Made by a program: the position numbers and the translations under genes
Origin: Klebsormidium nitens
Taxonomy: Eukaryota > Plantae > Klebsormidiophyceae
Direction: 5' to 3'
DNA length: 64,000 nt
Assembly (NCBI GenBank): GCA_000708835.1
Contig: DF236989.1
Location: forward strand, 124,001 to 188,000
Shown: positions 1 through 64,000 of the stretch, one piece after another
Layout of the letters: the number at the start of each line of letters is the position of its first letter
How positions within the stretch are numbered: the first letter of the stretch is position 1
The notes under the pieces: model-generated
What the model was told of the DNA's origin: nothing
What the model saw: only the letters and a program-made list of their open reading frames with translations
Databases searched by the model: none

Positions 1-272
1 TAAGGGCTCCTAAACCAAGGGCTCCCTAATTAAGGGCTGCATCGTGTGCCCCGTACCGACTACAGGTTCTGTCAGAGTGGCCGCCAGAGAACTCAAACTT
101 CCACCACTTGAGAAAAGAAGTGAATTGACTGATTAAGCTGACGCTCCGATGGTCTGATCTCTGCAAACGGGCTCAATCAGGGTCAAGTGAGGTGGCCAAG
201 ACTGGCATTACACTTGCGACTTGTTTCTTCAAGCTCCTTCCGACAGTAAGAAGTGTGCACTCTTGTCAGCAG

Positions 273-3200
273 GCCAGCTTGAAAGGCAAGCTTGCGGTGG
301 CGCTGAGGGGCGACTGCCTTTTCTCCCTGAAAGCGGAGGTTGCGCAGCAGCAAGGCGCCGTGGGACTCATTGTCATCAGCACGGCTGAGGGTAAGGTGGG
401 CAGTCCTGGAATCGTCTGGTCTCCCTGGAAAGACAAGTGTATGTATGTGAAAGCGGATGCTGGCATGATCACAAAGGTCGGCACCGTTGTCCGTCCTTGG
501 TCACCTTTCTTCGGTCCCGTGGGACTTGAACCAGACCGAAATGGTGAGGTAGATACGTACAACCCCCTCGATCCGCGCTTGTCCCATCAGGCAATTGTTG
601 CGGGAGTTGGATGAGCACTATCGGAAGCATCTGGATCTATCTTAGTCACTGGTGGGTGGGAATACCGTCAGTCCAGATGACTTCCAAACTTCAACCCAAA
701 GAACTTGTCCATCTATGCGAAACCGGATAAGCCTGACAATAATTTGGCAATCTCGATATCTGGATATTGGCTGCAAAATATGCTGCGCGACTCAATGAAA
801 GCCAGAATGTGGACGTGCAAGCGCAGCTTTCCGGACACAACTCCGATGTGCTTACCAAGACGTCCTCAATACAGAAGTCGAGCCATCAGATGGCAGTGGG
901 TACATCGCTCTCGAATCTAGATCTCCCCACGTTCATACGGAGAAGCTCACACGAGCAGCCGGCTTTCTGTTTTGGCGTTGAGTGCGCTGGCTTACGCTGG
1001 GTTCGCGACGTTCTTTCAGAGTACTTCCCGATGTCTTGCGATGAGGACAAACCTCCCACAATGGAGATCGACATCCCGTCTGTCATGATTTCGAAGTCGG
1101 CTGGCTACAAGCTGCGGGCGGCTATGAGACAGGGCCCAGGTAAGCTCTCGCCTACGAAAGCGCTCCTTGACTTTACAGCAGTTGAGTTTGTGCGTCAGTT
1201 TTGTGCAGTCATTTGCGGCAGCAAGAACAAGACGCGGTTTCTCGTCGATCTAAACTTCAGTCTCTCGTCATTGAGTGGTCGTGCAGTTCTCGACCCAAAA
1301 TTTTAGCAAAGTTCTGGTTTTCTATGATGCCGCCCCACATTGGCCACGTGATCCATAGAGCTAACGAGGGAATGCAGCAATATTTATCGGTGCTTGAAGC
1401 CCGCTCTCCTTTCGCGATTTCGATGCATGTCTTCCTGCCGGTCTTCCTCATTTTCAAAGCGGGGAAGAGAATCTGGACGGGCCTTTGCTTAGCAATCGCC
1501 TTTTCCATAGCCTTGGTGCAAATTCACATCCAACTCGTTTTACAGGACGAAATGCATGGCTCTGGAACGGAAAGATTGCAAGAAAGATTGGCTGACCCAC
1601 GTCCGATTCCGCTTATTCTTACAGTTTCAGTGCGGATATTTGCACCTCCCCGCCCCATTCTGGACCCCTCCGCTGCCATCCTGTGGTTCGTAGCCGTTGG
1701 CACCGTCGTTGCGGCCGCCTTCTGGTCCGCATCGGACGTCCGAAAGGGGGGCAAGTACGAGCGGCTCAACAAGGTGCATCCGAGCACCCCCAAGGCTCTC
1801 TATGTGTTTGCGCGTTGGCATTACAAGCAAGCCAATACTTCGAATCATTGAGTCAGATGGTGTTCGAACTTTGAGGCCCTCCCGATTGCAGAGCCGACGA
1901 GGGTGAGAATGACATCTTGACAGTGTGGCTTGCTTGAGATGTTACACCGTACTGTTATTCGATTTCTGCCCCGAACATTTATATAATCATCAAGAGGGGA
2001 TAATGGTCAATAACTGTACTTTAGTAGGTCAAATTTGGGTCTGCCGAATTTCTCAAACGTTTCATTGATCATTCGGCGTCGAAGGTGCCGAAATCAAATA
2101 CCGGTATGGTGGTAAGTCCCGCCAACGATACTCTAGTATCATCGTCCGCTGATACTAGACAGCCCAACCCGGTGGTTCACTTGCTCCGTACCCCTATCCA
2201 CCCCAAGCCTCCAAAGTAAAACCACCCGTACAAGCGCGGTTACCTTCTTGTTATCTTTCTTGAGATCGAACTCGAGAGTGCAGGCCCGGCGGGACGACGA
2301 AGACGAGGAGGCGGAGCACATCGACATCGGCGTGGCGGGCGCGGCCAGATGGGAAGCGAAAGCACTTTCTTCTCTCAGTAACGTAAACCTTGGAGGTACT
2401 CCTTCGAACCACATTCCCTCTTGTTCTCATAAATCAAAGTACTCATGCAAAGTTCTCGGAAGCACAGGCGCGGCGAGAAGAGGACGAAGAGGAGGCGGAA
2501 CATATCGACATTGGCGTGGCGGGCGCGGTGATGTTCGTGGTGGTGTCGTCGGTCATGCTGCTGCTGCTCTTCTTCTTCATGTCCAAGTACCTCGCCGTCG
2601 TTCTCATCGTCTTCTTCTGCATCGGGGGTGTTGAGGTGCGCCGCTTACCGCCGGGCTGCAGGGCTTTTTGATACCTCTAGGGTTTCAACAGCTAGATATT
2701 CGAGATTTTTCCAGAGGGATTCAGGGTTTTAGGGATTGAGGGGTGGTTTTGTTGGCGATGCTGCTGCTGCTCTTCTTCTTCATGTCCAAGTACCTCGCCG
2801 TCGTGCTCATCGTCTTCTTCTGCATCGGCGGCGTTGAGGTGCGCTCGCTCACCGCCTCCCCGTAGGCTGTCCAGGGTTCTTGGTCTTAGGATTCTGAGGC
2901 TGTTTCGGTGTGAGGGGTTACGTTGTCGGCGATGCTGCTGCTGCTCTTCTTCTTCATGTCCAAGTACCTCGCCGTCGTCCTCATCGTCTTCTTCTGCATT
3001 GGCGGCGTTGAGGTGCGCCGCTCACCGCCTCGCTGTAGAGCCTTTTGATACGCATAGGGTTTCAACTGCTAGGACTTTGAAATTTCTAGGGTTTTAGGAC
3101 TCTTGAAATTTTCACGGTTTTAGGGGTGATGTCGTCAGCGATGCTGCTGTGCTCTTTTTCCTCCGTGCTCATTGTCGTCTTCTGCCTTGGCGGCGTCGGG

Positions 3201-6200
3201 GTGCCTGGCTCGCAAGGATCTTTCGAAGAGCTTTCCAGGTTCTCTGAGTTTGCCAGGGGAGTCACCTGACGCGGCAGCCAGTTAGCCTACGAAGGACGTG
3301 GGTAGTCAGCATCTCAATCTGAAAATAGTGACTCGTTGAGAAAGTTGTCCTTTGACTCGGCGGCGTTGCGTTTCGCCTCTCCCGGCCTAGTCGCAGAGCT
3401 TTCAAGGACCGTCCGATAAGAAAGCTAGTGTTGTCCAAAGCCACGGTTTTTGCCTAGGTTTCAAACAACATGGTGGCGAGTCTGCTGAATGGTGGCGAAC
3501 TTGTACACCAAGTTGGAAGTGAGAGGAGGCAGTCTTCTGCAAGATAGCCCTGCCATTAATTCGAGGACGCTCGATGGTCGACTGTTCAGTGGTGTGGGAG
3601 AGTAGCTTATCTTCTGGTTGACTGCTGTTCCTGAACTGCGCCCTTTCGCCCCGCCTTTTGCACATTTGAGATTGTGCGCTTGCTATTTGTCTTATCAGGA
3701 ACGATGGGTCTGGGCGTTCCACCGTTCACTGGGGCCTACTGACGTGTAGATTCCGACCTCCTTCCAATCTGGGCACCTCAGATCGTTGGCAGCACAGCCG
3801 AAACGGTAAACTAAACCTTCTTTCTTTCAGGGCCTTTCCAAGTGCCTCAGCAGCCTGCTGGTGGTCTTAACCCCAGCGCTAACCACACGCGGCGCCGAGC
3901 TGCCCTACCTGGGTTACTGGCCTGCCCCGACGCTGATCTCACTGCCGGTGGCGGCGGCGGTCGGCCTTTGCTGGGCGATCTGGAGAAAGTCCGACTGGGC
4001 TTGGGTGGGACAAGACGTCTTGGTGAGTTGGCCTTTGGACGCTTGAAAAGTGTCCGGAATATTTCGGGCAGATCCGGGGAGTAGAACCGCGTCCAGATCC
4101 TCGTTACAATGCATGCTCAGGAAAAGCCGCGAGCCTTTGTCGATAGATGCTAGGGCGTTCTGGTGAGTACGCAGTCGGACGCTTGACACGTTTCGAAGTT
4201 CGACTTTCGAACGAGCAAGAGACTCGAAGGATCTAAAGAATTCGAGTTTCGTTCTAGCATCTGCAAGACGGACTGGGCGTTGGTCGGACAGGACGTGCTG
4301 GTGAGTGGGCATTCGGACGCTTGACACGTGATGCAACATTTGACTTTCGGACGGGTCAGGAGATCCGATGTATCTGAAGCGTTACGGTTCAGTCAAGTGC
4401 GTCTGGAAGTCGGACTGGGCCGCGGCCGGATTGGACGTCCTGGTGAGCCGGCATTCGGACGCTTGATGACCTTTCGGACGTCTGGGCAGGTTTGGGTCTG
4501 GAAACGGCCTGGATACTTAATACGAACCAGAGTTGTTATCTATCCGCGATCCTTTGTTGGTTTGTCGACTGCCGCTGAACGTCCTGGTTAGTGGCCATTC
4601 AGATGCTTGACACTTGTCGAATCCTCGACTTGCGGACGGGTCGAGAGACCCATTCGATTCGATCGACTGAGTCTGGCACATCTGGCTATCCGGCTACCTT
4701 CTTAGTCCGCATTTTGGTAACCGATTTGCCCCTGGGGAGTCATTTTTGTGTAGGCCTGACGCGTTCGTTGTCTTCTGCAGGGAGTCGCGTTGATCCTGGT
4801 CGTTCTGCAGATGGCACGACTGCCAAACATCAAGGTAGGCTTTCCAGACCTTGTGCTCAACTTGTTGGGCCAAGATGTAATCTGCTGACGTCATGGACAC
4901 GGTGAACATGTGCTATGTCCTCCAAGCGTACCGAAACGAGGACGTCGATTTGACAAGGTCAGCAGGGAACATCAGTGTAGCTGTGGCGTTTTGTCAGACC
5001 ATCCCAGTGGTCTAGCAGTATGATTACTCTGCTGGGCACCTCATTCAGGAGACCTAATGCTGATTGCGCGAAATCCAGTAAGGTGCCTCTTCAATGCAGG
5101 AGCATACTGTTGTCGAGGCCAAACTACGCTCAGCTGAGTTGCAAGTCAGTTCAGAGTAACCATTGTTGCTACCGCAAGTCGAAGCCGGGACTTGGGTGCT
5201 TGAGCCGGTCACGTATGCCTGTTTGGCGAGAGGAATGATCCGATGTTGCAATTATTTATTCTTTCCCGCCCGATGCGCAGGTGTCGTCTCTCCTGCTGTG
5301 GCTCGCGTTTGCGTACGACATCTTCTGGGTGTTCCTCTCGCCCTATTTCTTCAATGGGGAGAGCGTCATGATCGCGGTGCGCCCATCACTCCTCTGCCTT
5401 TCATAAAGGATTCCGGTCCTTTTGAGATTTGTGCTGCCTATTTGCTAGCAAGCCTCAGGAAAACGAGCGTCCTTTTCAGGATCCGCTTTGCTTTGTCCGT
5501 TCCAAGATGTTGTTCGACTGAACAAACAAAGACACAGACGGTTCGCTAGGGGCTCTTCAATCTCATTCTACGACTGTTGATAGAAAGGGTCTCAATCTCA
5601 TGCTTTTGTCTTTGACAGCCGATTGTCAGCTGATGCTGCAACCTTAATGTTTTGATCATCCCTACAGACTTTTCGACGCTCTAAAATGTGAGCTTGTGCT
5701 CTTTGGCCTCCCTAACGTTCTTTCAGTACACAAAAAGGGAACACATTATCTCTCTCCAGTAACCAAATCTTCGGCCGCTCTTTCGGTCATACGAACGGGA
5801 AACATGGATCGATGCCTTTGCCTTATAACTTCTGCCGCTCCATCGTTCAATTAAAGAGAGGCCGTGGAGTCCTCCCCGTTCACAACTTTTGTACCACTAT
5901 TTCGTAAGGACTAACACAACCACGAATAGTACACCTTTTGCGGGGATCCTGCCATTTCCACACCGGTACGGTATCGACACGGATTTCGCTCATCGTCAAT
6001 CCATCCCCTACTCCTGCTGAAAGGACAGACATTGTATTTTTGCCCCCCCTTCTCAGGTGGCCAGCGGGCTCAACAGCGGCGGCGAAGCTATGCCGATGCT
6101 GCTGCGAGTGCCTCGGATATTGGACCAGTGGGGGGGGTACAACATGCTGGGCTTTGGGGACATTGTGTTACCGGGCCTCCTGGTCGCATTCACACTACGG

Positions 6201-7835
6201 TGAGAACGGGCTCGTGAGTGGTTTGCGTTGAAAAAGTGTGACTCCCTCCCTGGTTGGCGCTAGGCTTTGGGGACATAGTGCTACTGGGCCTACTGGTCGC
6301 ATTCATACTGCGGTGAGAAAAGGCTCTGACGTGCGTCGAGCATAGTATGAACACGTTCATGTCGCATACACACAGCGTCGAGAAAAGGCTTGTGTCAAGC
6401 ATAGTTTGAACACGTCATGGTCGCATTCACACACGGTGAGGAAAGAAGAAGAGTTTAAGAACACGTATTTGCAGGCCTGGTCGCATAAATTCACGTTACA
6501 AAGAAAAGGCTTAGTACGGCGTGTGTCATGATAGTTTGAATGCAATGCTGGTCGCATTCACATTACGTGGAGAAAGGGCTCTGTACACCGATCAGTATCG
6601 CTTGCCCTCAGTTGGGGGTTAACTCGGCGGTAGTAGCCGTACTACTATCCTTGACGGAAGAAGCCTGATATTGCTGGAAGTGTGCTCAAAAAGCTCGTTT
6701 TACCTGTTGGCAGGTTTGATTGCGAAGAGAAGCGGTCGTGGTCGGGTGGATACTTCCTATACTCAAGCATAGGGTATGGAGTTGGTGAGCATCGCCTATC
6801 CTTCTCACGCAGGCCTGAATGGATCGTGATGCTCGTGGACGCGGCGTAGTTCTTTGGAGTCGCAATTCAAAAATTCGTCAAATTTAATAGCTCTCATTAG
6901 GCTCCTCGTACTTGCGGGTCTCTCGGTAGCGCAGATTGCATCCCTACATCATCTGGACTTTCGGGATTGACAGGAGGATTCCAAGCACCTTTGACCGTTG
7001 TATTCAAACGGGTTCCTTACACTGACCCCGTTTCTTGTGTCAATATCGCAGGCCTGTTGTGTACATATGCGGCGTTGGCACTCATGTCGGGTCAGGGCCA
7101 GCCCGCGCTGCTCTACTTGGTCCCTTGCACGCTGGGTAAGTATTTCAATGGTGCACTCTCGATTCTGATGGTATTCGTTTGGCCCCTATGTTGAAAAAGG
7201 GGACCCGAAGAGTGTCGAAAAGTATCATCCGCTGACGTCGCTGTCAAGCAATCCCTTTGCAGACGGTTTTCGTTACAAGAAATTATTTCTGTCGAGCTTC
7301 CGTATAATAGCTAAAACACACAACAACTGTACAGATTTATCTCGTCGACGGCTCTGCTTAAGGAATAATTGTTGCTTAAGTAGAGCAACAGTTGGTCAGC
7401 GAGCATTTCAAACCAGTCTGTCGACTCTAGCAGCCGTTTTGATCATGTAAGCTGGCGAGGCAGTGTCGCGGAATCTTGTCGATAGTCAACCCGTACGACA
7501 TACATTGTAACACGTTTCCCTGTCGCGTTCTGGCTCATCTTGCTCTCGTCAATCCCTCCAACCAAAAAGCAGTGCCAGCAGCGTACTCCGGTTCGCGCAC
7601 TGCCTTCAGACCGCGAATCGGTTCTGCTGGTTGCTTTCACAAACGTACCGTATTCGGTGCCCACCTTTAGAGCGTGCACCGATTTTGCCCACCTGCAAAG
7701 TGCATACCAGGGTTGCTGCCCACCTTCAAATTGCGGACCGGGTTTGCTCTTGCAGGCACGCTTTTGATTCTTGCGTGGTACCGAGGCGAGCTCGCGGCGC
7801 TCTGGAGCCGCGGGGAGGACGACAACGAAGCGTGA
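273..7835 (+). CDS. SPPL: Signal peptide peptidase-like aspartyl protease (PA domain + peptidase A22B), 5'-partial, 11 exons in window
   Basis: Exons 273-390, 1020-1139, 1625-1773, 2468-2635, 3831-4022, 4781-4834, 5281-5376, 6057-6199, 6714-6784, 7052-7135 and 7756-7835 join in phase through GT-AG junctions. PA-domain motif [18 protein letters not shown], catalytic YDIFWVF and GFGDIVLPG, and the QPALLYLVP motif are present. Stop TGA at 7833-7835. The N-terminal exons lie upstream of the window. Confidence 0.95.
2281..3205 (+). repeat. Duplicated fragments of SPPL exon 2468-2635: one copy of the exon head and three copies of the exon tail with donor
   Basis: The head copy is at 2281-2345. Tail copies (gcgatgctgctgctgctcttcttcttcatgtccaagtacc...ggcgttgag|gtgcg) are at 2755-2845 and 2926-3020, with a degenerate one at 3127-3205. 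Confidence 0.93.
4157..4613 (+). repeat. Four decayed copies of the SPPL exon end and donor at 4022/4023
   Basis: The motif gacgt(c/g)ctg|gtgag...ttcggacgcttgacac recurs at 4157-4190, 4270-4328, 4406-4466 and 4578-4613. Confidence 0.88.
6255..6585 (+). repeat. About five decayed copies of the SPPL GxGD exon end and donor
   Basis: A near-complete copy ggctttggggacatagtgctactgggcctactggtcgcattcatactgcg|gtgagaaaaggctc lies at ~6263-6330. Shorter tggtcgcattcac...gagaaaagg units follow to ~6585. Confidence 0.88.
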
Positions 7836-9871
7836 GGCCCTGTCCACCCGTCTCCTGCCTTTTTGTGACGTCAGCAATTATTTGGATGCCGAGGAGCCTG
7901 CTTCGGGACTTTTTGATCAGCTGCCGTGTTGCGCATCGAAGACGGGTTTGACGTCAAGTCACAGTTTGCGAAGAGGGACTGGTTTTGCAGTATTGGACGA
8001 ACTCTTGACATTCTCGCAGCGATATCCTTTGTCGAGTTGTTCATCAAATCTCGTTTGCAAAGTTTGGCTAGGTCCTTGTCAAACAATTCGTTGCAGTTTC
8101 CCTTTGAGGTTCGCCCCAGTTGCTTACCAAGTTTTGCCAGCGGCCTGACTGGAAACTTGTTTGGCATGCAGAGTTGAGAGCGGGGATGAAGATGGGCATT
8201 TGAGCCCCGCAGTCGACGAAGACAGGGGTCGAAGCCTGCAGGGGCGTGGCTCGCAGGGTCGGTTAGGGACATCGAGCAGGCGACGAGAGATCAGCCAAGA
8301 GTCGCCAAGGTCGTCGCTTGTCTAGGAAGGAGAAACCATGGGCAGTTGTGATGTACGAGCATATCGTGGCCGCATGTCCCAATCACTTTTAGATTTCACT
8401 TTCTAAAGTTAAAAATATCTGACATCTGATCCTCAGTTATGTACCTAATCACTACCTAGCTTAGGTATATGCATGCTTTATCGTTAGTACAAAATGGTTC
8501 CGCGATTGATTCGTACTAGCCTCACAATATAGGTCGTTATCAAACTTCTGCATGACGGTGTATATGAGGTTTGATGTCCATGAAAAATGCATTAGGAGCT
8601 GCCAGATGCAGTGCCAAGTGCAGTTACTAGCTCATTGACAATGCAGGCACTTCGAACTGAGGCGCAGATTTTCAAACGTTGCATGGATTTACCATACATG
8701 TATGGTAGGCAGTCCAGTATGAGCATTTGAAGGATCAGCGGCGGATGCGGCAAACTTCTCACATATGTACATGGGAGAGTTGATGGAGCCCGGCCATATT
8801 CAAAGCTGTGGCCGGCCTCTCAGCCTAGAGGACTAACATGCACAAATCCGTGCGCCGACGAGGTGCACTCCATGATTGGGCGGGTATAGACCCAGGACGC
8901 TGGTCTATGTGTGGACCATCAGCCAAAGCCAACAGATGGTGTACATCTGAGCTCCTTGCCATGGCAAAATAAGGCTTTGTGAAACGTGCATGCTTTCTGA
9001 TAGTCGTTATCCATATCGATGACAAGAATGAGGCGGAAGATCTATGAAGATTGTCAATGCAGCGATGGCAATGCCCTGCATCAAGCAGACTCCGATGAAA
9101 TATTGCAGGGGGGATCACAGGCTTTGATGCAAGGTTCAGGGCAACCAGCATGTATTAGTTACTTGTATCTTCCTACCAGGCGAGTGTGAATCCAGTCTGT
9201 GAATGTGGTGTGTTGAGAAACACAGTCTTACCAGCCTACAGCGGTGGCTGCCTGTCATCAACAGCAGAGAGAACTACCTCCACTTTTGCAGAGCCAAGCA
9301 CAGAGGAGAGACACAACTTGTTCTTCATCCATTACAACGCCCCGACAACGCCGCAGACATTTGCGCAAAGCCTAACTAAGGGCGCACTCATTACAAGATT
9401 GTCACAGCTCACTGCTAGCGCTCCTCACAAGGCATACTGATCTTCACCAAGAGAGTGGTCAAATACGCACCATCATTTGGGAAGCGGTTGACCTCCGGTA
9501 TTTTTGAGATCTGGATCTTTCTCACCTTTTTGCACTCTCACCTTCCAACAGTAAGTCAAAGGACTAGTGCAGATCTTCTTTCTTGTGTGTAACACATTAT
9601 GCTTCCAAAAGATCGCCTTGCACTGCTTTGCTTTCGGCATCTCTGTTGATTGTTACCACAATACCGTGACCAAAGCTCAGATTGTCAACAGATTCATCGA
9701 GCATACCAGCATAAGAATGCAGGGGCAGCAAGCACCTACTGCTTTCTTCCCCACGATGGAATGGTGGTACGGTGGTAAAGGTACATTACTACAATGGGCA
9801 CTGAACTAACCTTCTTCGTGAATGCTGCAAGTCAGCTTCTAAAAGCAATACTGACACGAGGGTCTGCCACT

Positions 9872-11070
9872 CTATCTCAACCAAGTCAAGTTGGATCTGA
9901 TGTTTGCTAGAGCAGCAAATGCACTTTGTTGGGGAGAGGGAAAAAACGAGCTTTTCTCTGAGGAGGTGGAGAAAGTAGGTGGAAGAAAAGTGAAAGAGGA
10001 GGAGGGAGCTGCTGGGAGCAGGTTCGCTGACCAAGAAAGAGAGAAAAGAAGCTGGACAAAGAGACAAGAATGCAGAGTTGTCGCCTTTCCGGCTTTCCGA
10101 AAAGTGCCTTTTCCAAAAGGCAAAACGCCATGCCCGCTGATGTGGGCAATGTCCTTTCCGAGCTGCAGCCAATCAGATCGCAGCATTGGAAATATCTCCG
10201 CCGCAAAAGCGTCATGCTGGAGTCCTCTTCCCGGCGACCAAAAATCTTGCGAGAAATCTTCCCGTGCTGTGCCAAGCTGTGCCCCTGGTAAGCGTGCCGC
10301 CGGCGCTCGCTTATGAACCCTTTTTCGACGAACCCAAAGTCGAACTACCAGCTTATGACAAGCTAATTCAGCCGCCGTTAACCTTGTTTCGACACAATGC
10401 TTGAAATGGAGTTTCAAACCAAGTATGCTTCTGGTTATTCGTCGAAACAAAGGTACAAGTCACTCCTGATTCGGAGTCGAAACAATGCGAGATTGAGGCG
10501 TTATAGCCCCCTTATGGGATTCGAAATCCTGTGAGATCGAACTTTGTGGAGTACACATGACCGCTTTTGATAGGCGGATGCTCCTGCCATGTGATCCTCA
10601 TTTGCAAGAAAATCATCGCGCAGCTTCCTTGCTGAGCGAATGGCGTCGATCTCCGCAGCGTTCCATGCCGCTGCGCTTGCGCCTGCGTTCGCCGCCTCTG
10701 TAGCCAGCACCTCGGGTAGCGTCAACGAGCGACCCAGCTTCTCAGCAAGGATTCCTTCTTCCTCTGCAAGCCCGTTCTTGGGAGCCGCAAGAGGGCAGGA
10801 CTTTGGAGGTGAGGGCGGTGCATGCAATTGTGTTACCCTTTCCGCTTTTGTTCTGTACTCCAATTGTCTCCGCTGTTCACCTGTGTATGATGCTGCACAT
10901 TTCGAGAGAACTTTGGGATTAGGCTGGGGGCGCATGATTGTTATCGGTTCTTGCAAAAACTTGCTTGTCTCAAGTGCATGTGATATGTCATGCAGGAGCG
11001 CCAGCAGTTGAAGCTGTTGAATATCCTTCTCGACAAGCAAGGCGGAGAGCCCTAGGCAGAAGCGCAGCCA
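9872..11070 (-). other. Possible spliced gene of unknown function (exon structure unresolved)
   Basis: Two protein-like ORFs, 10501-11040 (AAAWNAAEIDAIRSARKLRDDFLANEDH) and 9872-10450 (DFWSPGRGLQHDAFAAEIFPMLRSDW). A long pyrimidine tract ends in an AG near 9908. I could not build an in-phase model or recognise a family. Confidence 0.3.
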
Positions 11071-11372
11071 TTAGAGCTGCTGTTGCAAGTGAACAGGCTG
11101 TCACAAGGTGGGTGGTTCGATGTCAGCTGCTGATGGAGCGCGACAGAACTGGATCTGGATCAAGTTTAGAGATTGTTTGCATCTATGCATATACTGATCT
11201 GTCCATAGCTTGATTCTTATACTGCGCCAGCATGCAGATCTTCCCACTGTCAGCTCGACAATCCAGCCCTTTGAAATCGACCACGAAAGCAATGTTGCAT
11301 TGAGGCAGTTACCGTCGTGTTCTTGGTTGCCGGTCTGACAATCAACACTGGTTTTGCAGTACGCCAGGCAAG

Positions 11373-14300
11373 ATGACGGGCAAGACAAAAATCGGACTCT
11401 GCGGGCTGGCTGTTATGGGCCAGGTAGGTGTCAGCATTGCAATCGCGCTTGCCTTGAGTAGGCAATTGGTTGAAAGTCTAGTTTCATAAGCAGGTGATAA
11501 TTGATGCAGATTTTTTGGTGGGATCAGGTTCTTATGTTTTTGCCTCTTTTAGTTCGAAGCGTACTGCCATTTTGAGCAGCATCCTGGACCACATTGCATC
11601 TCCAATTGAAAGTCACTGCATGGTATAAGTGATGACAACTTTTGTCGCTATTGCAGAATCTTGCCCTGAACATTGCTGAGAAAGGGTTTCCAATCTCAGT
11701 CTACAATAGATCAGCAAGCAAGACCGATGACACAGTGGAGAGAGCCAAGAAGGAGGGAGACCTGCCTGTCCAAGGCTATCACGATGTGAAGGAGTTTGTG
11801 GAATCAATTGAAAAGCCAAGGTATGAGCCTGACACACATATGACTTCAAGCTTAGGCACACTTCAAACAGCAATTCCGTTGCAGTGGACCGTCTTTGATG
11901 GAGCACAGTCCTGTGTGGCTTGGATTGGCAGCTGAAGAGACAAAAATATTAGATTGTTGGTGCAGGATGCACGTTTCCTGTCAAGTGAAATGAGATCTGC
12001 TGGATCTATGTGTTCCAATTCCGCGTTTTGATCTTGTCAACAATCCTCAGGAGCAATGGCAATAAGGTCAAATTTGATCCGCTGTGCAGGGCTATTATCA
12101 TTCTGGTGAAAGCAGGGGCACCAGTTGATGCCACTATTACGAGCTTGACGGAGCACCTTGAGCCAGGCGACATCATCATCGATGGAGGCAATGAATGGTC
12201 AGTTGCGCAGCAGACCTACCTTTCTAAAATGCAGGATCTCAATGATTGCAAGCGCAAGCAGCACCCAGTGGTGCAGTAGTCTTCATTGGACGGGTGTGTT
12301 TAGCAAAATTCTGGGGTCTCACGTTTGTTCTGTCCAGATGCGACTTGACTTCAGAAAGGACATGATGGCGATACTGCCATGTACAATTGGTCGCAGTATT
12401 GGTCGCAGTATTGTCTTTTCAATTGTGCACTTTTTTGATATGTATCTCAGAAGTAAGATTATTGAGAAGATTGATTTGGATTGGTCTACTGTCTGAAGGT
12501 ACGAGAATACGGAGCGGAGGGCCAAGGAGGTTGAGGCCAAGGGCCTTGCATATATGGGGATGGGAGTGTCAGGAGGCGAGGAGGGTGCCAGGAATGGTCC
12601 TTCTCTGATGCCTGGTGGCACCCCTGAGGGGTACGCCAGGATTGAGCCTATCGTAATGAAGGTTGCAGCTCAGGTTGATTCTGGCCCTTGTGTCACATAC
12701 ATCGGCCCCGGGGGCGCCGGCAACTTTGTCAAGATGGTGCACAACGGCATCGAGTACGGCGACATGCAGCTGATCGCCGAAGCGTAAGGGCTCTGGTCCC
12801 CCTTTGTTTCCACCCTGGCGCGTTGCTTTCTCTTTTGAATGGAGTTGAGATCAAAGTGACATTTACCTTCCCAGGTAGTTGCTTCCACTCTTGCGTTCAG
12901 TCCTGCCGGTTGACTTACTGAGGTAAGGTTAGGGTTCTTGAATGACTGGAAAGAAGAGCGGATTTGACTTCTCAGATCTTGTGATTGCGATGGTCTGGAA
13001 TGAGATATGGCCATGTATACTTGATTTGTTGCAGTGTTGCCAGAGGTAATTCATGGGATCAGCAAGTTGTGATGTTTGAATGCTCACCTTAAGCCTTTTT
13101 TCGGCACTCCTTCCTCCCTTGCTCTTGCTGCCATTTTTTCTTTCTGGCCTAAAAGGGACACAAGGAACATTTCCTAGTTCCTGATGGCAGTGGCAAGTAG
13201 TCTCCCGGACGTTGGGAAATAAATGTAAGAGATCTCACATCGCGCATGTTTTTGCAGGTATGACATCCTGAAGAGCGTTGGCGGCCTCACCAACGAGGAG
13301 ATGCACAAGGCCTTTGCCGAGTGGAACCGTGGCGAGCTTGAGAGCTTCCTGATCGAGATCTCCGCCGACATCTTCACAGTGAAGGACGACAAGACGGATG
13401 GAGACACCGTCGATGTGATCCTGGACAAGACCGGTTCTAAGGGGACCGGCAAGTGGACAGTGCAGCAGGCAGCCGAGCTGGCGATTGCTGCTCCAACAAT
13501 TGCCGCTTCCCTGGACGCACGGTATCTGAGCGCCCTCAAGGACGAGCGCGTTGCGGCTGCGGAGACATTCAAGAAGCTGGGGGTACAGGACGTGCAGGCG
13601 GACATGAATGTGGACAAGAAGCAGCTGATTGACGACGTGCGCAAGGTGAGGGAGGGGCCTCTGATGGAACAACGATCAGATGGGGTCCTGCCTTTGAACA
13701 TAAGGTGCACAAACAGCTGACCTAGTCCGGATGCAGGACATGCCATCATAGCTGGCATTGAGCTTGCACGGCTGATGGGAAGTGCGGGATTAGGATGCGA
13801 CGTGCCATTGCTGTAGGATTTGTTGGAGTAGTCTTTGAGAGCCCCGGTCGTCTTGAAAGGAGTTTCATGTGGATTGCAAGTGCAGGACCGTGACGGTTCT
13901 CCAATGATGAAGAGTGTTAATATTCGTTCAGTGACAGAACCCTGAAACACTTTGTTCATTTCCAAAGTTGATCAAGAACTTAATTGCTCCGCTGAAATCC
14001 ACTTTGTGTTTCTAACAGGCGACTAAATCATTTGTGTCGCAAGTAGATTCCTTGATTGCCTGAACATTTCGCCGTTCAGGCAAAAGTCCAATTGGACGTG
14101 AATTGTACAACCGTTTTCTGTTGCAGGCGCTGTATGCATCCAAGATCTGCAGTTACGCTCAGGGCATGAACGTCATCCGGGCCAAGAGTATGGAGCAGAA
14201 CTGGAACCTCAACCTCGGCGAGCTGGCGCGCATCTGGAAGGGCGGTTGCATCATTCGGGCCAAGTTCCTGGACAGGATCAAGAAGGTGAGTGGATCGCGC

Positions 14301-15723
14301 TAGTCTGCAAGTGGTCCAGAATTCATTTCAGAAGAGAAGGTCGGAAGTACCATTGAAACGAACATGAAAGTTTGACGTAGCTTTTCCCACTGCAATCTTA
14401 TAATCTTGCAGCCGGAGAGGAGAGTTGTTCTGTCCTCACAGTCATTTTCGAAGTCATCTTCTCAAGGTACTTGGTTTCAAACCCTGTTCTGGTTTAGAAG
14501 TGGATTTGTCTCGACCTTTTCAAAGGGGAGTTGTCGACAAGCAGGGCGAAAGGTAATCATGGCTGCACCTCTTATTGCAAGACCACTGCGGACAGAGTAC
14601 CAAACAGAGTCAAGCTCCCGCTAAGTTCTGCCTCCTAGTATGAACCACTTTCTTAGAAATCCTACTTTGGTGTCAGGCCTAACACATAATGTATTAGAGG
14701 GACGGTACTATTGAGGTCCTTACATGGTGAATATTACCTCTGTGGAGGCAGTTCGGAGACACGGATGATTCTGTTTAGGGAGGCAGTATCTGTTTTGGCA
14801 TTCTTCCAGCAGACCCACAATCAACCTTTTTTAAGTGACCTACGCAAACCAACCCCAGAAGCTCAGGAACTTTCAGGCCGGTTTTCCAGAAGTGCTTTGG
14901 CCACACCAACTCAAGAATGTCAGTCCGAGAGTCTTACAGAACCACGGGTTCCAAGACGCTGTTAGTGTTGTCCCAGCTGACCGTCGATCTACCTGAATCT
15001 GCAGGCGTACGACCGCGACCCAAACCTGCCGAGCTTGCTCGTTGACGCCGAGTTCGCGCAGGAGCTCGTCGACCGCCAGGGTTCGTGGCGGAAGGTGTTG
15101 CAGTTGGCCATTGGGGCCGGCATCAGCACAGCAGGCATGACCGCCAGGTACATATGCCATCCGATCCAGGACGCCTGAGCACGTTGATTTTTTACTAGAT
15201 AGAATCTGGGAGCGACTTCAGAAAAGGTGGCTGTTAGTCGTCCGTATCATCTATCCCTATCCCTATCTGGAGTGCAAGGTAGAAGCGTTTATCCGAAACT
15301 TTGAGCGAAGACTGCCCAGGTTCGAAAGAAAAACCCAAGATCTCATGATTGCCTCCAGATCATTCTTTAGCAAATGGTCCAGATAGGGCTTCGATGCAAT
15401 CATCGGCAGTCTATCACACCGGAAGGGTTGATCAATCAACCAAATTTTCACAATCTCAATCCAGTGGTTGTAGAACGTTTCTCGGAGGGTGTGCCGCTCC
15501 TAAAGGGTCCACCATGGCTGTCAAATTCTGGTCCTCTTTTGGAGCCTAACACTTTCCTTGCATCGATTGCAGTTTGGCGTACTTCGACACCTACCGCCGG
15601 GGACGGCTTCCGGCCAACCTCACCCAAGCCCAGCGTGATTACTTCGGCGCCCACACCTATGAGCGCATTGATGGGGAGGGTGCGTTCCACACCGAGTGGA
15701 GCAAGCTTGCGTCAAAGATCTAA
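11373..15723 (+). CDS. PGD: 6-phosphogluconate dehydrogenase, decarboxylating (8 exons, ~482 aa)
   Basis: Exons 11373-11423, 11657-11820, 12090-12197, 12499-12783, 13258-13645, 14127-14285, 15005-15147 and 15573-15723 are in phase. Motifs: [63 protein letters not shown]. The protein ends in SKI*. Confidence 0.98.
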
Positions 15724-16724
15724 GCGTCTGTTCGTTAGCAGCGCGTTGACTGTTAAAGGAAACTGAAAATGTGAACTTGGTGTATGAGGGTTACCTTTGC
15801 ACAAGTGTCTTACGAAGCCTCAAATTACCCCATGGATTATGGTTTTGAGAAGTTGCAACAGAACCTGCCGGAGTACCGGGGGGTGTTGCTCGCTACAACA
15901 GGCCAGGGACATAATAATGATCTACACGTGTATCAGACAAATCCTGCATCACGCAACACTTTTCCTAGCTTTGACCCAGCTCTGGTGTTGCTTCATTCAG
16001 TGCATGCAGCATCGTTATGCACGCATGCTTTCAACGAGATCGACTGTAGTTAGATTGCATATGTGTGCAACTATCATATATATTCAAAGATATAGGTCTC
16101 TATGCTGCGATTCATCATATTCTGCATGAATCATATATAACGATCGTGGATGCTCACTAGTCACCAATGGCAAGCGCGCTACGAATAATGGCAGCTCAGC
16201 TAGCTCGGGCCTAGGATAGGACAAAATTGTTGGCATACTTAATTTTGGTTATTGGCGGGCGCCGCTGCCATGTGCTCTCCATAAACAATCCTCTTAAATG
16301 AAGTGCAATTGCGGCGGCAGGCTATATATGCATGTGCATATAAACTTAGGAGCTCGAGTCCTCTTGAGTCTTATAATCAAGCAGGTCCTGACGCAAGCTT
16401 CATATAAGGGCGGCCATACCGTACTCATTATAGCTTCTGCCACAGTGCAGACACGTATTTCATTGAAATCCCTAGCTATATTGTTCGTCAAACCCCTTGA
16501 GCTGGGGCTAGACTCGGACACAAGCTGGGAGTGTCGCAATCAGTTGTTCCCTCTTCTCTTCTGGTCATATGCAGCATTAGCAGCGCAATCACGAAGCTAG
16601 CCATTGCTGATGGTATTTAGAGTGCGTGCATCGATGTTGGACACATCGAAGTGGACTAGACTCTTCCGTTAGACAGATCATGGTGACATTGGTTGACAAA
16701 TTTGACCGGCGGTTTCTAGGCCCC

Positions 16725-19700
16725 CTACATGAAGTCATAACCGTCTGGATCGTCGTAGGTTCCGGCAGCTCCATAGTCGTTGTCCGCAGCATCAACCTTG
16801 AGCTCCCGCTTCGCTTTTGCTGCAACGAGAAAGACAGACTTGAGTGCTCTACTTCTTGACACACAAGTCGGAATACTCCGATTGCAGCAACAAAAGAGTC
16901 CAAAGGTTTTGCATCTATCTGACGCTTCCGTCCGGATACTAAAAGCTAGCCCGGAACGGGAATGGAGCGGAACGGGAACTAGAACGGGGCGCCCACCTTT
17001 CGCCTTGGTGCCCCCCTTTTCCGCCGCCTTTTCCGCCTTAAGTTTCTCGTTGGCCAAAACGGTCAACGCGGATGCTAGATCTTTCACGTCGGCGCCTTTC
17101 AAGGGCTCCGAAGCGACACGTGACAGCTGCTTTAGCATCGTTAGGTAGTGGAAGCTTTTCTGCAGAGAAAGGAACGAAGACGCTTCAGCACACGGCAGCA
17201 GTTGCTTTCGCTACAAAAGCCGCCGTGATTTTGAAACGGCATCTTTGCGACTGTTCCACGAGGAAAAGCCTTATGACCTAGCACGAACAGAAGGAGCTTT
17301 TGTGCATGAGGGGAAAATGAGTATGGGTGGATTTGGGCTGCAAAATGCCGTCTTTCTCTTCAAACAGAGGCTACCGTGAGACGGAGTCAGAACACTGGTG
17401 AGCACCGACTTGATGAAACCTTCTGAGCGGTCCGCATACTAGTGCTTAGCAATAGACAACTTTCGAGAAATACTTTGCGGACGCCGTAAAAGAGTTGAGC
17501 AAAATGACAATGTTGATTCAATCGGACCCTGCACACGTAACGAGGGTTCAACGATGCGTAGCGACGTCTTAAGTGCGGTGCTGGACGGTCTGAACGCAGA
17601 ACGGTGGCCTGAATTTCCCAGTTTTGAATCCAATATCGGGCAGGGAACCAGCTTCAGAATTCTGTGTAAGGGTCATCCAAATGACGCCCGATTCCGACTC
17701 TTGTCTATGTTTTATCGAAAAGAAGCTAGGGTCAGTGTTGTACACAACTTATGTAAAGCGACAAATACACACACTCTCGATGACATCCCTCTTTAAACCT
17801 TTATTCAATAGTAAAAGACATGAAAGCAGTTTCTGAAAGCGAGACGCGAAATCACCTGGCGCGACACCTTGAGCAACTCGACTGGACTGTACACGTCACT
17901 CGACCGCGGGCTTGCCATTTTGTAACTAGAAGCAGCGAATCGACTCATAGTCGTTAAACACACTCTGCCGATCCTGATTGCCGTACCAACAGTATACCAG
18001 CTGCCAGAATAGACTGATCAAAAAGTGCACTTTACACTCCAGAAAGTGGTACCCGGCACTCCACTCTTTGATATCCGGTACCCGGAGACAGCGGACGTAC
18101 GCACCTGGAAGGGAGTAACCTTTTCTGCTACAAGCGTGGCGTATTCAAGATAGTCGGCCTCGGTCTTTGGGATGAAGCCCTCGAGACTTCGCTCCTCCTT
18201 GTCACCCCCAAACAGCTCTTTCGTCGCCTTGAAGTCCGATTCTTCGACCAATCTGCAGCGGAGAGGATTGAAACGCTTGTGTCAGAGTAGAGGGGCCGAC
18301 TGTGGTTACAAGGGATAGAGTGGCAAACGCGAAAGCATGGGTCCATATGAACATTGAGTAAGTGAAACGTGCACAGAAGAAGAGGGCCAACAAGGTAACT
18401 CTGCTCATCGTACACCTGCACTTAGTCAGCTTTACAGCAAAGAAGTTAGATAAAGAGACAGAAAAGATTGGAGAGTCGGAAACGAAAGCACGAGCATATT
18501 GGAAGCGCCGAAAGCGACCGCCTATTTCATGGTCAAATATATTCAGTCTCGCTTTAGTCCCAGCCTCGTTTGCCCATCAATTTAAGGGGGAAGCTGTAAG
18601 GGTCGGCAACATCTGTTGGATGAAGCTACTGCTGCAAAACCTGGTTACCGCATCCCAAAAGGGACCCAAACCCCCTTCCGAAGACGACGCTAGTTCCAAC
18701 GAGTCGTCTTTCGTACAGAACTTCGGCCAAGGCGAACATTTATCCGCCTAATCTCTATTCTTAATGTGAGTCAAGTTCAGGAAAACACCAGACTGGTTCG
18801 ATCGAAGGTGAAACTCACCTTTGTTGCCGAAGCTTCTCTGCAACTGGGTCTGCAAGCGTCTCATCCTTTGGGGCTGCCTTTGGCTTCTTATCCTTCTTCG
18901 GTTTAGCGGCCGCCTGAGAAGCAGACAACCTCCGATCAAAAGCAGTCTACCTTCATTCGTCAAAGAAGCCGCATCCAATTGCAAATATCCAGCGGCTGGG
19001 TGCACGCGGCTTGGCAATGATTGCTCGAAACAGTAGAACTTCAACGAAAGAGTTCCGCCCTAGGTTGTCTAACATCGCCAGACATTTCAAAGTGTGCAAC
19101 CTTTCTGACCCCCAAAGCTAGCAACTGCGAACTCAGAGAGCCAAGTGCCCCTGTCCCTTGGGCAGATTCTATCTTGCTTTGGTGACAATCTCTTGCGTGC
19201 TGAAATATATGGTGTCTTCTTTTTGCCCCCCTTCGTCAGTATTACAGCAGTCGACGGTGCCTCCAACTCCAAGCCTCAAAGACACTTTCCAGAGCACAAT
19301 AGCAGATTCGAGCACCCGCAGCAAATAGAATCTGTACGAATTACATGCAGTGGATGGGCGCCTGTCGATCCAAAGTCCTCAGAATGATAGCTAAGCAGTT
19401 TGTCAAAAGTTCCTTCCTACTCCCACCCGCTCTCGCGATCCTCACAGACCCCCAGATCTGACAACCCCGCCCCTGCAGTCCGCGCAGGGCTCAAACAGCT
19501 AGCATAAACTGGATTGGAGTGGCCCACAAGACTTGGTTGAAATCTTGTAACTTGCGCACATGCCGCATCATGGTTCAAAGTTTATTCAGGAAATTCACCA
19601 CTCTGAGGGGCACTCACGACCAGTACCTTAATTTCTATTGACCAACACCAGGCGACTCCAGAAATCCTGGTTCAATGCTTAGCGTCCAGTATAAATCTCT

Positions 19701-21533
19701 GATGACTCTCATACTCTCAATTTCGGTCATAAGAGATGAACCCAAACAAGCAACTAGGCTGACGTGATCCTCACAGCCGGTTTATCTGCCGATGTCTCCT
19801 TCACTTCTTCCTCCTCCTCTTCCTCATCGTCCCACGCTCCCTTCACCGGGGGCTGGGGAGCGACGGGCGCCGCGGGCTCGAAATCATCGTCCTCTGCAAA
19901 CCAATCGATGATGGGTCAAGGTTGAGAAGGTTTGGGGGAAATTGTGGTGGCTAAGGGTTTTGAGTTTAGCAGCCAACCCTCCTGGGGCCGCAGGTAAATC
20001 TTCACGCTCTGGCTGGACAATCAACAGTGAAGAAGTTGAGAAAGGTTTGAGGTTTGTATCTTGGCTGTTGGTAGTTGAAAGGTTTGTATCTTGGCTATTG
20101 GTATTTGAGAAACTGGGGGCCTCGGACTTGATGCCCAAAAACTGTGTGAAGTGCTTGTTTTCTTTGTTCTCTGCAGGAGGATGGGTGATAGGATCAAGGA
20201 TCTGAAGCTGGTAAAACGTGGCGATTCAAGCTTTGGAGGATGATGAATACAATCTGACAAGTTGGGGGCCTCGATTATAACGCTCGCATCGTCTGGACAG
20301 CGGTGAAAAGGATCCCACTTGGGCCCCGACGAGAACTTTGTCGAAGAATTTCAAAAGCAAGAAAACACTTCAAAATTGAGCCGTTGGGCGGTATCAGCAA
20401 TTCAAAGCCCTGAAGACAAAGCAAGATCCAAAAAAGCATGTCTGCAAGACATTTGCAATGATCCAGAGACCTAGTTAGGAGCCAATTGAGGAGTGCCAGT
20501 CTATATCATCTTAGGTGGTCGAGCGAACTGAAGCCCCGATTGGGCAACACCAATTGATTGGTGTTGCCCCCATTCTGGGGGCTACATAGCTGGCGGCATG
20601 ATTGATTCAAACGAAGCAAGTCCGAAATAAGAATAATAAATACAAGAAGGGCATCTGCCTTGATCACACTATTCATTCATGCAGTTTCATTCCTACTAGT
20701 AATTCTAGTAAACAGAAGAGGAGGGAGACCAAAGACTGCACACAATAAGACCACAATATGGCTTCCGGCTGTTGATCAGTCATAGTCCAGCAACACTCCT
20801 TTTTAACATTCTCCAAGTCGCTATCACAAAGCCTCATAGTTTTGACACTTGCTCTCCAACAATCTATGACTCACTCACTATCATAAAGCCCCAGGGAAGA
20901 CAAAAATGAGGCAGTAGAACAAGCCTTGTCCACCCCCCCACGTGTCAAATTATGCAAATGCTTGCTTGAACCCCATCACAGGAAGCAACCTTCTGCGCCG
21001 CAATGATCGTCATATTGCTCAGCATTGTAATAATAAAAGAATTGTTAAGGTGACGAAACGAGACAAGGTGGCGCTTTTCAAAAAAAGTGCATGCCAGAGA
21101 CAATACGAAGGGGATGGAGAAGTTGACGTGAGCACAAACTATCATGAACATGGTTCAGAATACTTGAGCATGAAAGAATGCTCGCGTAAGTAAGAGGTAA
21201 GCAATGGGTCATCTCTGGATCCTGATGGAAAAAACCCTAGAAATCATCAGATCACCAACTACGTAATGCTGATCTGTGACCGCGCCACCTCCGTATGAGA
21301 AGCACTTCTTGCTTTCCACGGTGGTGGATCTTACCAGCACGCACTGAACCAAATCCAGCAACTTGGACTCAAAGGAACCGCCCTTTTGATGGGTGCTTGG
21401 AATGCTGCGGTCTACTTGCAAGAAGTGTAATCTACCAGGTGTGACCTGTTGAAAAAAACCAAGTCACGAACAATCACAACCATTACCCAAGAGAAAAGGC
21501 ATCGTAGCTGTCCTCACCCCAACTGTCCGCCAT
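16725..21533 (-). CDS. EIF3J: Eukaryotic translation initiation factor 3 subunit J (6 exons, ~211 aa)
   Basis: Exons 21533-21518, 19893-19775, 18913-18819, 18252-18105, 17159-16997 and 16819-16725 are in phase. Sequence: MADSWEDDDF..WDDEEE..DPVAEKLRQQRLVEESDFKATKELF..PKTEADY..YDFM*. Confidence 0.95.
20046..20110. repeat. ~30-bp tandem duplication in eIF3j intron 1
   Basis: aggtttgtatcttggct(g/a)ttggta(g/t)ttga occurs twice. Confidence 0.8.
20542..20569. repeat. Perfect 13-bp inverted repeat with a 2-nt loop
   Basis: gggcaacaccaat-tg-attggtgttgccc, in eIF3j intron 1. Confidence 0.85.
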
Positions 21534-22891
21534 TCTTCCTCCTCTCTTTCTCTAGAATTTTCAGGGGATGCTCTGCGGCCGCTTGTAATGCCTTGAGCAA
21601 TAAGCACACAGCAAATGGCTCTGCCTGACAGGAAGCAAACGGCGGGAAGGTGGAAGGCCGCAGGCGACAACTCCAAACTCCAAATCCCGTCCCACTCTCT
21701 TCTGCAGTAGTGTGTGGAAATGAGCAGGCAGTGTGGAGAGCTGGCTACGCAGAGCAACTTGCGTTTGAATGCAAGTGGTTATGGCCACGTTAGTGGGTGT
21801 GCTTTTTAACTCTGGTTTTGGTTAACCGTCATTTTCGTAACTAAGACGCACGCAGCCAAGTTTGACTGGCATGGTTGACCGTTGCAACTTGCTGGTCAAG
21901 AAACCCAGTACATGCCCGCTTAACCCTTCCCTGACCCCTGCTGCAGAAAAGCAAAACCCCAATCGATCACCCCCAGGTGGCCCTGGCCCTGCATGGGCGC
22001 GGCACTCCCTCTGGAATCCGAGTCCCAATTTGAATTAGATTCAGGAGCAATTCCAGTTTTCCAGAACTTTGCTTTGTCTTTTCTCGGCTTGTTGGTCTGC
22101 AACATCCCTGCAATAGCCTTTCATAGAGTTTGCAACCAGCGTCCTTTCATCCTTGAATGTTCACCTCTTGCATACTTGAAGAGGGTTTGAAAAAGTCAGC
22201 ATCGGAAAAAGCCTGAAGGTGAGCAGCTTTCTTGAGAATTTCTAAACTGGCGGCCAAGCCCCCCTTTGTTTGCATGCTACAGTAAGAGGCTGTCGCACCC
22301 CCTTCTAGTCCTTCCGCCGCTTGCACACAACGTGTTATGCACCAGCCTGGACTAGCTTTAGCAGCTTGGAAAGTCTCCGAACTCTGCTTATTCTGTGCTC
22401 TGCACCACCCTTGGCCTCTTTGCTGCTCATATACTTGTAGTCTGGTTCGATTGCATGAGCGGCTGTGTAGCTGATTTTGGCTTAGACCTGGCAAAAGAGA
22501 GTGTATTTGCGAAGCCGAATCCAACATGGATAACTCATGCTCATGCTGAATTTTGGATGCTTTGAAGATGCTCTGGGAACGAGCTGCTTCAGATTGTGAT
22601 AAGCGTCTTCAGTTTCACTCAGTGACTTTGTATTGTCGACTTTTGAGGGGTGGTTTGTAGATGCGGAGCATAACGAAGTCGCTGGGCAGGCATAGCAGTT
22701 GAGACTCACAGGCTGGCTGCTCGTTTGTTGCAGAATGGCCTCATGGTTTTCAAAGGTATTTTGTTTCTTCAAGGCACACAAGATTCAAACGAGAACTGTC
22801 GAATGATTGTTATTCTTTCCATGCAGGCCCAGGTTCAAGCAAGATCATATAGTTCCTCCTTGGGGCTTTCATAAGCCCTCGCCCACTTACA

Positions 22892-25800
22892 ATGGCTGCC
22901 ATTGCGCTTGTTCTGGCCCTCAGTGCGTCGGCAGCAGTTATGGGACAGGATCTGAACACGTCTCATTACACGTGTCCAACAAACTACCTGCCGACCGTCA
23001 TCCCCTCCTTTTTCACACCCCCAAACGTGACCTGCGCACCGAATCCTTGTTACGGTGCTCCTGGGCCATGCGGTCAAGGTAAGGTGGTTAAACCACCTGT
23101 TCATTAACCACCTTAACCACCTTAAGGTAAGGTGGTTAAACAACAGGTGAAGGTTGACTGAATTCGTTGGAGCTAGGGGACTAATGTTTGGAGAGCCGCT
23201 TTCAAAGCCTAGTTTCTCAGTTTTGCTATGCCTTGCACACTTTTGTCACAGTCTGCGATGTTCGATCAGAGGCCAAGCCCAAATAAAGAATTCGATTTTC
23301 CATCTCGCTTCTTGTACAGAGGGAAAAAGTCCAAAGAGTAGCTCTCTGACTGGCCTTCAGTCATGGGCACCCTTTCTGCCCCTATCAGTTCTGGCCTCCG
23401 AGCAAACGTATCAGAAAGCAACATAGAAGTTTGCAGAAGAAGCCCAGTTCAGTGCGTTGGGCTTTTGGTTACATTTGGGAGGCACTATGCTGGAAGATGG
23501 AGACTGTGATACAAAACGAGGCTAGGCCCACTCATCCTTTTCAGCGCCCTGCAACTTCTCCCTTGTTTTCTGTGAAAATGGCTAATCTTGAGGGAATTGG
23601 ATGCCTCCTTTTCCTCATGAGTTTGCTAGAAGTCTTCTCCAATTAGTCGTTCTTTCCTCGCCGCAAAAGAAAGTTCCCAACAGAAACTTTCTATTGGAGG
23701 TTCGTGCTGTCGGATGGAAGTAACTTTCTTCCCGCTTGTGTTGCTCCCGATGCTTGCAGCTATTCTCGCTCACCTTGCAGCTTGCATTGTCCTCCACCGA
23801 AACAGATCCAAGCCGTGATTCTTGTTGCGTGCCTTCATGTCTGAGTCAGATCTGCGTCGTTACTTGTCAGTGATGCTCCTTTCGAGTCCCAACCAGCTCG
23901 ATGAGCAACAGAGACTTACCAAGTGGTCCAAAGCAGCCGTTTCTTGTCATCTTCGCTGCGAGGGACAATGTCAATAACAACCCCTCAGATGCTTCACCTC
24001 GTTGACCAACTACAAATATCACCGCCGTAACACGTCTCTTCTTCCAACCGCCAACCAACGAAAGACCAAAACCGCTTTACACATTGCTCCTGCGGAGATC
24101 TACCAGCGAAAGAGAAGAAACCGCTTAAACGCGTCTCTCATTCCCAGCCAATCGTCGACAAAAGAGATCAATCACGCCCCTCATTTTCCAACCATATTTA
24201 CCAACGAGAGAAGTCCTCTGCTCTAACGAGTCTCCTGCCTACCAACCATTCACCCACGAACACAAAACGCTGCCCTCACGCTTCTCTCATGTTACCTCAG
24301 GCTCAGACGGTCTTCCTTTATTATTTCCATCTTAACAAAATGAAAACGAAGAAAGAAATTAAGAAACATTTTACCTCAGGCCCGGATGGTCTTCCTCTTT
24401 GATCATCTATTCACAAGATGAAAATTAATAAACATTTTTCCTCAGGCGGCACCTGCACGGTGGACCCACTGATCGTCTCTCGTGGGGCGACGTTCTTCCG
24501 CACCGTCTGCCAATGCCAAGCGCCCGCTGTTCTTCTAGACAGAGGCGAATTCAACTCCCAATTTTGCTTCATTAATGGTAAGGGTTCGATTTTTCAGCTG
24601 CGTTTCTTTGTGCCATTTTGCCTCGTCTCCCCCTTGAAACCGCCTTTCGCTTCTGTTCCCAGCTGTTTCAGTCTTCCCGGCTTTCGTTGGCTCCTCGTCC
24701 CTTCTATCAATTCTCCGCCAATGTGTCGTCCGTTTCTACTCTGTCTGCCTCCCTTTCTTCTGTTTCGTTGCTGTTCTTTCGTTCTTGTCTTTCGCTCATT
24801 GCATTGCACTGTGAGATTTGAGCTTCAGTGCCTTCCCTTCGTTCGCTTTCGCTCTCGTCACCGTACTGTTCATTCTTTCTCAGCGTCTGCACTCAAGTCG
24901 CCCATATCGACCGCGAGAACGGATCTGTCTTGTGCTGGTCTGAAAAGATGTTGTCCTCTCCGACTAGGTGGCTGTCATTCTGTAGTCCAACTTTGCAAGC
25001 GCCCAACTACCTCAGCGACTGATCTCGTCATGTCATCGATCCTAGTCTCCGTGTATCCGTTTTCAGGCTACAGCCTTTACTGTACAGTGACTCTAAGTTT
25101 GGCATCAGCACTTCCTTACCTCTCTCTCAGCTCAGAGCTGCATCAAAAACTCAACCGACTCGATTGGCAGGTCTTATTGCTCACACACTCCGATCAAACT
25201 TTTCAGCTATCTCTGAAGTGTCGGTCAGAACTCGTTGATTGGTGGTCTCGAGACACTCCGCTGTAAGGTCTTTGTCGAGGTACATGTCCTTATTCGGTGC
25301 CTCAACTTTTGCATCGTCTTGGGAAGTTCGACACAGAACAGGAATGAATAGATCCTTCCTTGCTGCGTGCATCCTTCTGTTTTTACAAACGTGCTGCGTG
25401 CATGCTTGTGTTTTTCAACCGTGCTTCGTGCATGACCATGTCGTGAAAGCTCTGCCATCGCCCGCTTCAAGATACATTTCCTCTCCTTGCGTGCAGGCAC
25501 TAATTCATGCAGTCCAAGTCCCTGCAAGACAACGGCACGTGCTTCGCAGACCTTTTTTGCAATCTTAGCAGCGTTGTTTTCTAGAACACCGCTTCTGAAA
25601 TCCTACAAACCCTGACACAGGAGCTTTCTGGCGCAGGCACTGACTCGTGCAACCCGAGTCTTAGCAAGAACAATGGCCCGTGCTTTGCGGACCCTTCTCG
25701 CTACGACTTTTCAGCATGCATCCTTCGATGACCGAATCAGAAATGGCAAATTCATCAATTTCGTACTCGCCATTCTAGCAAAGACCCGTTTCAAGAACAC

Positions 25801-27035
25801 CACTTTTCGAAAATCTACAAGCCCTGAAATGCCAAGAAACCCTGACATGACAATTTCTTGCGCAGGCACTGACTCGTGCAACCCGAGCACCCTGCAAGAA
25901 CAACGGCACGTGCTTCGCAGACCCTTCTCGCAATCCCACCACAACGCCCTTTGCAAGAATACCGCTCAATGAAGCTCAACACGCTGAGACCCTTAGTTGT
26001 CTCTGGCGCAGGTACTGACTCCTGCAATCCAAATCCCTGCAAGAACAACGGGACGTGCTTCGCGGACCCTTCCGGCACCCGTCAGCCTACCACAGGCAGT
26101 ACCGGCTACTTCGAGTGTCAATGTCAAGGGAACTGGCAAGGGAGCACGTGCGAATTGGCGTAAGCACCGGCCTTTCATCCAGTTTCTGCGAAGTGGACCG
26201 TATTACTTCGGGGTTATACAGGACGAGATCTCTTGAGGGCTCACTTGGCTTTCAAAAGAGCGTAGTGAGATGTTTCCATCACGGCGACCCGATGCCCGAA
26301 AGCTCACGTGTGCTGTCGCTTACGAAAGCCACGTGGCTTAGAATCTGTCGTCGATGTCCGTGATGCGAATGTTGCCGAAAGCAACGTGGGACAGCCGCCC
26401 GTTCTTGCTACTTTTGGAGTTCCGTGACCTCGATCCGTCTTTCAAAAGCAATTGTCGAGGGAGATCTTCTGGAACTGAAACCTGACGGAAGCTCTCCGAC
26501 TTGACAAAATGTTGCATCGGCAGAATCGCACCCTTCGTTTTTTCACCCCGTGGTCGGCGAGGAAAGCAGTCAACCGAACCCAAAGTAAACGGTTTTAGAT
26601 GGTGTTTTGTCTATATCCGTCACACAACATGCTTTTATTTGTCATAACGATCCACTTCCCCTTTTGTTGCATTCCGTTTGGCTTGCTGACCAGATACCTT
26701 CCTCCTCTTTCGGTCACTATCTGGATGCATAAGCCGAAATTGTGGCGACGATCCTACAGCTCGCTTGCGTCAACTTCTGCGGGGCTTTTTTGGCGTCTCA
26801 GCTGGGTTGTTGAAAATGCGCCGAAAAGTTATCAGCTCAATCCCGCCTCCGTTGAAGACTCTGATGTTCGCTTGGGAACCGGAAATACAGAAAAACAAAG
26901 CGATTTTGTGTTCGCAGTTATCCGTCACCACCTGCAACCCTCAAGAGTTCGGGGTTCTCGCCGCTCCAACGAGTACATTGGCTAGGCATCACAACTTTTA
27001 GTGCTTTGCTAGCCGGTTTGGCACTGCAGATTTAG
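22892..27035 (+). CDS. Small secreted protein with two EGF-like modules and a predicted GPI-anchor signal (4 exons, ~194 aa)
   Basis: Exons 22892-23078, 24446-24577, 26012-26159 and 26918-27035 are in phase (585 nt). Signal peptide MAAIALVLALSASAAVMG. Divergent EGF-like module CAPNPC..C..GGTC..CQC..C. Canonical EGF module DSCNPNPCKNNGTC..FECQCQGNWQGSTCE. C-terminus PSPPATLKSSGFSPLQRVHWLGITTFSALLAGLALQI*. Confidence 0.8.
24285..24400 (+). repeat. Two decayed copies of the acceptor region of EGF-gene exon 2
   Basis: ttacctcaggc...cggtcttcc at ~24291-24317 and ttacctcaggc...tggtcttcc at ~24369-24396 precede the real tttcctcag|gc acceptor at 24445. Confidence 0.75.
25510..25930 (+). repeat. Three decayed copies of the acceptor and 5' half of the EGF exon at 26012
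   Basis: gcgcag|gcactgactcgtgcaacccgag...gcaagaacaa(c/t)ggc(a/c)cgtgctt(c/t)gc(a/g)gacccttc at ~25630-25700 and ~25860-25930, plus a partial copy at ~25515-25555. Confidence 0.9.
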
Positions 27036-28066
27036 GCAGACGGTTTGCGAGAACTTCGTTTCGAGTTGTGCTTACTTACGTACGAGAGCCTGCAGAAAGC
27101 GTGCCCTGCTGAAGTTAAAGACATGCGTAGCTGTACATAGCCAGGTAAACGTTCAGCTTGGTGACCAGGAAAGGCGACCGAAAATGACGCAGCAGGTAAT
27201 CGATTTGTGCGGTTTCTGGATGTGTAATTTTGACAGGCAACAACTTTCATGTATGTTGCTTTTGTGGAGGCGTTTAGTGGCAGGTAGGACAGGCAAAAGA
27301 GCAACTAACGCGAAAGCAAATGAGAGTAGGAACCGCGTTGCATGGATATCGGACTCAAATTACTGACTACTCCTCCAAGCTGGCATGCGACACTGAAGCT
27401 TGCACCTGTCACAAGCATGCATATCATCAACTTCTGCAGATGTCACACAAGCCGGTATGCACATGTGTGATCGACACCGTTGTGGGCGACGGCGTCCCGG
27501 AGCGTCATGATGTTAACACGTATGGCAATTTATGCACTATTTCATCATCTTGGCATAACGCCACAGCTCAATTTCAGCTTTTCAAATATGAATCAGGATA
27601 TAGTTGCATGCATGGTTTTAGTACAAGTTATATCGAAACGCTTATCATGGAAGACCATTAAGAAGATCGACAGAACATAAATGCTCATGCAGCCTCAAAC
27701 TATTCTGAAAGCGGCCGGCTGTTTCCAACTCTGTGACGTGTAGGCCCTACTACTACTAAACTTTACAGTTCAGACTTTTCAAATTGAATGCAGTATACCG
27801 TAGGTTAGAAGGTGTAGGAGTAATCCTGCGCCCGCCATGAGCGTCGGACTCGACTAGTATATTGATGGTGACCGTACGGAGACACGGTTGCGCCACTCGC
27901 GCGATCGCGCATGACGTGTAATGACCATAACGAGACAACCTCAAAGATCCTGCAGTGGTGTGCAGTGTAAGAGTCTGCAAACTTCGAAGCTTGGTCGTGC
28001 TCTTAACAAACGACAGCGCCGCTCCATCAATCAGTGCAAGCATCTTTGAGAAAAAGCGTGCTCGAC

Positions 28067-31000
28067 TTATTGGGCGGTCAAAGCTGGGGATGTCCTGGGC
28101 GTGACCCATTTTGAGTAGGTTTGTGTGCCGTGGCTCTGCTTTCGTATGAGCTTGATGAACGCACTAAGATACTGGAGCTTATCCCGCACTTCCTGCGGGA
28201 TGCTCGCACGGTCTGATAGCGTATACTTGGAGCCGCCCATCTTGGCACCAGGCGGCCAGAACTCGACGCTTGCCCCGTCGTTGGATACGACCATCTGCAC
28301 AAGCACGGAAGATGGGACTTGAATAAACAGAGGAGACGAAGCCATGTCCTTTTCGCATGAAAGTACGTTCTGAGCACCTCATTGGCTTCAGCGAAAGAGT
28401 TCTGGTTTCAGTCGTGGACGAAATGGAACACAGAGAGCCCAAGTCAGCATGGAAGATGGAGGGAACAGGCTTCGACAACCAGGCCGCATAAGAGAAACAA
28501 TCCCCTGTTCGTAAACAGCAATCGCGAATTTGGCGGATGACATTCAACAACCGTTGTTCGACTGGTCACTAAAAGAGCTGAAAAGAGCCCGTTTTATGCT
28601 CGGGACACTAATAGACGAGTTGTCCTCACTGTTCTACCAGAAAAGCTTCCATACCAGAACTGCACCGGACCACAATACACTCTCAACCGAGAATCGCAGG
28701 CTTCGACTGGCGAGGTCCGAAAGCAACTAACCTGGCAGTCGTCCAGGTAATGCATAAGCAGCTCCCCCGACTTCAGCCGGATGGCCCACCCCACGCCCGG
28801 GAAGTACGCGCTCTGGCGACCATTCGCACTGTGCGGCCCTTTCCCTGGTCGCCCACTGAACCTCTCTCGGCCCACGTTTCCACCGCCGTCTGGCTCTGGG
28901 GGATCCCCCGTCTTTGCCGTGTCCAGTCCCGGCCGACGGCTCCACGTGCTCTGGCGATCATTCGCACCGTTCGGGTCCTTCCGGGGTCGGCCAGCCGCGC
29001 CGTCGAGCTGAGGGGGATCCCCCTGCCTTGCCGTGTCTGACGCTGAGGGAGGGCTCAGGAAGTCCCGCGTGTTTTGGGATAACGGAAGTGGGCTTTCCGG
29101 GAGGCTAGGAGGTGAAGAATGGCTTGCGGAGGGACCGGGGAGTGCTGAAGATGAGCCCCGGTTAGCCGTAACCGACGAACCCTGGTTAGCAGTAACCAGA
29201 CGGTTCGACGCGACGTAGCTACGGGCGTCCTCCCGGGCAGGGGACCGTTCCGCTTTCCGGAGCTCGACAGGAACGGAAAGGCCCTCGAAAACCGGGTCCT
29301 CTGAGCGCCCGTCGTGCCACGTGTCAGACGACGGGCTCGCCGCAGGCAAGGTCCGCCTTGCTCCGCTCAGGTGCTGCCACGAGTCAGACGGGGGATCTGC
29401 CGAATGAAAGTCGGAAGGCTCCCGGTTCGCTGCGCTCAGGTCCTGCCACGTGTCAGAGAAGCTCCTCGCCGAGGGGGGGTCTAGCGGCGCCTGTGATTGC
29501 CCAAGTCGCTGACCCCCTGAATGGTCTGTACGGCGGTCCAAATCAGGGTCCTTGTAAGAGCCTGAGAGCTTTTCCGCCTCGCTCTCACCAGCGGATCCCT
29601 CCTGGGAATGCATGTGGCGAACAGTTGCTGAATGCTGCACTTTCGCTTCTGGAAGTCTGCTCCTCGGCCGCACCTCCCCTCGATCCTCAAACACTTTGAA
29701 GCCTTCCCCGATTACCGGCAGCCTCCGTCTCTCACTCTCACTGCTTTTCAAGCTTCCCCCGATCGGCCCCGCTGACCCAAACCGATCCGCCCTCCTTCGC
29801 ACGCCATCCAACACCCCTGACCCCCTCTGATCCCCTTTCGCCTTCTCCACGCGCCTCGCAGTCTGCGCATCCGCCGGCGGCCTGTTGCTGACGTCAGCCA
29901 GCACACGTGCCGGCTGGTCCCTCTGCTGCCTGCCGACGTCACCCGCCGCCGTCCCCGCTGCGCTCCTTGCCGCCCGTTCCGCTCCCCGCTCGATCGGACC
30001 AGCGGCGTTCCGCAGCTCTTCCGACCCGTTCCGTTTTGGTCGGGGAGGCCGTTCCGCTCCTTCAGGAGCGAACGCTTCTTCCACTCCGGCCGATCTTCTC
30101 GCGGAGGCCTCACCGGTTGGCAGAATCCTTCCGACGCGCTGCTCAACTGCCACGTGGCGTCTGACGTCATCCAAGCTCCGCTCCAACCCCTCCTGCCGCC
30201 GTTCCACCGCCTCCGTTCCTAGAACGTCACGTCGATCCTCCGGTGCCGGTCTTTCTTCCGAACTAGCATGGCGAAGCCCCGACGGCCGACGCTCTCGATC
30301 GTCCAGCTCTGCCACGTGTCCAAACGGAGTTGGCCGCCCACGTGCCGCGAACGGGTGGAACGGCTGCCGTTCTGCCACGCGTTCGAGCGAGCTGCCGTCG
30401 CGAGTGGAAGGCGTCTCCGGCAGGGAGGGGCTCGGAGACAGCGGCGAAGACGGCGAGTGTGGCAGCGCACGTTTTAGAATGGGCGCCGGGGCGTGCTGCG
30501 ATTGAGATGGGAACCGGGGACCCGGTTGCAAATGCGAGGACGCTTCAGACGACGACGCGAACGAGAGCTCCTGCGCTGACGCGACGCTGACGTTGGCGGG
30601 CAAGAGTGACGTGTGCAGTCCCTGGACCGCCGCCACGAGCTCCGCAGCGCGCTCCACCTCGGCGGGGGGCGCCGCGGCAGCCAGCGCCACAGTCGCGTCG
30701 GCACCCCCCCGCGGCGAAACCGTCTTCAAGCGCGCGCTTCGCGCCACGAGGGGGAACGTTTTCGGGGGCTGCCGGGCGAGCGCTCGCGCCTCCGCCTCTG
30801 CGCACTTTCGCTGGCACCGGCGCGCCTGGGAAAGGACCTCCCAAAGCCACGTGTCATCCGGGCTTGGCTGCCACGTGTGACTCGGAGAAGCCTGGAAGTC
30901 AGTCGGCCGGGAGTGGAGGCTTGGGAGCGTTACGGGGGCGCCGTTTGGGGGGGTAACGGTGATTTTTCCGGAAGCGGCGTCGACTTGGAGGAGCGCGGTG

Positions 31001-34000
31001 GGGCTGCAGTCGGTGAAGCAGACTTGGAGGTCGCCATTCTCCATGCAGGTGGCCTGGCCCCGTTCAAAGATGTAGATCACCTGAGGAGGTCGAAAGTGAA
31101 GAGAGTGATGTACTGATGTGTAGAATTGCCACTCAACGTCAATGAGGGTTTAAGCATATGGCGACGTCCCATGGAACGTCAGGAATATTGAAAGCACAGA
31201 AAGAATTCGCGCCCACTTTTGCTAAGAAACAATCCAAATGGACGTTCCTGAAGCGGGGACAGCTTCGAGAAATCTCTTGGCGTTAGTCGCTCTCTTGAAC
31301 TTTAAAAGGGTGACGAAGCAGGAAAAATGGAGCTCTCCTTGCTAATGCCTGCCCCGTTTAACTAACTATCTCGATAATAAGAGAAGCGTTACATTGTCAC
31401 CCGACTCACTTTCGGAGTAGCGCTCGCGACGAGGCCCACAAACGCCGCCGCGTGAGCGTAGTGCATCAGCAGAGCGTCCGGCAGGGCTGGAAATCGGTAC
31501 GTCTTCCCCGGACGTCCAGCCTGCTCCACCTCCACCTCGAGCCCGTCCGTCGACACCGTCAGGACGCTTCCCCCGGGGCCCGTATTGTGGACCTACAAAA
31601 TTAAAAATGGCACTCAGTCTTTAGACCCTGGGTTCCAAAACCGGCCACCGTATGAGCTTTTTAGTGTCCAGCCGGTATGAGACGGGGAGAAAAGCCGAGT
31701 TCCTTGTTCCAAACCTGCAAGTTTGGAATTCCATAATGACTTTGTTTCCCGTTTCTAAAGATCCGACCATCCTACCCTTCACAACTCGGGTTCAACGACT
31801 GGCTTTCCTTGAAGAATTGTTTCGGTTTCACTAGACATAGTTACCGCTGATAAACACCAGTCCGTGGTTGCAGATTGGTTTCTGAGCCAGCTTTCCTCCG
31901 GCCCAACAGCGACCTCTGTAGTCCATTGCGAACTAAGTGGTCGATTCCGGGTCCTTGAAAACATCTCATTTGGTTCCAAAACGGGTTCACCACTGACCTG
32001 CACTCGCCCGTCCTCCAGAATCGCGAGCGACCCGTACGACGTCTCGTGCCGCAGGGCCTTCAGGCGGAGCGTGCTCAGCGGGCGTGTCGGCAGCTGCGTC
32101 GCGCCAGGGGGGCTCCGACTCGGCACCGCGGAGCTTGCTCTTAACCCCCCCGGATCGGAACTCGCGGTCCCGGGCCGTGAACTACTGCCCTGCGGCCTTG
32201 CATCTGAGCCCCGCGATTCGGACGCGTTCTGTTCCGTTCGTCGGTCCGTCCGCCGTTCCGTTCGTACGTCCGTCCGCGGAGCAGTGCCTGCCGAAGCTTC
32301 ATTCCGTGGCGGGCCTGAGGCACGTGACCACAACCGCTCTCCCTCCGGAGTCCTCTCCCGCAAGCCGCTACTCGCCATTCCATGGTCGACCCAAACCCCC
32401 TCGGTTCTCCCGAAACCAGGGTCGCTAAATCCAGTGACCTCCATTCTCCCTGCACTCGCACTACTTTCACTGAGCCCTCTTTGCGTTTCCCGTTGCCCCT
32501 CACTTCTGTGCTCCCGCGGGTGGCTCTGTGCCGGGACTTCGTTCCTGAGGGCCCGCTGCCCGTCCCACTTGCCGCTTCTCTCCACCGCCCCTGACATTTC
32601 GGACTGGTTCAGACCACCTTCGCTCCGATCTTTACGGTTACCTCTCCCCGATCCGCGTTCTTCAACCCTGTCTCCCTCGTACAACCGCTCTGCGCGTTCG
32701 CGTTGCTCCACTGTGTGCAAGCTCTCAGGGGCGAAGTTCGTTCGAGGCGAAGCGGTGCCACTGCGGGTTGCTTGCGAAGCACGATCGCTTTCGCTTTCTG
32801 GAGGGGTTGCTTGCCGTGTCGAAGGGCCGACTAGGAAAGGGTGGGACTGGATGGCGGGGAGGGAGAGTCGCTGGGCAGGGTTCTGCAAGTGAAAAGGTGG
32901 GGAGTCAAGTCAGAAGTTTGCCTGGCCAATGTATCGACGTCCGAGAAATTGCATTCGCGACAAGATCAGAAGAATCGAGTCAGCCAGACTGGAACAAACA
33001 GAAAACCTCAGAAAGAAGGTGCACTAGCTTCGCTAACAGCAGACTCTAAGTGTTCTATAGCCACTCAACTCATCTTTCCGTCAAGAACGGTTCCCTTGCC
33101 TTCATCAAGGCATCATCCTGCTCAAACCTCATCCGGTTTTGACCTAAGAGAAGAATGAAGGACAACCGACATTTGTTCACCTTTTGTAATAGCTGGCTGA
33201 TCAGATCTGCCGCCTCTGCAGGTAGTTGTCGTGGTAGCAGGTAGTCAGCGCACCCAACCCTCTGCAGAGTACCCCTTACAGCATCGCTCTGCACAAAGCA
33301 GTGGACGTATATTAATACCCCGCAAACTCCCAGGTAATCAGCCAAACACAATAATGCGTGGGTTACCCATAGTACGGAGCCGCAATGGCGCAAGCAAAAC
33401 TGAAACTCGGGGGGGTACTCTTTCCATGGCACGTTACAACCTCGAAAGAAAATGCGGATTAATCTTAGTGGATTCTGTTACAAAACGGATCATAAATCTC
33501 CATCTAGGAGGTTGTTCGCTCTTACATCTTTCTTTGATTCAGTTAAGCTCAGAGCAACTCTGCACTGGTGATCTGTAAGGAGCACGACGAGGACAGTGTG
33601 GTGAAAATGGTGCAGCTCAGATCTGAACCAGGCACCTCACCTGAAACGGCGGGGTCCCTGTCAGCAACGTATAGAGCGTCACTCCGAGGGACCACAGGTC
33701 CGCCCCCAGCGAGTACGGCTGCTGCTCGACAATCTCCCTGCACAAGGATCGCGATTTTGAGTCAAGAAACTGCTCAGAGACCAGGATCCACACTATTCTC
33801 GAATTGAGATCTGTGGTAACTGTGGACAAGCAAACGGGCACGTTATGAAAGAAGACTGCTTCATTACACGGATAAGACGAGACTTGGTGCCCTTGCCCTG
33901 TGTTCCGGCCTATTGGATGGACTCCAACGTGGAGCGGGCAGAGGAGAAGGGCCTGACTCACGGGCACATGTAGTTGGGCGTCCCGCAAATGGTCCGCCTC

Positions 34001-36021
34001 TCAGGATCGTTGGCACCGATTGCAGCAGCTAACCCGAAGTCTGCTATTTTCTGTGGAGCCAAGAAACAATCAGTGTCAAATATGGAGGTACTGATTCAGT
34101 AGCTGGTCTGAGGACCACGTACATGTGGTTCTATATATGAGAAACAAAATAAGAACTTCGTATTTTCCAGGGAGCTTGTCGACTTTCAACTGGCACTTGA
34201 CGGGATGGTCTGCCAATAGTACCTAAGAGCTGAACACTACTCCTTCCTGCCAAATCTTCCCTAAGACAGCGAATCCTGGGAAGCAATGCATTGAAACATT
34301 TGCATGTTTTGCACCGTTTTCACAAATGGCCACAGCCAAGGCATTCCTGGACGTACCAGAGTGTTATCAGCGCTCAACAGGAGGTTGGAGAGCTTCAGAT
34401 CCCGGTGCAAGATTGAGTGGCCATGGAGGTACGCAACCCCGTCCACTAGCTGAGAGAAGAAAGAGCGCGCTGTGGCGGCGTCAAAGCGGCCATGCTGCAA
34501 GAGAGTGTGCATGTCAGCGGAGAGCTTTGTGTAGCAGAAGAGCAGTCTAGCTTACAAACTGTTCACTGAGCTGTGACCTGCCGTGCCCTGGTCATGTGAA
34601 GACTGGCTCTTACGAAGTTGAGGGAGCCTTGCTTTCTCTCACTTGATTGCGTTGGCCCCTCCACTACAAAGTTCTGCATCCTTTCTCAACATGCCCTTTG
34701 TGAGGATTGCATACCTTCTGCCTCGAAGGTGGTAATCTCGACTCTGACCAATGAGAGATATAGGACCAGATGCTAGAGTGCACCATATCAAACAAATTTA
34801 TGGGATGGAAATCTTACCTTGTGCAACAGGGCCAAGAGCTCCCCATTCTTGCACAGCTCCATCACCAGGTACCTGAGAAGGTGCACATTGAGTCAGCATA
34901 GTCTTTCGGTGCCAGAGCATCCTCCGAGCAATCACCATGTTGAAAGCTGATGCATGCACTGAAGAGGGGACTGGGTCTTCATCCTAACTTGCATCTAAGA
35001 GCAGGTAAAATGGTGCAACGACAGCTCCACCTTTGTATGGCTTCACCTGAAGGGTGCCACTAACGTACAGATATGATCCCTCAGTGCGCGGCGTTTCTGC
35101 GGTTGCACAAGCATGAGAAGAACCAATCTGGAAGGTCAGCCAGCCTTTGGAACCTGGGATCGTAGGCTCACACTCGACGGTCATCTTCAAAGTACTCGTA
35201 CAGTTCCACAATGTGGGGGTGCTGCAGCTGGCAGTGGATTTCCACCTCCCTTGTGATGCGATCCAGCAGGCCCTGGTTGTGCAGCAGCTCCTTGCTGATC
35301 TGAGAACGTAAGGTAAAGCCCTTTCAGTGCTTTGCTGGCCAACTTAGCTTTCTCACCTTCCATGTTAAGATGAATTGATGCATGACAGCCCTGTTCTTGA
35401 CAGCAATGCTCTCATACATGGTAAATGCCCTCAACCAGTGCTGCCCACGCCATTACTGCTAAGCCCGTGCTAATCTGAAGCACGCCTTCTATTCCCAGTA
35501 AAAGCGGAGGCTGAAGAAACAGCATTCCTGCCTCTGCCACATCAGCAGATATGGAGGGAGAAGACTGGTAATGTGGTAGACGAGCTTGGCCCTGGATCTT
35601 TTCTACTTATCAATCGAGAAAGCTTGTCTTCTCAAGGTGAAGGCTCATAGATCTCACTTACCATCTTGATGGTCACAAGCTGACCAGAGTGCTGGCACTT
35701 TGCCTCATAGACATCCCCAAAACTGCCCCGCCCAAGCAGGCGGCCAATGTGGTACGCCTGCATGCGCAGCACTGTTTTACCCGCTCCGCTCTTGATTTTA
35801 CCGGCAGCATCAGTAGGTGCAGACTATCAAGCATTAGTCTCACTGATCAACAAGTACGTAAATTGCATCAAAGACTGGTATGAGATGGTTAGACCCGATC
35901 AAGTGATGTATGCTGAAATGACCAAACCTCTCCCTTTCCAACAAGAAACAAACTTAATTGGCTTTCAATGGCAGCCAAACGTTTGAGTCCTCACATCGAT
36001 CGTGCGCCCGTACAGCGTCAT
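28067..36021 (-). CDS. PLK4: Polo-like kinase 4 (SAK) with cryptic polo box and PB3 (12 exons, ~1460 aa)
   Basis: Exons 36021-35995, 35757-35662, 35299-35172, 34872-34818, 34494-34357, 34050-33962, 33737-33641, 33288-33181, 32882-31998, 31592-31410, 31080-28732 and 28294-28067 are in phase. Kinase motifs: [39 protein letters not shown]. Cryptic polo box: [41 protein letters not shown]3: [15 protein letters not shown]. Confidence 0.93.
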
Positions 36022-36307
36022 TGCAATCCTGGTCTACCTTCAAAGCAGTGCACTGCCCTGTTGTTGCAGCGTGCCTAAGCCTTCCATCTGCCAAGGATGA
36101 ATTGCCAGCCAATGATCAAGTTTGATTCGCTCTTCCTATTTTTTTACTTTGGCCCTGAGCAGACAACTGAAGCACAACGCTGTAGTGTATGCTCTTTGGT
36201 GCCGCTTCACTTGTCCACCTCTTGCACTTTCCCAACTCTTTGCTAAAATCGCAGAGCGCTCTGCAGAATGATGACATTAGTGTAGCATAGGCCCTAACTT
36301 GTTTTAG

Positions 36308-36316
36308 AAACCCTAG
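36308..36316 (+). promoter_or_regulatory. Telo-box-like motif in the divergent PLK4/pirin intergenic region
   Basis: AAACCCTAG at 36308-36316. This is a motif match only and function is inferred. Confidence 0.3.
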
Positions 36317-37192
36317 GAAGCGGAAATTGTAGTCATTTGCCCCCCAATGTTCCCAGGGCCACTGGCCAACTTTGATTCTCGTCCTATCAATGACAAGTTG
36401 TACTCGTCTTCAGAACGAGCGCAGACCGATGCTATGCCCTCCGCTATTGCCTCGAGCCTTTCATGCATCTGCGTTTGCAGCACCTTAGGTACCCCGAAAC
36501 TTCAGCCCACGCAGGGAGCGGGTGGTCACATGATTCACACAAGGGGCTTGTGAAGACTGGCGCAGAGCGCTCAGCTTGATCAGAGAAGGAAAACTTGTGA
36601 ATCGCAACAGAGAGACAAATGATGTCAACAGTCACGATGTTCACGAAGACGAATTTTCAATTTGAAAGATCTTCCCGCTAAAACGGCTCCGCTGATCGGC
36701 AGGTTTCGACGATTCAAATCGAAGCGCTCGCCCGGGCATCCATGAGCTGCAATTGAGTTAAGGCTTCTACCACCCGGTAGAAATCTCGTCGAAAAACGAT
36801 GATCGTGACGTCAGGAACGTCCAAAAGCAACGTCATAGCAAATCTTTGCCGACGGCTCTGATTGGCTGGAGATTGGACCCAGCTGGGATTCTGGAAGCTT
36901 TGCTCTGTTTACGCCCGTTTACCTGCATTTCCACCTGTTTCCATGGCTTCCTGATCGGAGAGAGCACAACGGTGAAGATGTAGGTCAGAATCAGAAGGCG
37001 TTGTCGCTCACTTCCACGTTTCTCCAGCAACGCCTAGGTTCTACAGGAGCTTTCGGAGAGCGCCTAAGCAATGCTGTAGGGGAGATTCCTGGGGGTATAA
37101 ATAGGTGCATGGCGAAAGGGAGAACTCAACAAAGGCAGCACAATAAGTCTTTCGCTTGCAAACGCAGTCACTTACTCATCACGTTTCTTGTC

Positions 37193-40053
37193 ATGCTCGC
37201 TGCCGCCCCCGCCGGATTGCTCTTTGCAAGGAGCATCTTTAGAACACCAGGTGCTGTGCAGAAAGGCGTAAGAGCGGCGTCAACCTCCAGAGTCCTCCTA
37301 TCGGCTGAGCAAAACATGGCCGGCCCTGCGCTAGCTAAGCCAAGGAAGATCATCAAGAAGTTGCTCAGTCGTGAGCAGAGTGAGGTGAGTGTAATCCGCT
37401 CTTCTTATCTGAGTCAATGGTTGCTTGTTGTGACATTGATTTAGTGGTGCGGCCAGCATCTGAAGGTCAGATTCTGCCGTTTATAGCGCAGAGTTCTCCA
37501 CAGAAGAGGTATCAGGCATCGATGGGGTGCCTGGAAGCTTGTTTGATCGCCATCTACTTGACTCATCATGGAGTCTTGTGATTGCTTGATGTAAGTAAGA
37601 TATGCGGAGGGGTTCTGAGAAACCAAACATTCAGGAGGTTTCGTATGCTTCTGACAACCCTCATTTTTGTTGTCCAGGGCGATGGAGCTAGAGTGCGGAG
37701 GAGCATCGGTCGACCGGAGCTGAGAAATCTTGATCCATGTAAGTAGGTGGTGCAAAAGATCCGGAGTTGCACCGCTATGCCACCTTTTCATTGTCAAAAC
37801 CTTCCCATGAGTTGCTGGTGTTTTCTCGGTGACTGGAACAAGTGTCTTTTTTTCCAGATTGTTGGTATGTTAGGCAGCAAGACGTACAGTTTGTCCAGAG
37901 TATCTAATGTATGTATGTATGTATGTATGCTGCTATGCTTCGCGCTCTGCTCAGATCTGGGGGTTTGATTTGTCAGCCTTCTCATTGCGAAAAGGGTTTT
38001 TCCTTGGGGCCGTGAGAAAGCAAGAGAGTTGCGTCGGGGCGGCAACTTGCAACTTTCCTGAGTAGGTTTGTGCACGACACACTGCCTCTTCTAATTTGCC
38101 GACATCTTGCTCATTCTTGGACCAAGGTCATGCTGTTGAAGCATTTCTTCCTTCTCTGCAGTCCTCATGCTCGACGAGTTCTCCGTCCAGCCTCCAGCCG
38201 GTTTCCCCGACCATCCCCATCGTGGACAGGGTGAGTTTGCTTTCGCTGTGGCAATTCGGCAAAATACGATGTTGTTTGAGCTGACGCTCGAAACTCACTC
38301 ATTCTGACTTTCAGAGACTCTTGTTTGCTCACGTCAGGAAACAACTCCAGCCAGCCTTCGGAGTTTCCATTTTTTATGCAACTCTTTTTGGGCATCAGAA
38401 GGCCAGGTCTGATGGAAAGGACCAAACTGGCAGTAAGCTGAAATATTATTGATTACCTTCCGAGGCTAGCTATATATAGCAGCATGAAACGAGCAACGCT
38501 TGTGAGTCGTGACTCTCACTGCAAGAGCTACGACAGCCTCTTGTTTATTACAATCGGATGTGGGTGTTAAATCTGTTACAGGGTCTGGGACTTTCTGCTG
38601 TTGCAAGAAACGCGCAAGAGCGGCGCACTTCATTCTTCTGAAGTGTGGGTTGACAATCTGCCTGTGACCCGACTGTTGAGCGCCTGCCTTTGAGCTGGAC
38701 GTAAATAGGCCCGTTCCCCTCTGCAGAGACCGTCACGTACATGCTGAAGGGCACGTTCACACACCAAGACTTCACAGGCCACAAGGGGACCATCAATCCC
38801 GGGGACGTGCAGTGGATGACTGCCGGGAGGGGCATTGTGCACTCTGAGATTCCGGCGTCCGATGACGCGCACGGGCTGCAGCTGTGGGTCAACCTGGCAG
38901 CCAAGGACAAGATGTAAGTCACTTTCTCGGCCTGCTTGCCTTAATATGTAGTTTGTATTGAACTGCATGCTGGGATTCACTTGGACACGTCTCTCCTGAC
39001 AGAGCTTGTGTGCTCAGAAGAGGGGTTCTGTAGGAGGTTTTGGTGGGTATGTTGCTGAGATCAACGTAAAAATGCCTACGTTTGAGAATGGCCGCAAGTG
39101 CAACAAAGGTGCTTCTTGACTGCCTGGCTTCAGTGGAGTCTTTTCTCCGCACCCTCGCACAGTAGACCAACCATCGACGTAGAGACAGAATTGTTGCCAG
39201 TCAGTCTTGGCCGGGTTGGTATGCAAGTGCATTCGAAGCCGATTATGAAAGTATCTGTCTCGCCTAGAATTGACGTCTTCCGTGGTGCTCAGCTTACGTC
39301 TCGTCTGCCGACTCTGGCTGTCGAGTCTGCTTCTTGAAACTTTCCAGGAGACTGGCACGACTGTCAAGGCCAATGGTTGGCCGGGGCTTTAAAGGGCGCT
39401 CGTGCTCGCACGCAAAACAGGCGCTATCACCCGAGGCTAACAAATTGCTGTTAGCTGTTAGATTGTCCATTCCTTCATCCATTCTCCTTCCTTGCCCTCA
39501 CAGAGTTGGTGCAGCTTCGATCGGCTCACCCGTCTCCAATTCACAATACTAACCCGCGCACTTTTTGTTTACCCCCAGGGTTGAGCCCGCGTACCAAGAG
39601 CTCCTCGCGTCCGAGATCCCGAAAGCCGAAAAGGACGGCGTCTCCGTGGCCGTCATCGCGGGCGAGTCCCTCGGCATCTCGTCCCCCGTCTTCACGCGCA
39701 CCCCGAGCATGTACCTCGACTTCACGCTCCAGCCGGGCGCGTCGATCTCGCAACCCGTCCCCGAGGGGTGGAACGGTTTCGCGTACACGCTGAACGGGAC
39801 GGCGGTGTTTGACGATGTCGAGAGCGGCCCGCACCATACGCTCCAACTAGGGCCGGGGGATGGGATCAAGGTCGAGAACAAGGGCGCCGAGCCCGCGCGG
39901 TTTGTGCTGATCGCCGGAAAGCCGCTGAACGAGCCGGTGGTGCAGCACGGGCCGTTTGTGATGAACACGCGCGAGGAGATCATGCAGACGTTCAACGATT
40001 ACCAGTACGGGAGGAACGGGTTCGAAAGGGCTCACACTTGGGTGTCGAGTTAG
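37193..40053 (+). CDS. PIR: Pirin-family bicupin protein (5 exons; ~327 aa from ATG 37193, ~286 aa from ATG 37316)
   Basis: Exons 37193-37384, 37678-37738, 38162-38230, 38727-38913 and 39579-40053 are in phase. Motifs: EGDGARVRRSIG, LDPFLMLDEF, GFPDHPHRGQETVTY, QWMTAGRGIVHSE, LQLWVNL, EPVVQHGPFVMNT. The start codon is uncertain. Confidence 0.95.
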
Positions 40054-40135
40054 GAGGTAGCAAGGGTATCCATGTCGAGTTAGAAGGTAGCAGGGAACCC
40101 ATGTCGAGTTAGGAGGTAGCAAGTTTATCCATGTA
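40042..40135 (+). repeat. Three ~30-bp tandem units that include the pirin stop codon
   Basis: tgtcgagttag(g/a)aggtagca(a/g)g...ccat occurs three times. The first TAG is the pirin stop at 40051-40053. Confidence 0.9.
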
Positions 40136-41168
40136 GAAAGAGATTTTTTGTACAGTATGCTTGATGCGAGTGTGCCCCTGGGATTGAGGCACGCATCAAA
40201 TAGGGCTCTTTCGATCGAAGATTCTTATCCTTGATGCTTACAAACGCCATGCCCGAATTGGACATGGCGTCGTACTTGGCCTGAAGACTGGAACATACCA
40301 TTTGAAAGGCTTCTTCGTGTGATTGTGAAGACGACTTGATCTCGGAACACTCGAACTAATTCACGGTCATGCGGTTTTTTTGTGGGTGTCACACTATCTG
40401 CAAGTTATAAGCCTGAATTCTGAAAGCTCGGTTTAGGCCCGGCCGTGCACCGGGCCTCAGCCCCCTTGAAGCTCCATGCCATCTGCAACCGGCCAATGAT
40501 CTGATCATATACATCTGTGTTATAGTTGGATCGCTGCCATGCTGAGTTACCATAGAAAATCACGTCCATGTCTCACATCATGCAAGAGCTAGTACATGTT
40601 AAGTTTCGCCACTGTCAGACCTAGAGCTATGGCATGCGTGAACTTATGGGTCGTGAACTGTGCGTCCATTGCATGCAAAGTCAAAACTATTTATTGCACC
40701 GCTTGCATGCAGCGCCAGATCTGCAACATGTATTCAAACAACAAATCAAAGCCATGTACGTATGGTCACTGCCGCAGCAGGCCGGTGACGAGTCTCTGAC
40801 GTCACGCTGCAATGATTGCATGCAAACCTGAGCTGGCATTAATTAACTTGGCTGGCATTGGCACTCAATCCGTATCATGTTATCGATCCGCAATCAAATC
40901 GTGTCAAGCTCGAGGTAACACAATCTTTACAGGACTTAAAGGACCCAAGCTATGGCCCAGGGCCAAGCGAACGCCGCTCTTCTGGGCTGCCGCGCTTATC
41001 AATCGCGACGGCTTATTGCCGGCCAATATATCTGGACCGCCGGCTAAGACTCTGTTCAGCACGCTCTATTTGACCTAAGTATTGACATCGACTCTTTAGT
41101 CTCAACGTTTCGGACGCCCAAAATGGCTACTTTTGGCGCAAGGGAGCACATTCGGACGCCCAGAGTAG

Positions 41169-44100
41169 CTATTGGAAGCGCTCGAAGTATTTTCGGACGT
41201 CTTCCGGACGGCACTTTTGGCCAGGCGGCAGGCTCAGCTTGAGCGCGGCCCCGGCGGGCGCTTTCCCCGAGACGTGCGTCGGGTGGAGCATGCGCGCCAT
41301 TATTTCTACGCCCAGGACCAACCTGAGGAAAAGGACGAGAAGGATGATAAGAATGGAAGCAAGCCTTTCATGATAAGACGTCATGGGATCGACTCGCTAG
41401 CAGACCGAGTCTACCTTAGAAGAACTTGTTACTAGTCCACAGACGATGCGGCAGTGCCGAGAGCAGAAACCCTTCACTGATTCGACAGCAAAGCAGTGCT
41501 ATCTGATGCCTTGATCAATTGGCGCACTAAAGCAACTGAGGAGATTCTACCTGGCCGGAGTGCCTACTTTCAATTGGGCGCAGAAGCGAAAGAATCAGGG
41601 CTTTTATCAACAACAAAAGAACCACAATCTTGAAAGGTAACGGTGATGAGGAAGACGATTTTGCGAATTTAGACGTACCGATGGGAAGGCAGACAACAAA
41701 GACGGAAAAGCGAGAGCTCTCACCTGGGCCCCGGTCGACTGAAAAACGAGTGCTCGCAGATGAAGACCTGCCGGTTTTGGACGGCCGTAAGGTTCCAGAA
41801 GCCCGGACATGATGCCACATACTCGACTTCGGACAACGAACGCTCAGGATTGGAGGAGCAGGGAACCAGGACGAGGACCTCCGGATCGTACTTGATGACC
41901 CGCTCCCACTGCAGCCGCTCCGCGTTGCACCCGGGCTCCTGGGAGGGAGACACGTCAGCACGACGTCAGCAAACGTCAGCATGACGTTAGCAAACGTTTG
42001 CAGACAAACGAGAAAGTTTGACCAGGCGTCTTAGCCGAACCGCTCCCAACGCAGCCGCTCCACGTGGCGCCCAAGCTCCTGGGATGGAGAGACGTCAGCG
42101 TGATGTCAGCAAATGACCGCAGACAACCGAGAAAGTTCGACCGTGTATCTTAGCGAGCGCTCTAACTGCAGCCGCTCTGGGTCGCGCCCTTCTCATGGAA
42201 GAAAGAGACGTCAGCATGACGTCAGCATGTGCCCGTCTGACAGTCGCGGAAAAGTGCAACAGGCGTTCGAGCCAGTAATCATTGACGAAGAATGATGCGC
42301 GCGCCCGATGTGGCTGCTTCGCAAACGACCCTGGCTCCTGACGAAAGCGGACATAACGCTAAACAAAGCTGAGACACATCAGCAGCACACGTCAGCTCCG
42401 ACGATCTCAAGGTGAGAGCGAAGGCTTGGGCGGAGACTATCAGGCACGCCCACTAGAACCGCTCCAAGTGGCACCCTGACTTCAAGTTCTGGGGGGCCAC
42501 GTCAGCGTGACAGCAGCGAGCGGGACCGCACATCAGAAGCTCCAAAACAAAACTCCTCCCCGCAAGCCTGCTCTCGGACGCTTGTAACGAGCAGCCACTC
42601 TTCCGTGCAAGTCCCATCTTACGTTCTCAACGCTCCGGAGATACAATGATGACCTTTTCTTCGCATGGCATTCAGCAAAGCTGTACCTCTTCCCAATGAA
42701 TTTGACCGGAAAAAAGGCATCAAATGATGAAATTCAATGCTCACTTGCAAGCCGTCCACCCCTCCCGCCACGATCCTCATCTCGGGCAGCCACTGCCCCT
42801 TCATATGAAATCCAAAACCACATACTCTCTGCTTTACAACGAACAGTCTTTTGTCAGTTCAAAAAATCATATGTCTGAGTTTGATGCTCACTTGCAAGCC
42901 GTCCACCCCCCCCGCCAAGATCTTCATTTCCGGTAGCCAGTGCCCCCCCAGAACGAGCGGGTGCAGCCCTTCTAGCGACAGCACCCGCGGCCGGTGCGAC
43001 GCCCCAGCCACCGCTCCCGCGACCGCGCGTGATCGCGCCCGGAGTTGCTCTACCAGGGCGCGAGCGGTTGCGGCCGCGCCGACCGCTTCTCCTAGTTTCA
43101 GGATGCTGGCGAAGACGTCGGCCATCTAGACAGGGGGAAAGCAGGTGTTGACAAAATGAAAAAAAACCCGGAGTTTAGGGTCTAAGAAATTTTGCGATTT
43201 GACGGAGCGCTCTGGCCAGCGCACGCGCAACTGGAGCCCTCCAACCGCTTCCCCTAGTTTCAGGTGCTGGCGAAGACGTCGACCATCTGGACGGGAGGTA
43301 ACCGGTGTTCGACAACTTGAAAATAAGAATGCAAATGGTCAGGATTCTTTAAATTGCACGCTCGAAAGGTGCTCTTCCAGTGCGCGAGCGGTCGCGGTTG
43401 CGGCCGCGCCAATCGTGTCTCCCAGCTTTAGGATGCTGGCAAAACGTCGGGCATCTGGACGGGAGGTACCGCGGGTCTTAGCAATTTCAGAATGACTGTG
43501 TTCTCCAAAACAGCACGTTCTGAGAGTGTGTGTAAAAGCTGTTCAATAGCCCACAGATCACCGTCCTTGGTTCCAGCTACACGACGTCGGTCTTTTCGTC
43601 GAGCAGCCCCGCCATGGAAAGAGCGCGCGCGTGCCCCTCTAGCCTAGCATCAACCACTGAGTAACTATCTATTCAGCCAAAGAACGAATCGAAATCAGTC
43701 ACAAAATCCACGACTTACCGTCCTTGGGTCTAGCACCACACTTCGGTCTCCCGTCGAGCAGCCCCGCCGTGGACAGTGTGCGCGCAACCTTTGGCCTAGA
43801 ACGATTTAGAACAGGTAACTGACTGACTAACAAACGAACAAGGTAGCTAAGTGATGACCTAAGTAAGTGACCAGCGAACACTATTGTAACAATCCCCGAC
43901 TCACCGTCCTCGGATCCAAAACCACGACCTCGGTCTTCCCGTCGAGCAGCCCCGCCGTCGAGAGCGCAAGCGCAACCTCGCTCTATTTTGTTTGTTCTTG
44001 TTGTTTCCGACTGGTCTCATTGTTCAATCAATGCATACCCTGGCAAGGGCCCTCAAAACTTAAAGAAGAGCCTAAAACACAGGAATCAAGATTCAAGACT

Positions 44101-47100
44101 CACCGTTCTTGGATCCAGCACGACGACCTCCGTGTCGCCGTCGAGCAGCCCCGCCGTTGAGAGCGCGCGCGCGACCTCGCTCTTGTCGACATCGCACACC
44201 TGGCACGAGTCCTGCGTGACAACTAGATCGGGGCGCTCCCGGGCCAGCCACTCCACGTCCATCTCGAACAGGCTCTCCTTGCGCTCCTTGAGCGTGCGCA
44301 ACTGCACCAAGAATGGGGTTATGGTTTAGGACCTGGGTTAGCGTTGTGGGATTAGCGGTTCTTGTCTTTGATATTCTGGGATTGGGTTCCAACGAGGTCT
44401 CCTTGCGCTCCTTGAGCGCGCGCAATTGCAACGGGAATGGGCTTTGAGTTTTAGGATCTGGGGTTAGCGTTCTCGTCTTTGAAGTTCTGGGGTTAGGATT
44501 CTCAACAGGGTCTCCTTGCGCTCCTTGAATGTGCGTAACTGCACAAGGAATAAGGTGGAGATTTTAGGATCTAGGGTTAGCGTTCTTGTGTGTTTGAGAT
44601 TCTAGGATTCGACTTTCTACACGCTTTTTTTGTGCACCTGGGTGCGTAACTGCACGAGCGCAACGGATGCAGAGCTTGTATTTTTTTCACGTGGGGGCTT
44701 TTGATAAGAATGCGTTGATTTAGGAGAGCCCTTGTTCAAATGGATTTTAGAGGATACCGGAACCGCACTCACAGCTTGAACGGCTTTTGGAAACGTTCCA
44801 AGTGCTTGCAAAGTTTGTTTCATGTAGATGAATCGAAGCGACCTGGCTTTAGAAAGGACGCTACGTGTATGAATCGGCGAAAACGATGGCAACTCAAGAA
44901 TTTCCTGAGCGTAAAAGTGGTCGTTTGCAGAGAAGCAGCACAACAAGATTCGATCCAGACCTTTTGGAATACCATTCAAAACAGGTAACACAATCCGAAG
45001 AAATGTTCCAATCGCCCGGTGTGCCCCGCCTTTGCATCGACCTCCTTGGAGCTCATCGTCGAGCTGTCTTAACGAATTACATTCCAAACTTCCAAGCACC
45101 AGTTGATCGAAAAGACGACAAATTCGGAAACAAAGGAGGAAAAACGACCGCCGCTCGGCGATGAAGCCACAAAGAGATGCCAAGACGAGCGCTGAGTGTA
45201 CCACCTTGGCAACGACCTTTTAAGGGCGCGATACCCTACAACAATGAACAGATGCCCTACAACAATAAACAGATGAACCATAAAGCACTAAACCCTGAAA
45301 CTCTCAAACAATAAAACCATCGGCCTCTAGATCCTGCAACTCTTAAAACTCGGTTCCCACCTTAGCGTCGACCTCCTTGGAGCTCATTTTGGAGCTGTCG
45401 ATTTTGCTTCTGCACACGATGTGCCGCCCCCGGGTGTGCACGCCAGGCGGGAAGTCGCACAGATCCGAGATGCCTATTAGCCTATCGCCTACTCCTGCAA
45501 GGGGGAAACCAGAGAGACGCTTGTTCAGAAGTCTCTTAAGCTTCTGCTTGATTTTGTTTCCATATTTCGAACCCACTTAGATTGTCCTTTCTCGAGGCAC
45601 CTGCCGGAAGGAAAGTCGCACAGGTCCGAGATGCCTATTAGCCATCGCCTACTCCTGCAAGAGGGGCAAGCAAACGGAGGCTTGAAAACTTCGTGAGCTA
45701 TCCCTAACAGATCTTGTAAGGGCAATGTCTCTAGGATCCAATGGAACCTCGCCCTAAAGCACCTGCCCGAGGGGAAGTTGCACAGTCCTAGATGCCGGTA
45801 GCACTGCCTTCTCGTGTGAGAGAGAACAAGGACAAAGATTGGAGCTTCTCAGGCTCGTCCTCACTAGCCCTACGTTACTCCTTGCCTTTCGATAGTGCCC
45901 CGATCAGTCTGCAGGAGAGATACGTTAGCATTGAGTTGTCGCATAAGCTGGGGATGATGGTGAAATCTCGGCCGTTTCGGCATTCCCGGCCGCGTGAAGC
46001 GACTGTGATCCATTTTTATTCTAGCAATACTTCTTTTCCTCTCTGTAACCTGCAAGTCAGCCAGTGATCAGACATTGCCTCACCTAAGTGCATAAGGATC
46101 TCCGTTGCATGCGGCAGCAACGACACGATCTTCACGGGCAACCGCCTCGGCGCCCCGTACACCGTCATCGGACCGTGCCACGTTCCGCTTCCGCCCCACT
46201 CGCGCCCGTTCAACGAACTCCGCGGACTGATTCTATGATACCGTCCCGACGTGCTGGGGGGCCCGAAATCGTCCGAAGAATCGGAGCCCCCCTCGTCGTC
46301 CAACTCCGCCGACGTCCGCAGATGCGACCCGCCGTCCGAGCTCCCGTCCGAGCTGCCACGTGTCCCCTTCAAGGGGGATCCCCGGAGGCCCCCGTTCGAG
46401 AACCCGTTCGTCCACTCGTTGGACGCGGCCCGCGACACCGGTTTCCGCGACCAGTCGACCGACCCGTTTCTCGATATCGACCCCGCGCGCGACATCGGCG
46501 CCGAGTCGACCCGGTAGAGCGGCCCCGAGTCGCTCTCCCGCCGCGCCCAGTCCCAGCTAGAATAGCCCCCCCGGCCGTCCGCATGCCGGCCCGAAGCGTC
46601 CGGATGGCTCGCCCGGGTGTCCGAATGCCTGCCCGGAACGTCCGGAGGGATCCCCCGGCCGTCCGAAAACTCGCGTGAGCTGCGGAGTTCGCGGATCAGG
46701 GGGTCGTGGATCTCGGTCACGATCGGAGCGCTTACGATGGATTTGAGGAGAGCGGGCCCGCCGTTTTCGGACGAATATCGGACGAGTTGGTTGGAGTCGG
46801 ACTCGTTCAGAGCGGCATGCACGGCGGCGGCGGCGGCGGCCCCAGCAGCGGCAGCAGCCTCGGCACCTGGGGGCGAAGTCGAGCTTCGTTTTCAGAAGAA
46901 TCAGAAGTTGATGCACTTCAGCTTAGTCTCTATATCGTTACAGCTGCCTCATCTGACCCAGAGTTGGCGGTGAGCGAATGCAGGACCACCAAGGATCCCC
47001 CATCTGAAACTAAGTAAAAGCGGGTTCGCAGGTCGAAAAGATGAACTGACTGAGATTCCGAAGAACAAGCAGCATCAAGCTACCGCGGAAAGAGTGTCGC

Positions 47101-50100
47101 AAAGAGTGTGAACAAAAGTAGCAAGACGAGAAGCCAAACGGAGACCTCAAAACGGCATCTAAACCAGATCTTTCAGCAACACGAGGAGACAGCGACGTCC
47201 TGCAAGCCCCCGAAAACAACGCAGCCTCAACATCCTGTGTCTTCGCCCACCTGCCGCTGCCACTGCCGAGGCGCTTGCTGCGGCGACCGCCGCCGCTTTT
47301 GACGTGTCCTCCTTGCACTTCTCCACGAACGACGTGGCGGCCCCCGTGTTGCTTCCGAAATGCAGGTGCACGTAGCTCGCCAGCACGTTGCCGATCTGGA
47401 ACCCTTCCAGGATCGGCTCCACTCTGTAAACGAAAAGTGCTTAGGTAAGTTTTTGTCGTTCCTTCCCCAGATGGGTACGCCTTTGGCTTGCTGGTACCTT
47501 GTTAGGAGGCAGATCGAGGACGCTTGGTACGCGCAGGGAAAATGAGGGGTGATCTTTGCTAGCTGGTCAGAGTAGTAGCCGTTGGAATAGAGTGCTTTTC
47601 AGCACATGGGATTGAGTTGCGTCAAATTTTGTTGGGAGACTTTCAGCCGACGTATGCTGCGCAAACGTCCACGGACATAACGGGCAAAATGACACACTAA
47701 AAGTTGCTGAACACAACGAGCTGGCAATTTTCGAAGCCTCTCGAGTCCTGTCAGTGAAACAATGTCGCCACGTCACAATCGCCAGACGGATTACAGAACG
47801 CAGTTCACAATCAGTCCGTCCTTACTCCCGAACACCGATCTCAGGAGTAGATTGCTACAATGGACTGACGGTCAGGCAAGAGTCAGGAAGATTCCGGTAA
47901 AACTTACACGGGGGACTCCCATCACAAACATAACTCCGACCATGAAAAGTACAAAAGATAGACCCGCCCATAGCCCAAAAGCTACCCTCGAGGTTACCAC
48001 ATTGCATGATGCTAATCACTGTCTGGCAAGAACCACGAAAGAAGCGGGTGCACTTAACCTGGGGTACGGCCGTCACAACCGCAAGTCCGAATCTAAAGTG
48101 CACCATGAGAGTGAGCCGACTACGGTTCCCAAAAGCCGACCTTCAGAGCACCTCATAACACCGGAATGATGCAGCCAGGCAACAAATACGAGAGAAACCG
48201 GCAGAACTTACCCGGGGTACTGCAAGCTAACAGTGTAAGCCTGCTCGACGGGCAGAGGCAGCCCCCCCGGGACTGTCATTTTCCCGGGGCTCTCGTCCTC
48301 AATGACCTCGCTAAAGTGGTACACCTGTCCCCGCAGCTCCTTCAAGTGCGCGGGGAAGAGAACGCAGTTGTCCCGCGGCGCCACCTGGCAGCGGAGGATT
48401 GGCTGGGTCAGGATTGCTTTACGACTGGGAGCTTCGACGAAAGGTGCTTATATTATAGAATAGAACAGGGCTACATCGCGCCTTTTCTACCTTCCCTTTC
48501 TGGCTACACATGGGATTCTTTGCAAAACTGATCAAACCTCCCCTTTTCTGCGAAAGAACCTTGGTGATAGCGTTGATTTGGCTTAGCAGGATACAATCGA
48601 CCGTCAATCCTGGCTCCAAGCGGAAACCGCTGGCGTATCCTCAGTCTTCCCTTCAAGCGCTTTGTAACAAATTGCTGGGGTACATCTCAAGCAGCCGATA
48701 GGCAAACCAAACGATGACCGCAGATGCTTTTCTTAGGTTTGGCTAACATTGAGTCTTACAAACCCACCTTGACATAGCCCATCATCATTTTCTGCACCAT
48801 GCGCGTCCAGAACGGGAACACCCCGCACATGGGGTACCGTTCGCCCGCCGTTTCTAGCCCCTGGGAGAGATACATTAGCCCCCCGCACTCTCCGTATATC
48901 ACCCCCCCAGCAGCAGCAAACGCTCGGATCGCGTACAGCATCCGCGTGTTTCCAGCTAGCTGGGGAGCATGCAACTCGGGATAGCCCCCCCCAAAGTAGA
49001 GACCGTCGATGCGTGTCGGAAGGGCGTCGGTCAGGGGGGAAAAGTACACGAGCTGGGCCCCCGCCGCTGCAACAGAGATAAGAATGATGGGTATAAGCAA
49101 TGCGCTGACGACACACACCATGTGGCTGACATCACGGGCATGGGCGTCAAGAATCTAACATCGTATGTTTCTATAGCAGGGAATGTTGATTCCCGCACGA
49201 GCTTTTTCATGTCCTTGGCAAAGAAACACTAAGGTTCTAAGTCACAAAACACTGCTTCGTACCGCTTCGATCAACCAGGAACCAAAGGTCTGCCACTGTG
49301 AGATGCACTTGCACAAGACACGTTTCTGGTCTGTTCGAGCGATTCACCCAAAACATACACCACGCCTCTCTCTACACTCTATAGTCAACTCTGTAGTCAA
49401 CCAAACCCCAACTATAACCCACAGTGACACCATCTTGATCTCTCACCTTGCAAGAGAGCCAGGTTCTCGTGGTAGTAGAAGCAAAACGCGTCGTCCCGTG
49501 CGACGCCAATCCGGACCATTTTTGACGGCGACGGCAGGAGGGGCGGCAGCCCATTTGCAGGAGCGAACGTTGGGCTCTCAGGGTCGCCGTTGCTGACATC
49601 AGCGCTAACGTCAGTGCTCGTGGGCGAGCGCGCCTCGACGGTGCCCGCCAGCTGGAGGATCGCGTCGAGGTCGACGTGCTTTTCTAGCAGGTCGGCGAGC
49701 TTTTCTATGTGGTCGATGGGGACCCCCTCCTCGCCTGGTTAGGAATATGGTCAAGAACATGGTTATAGACTGGGTCAGAGATATAACCCCAAGTCCAGAC
49801 TTACCACGATGCAACTCCATTTGGCCGCTTGGGACCCCTTCGTCGCCTGGTCAGGAATGAGATCAAGAAACGGCTTGAATAAACGAGATGCAGGTCAAGT
49901 GGTCAAGAGCGTGGTTAAGAAGTGGGTCAGGGGGGAGTACTCCGAGTTGGGTTTCACCGGCAGGAAGGTTTGACATGGCTAGGTGGGCAAGTGTTTTCAC
50001 AGCAAACGGATAAGATGCAATCAGAGTAATAGACTGATGTTCATCGACCGGCAGCAGATATATTGACCTGGCCAAGATAGACTAGGTTGTCAACAGGGAC

Positions 50101-53035
50101 AAACATACCTACGATATTCTGCACTATGACCTTCAGAAGACGCCCTGGCCATTGTCTGATCATCAAACCTGACTCGAAAGGCGGCTCACATTGGAGGCGC
50201 ACATAAAGCAGAGGTATGGTAAACCAGAAAATCCAGCACAAGGAAGGACCCGCTCGATAATCACCTGAGTGGTCGTTTACAGCGCCCCTTCCAAGTTGAA
50301 CGACCATGACAAAGACACATTTATATGGTATATGCCATTTTTGTTTCAAGTATTTCTTGGAGGATGCTTCAAAATCCCCCACTCTTTCTACAATCATAAC
50401 TGAAGATCCTTGACACTGCGCAGAACCTCTCATTTATTAACCTTCAAGGCGCCTAAGCACTCTCGTAGCACCCAGACCTCCAAAACCCCCTCTATAACCT
50501 TCCTCCATCTCTGAGACTTCCCCAAACCCCGCAAGGTTTCCAGTTAAATACCTCACTCCTCCTCCTGATCAAACCCTCAGAAAATCACCAGACGAGTCCA
50601 AATATCTTACCCGGCATGTGCAGCCCAAGGTGCCTTTCAGGGAGCACAAGCTCCGGAACCTTCGGGACGCCACCCAGCACTGTTGCGGTGACGTCAGCGG
50701 CCTCAACCGCATCCTTCAGCCACGTCGTGTGTGCATCGCTTCCCACCTGAAAAGGCGAGGCCGCAGCTTAGAATTGCCACCCTGATTGGCCCCCACTGAA
50801 ACAGACAGCTGGCAAACGCTTTGGTCGAGTGCCCCAGCACTGTCGAGTGCCCCGGCACCTCCTTTTGAGTTTTATTCCCCCAACAACTGACGGCTACTTA
50901 TCAGTGCAGCTCCTGGTTCTACTGATATATTGGCTCCAGCAAGGACGAGCTTCTCGACCAACGCTGCATTTACTGTCGTTTCTTCAAGCGCCCATCGTAC
51001 GCTGCTTTCTGCTCCCTTCTGAATTCGGAACCCAAAACCCTAATGGGGTGGACGACGCACTCAATCGCCGCCCTCCGGAATGCATGAGGCCCTGAATTCC
51101 TCTTTTCAGGGTAACTTGCATTGCGTTGCCCTGCTGCCAATCGCAACGTTCTGGAACGTACTGCCCAATCTCCAATCTAAAGATTCCCCAGCTCTCTCTT
51201 TGGCCCATATACTAGTCTAGCTTCCACTGGTTGTGCATTCAGTCCGCTCTGCTTGTTCAAAGTCCATTCAAACTCTGTCAGACACATTCTAAGAGTAATA
51301 TCAAACATTTTGTACCAGGCAACGAGCGCCCTTCTGCAACCGCAGCTCCTAAGAGTAATATCAAACATTTTGTACCAGGCAACGAGCGCCCTTCTGCAAC
51401 CGCAACTCATTCTGTCAAAGACAACATTTACAATATCGAATGCTTCCAATCTGACTTGAAAGCCTCCGCCAAATCGCCACCCAAGCTCAGGACTCGTGTG
51501 CCCGCAGCCCCAGATGCAGACAAGCTGCCCCTCACCTTGTTGAAAACCACGCCGGCGAAATCGAGTGCAGGGTCAAACGTCATGTAGCCGTGAATGATTG
51601 CCGCGGCGCTCCGCGCAAGCGCCCAGCAGTCCAGAACCAGCACGACCGGCGCGCCAATGATTTTTGCCATCTCAGCGGTACTCCCCGACTCCGTCTTCCC
51701 GTCCCGCCCGTCAAACAAACCCATGACGCCCTCCACAATGGCTATGTCTGTGTCCGGAACACACCGAGAAAAGCACGCAAGATTCGTTTCCCGGTCAAGC
51801 ATCCAGCCGTCGAGGTTCAATGAGTCGCGACCCGTTGCAGCCCTGTGGTGCATCGGGTCTAGGAAATCTGCGAAGCAACAGGTGGCAGAGGGGTTCAGTG
51901 CGGGCGACGACAGGTGTCAAATGACATGGTGTCAATGCAAGGGGCAACCGGTGTCAATGTGATTGCAACAGCTGTCAATGCAACCTGCGCATAAGATGCG
52001 GGCAGAAAGCTTGATGCTAGTGGTGACAGCTGTCAAACTCATGCCAGCTGTCCTCGAGGTGAGATATCAGGGCGACAGGTGTCAAGCATCTAAATGAGGA
52101 CGTGCTTGCAGCTATCGGCCGGCCAGTTCAAAGAAAAGCTGTTCCACAGAAGCATGAAAGAGGAGAACTAAAAGTCAGGTGGACGAGGGGCTTCACGACA
52201 AAATCCCTCAATTGGTGCAAAATTTAGACAAAAGCAGAGTTCCCTGAGCTTGAGCTCGCCACCGTGTGAAACCCTTTCTTCCCTCTTTGGGCAGATTGTT
52301 ATGTAAGATCTACAGCTAGCATTGACGATAACAAAGCTGCTCAACCATCACTTCAGGTCTGTCTCAAAGACAAGGGCCCGTGTTCAACGTGGTAAACTCA
52401 TGCAGAAAAGTAGACAGATGCAAAAGTGGTGGTCTTATTGAGCTGCACTGGGCACTTGGTGCATTCTTCTTGCAAGAATTAGACTTCCTTCCTCCAATGC
52501 AATCCAGATTTCCAGATCTACACTGCGAGCAGACCACAGCCAGCCTGTCATGCAAAATGACAATCTTCTGCTATGTCAGTTGTTTCCCAGCTGTAGCAAT
52601 AGCTATGCCAGTACACCCAGCTCCATCCTCAAACCAGACAGAGAGCTAGAGCCTCCCTTTCCCCAATTGCCTCGTTCGACTCCCTAGATACGCTCTCGAC
52701 CATTACCAACTTCAACCGTGCCGTAGCTTGCAAGTCTTCTTACCAGGCCCCACTTTGAACGGCTGCACACGCAGGCCCCTCCTCCGATAGGCGGCCATCA
52801 GCCCGACGGCAATTGACGTCTTCCCTACCCCACTCTGAGTCCCCCCAACAACGATTACTTTCATTGCGCCACGCCCCGGGCTCGCTGCCATGGAGATGAG
52901 TCGCTTATCCCCGGAATCCATCGAGTCCCTCGTCCCCAACTTTAACGACGGGTCCAGCCCCGGCATCTCTTCCGAGGCGCAAACTAGAGCCGCGGTGCAG
53001 GCCCTGCTGCTGGCTTCGAGGGCAATCGGAGCCAT
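41169..53035 (-). CDS. cbiA: Cobyrinate a,c-diamide synthase-like (CbiA/CobB amidoligase + GATase) fused to a BtuF/Fe-chelate-type substrate-binding domain (13 exons, ~1136 aa)
   Basis: Exons 53035-52744, 51867-51536, 50746-50611, 49734-49447, 49066-48768, 48384-48212, 47423-47251, 46866-46084, 45494-45361, 44301-44104, 43125-42892, 41938-41724 and 41322-41169 total 3411 nt, and all 12 GT-AG junctions are in phase. CbiA motifs: [76 protein letters not shown]. Binding-protein motifs: [70 protein letters not shown]. Confidence 0.92.
41950..42520 (-). repeat. Echo copies of the exon-12 acceptor and head, plus an acgtcagc/gctgacgt motif array
   Basis: Copies of gcagccgctc...ctcctggga...gagacgtcagc at ~42025-42110 and ~42145-42230, with a weaker one at ~42455-42510. 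Four CTRAC motifs lie at 41953-41995 on the minus strand. Confidence 0.8.
42735..44660 (-). repeat. Echo copies flanking exons 10 and 11 of the cbiA fusion gene
   Basis: Exon-11 tail copy at ~42735-42810 and head copies at ~43225-43290 and ~43380-43462. Exon-10 tail copies with donor at ~43557-43632, ~43714-43800 and ~43898-43985. Exon-10 head copies at ~44395-44430, ~44508-44545 and ~44630-44660. Confidence 0.9.
45035..45810 (-). repeat. Echo copies flanking exon 9 of the cbiA fusion gene
   Basis: Tail fragment tcgacctccttggagctcat at ~45037-45056. Head copies (aagtcgcacag..ccgagatgcctattagcc..tcgcctactcctgcaag) at ~45600-45665, with a weaker one at ~45765-45810. Confidence 0.85.
51289..51408. 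repeat. Near-perfect 60-bp tandem duplication in intron 2 of the cbiA fusion gene
   Basis: ctaagagtaatatcaaacattttgtaccaggcaacgagcgcccttctgcaaccgca(g/a)ctc occurs twice with a single mismatch. Confidence 0.95.
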
Positions 53036-53671
53036 AGCAGATGCAATTGCCGCATGGTCACAACCTGCACGCTGCAGGAACCTCTCCGTTCACCGTCGCC
53101 CACGAAACTAGTGGCACAGCCTGAGGATGCATGCTCCTACCTCCCTTGGCGCCATTTTCTGCCTACCGGTACTGACATTCTGCTTCTTCTTGAGAATATA
53201 ACAGTGAATTCACTATAATATCTTCCATAGACACATGTCCGACTCCCCGGGCCGGCATCTAGACTCTAGAACCAGGGCAGGTGTAGATTTGTGCCGCAAA
53301 TCTGACCGGTGGAATGTAATCGGACTGTCCGCCGCTCGTTCACAAAGTCAGGAGGTTCGGCCATCTTTTGTCCGAAATCATGATGATCATAGATTTCATT
53401 GTTCAACCTTCTTCTTCCATGATCAAGAATCTGCGAGATCTTCGACCATCGGATGTGTGGTGGCAGCGTCCAGGCTGGCATGCAAATCAAGCTGTCCACC
53501 AATGAGCGTGCAGCACGAGTTGTGGCTCAGCGGTCCTCGTTGCACGAGAAGTCCTCCGTTTGTGTCAGACGGGGCTGATCTGGTGCGGGCAAAACCGATT
53601 CTGTAGGTTCGATAGCCGTGGATGCAGATTTGCATAGATCGAAGCCGTACGACTCGATCACATGGTTACAG

Positions 53672-53775
53672 CCTGGGCCTGGGCCCTGGGCCTGGGCACC
53701 GGGCCCGGGTTTGCACATTGTGCCATTTGTGGATTGGATCTCGGGTCCCGGCCCCTGGGATGAAATTGGGCCGGG
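53672..53775. promoter_or_regulatory. Cluster of site II-like (TGGGCY/GGCCC) motifs upstream of the cbiA fusion gene
   Basis: cctgggcctgggccctgggcctgggcaccgggcccggg...cccggcccc...ttgggccgggc, about 640-740 bp upstream of the ATG at 53035. Confidence 0.4.
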
Positions 53776-54392
53776 CACGTACCTCAATCGACCGTTGCTT
53801 ACATCAAACCTACCGGTAACATTTCCTGTTCAAATTTGAAAATTGCAAGTACTCAGTGTTGGATAGGTATGTACAGCATATACGTCTGCGGGTAGCTTGC
53901 GGCATTGCGCCGGGCGCGTCATTCTAGGTACGTGTTGGTCTCAGGGAGGATCCTATATAGCTATAATAGACTAATAATGCCCGGGTACCTAACCTCAAAT
54001 CACATGCGCCCCAAGGTCACATATGGTCACCAGTATCGTGTTAATTGCACCGGCTTGAGGAGGATCGGGCCTGATTGATCAAGAGATTCACACGATATCC
54101 CGACCGGGCCCACAGCTAAATCATTCCTTTGCTGATTCAATTGCACAATCCACATATACTGAAGATCTGAGCATTCTGATTCGATCTATGGAGTTCAAAG
54201 TACGGTAGCTATGATCAAACGGCTACCACTGGATTCGGAATGTCACAGCCCACTGCTGCTATAATTTGAATGCATGCAATAATCATTTGGAAATTAAGCT
54301 GGCCAAGCTCCGACGCATGCAACTATTTATGAAATTGCTGCATGCGAGAATGCGATGTTGCAAGAGACGAGCAGATTTTGGTGGTCGCCGTA

Positions 54393-57300
54393 TCAAAGTT
54401 TGCTTTTGTCCTTTCCCTTTCGTTTATGCTCTTCAACAAAATTCCGAAACTCTTGTGACACTTCTTTGCCAGAAGTACCCTCCTGCGATTCCCCCTCTTT
54501 CGCTTTTCTCCTCTTCTTCTTCTTCGTTCCATTCCCCGCAGGCTCGTCCGCTTGACCTTCCTGAGGTTCTCTTACGGCAATAGGATCCTTTTCCTTCGGT
54601 AGGCCGTTCGTTACTGGTGTCTGCTCCGCCTTTTTCCTCTTCCGTTTGGATGCACTTTGGGTAGCATCTGCGGCCCCGTCAACGGCCTCCCTGCTTAAAC
54701 AAGCACCAAATATCTCATAGTGAAAATTGGGGGGAGAAGTCGATACTACTGTAGGAGCTTGCGCAGATCCGAAGGACTCGAAACCATATAAGCACACTGC
54801 CGATCACTGTGTAGATCGCATGTGCTTTCATGAATTAGCAGGCGCCGGGAGCCACGCAAACCTCAAAGGGCTTCTCGTGTCTATTCCGGCTGTGGGGGCG
54901 AAACAATCGGCCTTGCTCATGGAGTGTGAAACTGCTTACCTAGCTTCGGACAACGTGCGGGGACCGGTGCCGGGCAGCAGCAAAGAACCGGAGAGACTCA
55001 GGAAGTTGCCCTCGTCATGCACCCTGGCAAAGGTAAGATGAAATGTCTTTCAGGAAGTCCTCCATAAATCCGACAATGGGTAGTACGCTCTTTATCCGGT
55101 CGCCCAGGGCCTAGCGATGAGCGGATGCAGATACGCGAAACCAAAACGGTTGGGGCAGCGGTACCAGAGCAGGTTCGTTGGTCGCCTTCAAGCGGGTCGG
55201 GATACTCTCTGGAAAAAGATCATTGATGCGATAATGGTTTTTCAGATTGGATGTCGACTCGAAGCAGCGCTTGCTGTGCGCTTGGTCACAGAAGCACACG
55301 TCTATAGTACATGGCCATTGTAAACTGCATTCTGGTGCGCACAGAAAGTACAATCACTTTCTGCAGCAGCACACAGCAAGCTAAATACCGCTAGTCTTCG
55401 ACCGCAGAGCTCTTTAAGAAACGTTGAATCCTGCGATTGGGCTCCACGTCAGACGAGCGTTATTTCGGAACCCAAGCATTCAGAGAGTGGTATCCTAGAT
55501 CATGCAGCCCTCTCCATGGTTACCGAAGACCTTTGCGCGCAAAAATCTTCTCGGCGACTGCTGCATCGCTGGCAATCAGATCCCAACCGTGAAGTGCGTT
55601 CAAAGAAACAAAGGTGAGGACTCAAAGTCCAGCCATTCGGAAAGTCCGCCTGACCGTGCAGATACGCACCTGTCAACCGCAAAGTCAACCTCCGTCCCGA
55701 CCGCTATGCGTGAGCTGCCGTCGACCCATGCTGAGGCCTGCAGACGATCGAACGGTTAGTGTAAGTGAATCGGCTCTCTTAACCACTCTCAACTGTCTTT
55801 ACAGAAGGGAGCCAGGATAAACCGCCGCAATACACAAGAGAACCTGAAAGTCGAAGACGGTTTGGCCCAAATAACAATAAGTTTCAACGAGAGTGTTTGC
55901 GGAAGTAACGTCCTTAGACTTTGAAGACACAAATAGCCCTCAACAAGAGTGGTTGCGGCAGTATCGTCCTTCGGCCTTGAAGGAGCAAGACAGCCTTCGG
56001 AGGATGTTCGTCTGCGTTCCCCCGGACCGAAAAGGATGCTTCTGATTCGACGAAGCGATGAATGCAGCGGCCTCACAGCGGGTTTTCCCTATTCATGATT
56101 GGTTCAGACAGAAAGGCGTCTGTGAATCACGGAACCAACTGGTGTGCTCAGAAAATGAGTCAGAGGGTCTTCTCCAATAAACGGGTGAGTAAAAGACGTC
56201 CTTTTTCACTACTACGTCCGAGAAAGCCAAAGCTCGGCCGACTCACGTCTGGATCATACTGAAAGGCGTCCCCGATCTCGTCTGCACGGATGGAAGCATT
56301 GAAAGCGCCGAGCGCCAATAGACCAATGTGCGCAGGGCCGACTTTGTTGACGGAGCCAGCTGCCACAGAAAGGAGAGGCGTGAGCGACCCTGCCCAAGCG
56401 AAAAGGGACGGTGACGAACGAGCTAGAGAAACAAAAGGTAAGTGGGATCTGTGTGGAAGCAACCACAAAGATTTCAAAAGGACTCCGCCCCTCGCTTTGC
56501 AGGTGGTCCTACATCCTTTTCAGACTTTGCTAAGTCTGCTCGTCCGTTTTGAACCAGTCTTTGGCTCCACTTATGAAACAAACGAGATTTACAGGGATGA
56601 CGAAGACAAGGAAACCGAAAATGCTTTTGCGTCTCAAAAATCTGACGTTTCGGAGCCTTTTGCGGTTTTGCTGATGAGCAGAAAGGGGTCCTGGGCATCG
56701 ATATGTCAACACTGCTCGGCGCGGTTTGACTCTGCTTATGAAAAACTGACAGAACAAACAAAACAAAGACGCCCTGATCGAAAAGCGGATCTTGGTACCC
56801 TTATTGAAACCATTAGTCAGGGTCTAATCTATCCCCCGTCGGTAGGTCATCACGCCATCAGAAACTAATAAAAAGTTTTTCTCTCAACACCGGGCGCTCA
56901 CCTAGGACGTTCTGCGCAGCCGGCGCGAACACGAGCAGCCTGGCGGTCAGGTCGAGGTGGATGTACGGAGAAAGTGTTGTAAGGATGCGGCCTTTTCTTC
57001 CCAAGAGAACCACGTCCGAATATGCGAGAACGACTCCCCCAAATTCCTCATTATACCTGCCAACAAGAAGCAACCCTGTGATCGTCGCTTCTCCTTTGTT
57101 GAGAGAAATGGATTAGTCAGGCCTTGGGACGTTTAATGGGCGTGCCTACTTAGTAGGGCAACTAGCAAAATTGGCCGAAGCAGGAATTGTCTGTCGTCCG
57201 TACATCAGAGCAAAATGGTCCAGACCCTGAGCGTCAAGCAGAGGAGGCTATCCCCGGATCCAGACAAAGTTTGGACTGCCTTGAAAAGACCAAGTGGGGG

Positions 57301-58229
57301 CTGATGTGGTGACATAGGTAGGCTTGAGGGCCGCAGCGATCCAGAAATAAGTTGATTCGCTAGTGAAGGCAGGCCCTTTACGTTACGGCCGATGCATTAT
57401 GTGGCGCCAGAAAGGAATGGCATCATGTTATGGATTGGCCTACTTGGATGGAGTCAAGGGGCATACACACTTCGATTAGTAGGATAAAGAAATGCACCAG
57501 CCTGGACCTTCTGCCTAGAATGACCATTCTTTTAAAATGAAATAAGTAGGCCATGTCTCTTTGCAACAAGAGGAGCACCGACTGCAAGCGTGAAAGATTG
57601 CAGTCAATTGCAAAGTATGCTAGGGGCGCATGATGTGATGAGCAGGGTTACCAACCCAAATCAGGGTTTGATAAATGACCCTCACATTAGGGTTTACAAT
57701 GACCTGTATCGACTCTGAGGTCTGAGTGTAAGTGGTACTCTGCGCAACTGTCAAAGCAAGCGGCACTACCTTTGCTATCTCCAAAACAATCCTCCAAACA
57801 TCAAAGATGGTGCGCATTTCATAAAAAGACTGTATGATTGACTGCAAGCGTTCCTCGACCACCCTTCCATCGCCATACAAGATGGCAGGTTTCCAACTGG
57901 TGTCGAATACCTCCATAGAGCAATATTGCAAAAGAAGTTAGAACTTTAAGCACTGCTGGAAGCTCGGGTTTAGAGCACTTTCCTGCGGAATGGAAGGCCT
58001 GCAGGTTGTGGCAAACTTTCTGGCGCCACATTCTGAATTTCTCGCACCATTACCAGGACGCAGTGCTGAGCAGCATACTGCCTGCAGTCAGCATTGCGAC
58101 TTACCGCATCAGCAGGGTGTTCAAGTGCTCGCGCACCGCCACCTTGACGTCCTCCGCTTGCGAGGGGTGCATCTCGATGCGCAGCTTTGCCTGAACCTGC
58201 CGCAAATACGGCACTGCCAGAGAAGGCAT
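54393..58229 (-). CDS. RPA43: RNA polymerase I subunit RPA43 (6 exons, ~280 aa)
   Basis: Exons 58229-58105, 57056-56902, 56359-56247, 55737-55670, 55023-54940 and 54690-54393 are in phase. Motifs: LRIEMHPS..LNTLLMRYNEEFGGVVLAY, PYIHLDLTARLLVFAP, GSVNKVGPAHIGLLALGAFNASI, IAVGTEVDFAV, LSLSGSL. Lys-rich tail KRKRKK/KKKKRRK. Confidence 0.88.
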
Positions 58230-59601
58230 CCTTGCTTGCCACCAAGATGCTTGAGGCTTATGATATCCTGCACACTTGACTTCAATCGTATCACTTCTTT
58301 TCTACTGAATCACCTGGGGCACAAAGTTCCCATGTTTGTAAAACATAACCAAGTCAAACTTTTATGCGAAGAACTAGAACAAAGCTACAACACCTTGGAA
58401 GAGGTAGACACTGAAAGCCCCCGCCGACGGCTCCTCAGCATTTGGCCTTGTATCTGCAGAGACCAGCTCACATGAGAATCCACACAAGTGCGCCAGATTT
58501 TGTCCGAGACTCTAGAGCTGCAATGTTATACCAGCTGCCTCATTCGCAGAACTCCTATCTCGCGGTCAAGCAGTGCTCAGACTAGTCAGCTTGGGAACCG
58601 TCGATGTAGCCTGTAATAGCGTATCGAACGGCCACAAAGTTTGTTTCTTGCGTCGAGGGGCGTGCATCGGAAAGTCGACGTTTCCTGTTTCTCAAACTCC
58701 GAATACACATCTGCTGATCCTATTCTATGAGCGGAGAATGTAAACCACTGTGACGTACCGACGTACTTCCTCGCCCCAGAAGCATGACTTGAAGAAGAGC
58801 GACTCACTCTGCCCATCTAACTAGGTACCGGTAGCGTATGATGGACTTGGACCTTGTGTACTGACGCACACATATGCTGATCAACACTGCTAAGTGCGGG
58901 CTGCATCATGCACTACCTAGCTAGATATTCAATTTCGGCCGGCTATCCAGTCCCATCCCAACTAGTCTTATGAAGGAAAATGAGATGGAAAAGGGCGATC
59001 ATGAGGGCCAATTTCCAATCAGGGTCGCAAGTCACGATTGATGCAGTCCCCTTTCCTCCATGGAAGAGCCCTTCCGATATGTGAAGCCGCAATCAGATGG
59101 CAATGAGCTTGTGAATGCTGGCTTGCTGTCCGCTTTTGAAACGTTACAAATGAGTCAATCGTGTGATAGGTGTGCATGCACCGCAGAGAGCCTCGTTTTG
59201 AGATAGCTGAGTTGGAGAGGTCGTGGGTCATGCGCAAGAGAAAGGCATCGTAACCAGGATCAAGTACTGCAAAAGATTTTGAGTCTGCTTAATCCGTGAC
59301 TGCTAGTCTAGACCTACTTCAGAGGCAGTCGAGAAGCGTGGCATTGGGCAAGTCTTGAGGCACAGCAACAAGCCTTTGAAGTCTTGAAGGAGGCAATACA
59401 GACCGCTTCTATGCCACATTGATTGGCGGGCGGAATAAGTCAGAAGATCTGCTACTTGGGTTAGTGAGTCTCTCAGGGCGCCAGCGCTTAGAAGAGCAAT
59501 GCCACAAGGCGGCCGAAGATCAGGTTGCGCATAGGTATAGTATCTGCTTCTCTGAAGCGGGGCTGAAAGGGATCTACAGCCTAGCAACAGCGACAAGCAT
59601 C

Positions 59602-62600
59602 ATGGCAAACATGTAAGCAATGAGCGCAAGTAATCCCCCTGACCTCCAGCACCTTAGCTTTACCTTGCAGACGTTCTACAGAGGCAATGCTGTGAAGCCT
59701 AAAGCTTCGGATGGGCAGCAAACGTTGAAAGCTTGCTGAATGGGAGTTCCACCCACTGGAGAGCTCAGCTAGACTTGCACAACCAACAGTCTGACTACTG
59801 GCACCATGTATATTTCACCTGATCAACAGTCCCCATCAGCATGTTTTTCGATTCATTGTCGTGTGTCTCACAAGCTTTTAGCAAATTGAAGCTGACTCCA
59901 AGTCTTAAGCCTCTGGCTTTGTGATCGCCGCAAATCAGGGCATAACCACCAACCGCTTACTGCTGACGTCATTCTGACCTGTGTTCAGCACGTTCGACCT
60001 GCAATGGCGGGAGGCCATGACGGACCTGCTGGAGCAACTAGAGGCGGAGGCTCCGGAGGACCCCGCTCTGGCCCCGCAGGTAAAGTCACCATCTGCGCTA
60101 CTTCTTTCCGACCCTGCTCTTATCTCGTCAAAGCGGGTTGTTTTATGGGGCCCCTCTTTCTTGCAATCAAGGGTACGAGTTCGATGAAAGGTCGTTTGAA
60201 GAAGGTTTGTTGACGGATGCATGAACATGTAGATGCTGAATTTTGACCTCCTTTGACGTTCAATGAGCTTAGATGCACGCCTTTTCCACAGGAGCAGCCA
60301 GCTTGAAACAGTTGCTTGAAGTTTGGACATGGTAATGGGCAGTCATTGGCATGCCAGCTCGTTACATCCTCGTCAAAGTCCCCTATGGACTTGCCGCTGT
60401 GTGGTTACGGTCAATACGGGCTTAACTGGATCGAGGATGCGTGCAGCAATCCCGCCAAAGACAGAAACTCTGTTCCGTACCCTGCAATTATATCTGTTGA
60501 AGAGCTCGGACTCGATGCTTTGTGCGAGTGGCAGCAAGGAAGGACCGCTCGTGCAATAGTAAATACACACGATGCGCAGAGCAAGGAAGTACGAAGTTAG
60601 GAAGAATGTGGAGAACGATTTTGGGTCAGAAGGCATTAGCGCCCTGACGGATACTGGGAGCAGGGTATCAGCAAATCACGTCGAGACTCACTAAAAGTAA
60701 AGTGAGCCGGCAATCAAGAAACCACTTATGGGCCGCTGTTACAGAAAAAACAGTCAATCTGACGCAGATGGATAACGATGATCGATTGCCTGCACAGCGG
60801 CGTGGGCAGTTTTACTTTCTGGACGATAAGAAGACAGTGTAGAGACGGTCGACATGCCTCAGCTGCTGATGGAATTGGGCTGTTGAGAAGCTTGAGGGAG
60901 GACAGAAGAAAAGACGCAGGAAGGGACGGATAGAGCAACAATGAAACGGGGCAGGGGGAGAAAAGATTTTGGACGGCGAAGGAACAGCAGGGGAAGGAAA
61001 AGAACGACTTCACAATATCAAATATAGGATGAAACGGAGTTTCTTGATTAGAAAGGAAACGTCGTTGTCTGACTGGCAAATTGCAATGCAAAAGCTCAAT
61101 TCGTGTCCTGTTGTAACGCTGGCCTCTCCCTTCCCCGCAGACGCTCACCGACTACGCGTGCATGTACATCAAGTACTTGCAGATCTACAACAAGCTGGAG
61201 GAGTCGTACGACCAGGTAACGAGCACACATGTTGTTCCTTGCTCGCGCAAGTCCCCATGATTTTTGTCTAGATGCTTGAATGCATTTTCGCATATGGTTA
61301 TGAAGTTCTGAGGCGCTGCCCAAAATCTTCCGAACACACTCGTAGACAATTCTTTGGTTCGTATTTTAACCTTTGGTCCTAGACTCTGTCCAAACTTACG
61401 ATTTGTTGAAGGCGATTGTGACCCCGGAGTCAGGCTTTTTGGTTCCGCAGATGGTGCATCCCCAGAAAAGGCTGGACCTGAAGAAAGCGCTGGAGGCGTG
61501 CATCGGGCGGCTACTGGAGGTGAAAGCGGTACGTTCCAGACGGACCCCTATCTTGCCAACGCATCCAAACCGTTGAGAACTTCACACAGCATAACGAAAA
61601 GACAAAACGACGGCACCCTTTGAGCTAGAGTGAGTGGAAGACGTGGGGTGTGTGACTCAGCGACTGGTTGGTAACTCCAGGAGAAGACTGTTGCTCGTTC
61701 TAATCGAGCCTGTCGAAATGTTTACGTTGACAGCCACTTCTTTAGGATCGTTAGCGCGTTTGTCAAGTCGGACCTTCGCCCAAACGCTGTCGTGATACCA
61801 AAGGCGACCAATGAGAGAAAGAACGAAACTATTATCATCTCCAATCTTACAACTCCCAAAATGGTTGTGCTAAAGGAACGACCTTGAAGCTCAGACTTCG
61901 GTCCATACAGTCCTAGAATTTGAAAACGTACATATCGAAGAAAACCTTCAACGCGAAAACCTAGAATTCGCCCCTTCTTCGCCCAGTGGCTGGTGACACT
62001 GAACGACGGACGCGACGTGGTCAATCTGGACGACACCCTGGTGGACCTGAAGCTGGGTCCGGACGTCCTGGAGGTCCGGGTGCCCCGGTACTACCGGAAC
62101 GACCGGGCAGTAGAACTGGAGAGCCGCCAGCAATTCTTGGTGAGGGCACTGGTTTCAAAATTTTAATTTGAGGGTTAGGCGCTCCTGCTAAGGTGTCCCC
62201 TGATGAGGGCAGCGGTTTAAAGCTTTTGGGTTAGGAGCGTTGAACGCTCCGGGTACCTGAGAGTTCCCCGGTAGTACCGGAACGACCGGGCGGCTGAAGT
62301 GGAGAATCGGCAGCACTTCCTGATGAGGGCAGCGGTTACAACTTTTCAATTTGAAGCTTGGTTCGGGCTCTTCCGATATTCCGAAACAGTGGATCTGGAG
62401 AGCTGGCAGCATTCCTGGTAAGGGCGCTTTTGCGTTGGAACTTCAAAAAGGAGTCCGGGGTGGACAATTTGGAAGCCTCACGGGTGCTGGAATCTGTACG
62501 AGCGGTTGGACTAGAAAACGCAGAGACCTTTTCAATCTCTCGAGTATCCCTGTCTTCTTGCTTTCAACTAAAGACTCTGAAGAGGCCATATGATCCTTGT

Positions 62601-63331
62601 TCCTTTGTCTCGGGGGTCGAAAAGACCTTTTCTTTCAACGTGAAGCGCCTCGTTCACACAGACTCACACCAATGATTTAGGGCTTCCAACTTTTGCATTA
62701 TTGAAACCCAGTCCTCCTTCCCTGGCCTCTGGGTTCTTTCTGCCAGTTCTCCTTGTGTCTGTTCTTTCCCCTGAATATTTCTCTTCTTGCAGCTCGCGCT
62801 GATGGAGAAGTACGAGCGGCCGGCGACAGCCGATGACGCGGCCGCCACCGCGGCCGTCCCCGAACCCTCGGCCATGTCGCAGGAGGAGGCTATCGCAATC
62901 CTGCAGGTAAGATGCTGCCAAGTGTCACCGCGCTCGTTGCTCTGGCGCCATCCCTACCTTCCCTCGCAAGAAACTTCTCGTCTCAATTTAAGACGGCTGC
63001 AGATTGTGTCGTAGCTGTGCCAGGCTTGTCTCCTTTGCTTCATCGTGAATTACTTCATGTATCTGGGTAAAACGAGTTTTCTTCTGAACCAGAAGTGCTG
63101 AGACAAACCCTCGAAATGGCCAGGCGAACGAGCGCGGCCGCCAGGCGCGCGCGCGCGTGAAGGCGCTTCTGGGCGCGCGCGCACAGCAGGAGGAGGACCT
63201 GCGGCGGCAGCGCATGGGCGGCGACAATATGAGCGCGGAGACCGCGGCCATCAAGATGCAGGCGGCCGCGCGCGGCTTCCTCGCGAAGCGGCGCGCGCGG
63301 CGGATGGTGAACGAAGAGCTGGTCTTCATAG
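59602..63331 (+). CDS. DRC11: Dynein regulatory complex subunit 11 / IQ and AAA domain protein, 3'-partial
   Basis: Exons 59602-59612, 59989-60079, 61141-61215, 61451-61528, 61987-62139, 62793-62906 and 63124-63331 are in phase. Motifs: YIKYLQIYNKLEESYDQMVHPQKRLDL..GRLLEVK, LDDTLVDLKLGP..VPRYY, IQ motif MQAAARGFLAKRR, EELVFIG. The gene continues beyond the window. Confidence 0.9.
62195..62430 (+). repeat. Echo copies of the DRC11 exon end at 62139
   Basis: ccccggtagtaccggaacgaccgggc...cagcacttcctg|atgagggc at ~62265-62335, a short cctgatgagggcagcgg at ~62198-62215, and ctggagag..gcagcattcctg|gtaagggc at ~62395-62425. Confidence 0.85.
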
Positions 63332-64000
63332 GTGGGAAGACTTTCCTGTGTCGTCTCTTCTCTTCCTTGATTTCTATCGCCTTCTCCTGTGCTTCTTCCG
63401 GTTGCTTTCGCTATCTGATCGAAGGAACGCGCCGAGCGGACGGCGGAACAGGGATTCTCTTTCAGCGGAGCACGACTCTAACCCTTGGTCGTTTTTCTTT
63501 GTCTCTAATCTCCTTCTGTTGTACGGTATTCGCCCGTTCGTCCTATACATGTGGCCCAACCAAGGCCAACTGCTCTCAAGTCAGTGACGTAGCACCGAGA
63601 GCATTCTCCCCTCGAGTCGTTTGTTTTTCTGAAATGCTCCCGCGTTAAAAGCTGTTGCCCTTTTACCCCGACGGATGACATTACGTTTCGGGGACAACAC
63701 CTGGAAGTCAGAGACAGCAGCTATTACGGCGGATTGTGTAGAACCTTCAAGAATTCCATCGAGGCCCCCTATGAAACTGCTCACAGTCCTATAACTAAGT
63801 GGCACAACTACTAGGTATGATAAAGACAGTCTTTCGAAAACTTAAAGAATGGACGCGCTTCGAAACCCTGCCCCCCCTAACCCCCTGACGTAACCCCACC
63901 CTACCTAAACGATAGGTTTATGAGATCCCTCTTGCCCTGTCTTTACATACAGGGATGAAGCCACCCGCGCGCGAGTCCGCGCGCGATCCCGTCCTGCGCG

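What the first reader, a model, noticed from the sequence alone, without database searches (positions are those of the whole stretch)
41169..53035. Intron-containing eukaryotic CbiA/CobB fused to a BtuF-like corrinoid-binding domain: candidate undescribed corrinoid/tetrapyrrole salvage system
Seen in sequence: 13 exons join in phase into one ~1136-aa ORF containing a full CbiA amidoligase, a class-I GATase with its nucleophile Cys (YGECGG), a linker, and a complete helical-backbone substrate-binding domain. The binding domain has no signal peptide of its own. Established: CbiA/CobB amidates the a and c side chains of (hydrogeno)cobyrinate in prokaryotic B12 synthesis, its paralogue CfbB does the same on Ni-sirohydrochlorin in F430 synthesis, BtuF-type proteins bind corrinoids for ABC import, and de novo B12 synthesis is known only from prokaryotes. 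Inference: a gene of bacterial origin has been domesticated, and an importer subunit has been repurposed as an intracellular substrate-capture or sensor module. It could repair or remodel scavenged incomplete corrinoids, or amidate another metal tetrapyrrole such as siroheme. I do not know of a characterised protein with this architecture, but I could not run a search.
Basis: partly seen in the sequence, partly recalled or inferred. Interest (0 to 1): 0.9.

Follow-up and report, generated by a model that had tools for sequence, protein, structure and literature searches.

The report
Algal CobB enzyme fused to BtuF-like domain
This intron-rich algal nuclear gene really does encode a bacterial-type vitamin-B12-pathway amidating enzyme joined to a B12/haem-binding-type domain; the fusion is old, is shared by many algae, water moulds and early land plants, and has never been studied, so it may be an unrecognised step in how eukaryotes handle B12-like molecules.

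Summary
Thirteen GT-AG exons on the minus strand (53035..41169) join in phase into a 1136-aa protein: a CobB/CbiA a,c-diamide synthase with its GATase_3 glutaminase, a roughly 250-aa disordered linker, and a signal-less Peripla_BP_2 domain.

The gene is not unique. The same fusion is already in public databases, auto-annotated, for streptophyte algae, liverworts, mosses, lycophytes and chlorophytes. Oomycetes and dinoflagellates carry it with Kelch and DUF5522 added. I found no functional study.

The enzyme half falls among bacterial cobyrinate a,c-diamide synthases and keeps 80 of 83 of their conserved positions. The binding half descends from a bacterial family that already lacked a signal peptide and carries a four-cysteine signature. 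In 9 of 80 bacterial loci that family sits in B12 loci, next to cobalamin riboswitches, btuB or cobUTS.

Algal and protist members, including this window, keep the glutaminase cysteine and the four cysteines. All ten members of the embryophyte clade have lost at least one. Named land plants in that clade belong to groups reported to have lost B12 metabolism.

Best reading (about 45%): a cytosolic corrinoid-capturing amidoligase. A siroheme-type substrate is a weaker rival. The gene is a new variant of a known enzyme kind and of moderately high interest.

The parts
52744..53035 (-). Exon 1 (aa 1-97). It holds a possible 57-aa N-terminal extension, then the P-loop [10 protein letters not shown] (K72, T73). 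The true start may be M58 at 52864.
   Evidence: Orthologues start within 25 residues of the P-loop.
51536..51867 (-). Exon 2 (aa 98-208). Synthetase core with the GPDFLDP motif (D98, D101), E143 and D150.
   Evidence: tblastn gives 68-78% identity at E down to 1e-53. The conserved columns are listed.
50611..50746 (-). Exon 3 (aa 209-253). End of the synthetase domain (ERHLGL).
49447..49734 (-). Exon 4 (aa 254-349). Inter-domain segment and start of GATase_3 ([15 protein letters not shown]).
48768..49066 (-). Exon 5 (aa 350-449). GATase_3 core with the nucleophile C410 in [10 protein letters not shown].
   Evidence: Pfam GATase_3 at E 1e-20. A search with this exon alone gave 1803 relatives at E<=1e-10.
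48212..48384 (-). Exon 6 (aa 450-506). GATase_3, continued. An alternative in-phase acceptor at 48402 cannot be excluded.
47251..47423 (-). Exon 7 (aa 507-564). End of GATase_3 (SYVHLHFGS with H526 and H528), then the Ala-rich start of the linker.
   Evidence: The donor is CAG|GTGGGC at 47251.
46084..46866 (-). Exon 8 (aa 565-825). Low-complexity Ser/Ala/Gly/Arg linker, then the first strand and helix of the PBP domain ([16 protein letters not shown]).
   Evidence: In the AF2 model of the orthologue the linker is disordered.
45361..45494 (-). Exon 9 (aa 826-870). PBP N-lobe with C838 in the CDFP motif.
44104..44301 (-). Exon 10 (aa 871-936). PBP N-lobe with C903 and C906 in QDSCQVCD.
42892..43125 (-). 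Exon 11 (aa 937-1014). Backbone helix and start of the C-lobe, with the GGHWLPEM motif.
41724..41938 (-). Exon 12 (aa 1015-1085). PBP C-lobe with C1041 (VPCSS) and FFSRPGPR.
   Evidence: Pfam Peripla_BP_2 at E 9e-5 on this exon alone.
41169..41322 (-). Exon 13 (aa 1086-1136 plus stop). Last helix of the PBP domain and the conserved tail [16 protein letters not shown].
   Evidence: The tail is not DUF5522 by Pfam.
41897..45684 (.). Degenerate tandem copies (70-89% identity, 124-542 nt apart) of the ends of exons 9-12, lying in the neighbouring introns. Several keep a donor-like GGTGAGT. They are decoy or pseudo-exon pieces and are not part of the coding model.
   Evidence: Orthologue-guided tblastn always picks the copies used in the model.

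Best explanation
The gene encodes a cytosolic, catalytically competent, glutamine- and ATP-dependent tetrapyrrole a,c-diamide synthase of the bacterial CbiA/CobB type. A flexible linker tethers it to a cytoplasmic BtuF-class binding domain.

**Proposed mechanism**
1. The C-terminal domain captures an imported corrinoid in its inter-lobe cleft. The four conserved cysteines (C838, C903, C906, C1041) probably lie in that cleft, either ligating the metal centre or holding a metal or Fe-S site.
2. It presents the corrinoid to the N-terminal enzyme.
3. The enzyme hydrolyses glutamine at C410, activates the a and c acetate carboxylates with ATP at the P-loop and Asp/Glu site, and amidates them.

The likely purpose is salvage or repair of incompletely amidated or deamidated corrinoids in eukaryotes that use vitamin B12 but cannot make it.

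**Shown:** gene structure, domain identity, intact catalytic residues, absence of a signal peptide, family distribution, the bacterial B12-locus context of the binding-domain family, and loss of key residues in the embryophyte-clade copies.

**Inferred:** the corrinoid ligand, the position and role of the cysteines, hand-off between the domains, cytosolic location and the physiological purpose.
For: **Enzyme half**
- NCBIfam CobB equivalog NF002204 scores 361-469 bits on orthologues (cut-off 254). CfbB scores stay below its 560-bit cut-off.
- It is 45-52% identical to bacterial proteins that their sources name cobyrinate a,c-diamide synthase, including cyanobacterial ones.
- In the tree the eukaryotic clade sits among bacterial CbiA/CobB.
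- The window keeps 80 of 83 columns that are >=92% conserved in 24 bacterial enzymes, including K72, D98, D101, E143, C410, H526 and H528.

**Binding half**
- Profile and fold searches hit BtuF and haem PBPs. 5ysc scores E 1e-19. The AF2 model has pLDDT 91 and matches E. coli BtuF at TM 0.85 normalised to the target.
- The nearest relatives are signal-less bacterial proteins about 40% identical with the same motifs.
- 8 of 80 bacterial loci have a cobalamin riboswitch within 3.2 kb, and none was found elsewhere in the 10-kb flanks. In L008 and L011 the order is riboswitch, TonB receptor, this gene. In L017 it directly follows cobU-cobT-cobS.

**Distribution**
- The CbiA and PBP trees each give one eukaryotic group with matching subgroups, which fits one old fusion.
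- C410 and all four PBP cysteines are kept in this window and in 19 of the 25 other algal and protist members. None of the 10 embryophyte-clade members keeps all five.
- B12-dependent metabolism is reported lost in mosses and vascular plants and probably in liverworts (PMC11439496).
- Orthologues start at the P-loop with no transit peptide.
Against: - No eukaryote is known to have CobQ, CbiB or other enzymes that would use cobyrinate a,c-diamide, so the natural substrate is undefined. From general B12 chemistry, the acetamide a and c groups are the more hydrolysis-resistant amides of B12.
- The gene persists as a long open reading frame in mosses, liverworts and lycophytes without known B12 enzymes. 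Marchantia and Physcomitrium keep C410.
- Only about 10% of bacterial homologue loci show a B12 context. Across the 80 loci no neighbour is conserved.
- Sequence and fold do not separate a corrinoid from a haem ligand.
- Full-length AF2 gives pTM 0.58, so no confident docking between the domains.
- No expression or transcript data exist for this genome.
Confidence: 0.45

Rival explanations
1. A siroheme or isobacteriochlorin amidase that works like DsrN or CfbB. The enzyme would amidate the a and c acetates of sirohydrochlorin or siroheme, the only C2/C7-methylated tetrapyrroles eukaryotes make themselves. The fused domain would hold that tetrapyrrole.
For: Family members DsrN (siroheme amide) and CfbB (Ni-sirohydrochlorin) show that isobacteriochlorin substrates are possible (PMC10504309). 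CfbB HMM scores are high (315-397 bits), though below the cut-off. The PBP fold matches haem-binding PBPs as well as it matches BtuF. The gene persists in mosses and lycophytes, which lack B12 enzymes but, from general knowledge, have siroheme enzymes. Chlorophyte members have N-terminal extensions of 100-280 aa that could be transit peptides.
Against: Saprolegnia parasitica lost nitrite and sulfite reductase (PMC3681718) but keeps a copy with every catalytic residue and cysteine. The enzyme clade is nested among bacterial CbiA/CobB, whereas DsrN and CfbB are reported to derive from the archaeal branch. Streptophyte, oomycete and chytrid proteins have no transit peptide although, from general knowledge, plant siroheme synthesis is plastidial. 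The bacterial context of the PBP family points to B12, not siroheme. From general knowledge, seed plants need siroheme, yet none appeared among the hits.
Confidence: 0.17
2. A tetrapyrrole sensor, chaperone or storage protein in which catalysis is secondary or lost. The fused domains would bind a corrinoid or haem and signal or deliver it; in oomycetes and dinoflagellates this might work through the added Kelch and DUF5522 modules.
For: Several land-plant members lack the glutaminase nucleophile (Riccia G, Selaginella A, Diphasiastrum S) yet remain long conserved ORFs. Oomycete and dinoflagellate versions add Kelch repeats and a Cys-rich DUF5522. The bacterial stand-alone homologues have no enzyme partner nearby.
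Against: In this window and in most algal and protist members every catalytic residue of both the synthetase and the glutaminase is conserved, 80 of 83 columns in the window. That is the pattern of an active enzyme under purifying selection.
Confidence: 0.12
3. The enzyme acts on an unknown, non-corrin and non-siroheme carboxylate substrate, for example an undiscovered eukaryotic tetrapyrrole or bilin derivative. The four-cysteine PBP domain would be a metal or Fe-S module rather than a tetrapyrrole binder.
For: The four-cysteine signature is absent from characterised BtuF and haem PBPs and from the ordinary btuF of L085. No NCBIfam equivalog fits the domain. In 71 of the 80 bacterial loci no B12-related neighbour was detected. 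The eukaryotic clade carries a substitution, H to Q469.
Against: The substrate-side motifs of CbiA (PDFLDP, E143 and others) are unchanged. The riboswitch and cob-gene contexts recur in four phyla.
Confidence: 0.15
4. These are two separate genes, a CobB gene ending after exon 7 and a PBP gene starting in exon 8, or a decaying pseudogene that the in-phase model only appears to join.
For: There are no transcript data for this genome. If the donor at 47251 is not used, the exon 7 frame runs on to a stop at 47161. Exon 8 begins in low-complexity sequence. Closterium and Chara database models contain only the CobB part. Decoy splice sites from exon-end duplications crowd introns 8-11.
Against: All 12 introns have GT-AG borders with good consensus and correct phase, and no exon has an internal stop. 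More than 30 relatives from four eukaryotic supergroups are single fused proteins, some from transcriptome assemblies. Both halves keep all functional residues. The trees of the two halves have matching subgroups.
Confidence: 0.04

Closest known systems
CbiA / CobB, the (hydrogeno)cobyrinate a,c-diamide synthases of bacterial B12 synthesis
   Same: Same two-domain enzyme: a DTBS-like P-loop synthetase plus a GATase_3 triad glutaminase. It scores above the CobB equivalog cut-off, is 45-52% identical, keeps 80 of 83 conserved columns, and is nested among the bacterial enzymes in the tree.
   Different: It is encoded in a eukaryotic nucleus with 12 introns, in organisms without the rest of the corrin pathway. 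It is fused to a C-terminal PBP-like domain through a disordered linker. It carries the eukaryote-clade substitution H to Q469. The substrate is unknown.
DsrN (siroheme amidase of dissimilatory sulfite reductase systems) and CfbB (Ni-sirohydrochlorin a,c-diamide synthase of F430 synthesis)
   Same: Homologous amidoligases that act on the acetate side chains of a tetrapyrrole. They show that the family can switch macrocycle (PMC10504309).
   Different: CfbB model scores stay below its cut-off (315-397 against 560). DsrN and CfbB are reported to come from the archaeal branch, whereas this clade sits with bacterial CbiA/CobB. Neither is fused to a PBP domain. An intact copy exists in Saprolegnia, which lacks siroheme enzymes.
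BtuF, the periplasmic vitamin B12-binding protein of the BtuCD importer
   Same: Same class III helical-backbone fold (TM 0.82-0.85 normalised to BtuF). Shared motifs at the first strand (SLxPsxTE), D-Y/F-P and GHW (Vibrio BtuF). Profile E 1e-19 to 5ysc.
   Different: It has no signal peptide and no transporter partner. It has a four-cysteine signature that was absent from the one ordinary btuF examined (L085). It scores far below the BtuF equivalog cut-off (about 30 against 234 bits). About 80 extra residues include an insertion after strand 2 and a conserved C-terminal tail.
Haem-binding PBPs (ShuT, PhuT, HmuT, BhuT, RhuT) and 4m7o
   Same: They match by fold and profile as well as BtuF does (TM 0.75-0.82; E 1e-24 to 1e-11).
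   Different: They are periplasmic proteins that bind haem. I could not test whether the residues they use to ligate haem have counterparts here.
Uncharacterised bacterial signal-less 'cobalamin-binding protein / iron complex substrate-binding protein' family (about 300 aa; Nitrospirota, Acidobacteriota, Actinomycetota, Proteobacteria and others)
   Same: The true closest relatives of the C-terminal domain: 35-45% identity over the full length, the same start at the first strand, the same CD[YF]P, CxxC, PC[GS], GHW and FSRPGPRLVDG motifs. Part of the family lies in B12 loci.
   Different: They are stand-alone proteins, never found next to or fused with CbiA in the 80 loci. Their function is also unknown.
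CBA1 and the CblB/C/D/J trafficking proteins (the known eukaryotic B12 handling set)
   Same: If the best explanation holds, this protein belongs to the same physiological process and has a similar phyletic pattern: algae yes, seed plants no.
   Different: There is no sequence relationship. This family was not among the 13 proteins surveyed in PMC11439496. It would be the only one that chemically modifies the corrin periphery.

Membership tests
CbiA/CobB a,c-diamide synthase | Full-length match to curated family models above their cut-offs | tested here: met
   On orthologues (the spliced window protein could not be submitted): NF002204 scores 361-469 bits (cut-off 254) and TIGR00379 scores 317-415 bits (cut-off 261). 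Window exons hit CbiA and GATase_3 in Pfam.
CbiA/CobB a,c-diamide synthase | P-loop, acidic synthetase-site residues, and the Cys/His glutaminase residues | tested here: met
   K72, T73, D98, D101, D117, E143, D150, N207, E409, C410, H526 and H528 are all present. In total 80 of 83 conserved bacterial columns are identical.
CbiA/CobB a,c-diamide synthase | Phylogenetic placement within bacterial CbiA/CobB | tested here: met
   The eukaryotic clade (SH-aLRT 98) lies inside bacterial sequences named cobyrinate a,c-diamide synthase, on a quick tree rooted on actinobacterial CobBC.
CbiA/CobB a,c-diamide synthase | Amidates (hydrogeno)cobyrinate within a B12 biosynthetic pathway | not testable with these tools
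   This needs enzymology. From general knowledge the host lineage lacks the rest of the pathway, so pathway membership is doubtful even if the chemistry is the same.
CfbB (Ni-sirohydrochlorin a,c-diamide synthase) | Score above the NF033195 cut-off of 560 bits | tested here: not met
   Orthologues score 315-397 bits.
DsrN (siroheme amidase) | Co-occurrence with DsrAB or with siroheme-dependent reductases | tested here: not met
   Eukaryotes have no Dsr system. S. parasitica lacks nitrite and sulfite reductase yet has an intact copy. No DsrN model or sequence was available for a direct comparison.
BtuF (vitamin B12 ABC-transporter substrate-binding protein) | Class III helical-backbone PBP fold | tested here: met
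   The AF2 model has pLDDT 91. Foldseek against 1n4a gives TM 0.85 normalised to the target and rmsd 3.0; against 5ysc E is 1.6e-15.
BtuF (vitamin B12 ABC-transporter substrate-binding protein) | Signal peptide or periplasmic location, and a BtuCD partner | tested here: not met
   The domain is internal to a cytosolic-type protein. The bacterial relatives start MRICSLLPSATE. FecCD is nearby in only 6 of 80 loci.
BtuF (vitamin B12 ABC-transporter substrate-binding protein) | Score above the BtuF equivalog NF002894 cut-off of 234 bits | tested here: not met
   Scores are 26-37 bits.
BtuF (vitamin B12 ABC-transporter substrate-binding protein) | Binds cobalamin or other corrinoids | not testable with these tools
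   The only support is indirect: cobalamin riboswitch, btuB or cobUTS neighbourhood in 9 of 80 bacterial homologue loci.
Eukaryotic CobB-PBP fusion family (database-only, uncharacterised) | Single polypeptide with CbiA + GATase_3 + Peripla_BP_2 in that order, and orthology in both halves | tested here: met
   The model is collinear with Marchantia, Riccia, Physcomitrium, Spirogloea and Chlorokybus proteins. Both domain trees place the window inside the streptophyte group and outside the embryophyte clade.

The most novel reading that the evidence does not exclude
Eukaryotes that depend on scavenged vitamin B12 perform a corrin-ring chemistry step themselves. A cytosolic enzyme with its own corrinoid-capture domain would (re)amidate the a and c side chains, turning environmental incomplete or damaged corrinoids into usable ones. 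The ancestral stand-alone four-cysteine domain would be a previously unrecognised cytoplasmic corrinoid-handling protein of bacteria. The fusion would then be a missing component of algal B12 salvage, and its decay in land plants would be a molecular trace of their exit from B12 metabolism.
Probability: 0.35. Interest if true: 0.8.

Novelty: new variant of a known kind. Interest (0 to 1): 0.62.

Why it matters
More than half of algal species need bacterial B12, and which corrinoid forms they can use shapes aquatic productivity. The known eukaryotic toolkit covers uptake, trafficking and lower-ligand remodelling. It contains no enzyme that acts on the corrin ring periphery.

A conserved, catalytically intact CobB with a built-in binding domain was absent from the most recent 13-protein survey of plant and algal B12 metabolism. 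It would add such an enzyme and give a concrete, testable candidate.

The analysis also exposes a widespread bacterial family of signal-less BtuF-like proteins with a four-cysteine site that sits in riboswitch-controlled B12 loci and has no assigned role. If the substrate turns out not to be a corrinoid, the gene would instead point to an unknown amidated tetrapyrrole in eukaryotes.

Tried and rejected
- **Submitting the spliced protein.** The 1136-aa protein could not go to the database tools because there is no reference for a spliced product. I used exon pieces and orthologue ids instead, and handled the model itself only in scripts.
- **Conserved operon partner.** All-against-all clustering of ORFs in 80 bacterial loci found none, apart from antisense ORFs over the gene itself. 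No locus contained a CbiA.
- **Bacterial version of the fusion.** The only candidate, P0182 on L085, has an internal signal peptide, lacks the cysteine signature and is 21% identical to the eukaryotic domain. It is an ordinary btuF joined to cbiA on one contig, and I rejected it as the source of the eukaryotic fusion.
- **Metagenome proteins that looked bacterial.** P0174 and P0168 lie on eukaryotic contigs, next to Pex2/Pex12, frataxin, importin and TBP.
- **DUF5522 in the streptophyte tail.** Not found.
- **Rfam and tRNA scans of the window.** Nothing found, and no riboswitch near the gene.
- **Full-length AF2 for inter-domain docking.** Inconclusive at pTM 0.58. The tool gives no coordinates, so the geometry of the four cysteines could not be measured.
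- **PDB sequence search for the enzyme half.** No solved relative.
- **Literature.** The only mention found was a passing note of a CobB-like transcript in a haptophyte (PMC4057078). One search was uninformative because of how I combined the terms.
- **Flagellated-gamete distribution idea.** Rejected from general knowledge, because zygnematophytes have the gene and no flagella.
- **Source species.** I could not identify it. The trees only place it as a non-embryophyte streptophyte closest to Closterium (67% identity).


Full report

Yes. Open stretches on the minus strand between 53089 and 41172 carry recognisable CobB, GATase and PBP peptides. I searched for in-phase GT..AG pairs around the homology blocks.

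The joined CDS is 3411 nt, encoding 1136 aa, with a single terminal stop. Full-length relatives from Riccia, Diphasiastrum, Physcomitrium and Spirogloea align collinearly to the exons. Each gives 11-13 tblastn segments with E-values down to 1e-53. The best overall relatives are 52-63% identical.

On single exons Pfam finds CbiA, GATase_3 and Peripla_BP_2. The neighbouring genes are ordinary eukaryotic ones: 6-phosphogluconate dehydrogenase, pirin, eIF3j and a PA-domain protein. The window has no tRNA or Rfam hit. Bacterial contamination is therefore excluded.

Two things remain unverified: the transcript itself, and the start codon. M58 at 52864 matches where orthologues begin. The 57-aa extension from M1 is not conserved.

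**2. It is a member of a conserved eukaryotic family.**

An exhaustive HMMER search with exon 5 alone returned many proteins of 900-1160 aa. Most of those I scanned carry CbiA + GATase_3 + Peripla_BP_2.

A search with the Riccia protein named the family members:
- mosses: Physcomitrium and Ceratodon;
- lycophytes: Selaginella and Diphasiastrum;
- streptophyte algae: Spirogloea, Chlorokybus, Mesotaenium and Chara;
- chlorophytes: Chloropicon and Monoraphidium;
- oomycetes (Saprolegnia, Aphanomyces) and the dinoflagellate Prorocentrum, which add Kelch repeats and a Cys-rich DUF5522.

One search added Closterium, Trebouxia and a chytrid, whose database models contain the CobB part only. Two long metagenome members that might have been bacterial lie on eukaryotic contigs.

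In the tree of the CobB half, all 35 eukaryotic sequences form one clade (SH-aLRT 98). The tree of the PBP half gives one eukaryotic group with the same three subgroups: streptophyte, chlorophyte, and the Kelch type. This is what one old fusion followed by co-inheritance would produce. Both are quick trees, and the bacterial sister group of the CobB half is unresolved.

The window protein lies inside the streptophytes. It is outside the 100%-supported embryophyte clade and nearest to Closterium (67% identity). The source is therefore a streptophyte alga.

Literature searches found no functional work. The only trace is a passing mention of a CobB-like transcript in a haptophyte. The family is absent from the 13-protein survey of plant and algal B12 metabolism and from other B12 papers I checked.

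**3. The enzyme half.**

Orthologues score 361-469 bits on the NCBIfam CobB equivalog (cut-off 254). They stay below the CfbB cut-off, at 315-397 against 560 bits. They are 45-52% identical to bacterial proteins that their sources name cobyrinate a,c-diamide synthase, including cyanobacterial, acidobacterial and melainabacterial ones.

Of 83 alignment columns that are at least 92% conserved in 24 bacterial enzymes, the window protein matches 80. These include:
- the P-loop (G69, G71, K72, T73);
- the PDFLDP aspartates (D98, D101);
- E143, D150 and N207;
- the glutaminase E409-C410;
- H526 and H528.

One of the three differences, H to Q469, is shared by most eukaryotic members. This is the pattern of an active enzyme with an unchanged substrate site. 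No solved structure of the family exists by sequence search.

**4. The binding half.**

A profile of 25 eukaryotic domains hits class III PBPs: 4m7o (E 2e-24), Vibrio BtuF 5ysc (1e-19), ShuT (2e-15), other haem binders and E. coli BtuF. The AF2 model (pLDDT 91, pTM 0.91) superposes on E. coli BtuF at TM 0.85 and on haem PBPs at 0.75-0.82. It fits siderophore binders less well. 'Tetrapyrrole-type PBP' is therefore supported, while 'BtuF' specifically is not.

The key new point concerns its closest relatives. These are hundreds of bacterial proteins of about 300 aa, 35-45% identical over their whole length. They begin directly at the first strand (MRICSLLPSATEI...), which means they have no signal peptide.

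These proteins share a signature with the eukaryotic domain: C in CD[YF]P, a CxxC after the fourth strand, C in PC[GS], plus GHW and FSRPGPRLVDG. In this fold all four cysteines follow strand ends, and strand ends line the inter-lobe cleft. Their position in the cleft is an inference, because no coordinates were available.

So the 'importer subunit turned intracellular' step happened in bacteria, before the fusion. The nearest bacterial sequences (P0204, P0206) group with the eukaryotic domains at 99% support.

**5. What the bacterial relatives say about the ligand.**

Across 80 loci from many phyla there is no conserved neighbour and no CbiA. A minority of loci are nevertheless telling:
- L008 and L011 (Nitrospirota): cobalamin riboswitch, then a TonB-dependent receptor, then this gene, all on one strand, with btuF- and btuC-like genes further downstream.
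- L017: the gene directly follows cobU-cobT-cobS, with cobA and a bluB-like gene upstream.
- L016: it sits between a periplasmic btuF and btuCD, beside a riboswitch-btuB unit and cobUTS.
- L015 and L028: it is divergent from a riboswitch-btuB unit.
- L051, L079 and L070: a cobalamin or AdoCbl riboswitch lies 90-900 nt downstream.

All nine riboswitch hits, in eight loci, lie within 3.2 kb of the gene, although 10 kb was scanned on each side. The loci come from four phyla. This is independent support, from a minority of loci, that the family handles corrinoids.

One bacterial product, P0182, does join CbiA to a PBP inside a cobU-cobT-cobS-cobC-[fusion]-cobA operon. However, its PBP part has its own signal peptide and no cysteine signature, and it is only 21% identical to the eukaryotic domain. 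It is an ordinary btuF, seen on a single contig. It shows that cbiA and btuF can be neighbours, not that the eukaryotic fusion pre-exists in bacteria.

**6. Distribution and decay.**

I tabulated C410 and the four PBP cysteines across 36 family members. The window and 19 of 25 other algal or protist proteins keep all five residues, and this group includes both Saprolegnia species and Aphanomyces.

None of the ten embryophyte-clade proteins keeps all five:
- Riccia has C410G and has also lost three PBP cysteines.
- Marchantia has lost three PBP cysteines.
- The two mosses have C1041R.
- Diphasiastrum has C410S and has lost three more.
- Selaginella has C410A and H526R.
- Two further embryophyte-clade members of unknown species are also incomplete.

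At least four of these losses are independent. The synthetase residues mostly persist.

Dorrell et al. report B12-dependent metabolism lost in mosses and vascular plants and probably in liverworts, but retained in hornworts and streptophyte algae (PMC11439496). The decay therefore tracks the loss of B12 use. This turns the presence of the gene in mosses from a flat contradiction of a B12 role into partial support. It remains a caveat, because the land-plant genes are still long conserved ORFs.

For the siroheme alternative the test goes the other way. S. parasitica has lost nitrite and sulfite reductase (PMC3681718) yet keeps a fully intact copy.

**7. Mechanism.**

The best-supported reading has three parts. 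The C-terminal domain binds a corrinoid in the cytosol. The flexible linker, disordered in the AF2 model, lets the domain present its ligand to the CobB active site. There, ammonia released from glutamine at C410 amidates the ATP-activated a and c carboxylates.

The chemistry is inferred from homology. The ligand is inferred from bacterial gene context and from the distribution of intact copies. Hand-off between domains and the role of the cysteines are hypotheses. Full-length AF2 gave pTM 0.58, so it provides no evidence for a fixed docking.

The main weakness is the natural substrate. From general knowledge, no eukaryote has the downstream enzymes needed to use cobyrinate a,c-diamide, and the a and c amides of B12 are chemically robust. 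I put this reading at about 45%. The rivals are a siroheme or isobacteriochlorin amidase (about 17%), an unknown substrate (about 15%), a mainly non-catalytic sensor or chaperone (about 12%), and two genes or a pseudogene (about 4%).

**8. Novelty.**

The gene is a new member of a family that databases already hold but nobody has characterised. Measured against characterised systems, it is a new variant of the CobB/CbiA kind. It is eukaryotic, it is fused to a cytoplasmic four-cysteine PBP-like domain, and it works outside a B12 synthesis pathway. Because the architecture is widespread and catalogued, and its function is still inferred, I score it 0.62.

Noticed in passing
window 41897-45684 and 49704-49869: The ends of exons 9-12, and the 5' end of exon 4, each have 1-3 degenerate tandem copies (70-89% identity, 112-542 nt apart) in the adjoining intron. 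Several keep a donor-like GGTGAGT. It looks as if the introns grew by repeated duplication of exon-intron junctions, creating decoy splice sites.
   Followed up: partly
window 2281-4651, 6146-6326, 24288-26072, 28806-28993, 62080-62354: The same kind of local degenerate tandem duplication (periods about 80-515 nt, 68-87% identity) occurs in other parts of the window, so it may be a general habit of this genome rather than of this gene.
   Followed up: no
L008, L011, L015, L016, L017, L028, L051, L070, L079 (bacterial loci): An uncharacterised bacterial family of signal-less, four-cysteine BtuF-like proteins lies in cobalamin-riboswitch, btuB, btuFCD or cobUTS loci in Nitrospirota, Proteobacteria, Chloroflexota and Actinomycetota. 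It is a candidate cytoplasmic corrinoid-handling protein in its own right.
   Followed up: partly
L085:3302-5584: A bacterial cob operon (cobU-cobT-cobS-cobC-X-cobA) in which cbiA and a btuF that has its own signal peptide are called as one 760-aa product. This could be a real read-through fusion or a sequencing or assembly artefact. It is seen on a single contig.
   Followed up: partly
P0164, P0166, P0167, P0170-P0172, P0177-P0179, P0086 (oomycete, dinoflagellate and unnamed relatives): In these lineages a C-terminal DUF5522 with a CCGxxCRHCPxGH motif follows the CobB-PBP core, and most of them also carry Kelch repeats. The streptophyte tail (GQxCxPxxLxxHF) is different and matches no Pfam family.
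   Followed up: partly
L084:11280-11672: The bacterial stand-alone PBP closest to the eukaryotic domain (P0206) is followed by a Flavin_Reduct (PF01613) gene. From memory, that family includes the corrin reductase CobR. This is a single instance with no riboswitch nearby.
   Followed up: no
window 28594-32892: A GC-rich block (about 60% GC) holds very long low-complexity ORFs on the minus strand (828 aa and 369 aa), with long ORFs on the opposite strand over the same stretch. None has a Pfam match.
   Followed up: no
window aa 469 of the model (exon 6, about 48327): The His of the bacterial G-H-x-F-H motif is Gln in the window and in 23 of 34 eukaryotic members. It is a clade-specific change in an otherwise unchanged enzyme, and its meaning is unknown.
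   Followed up: no
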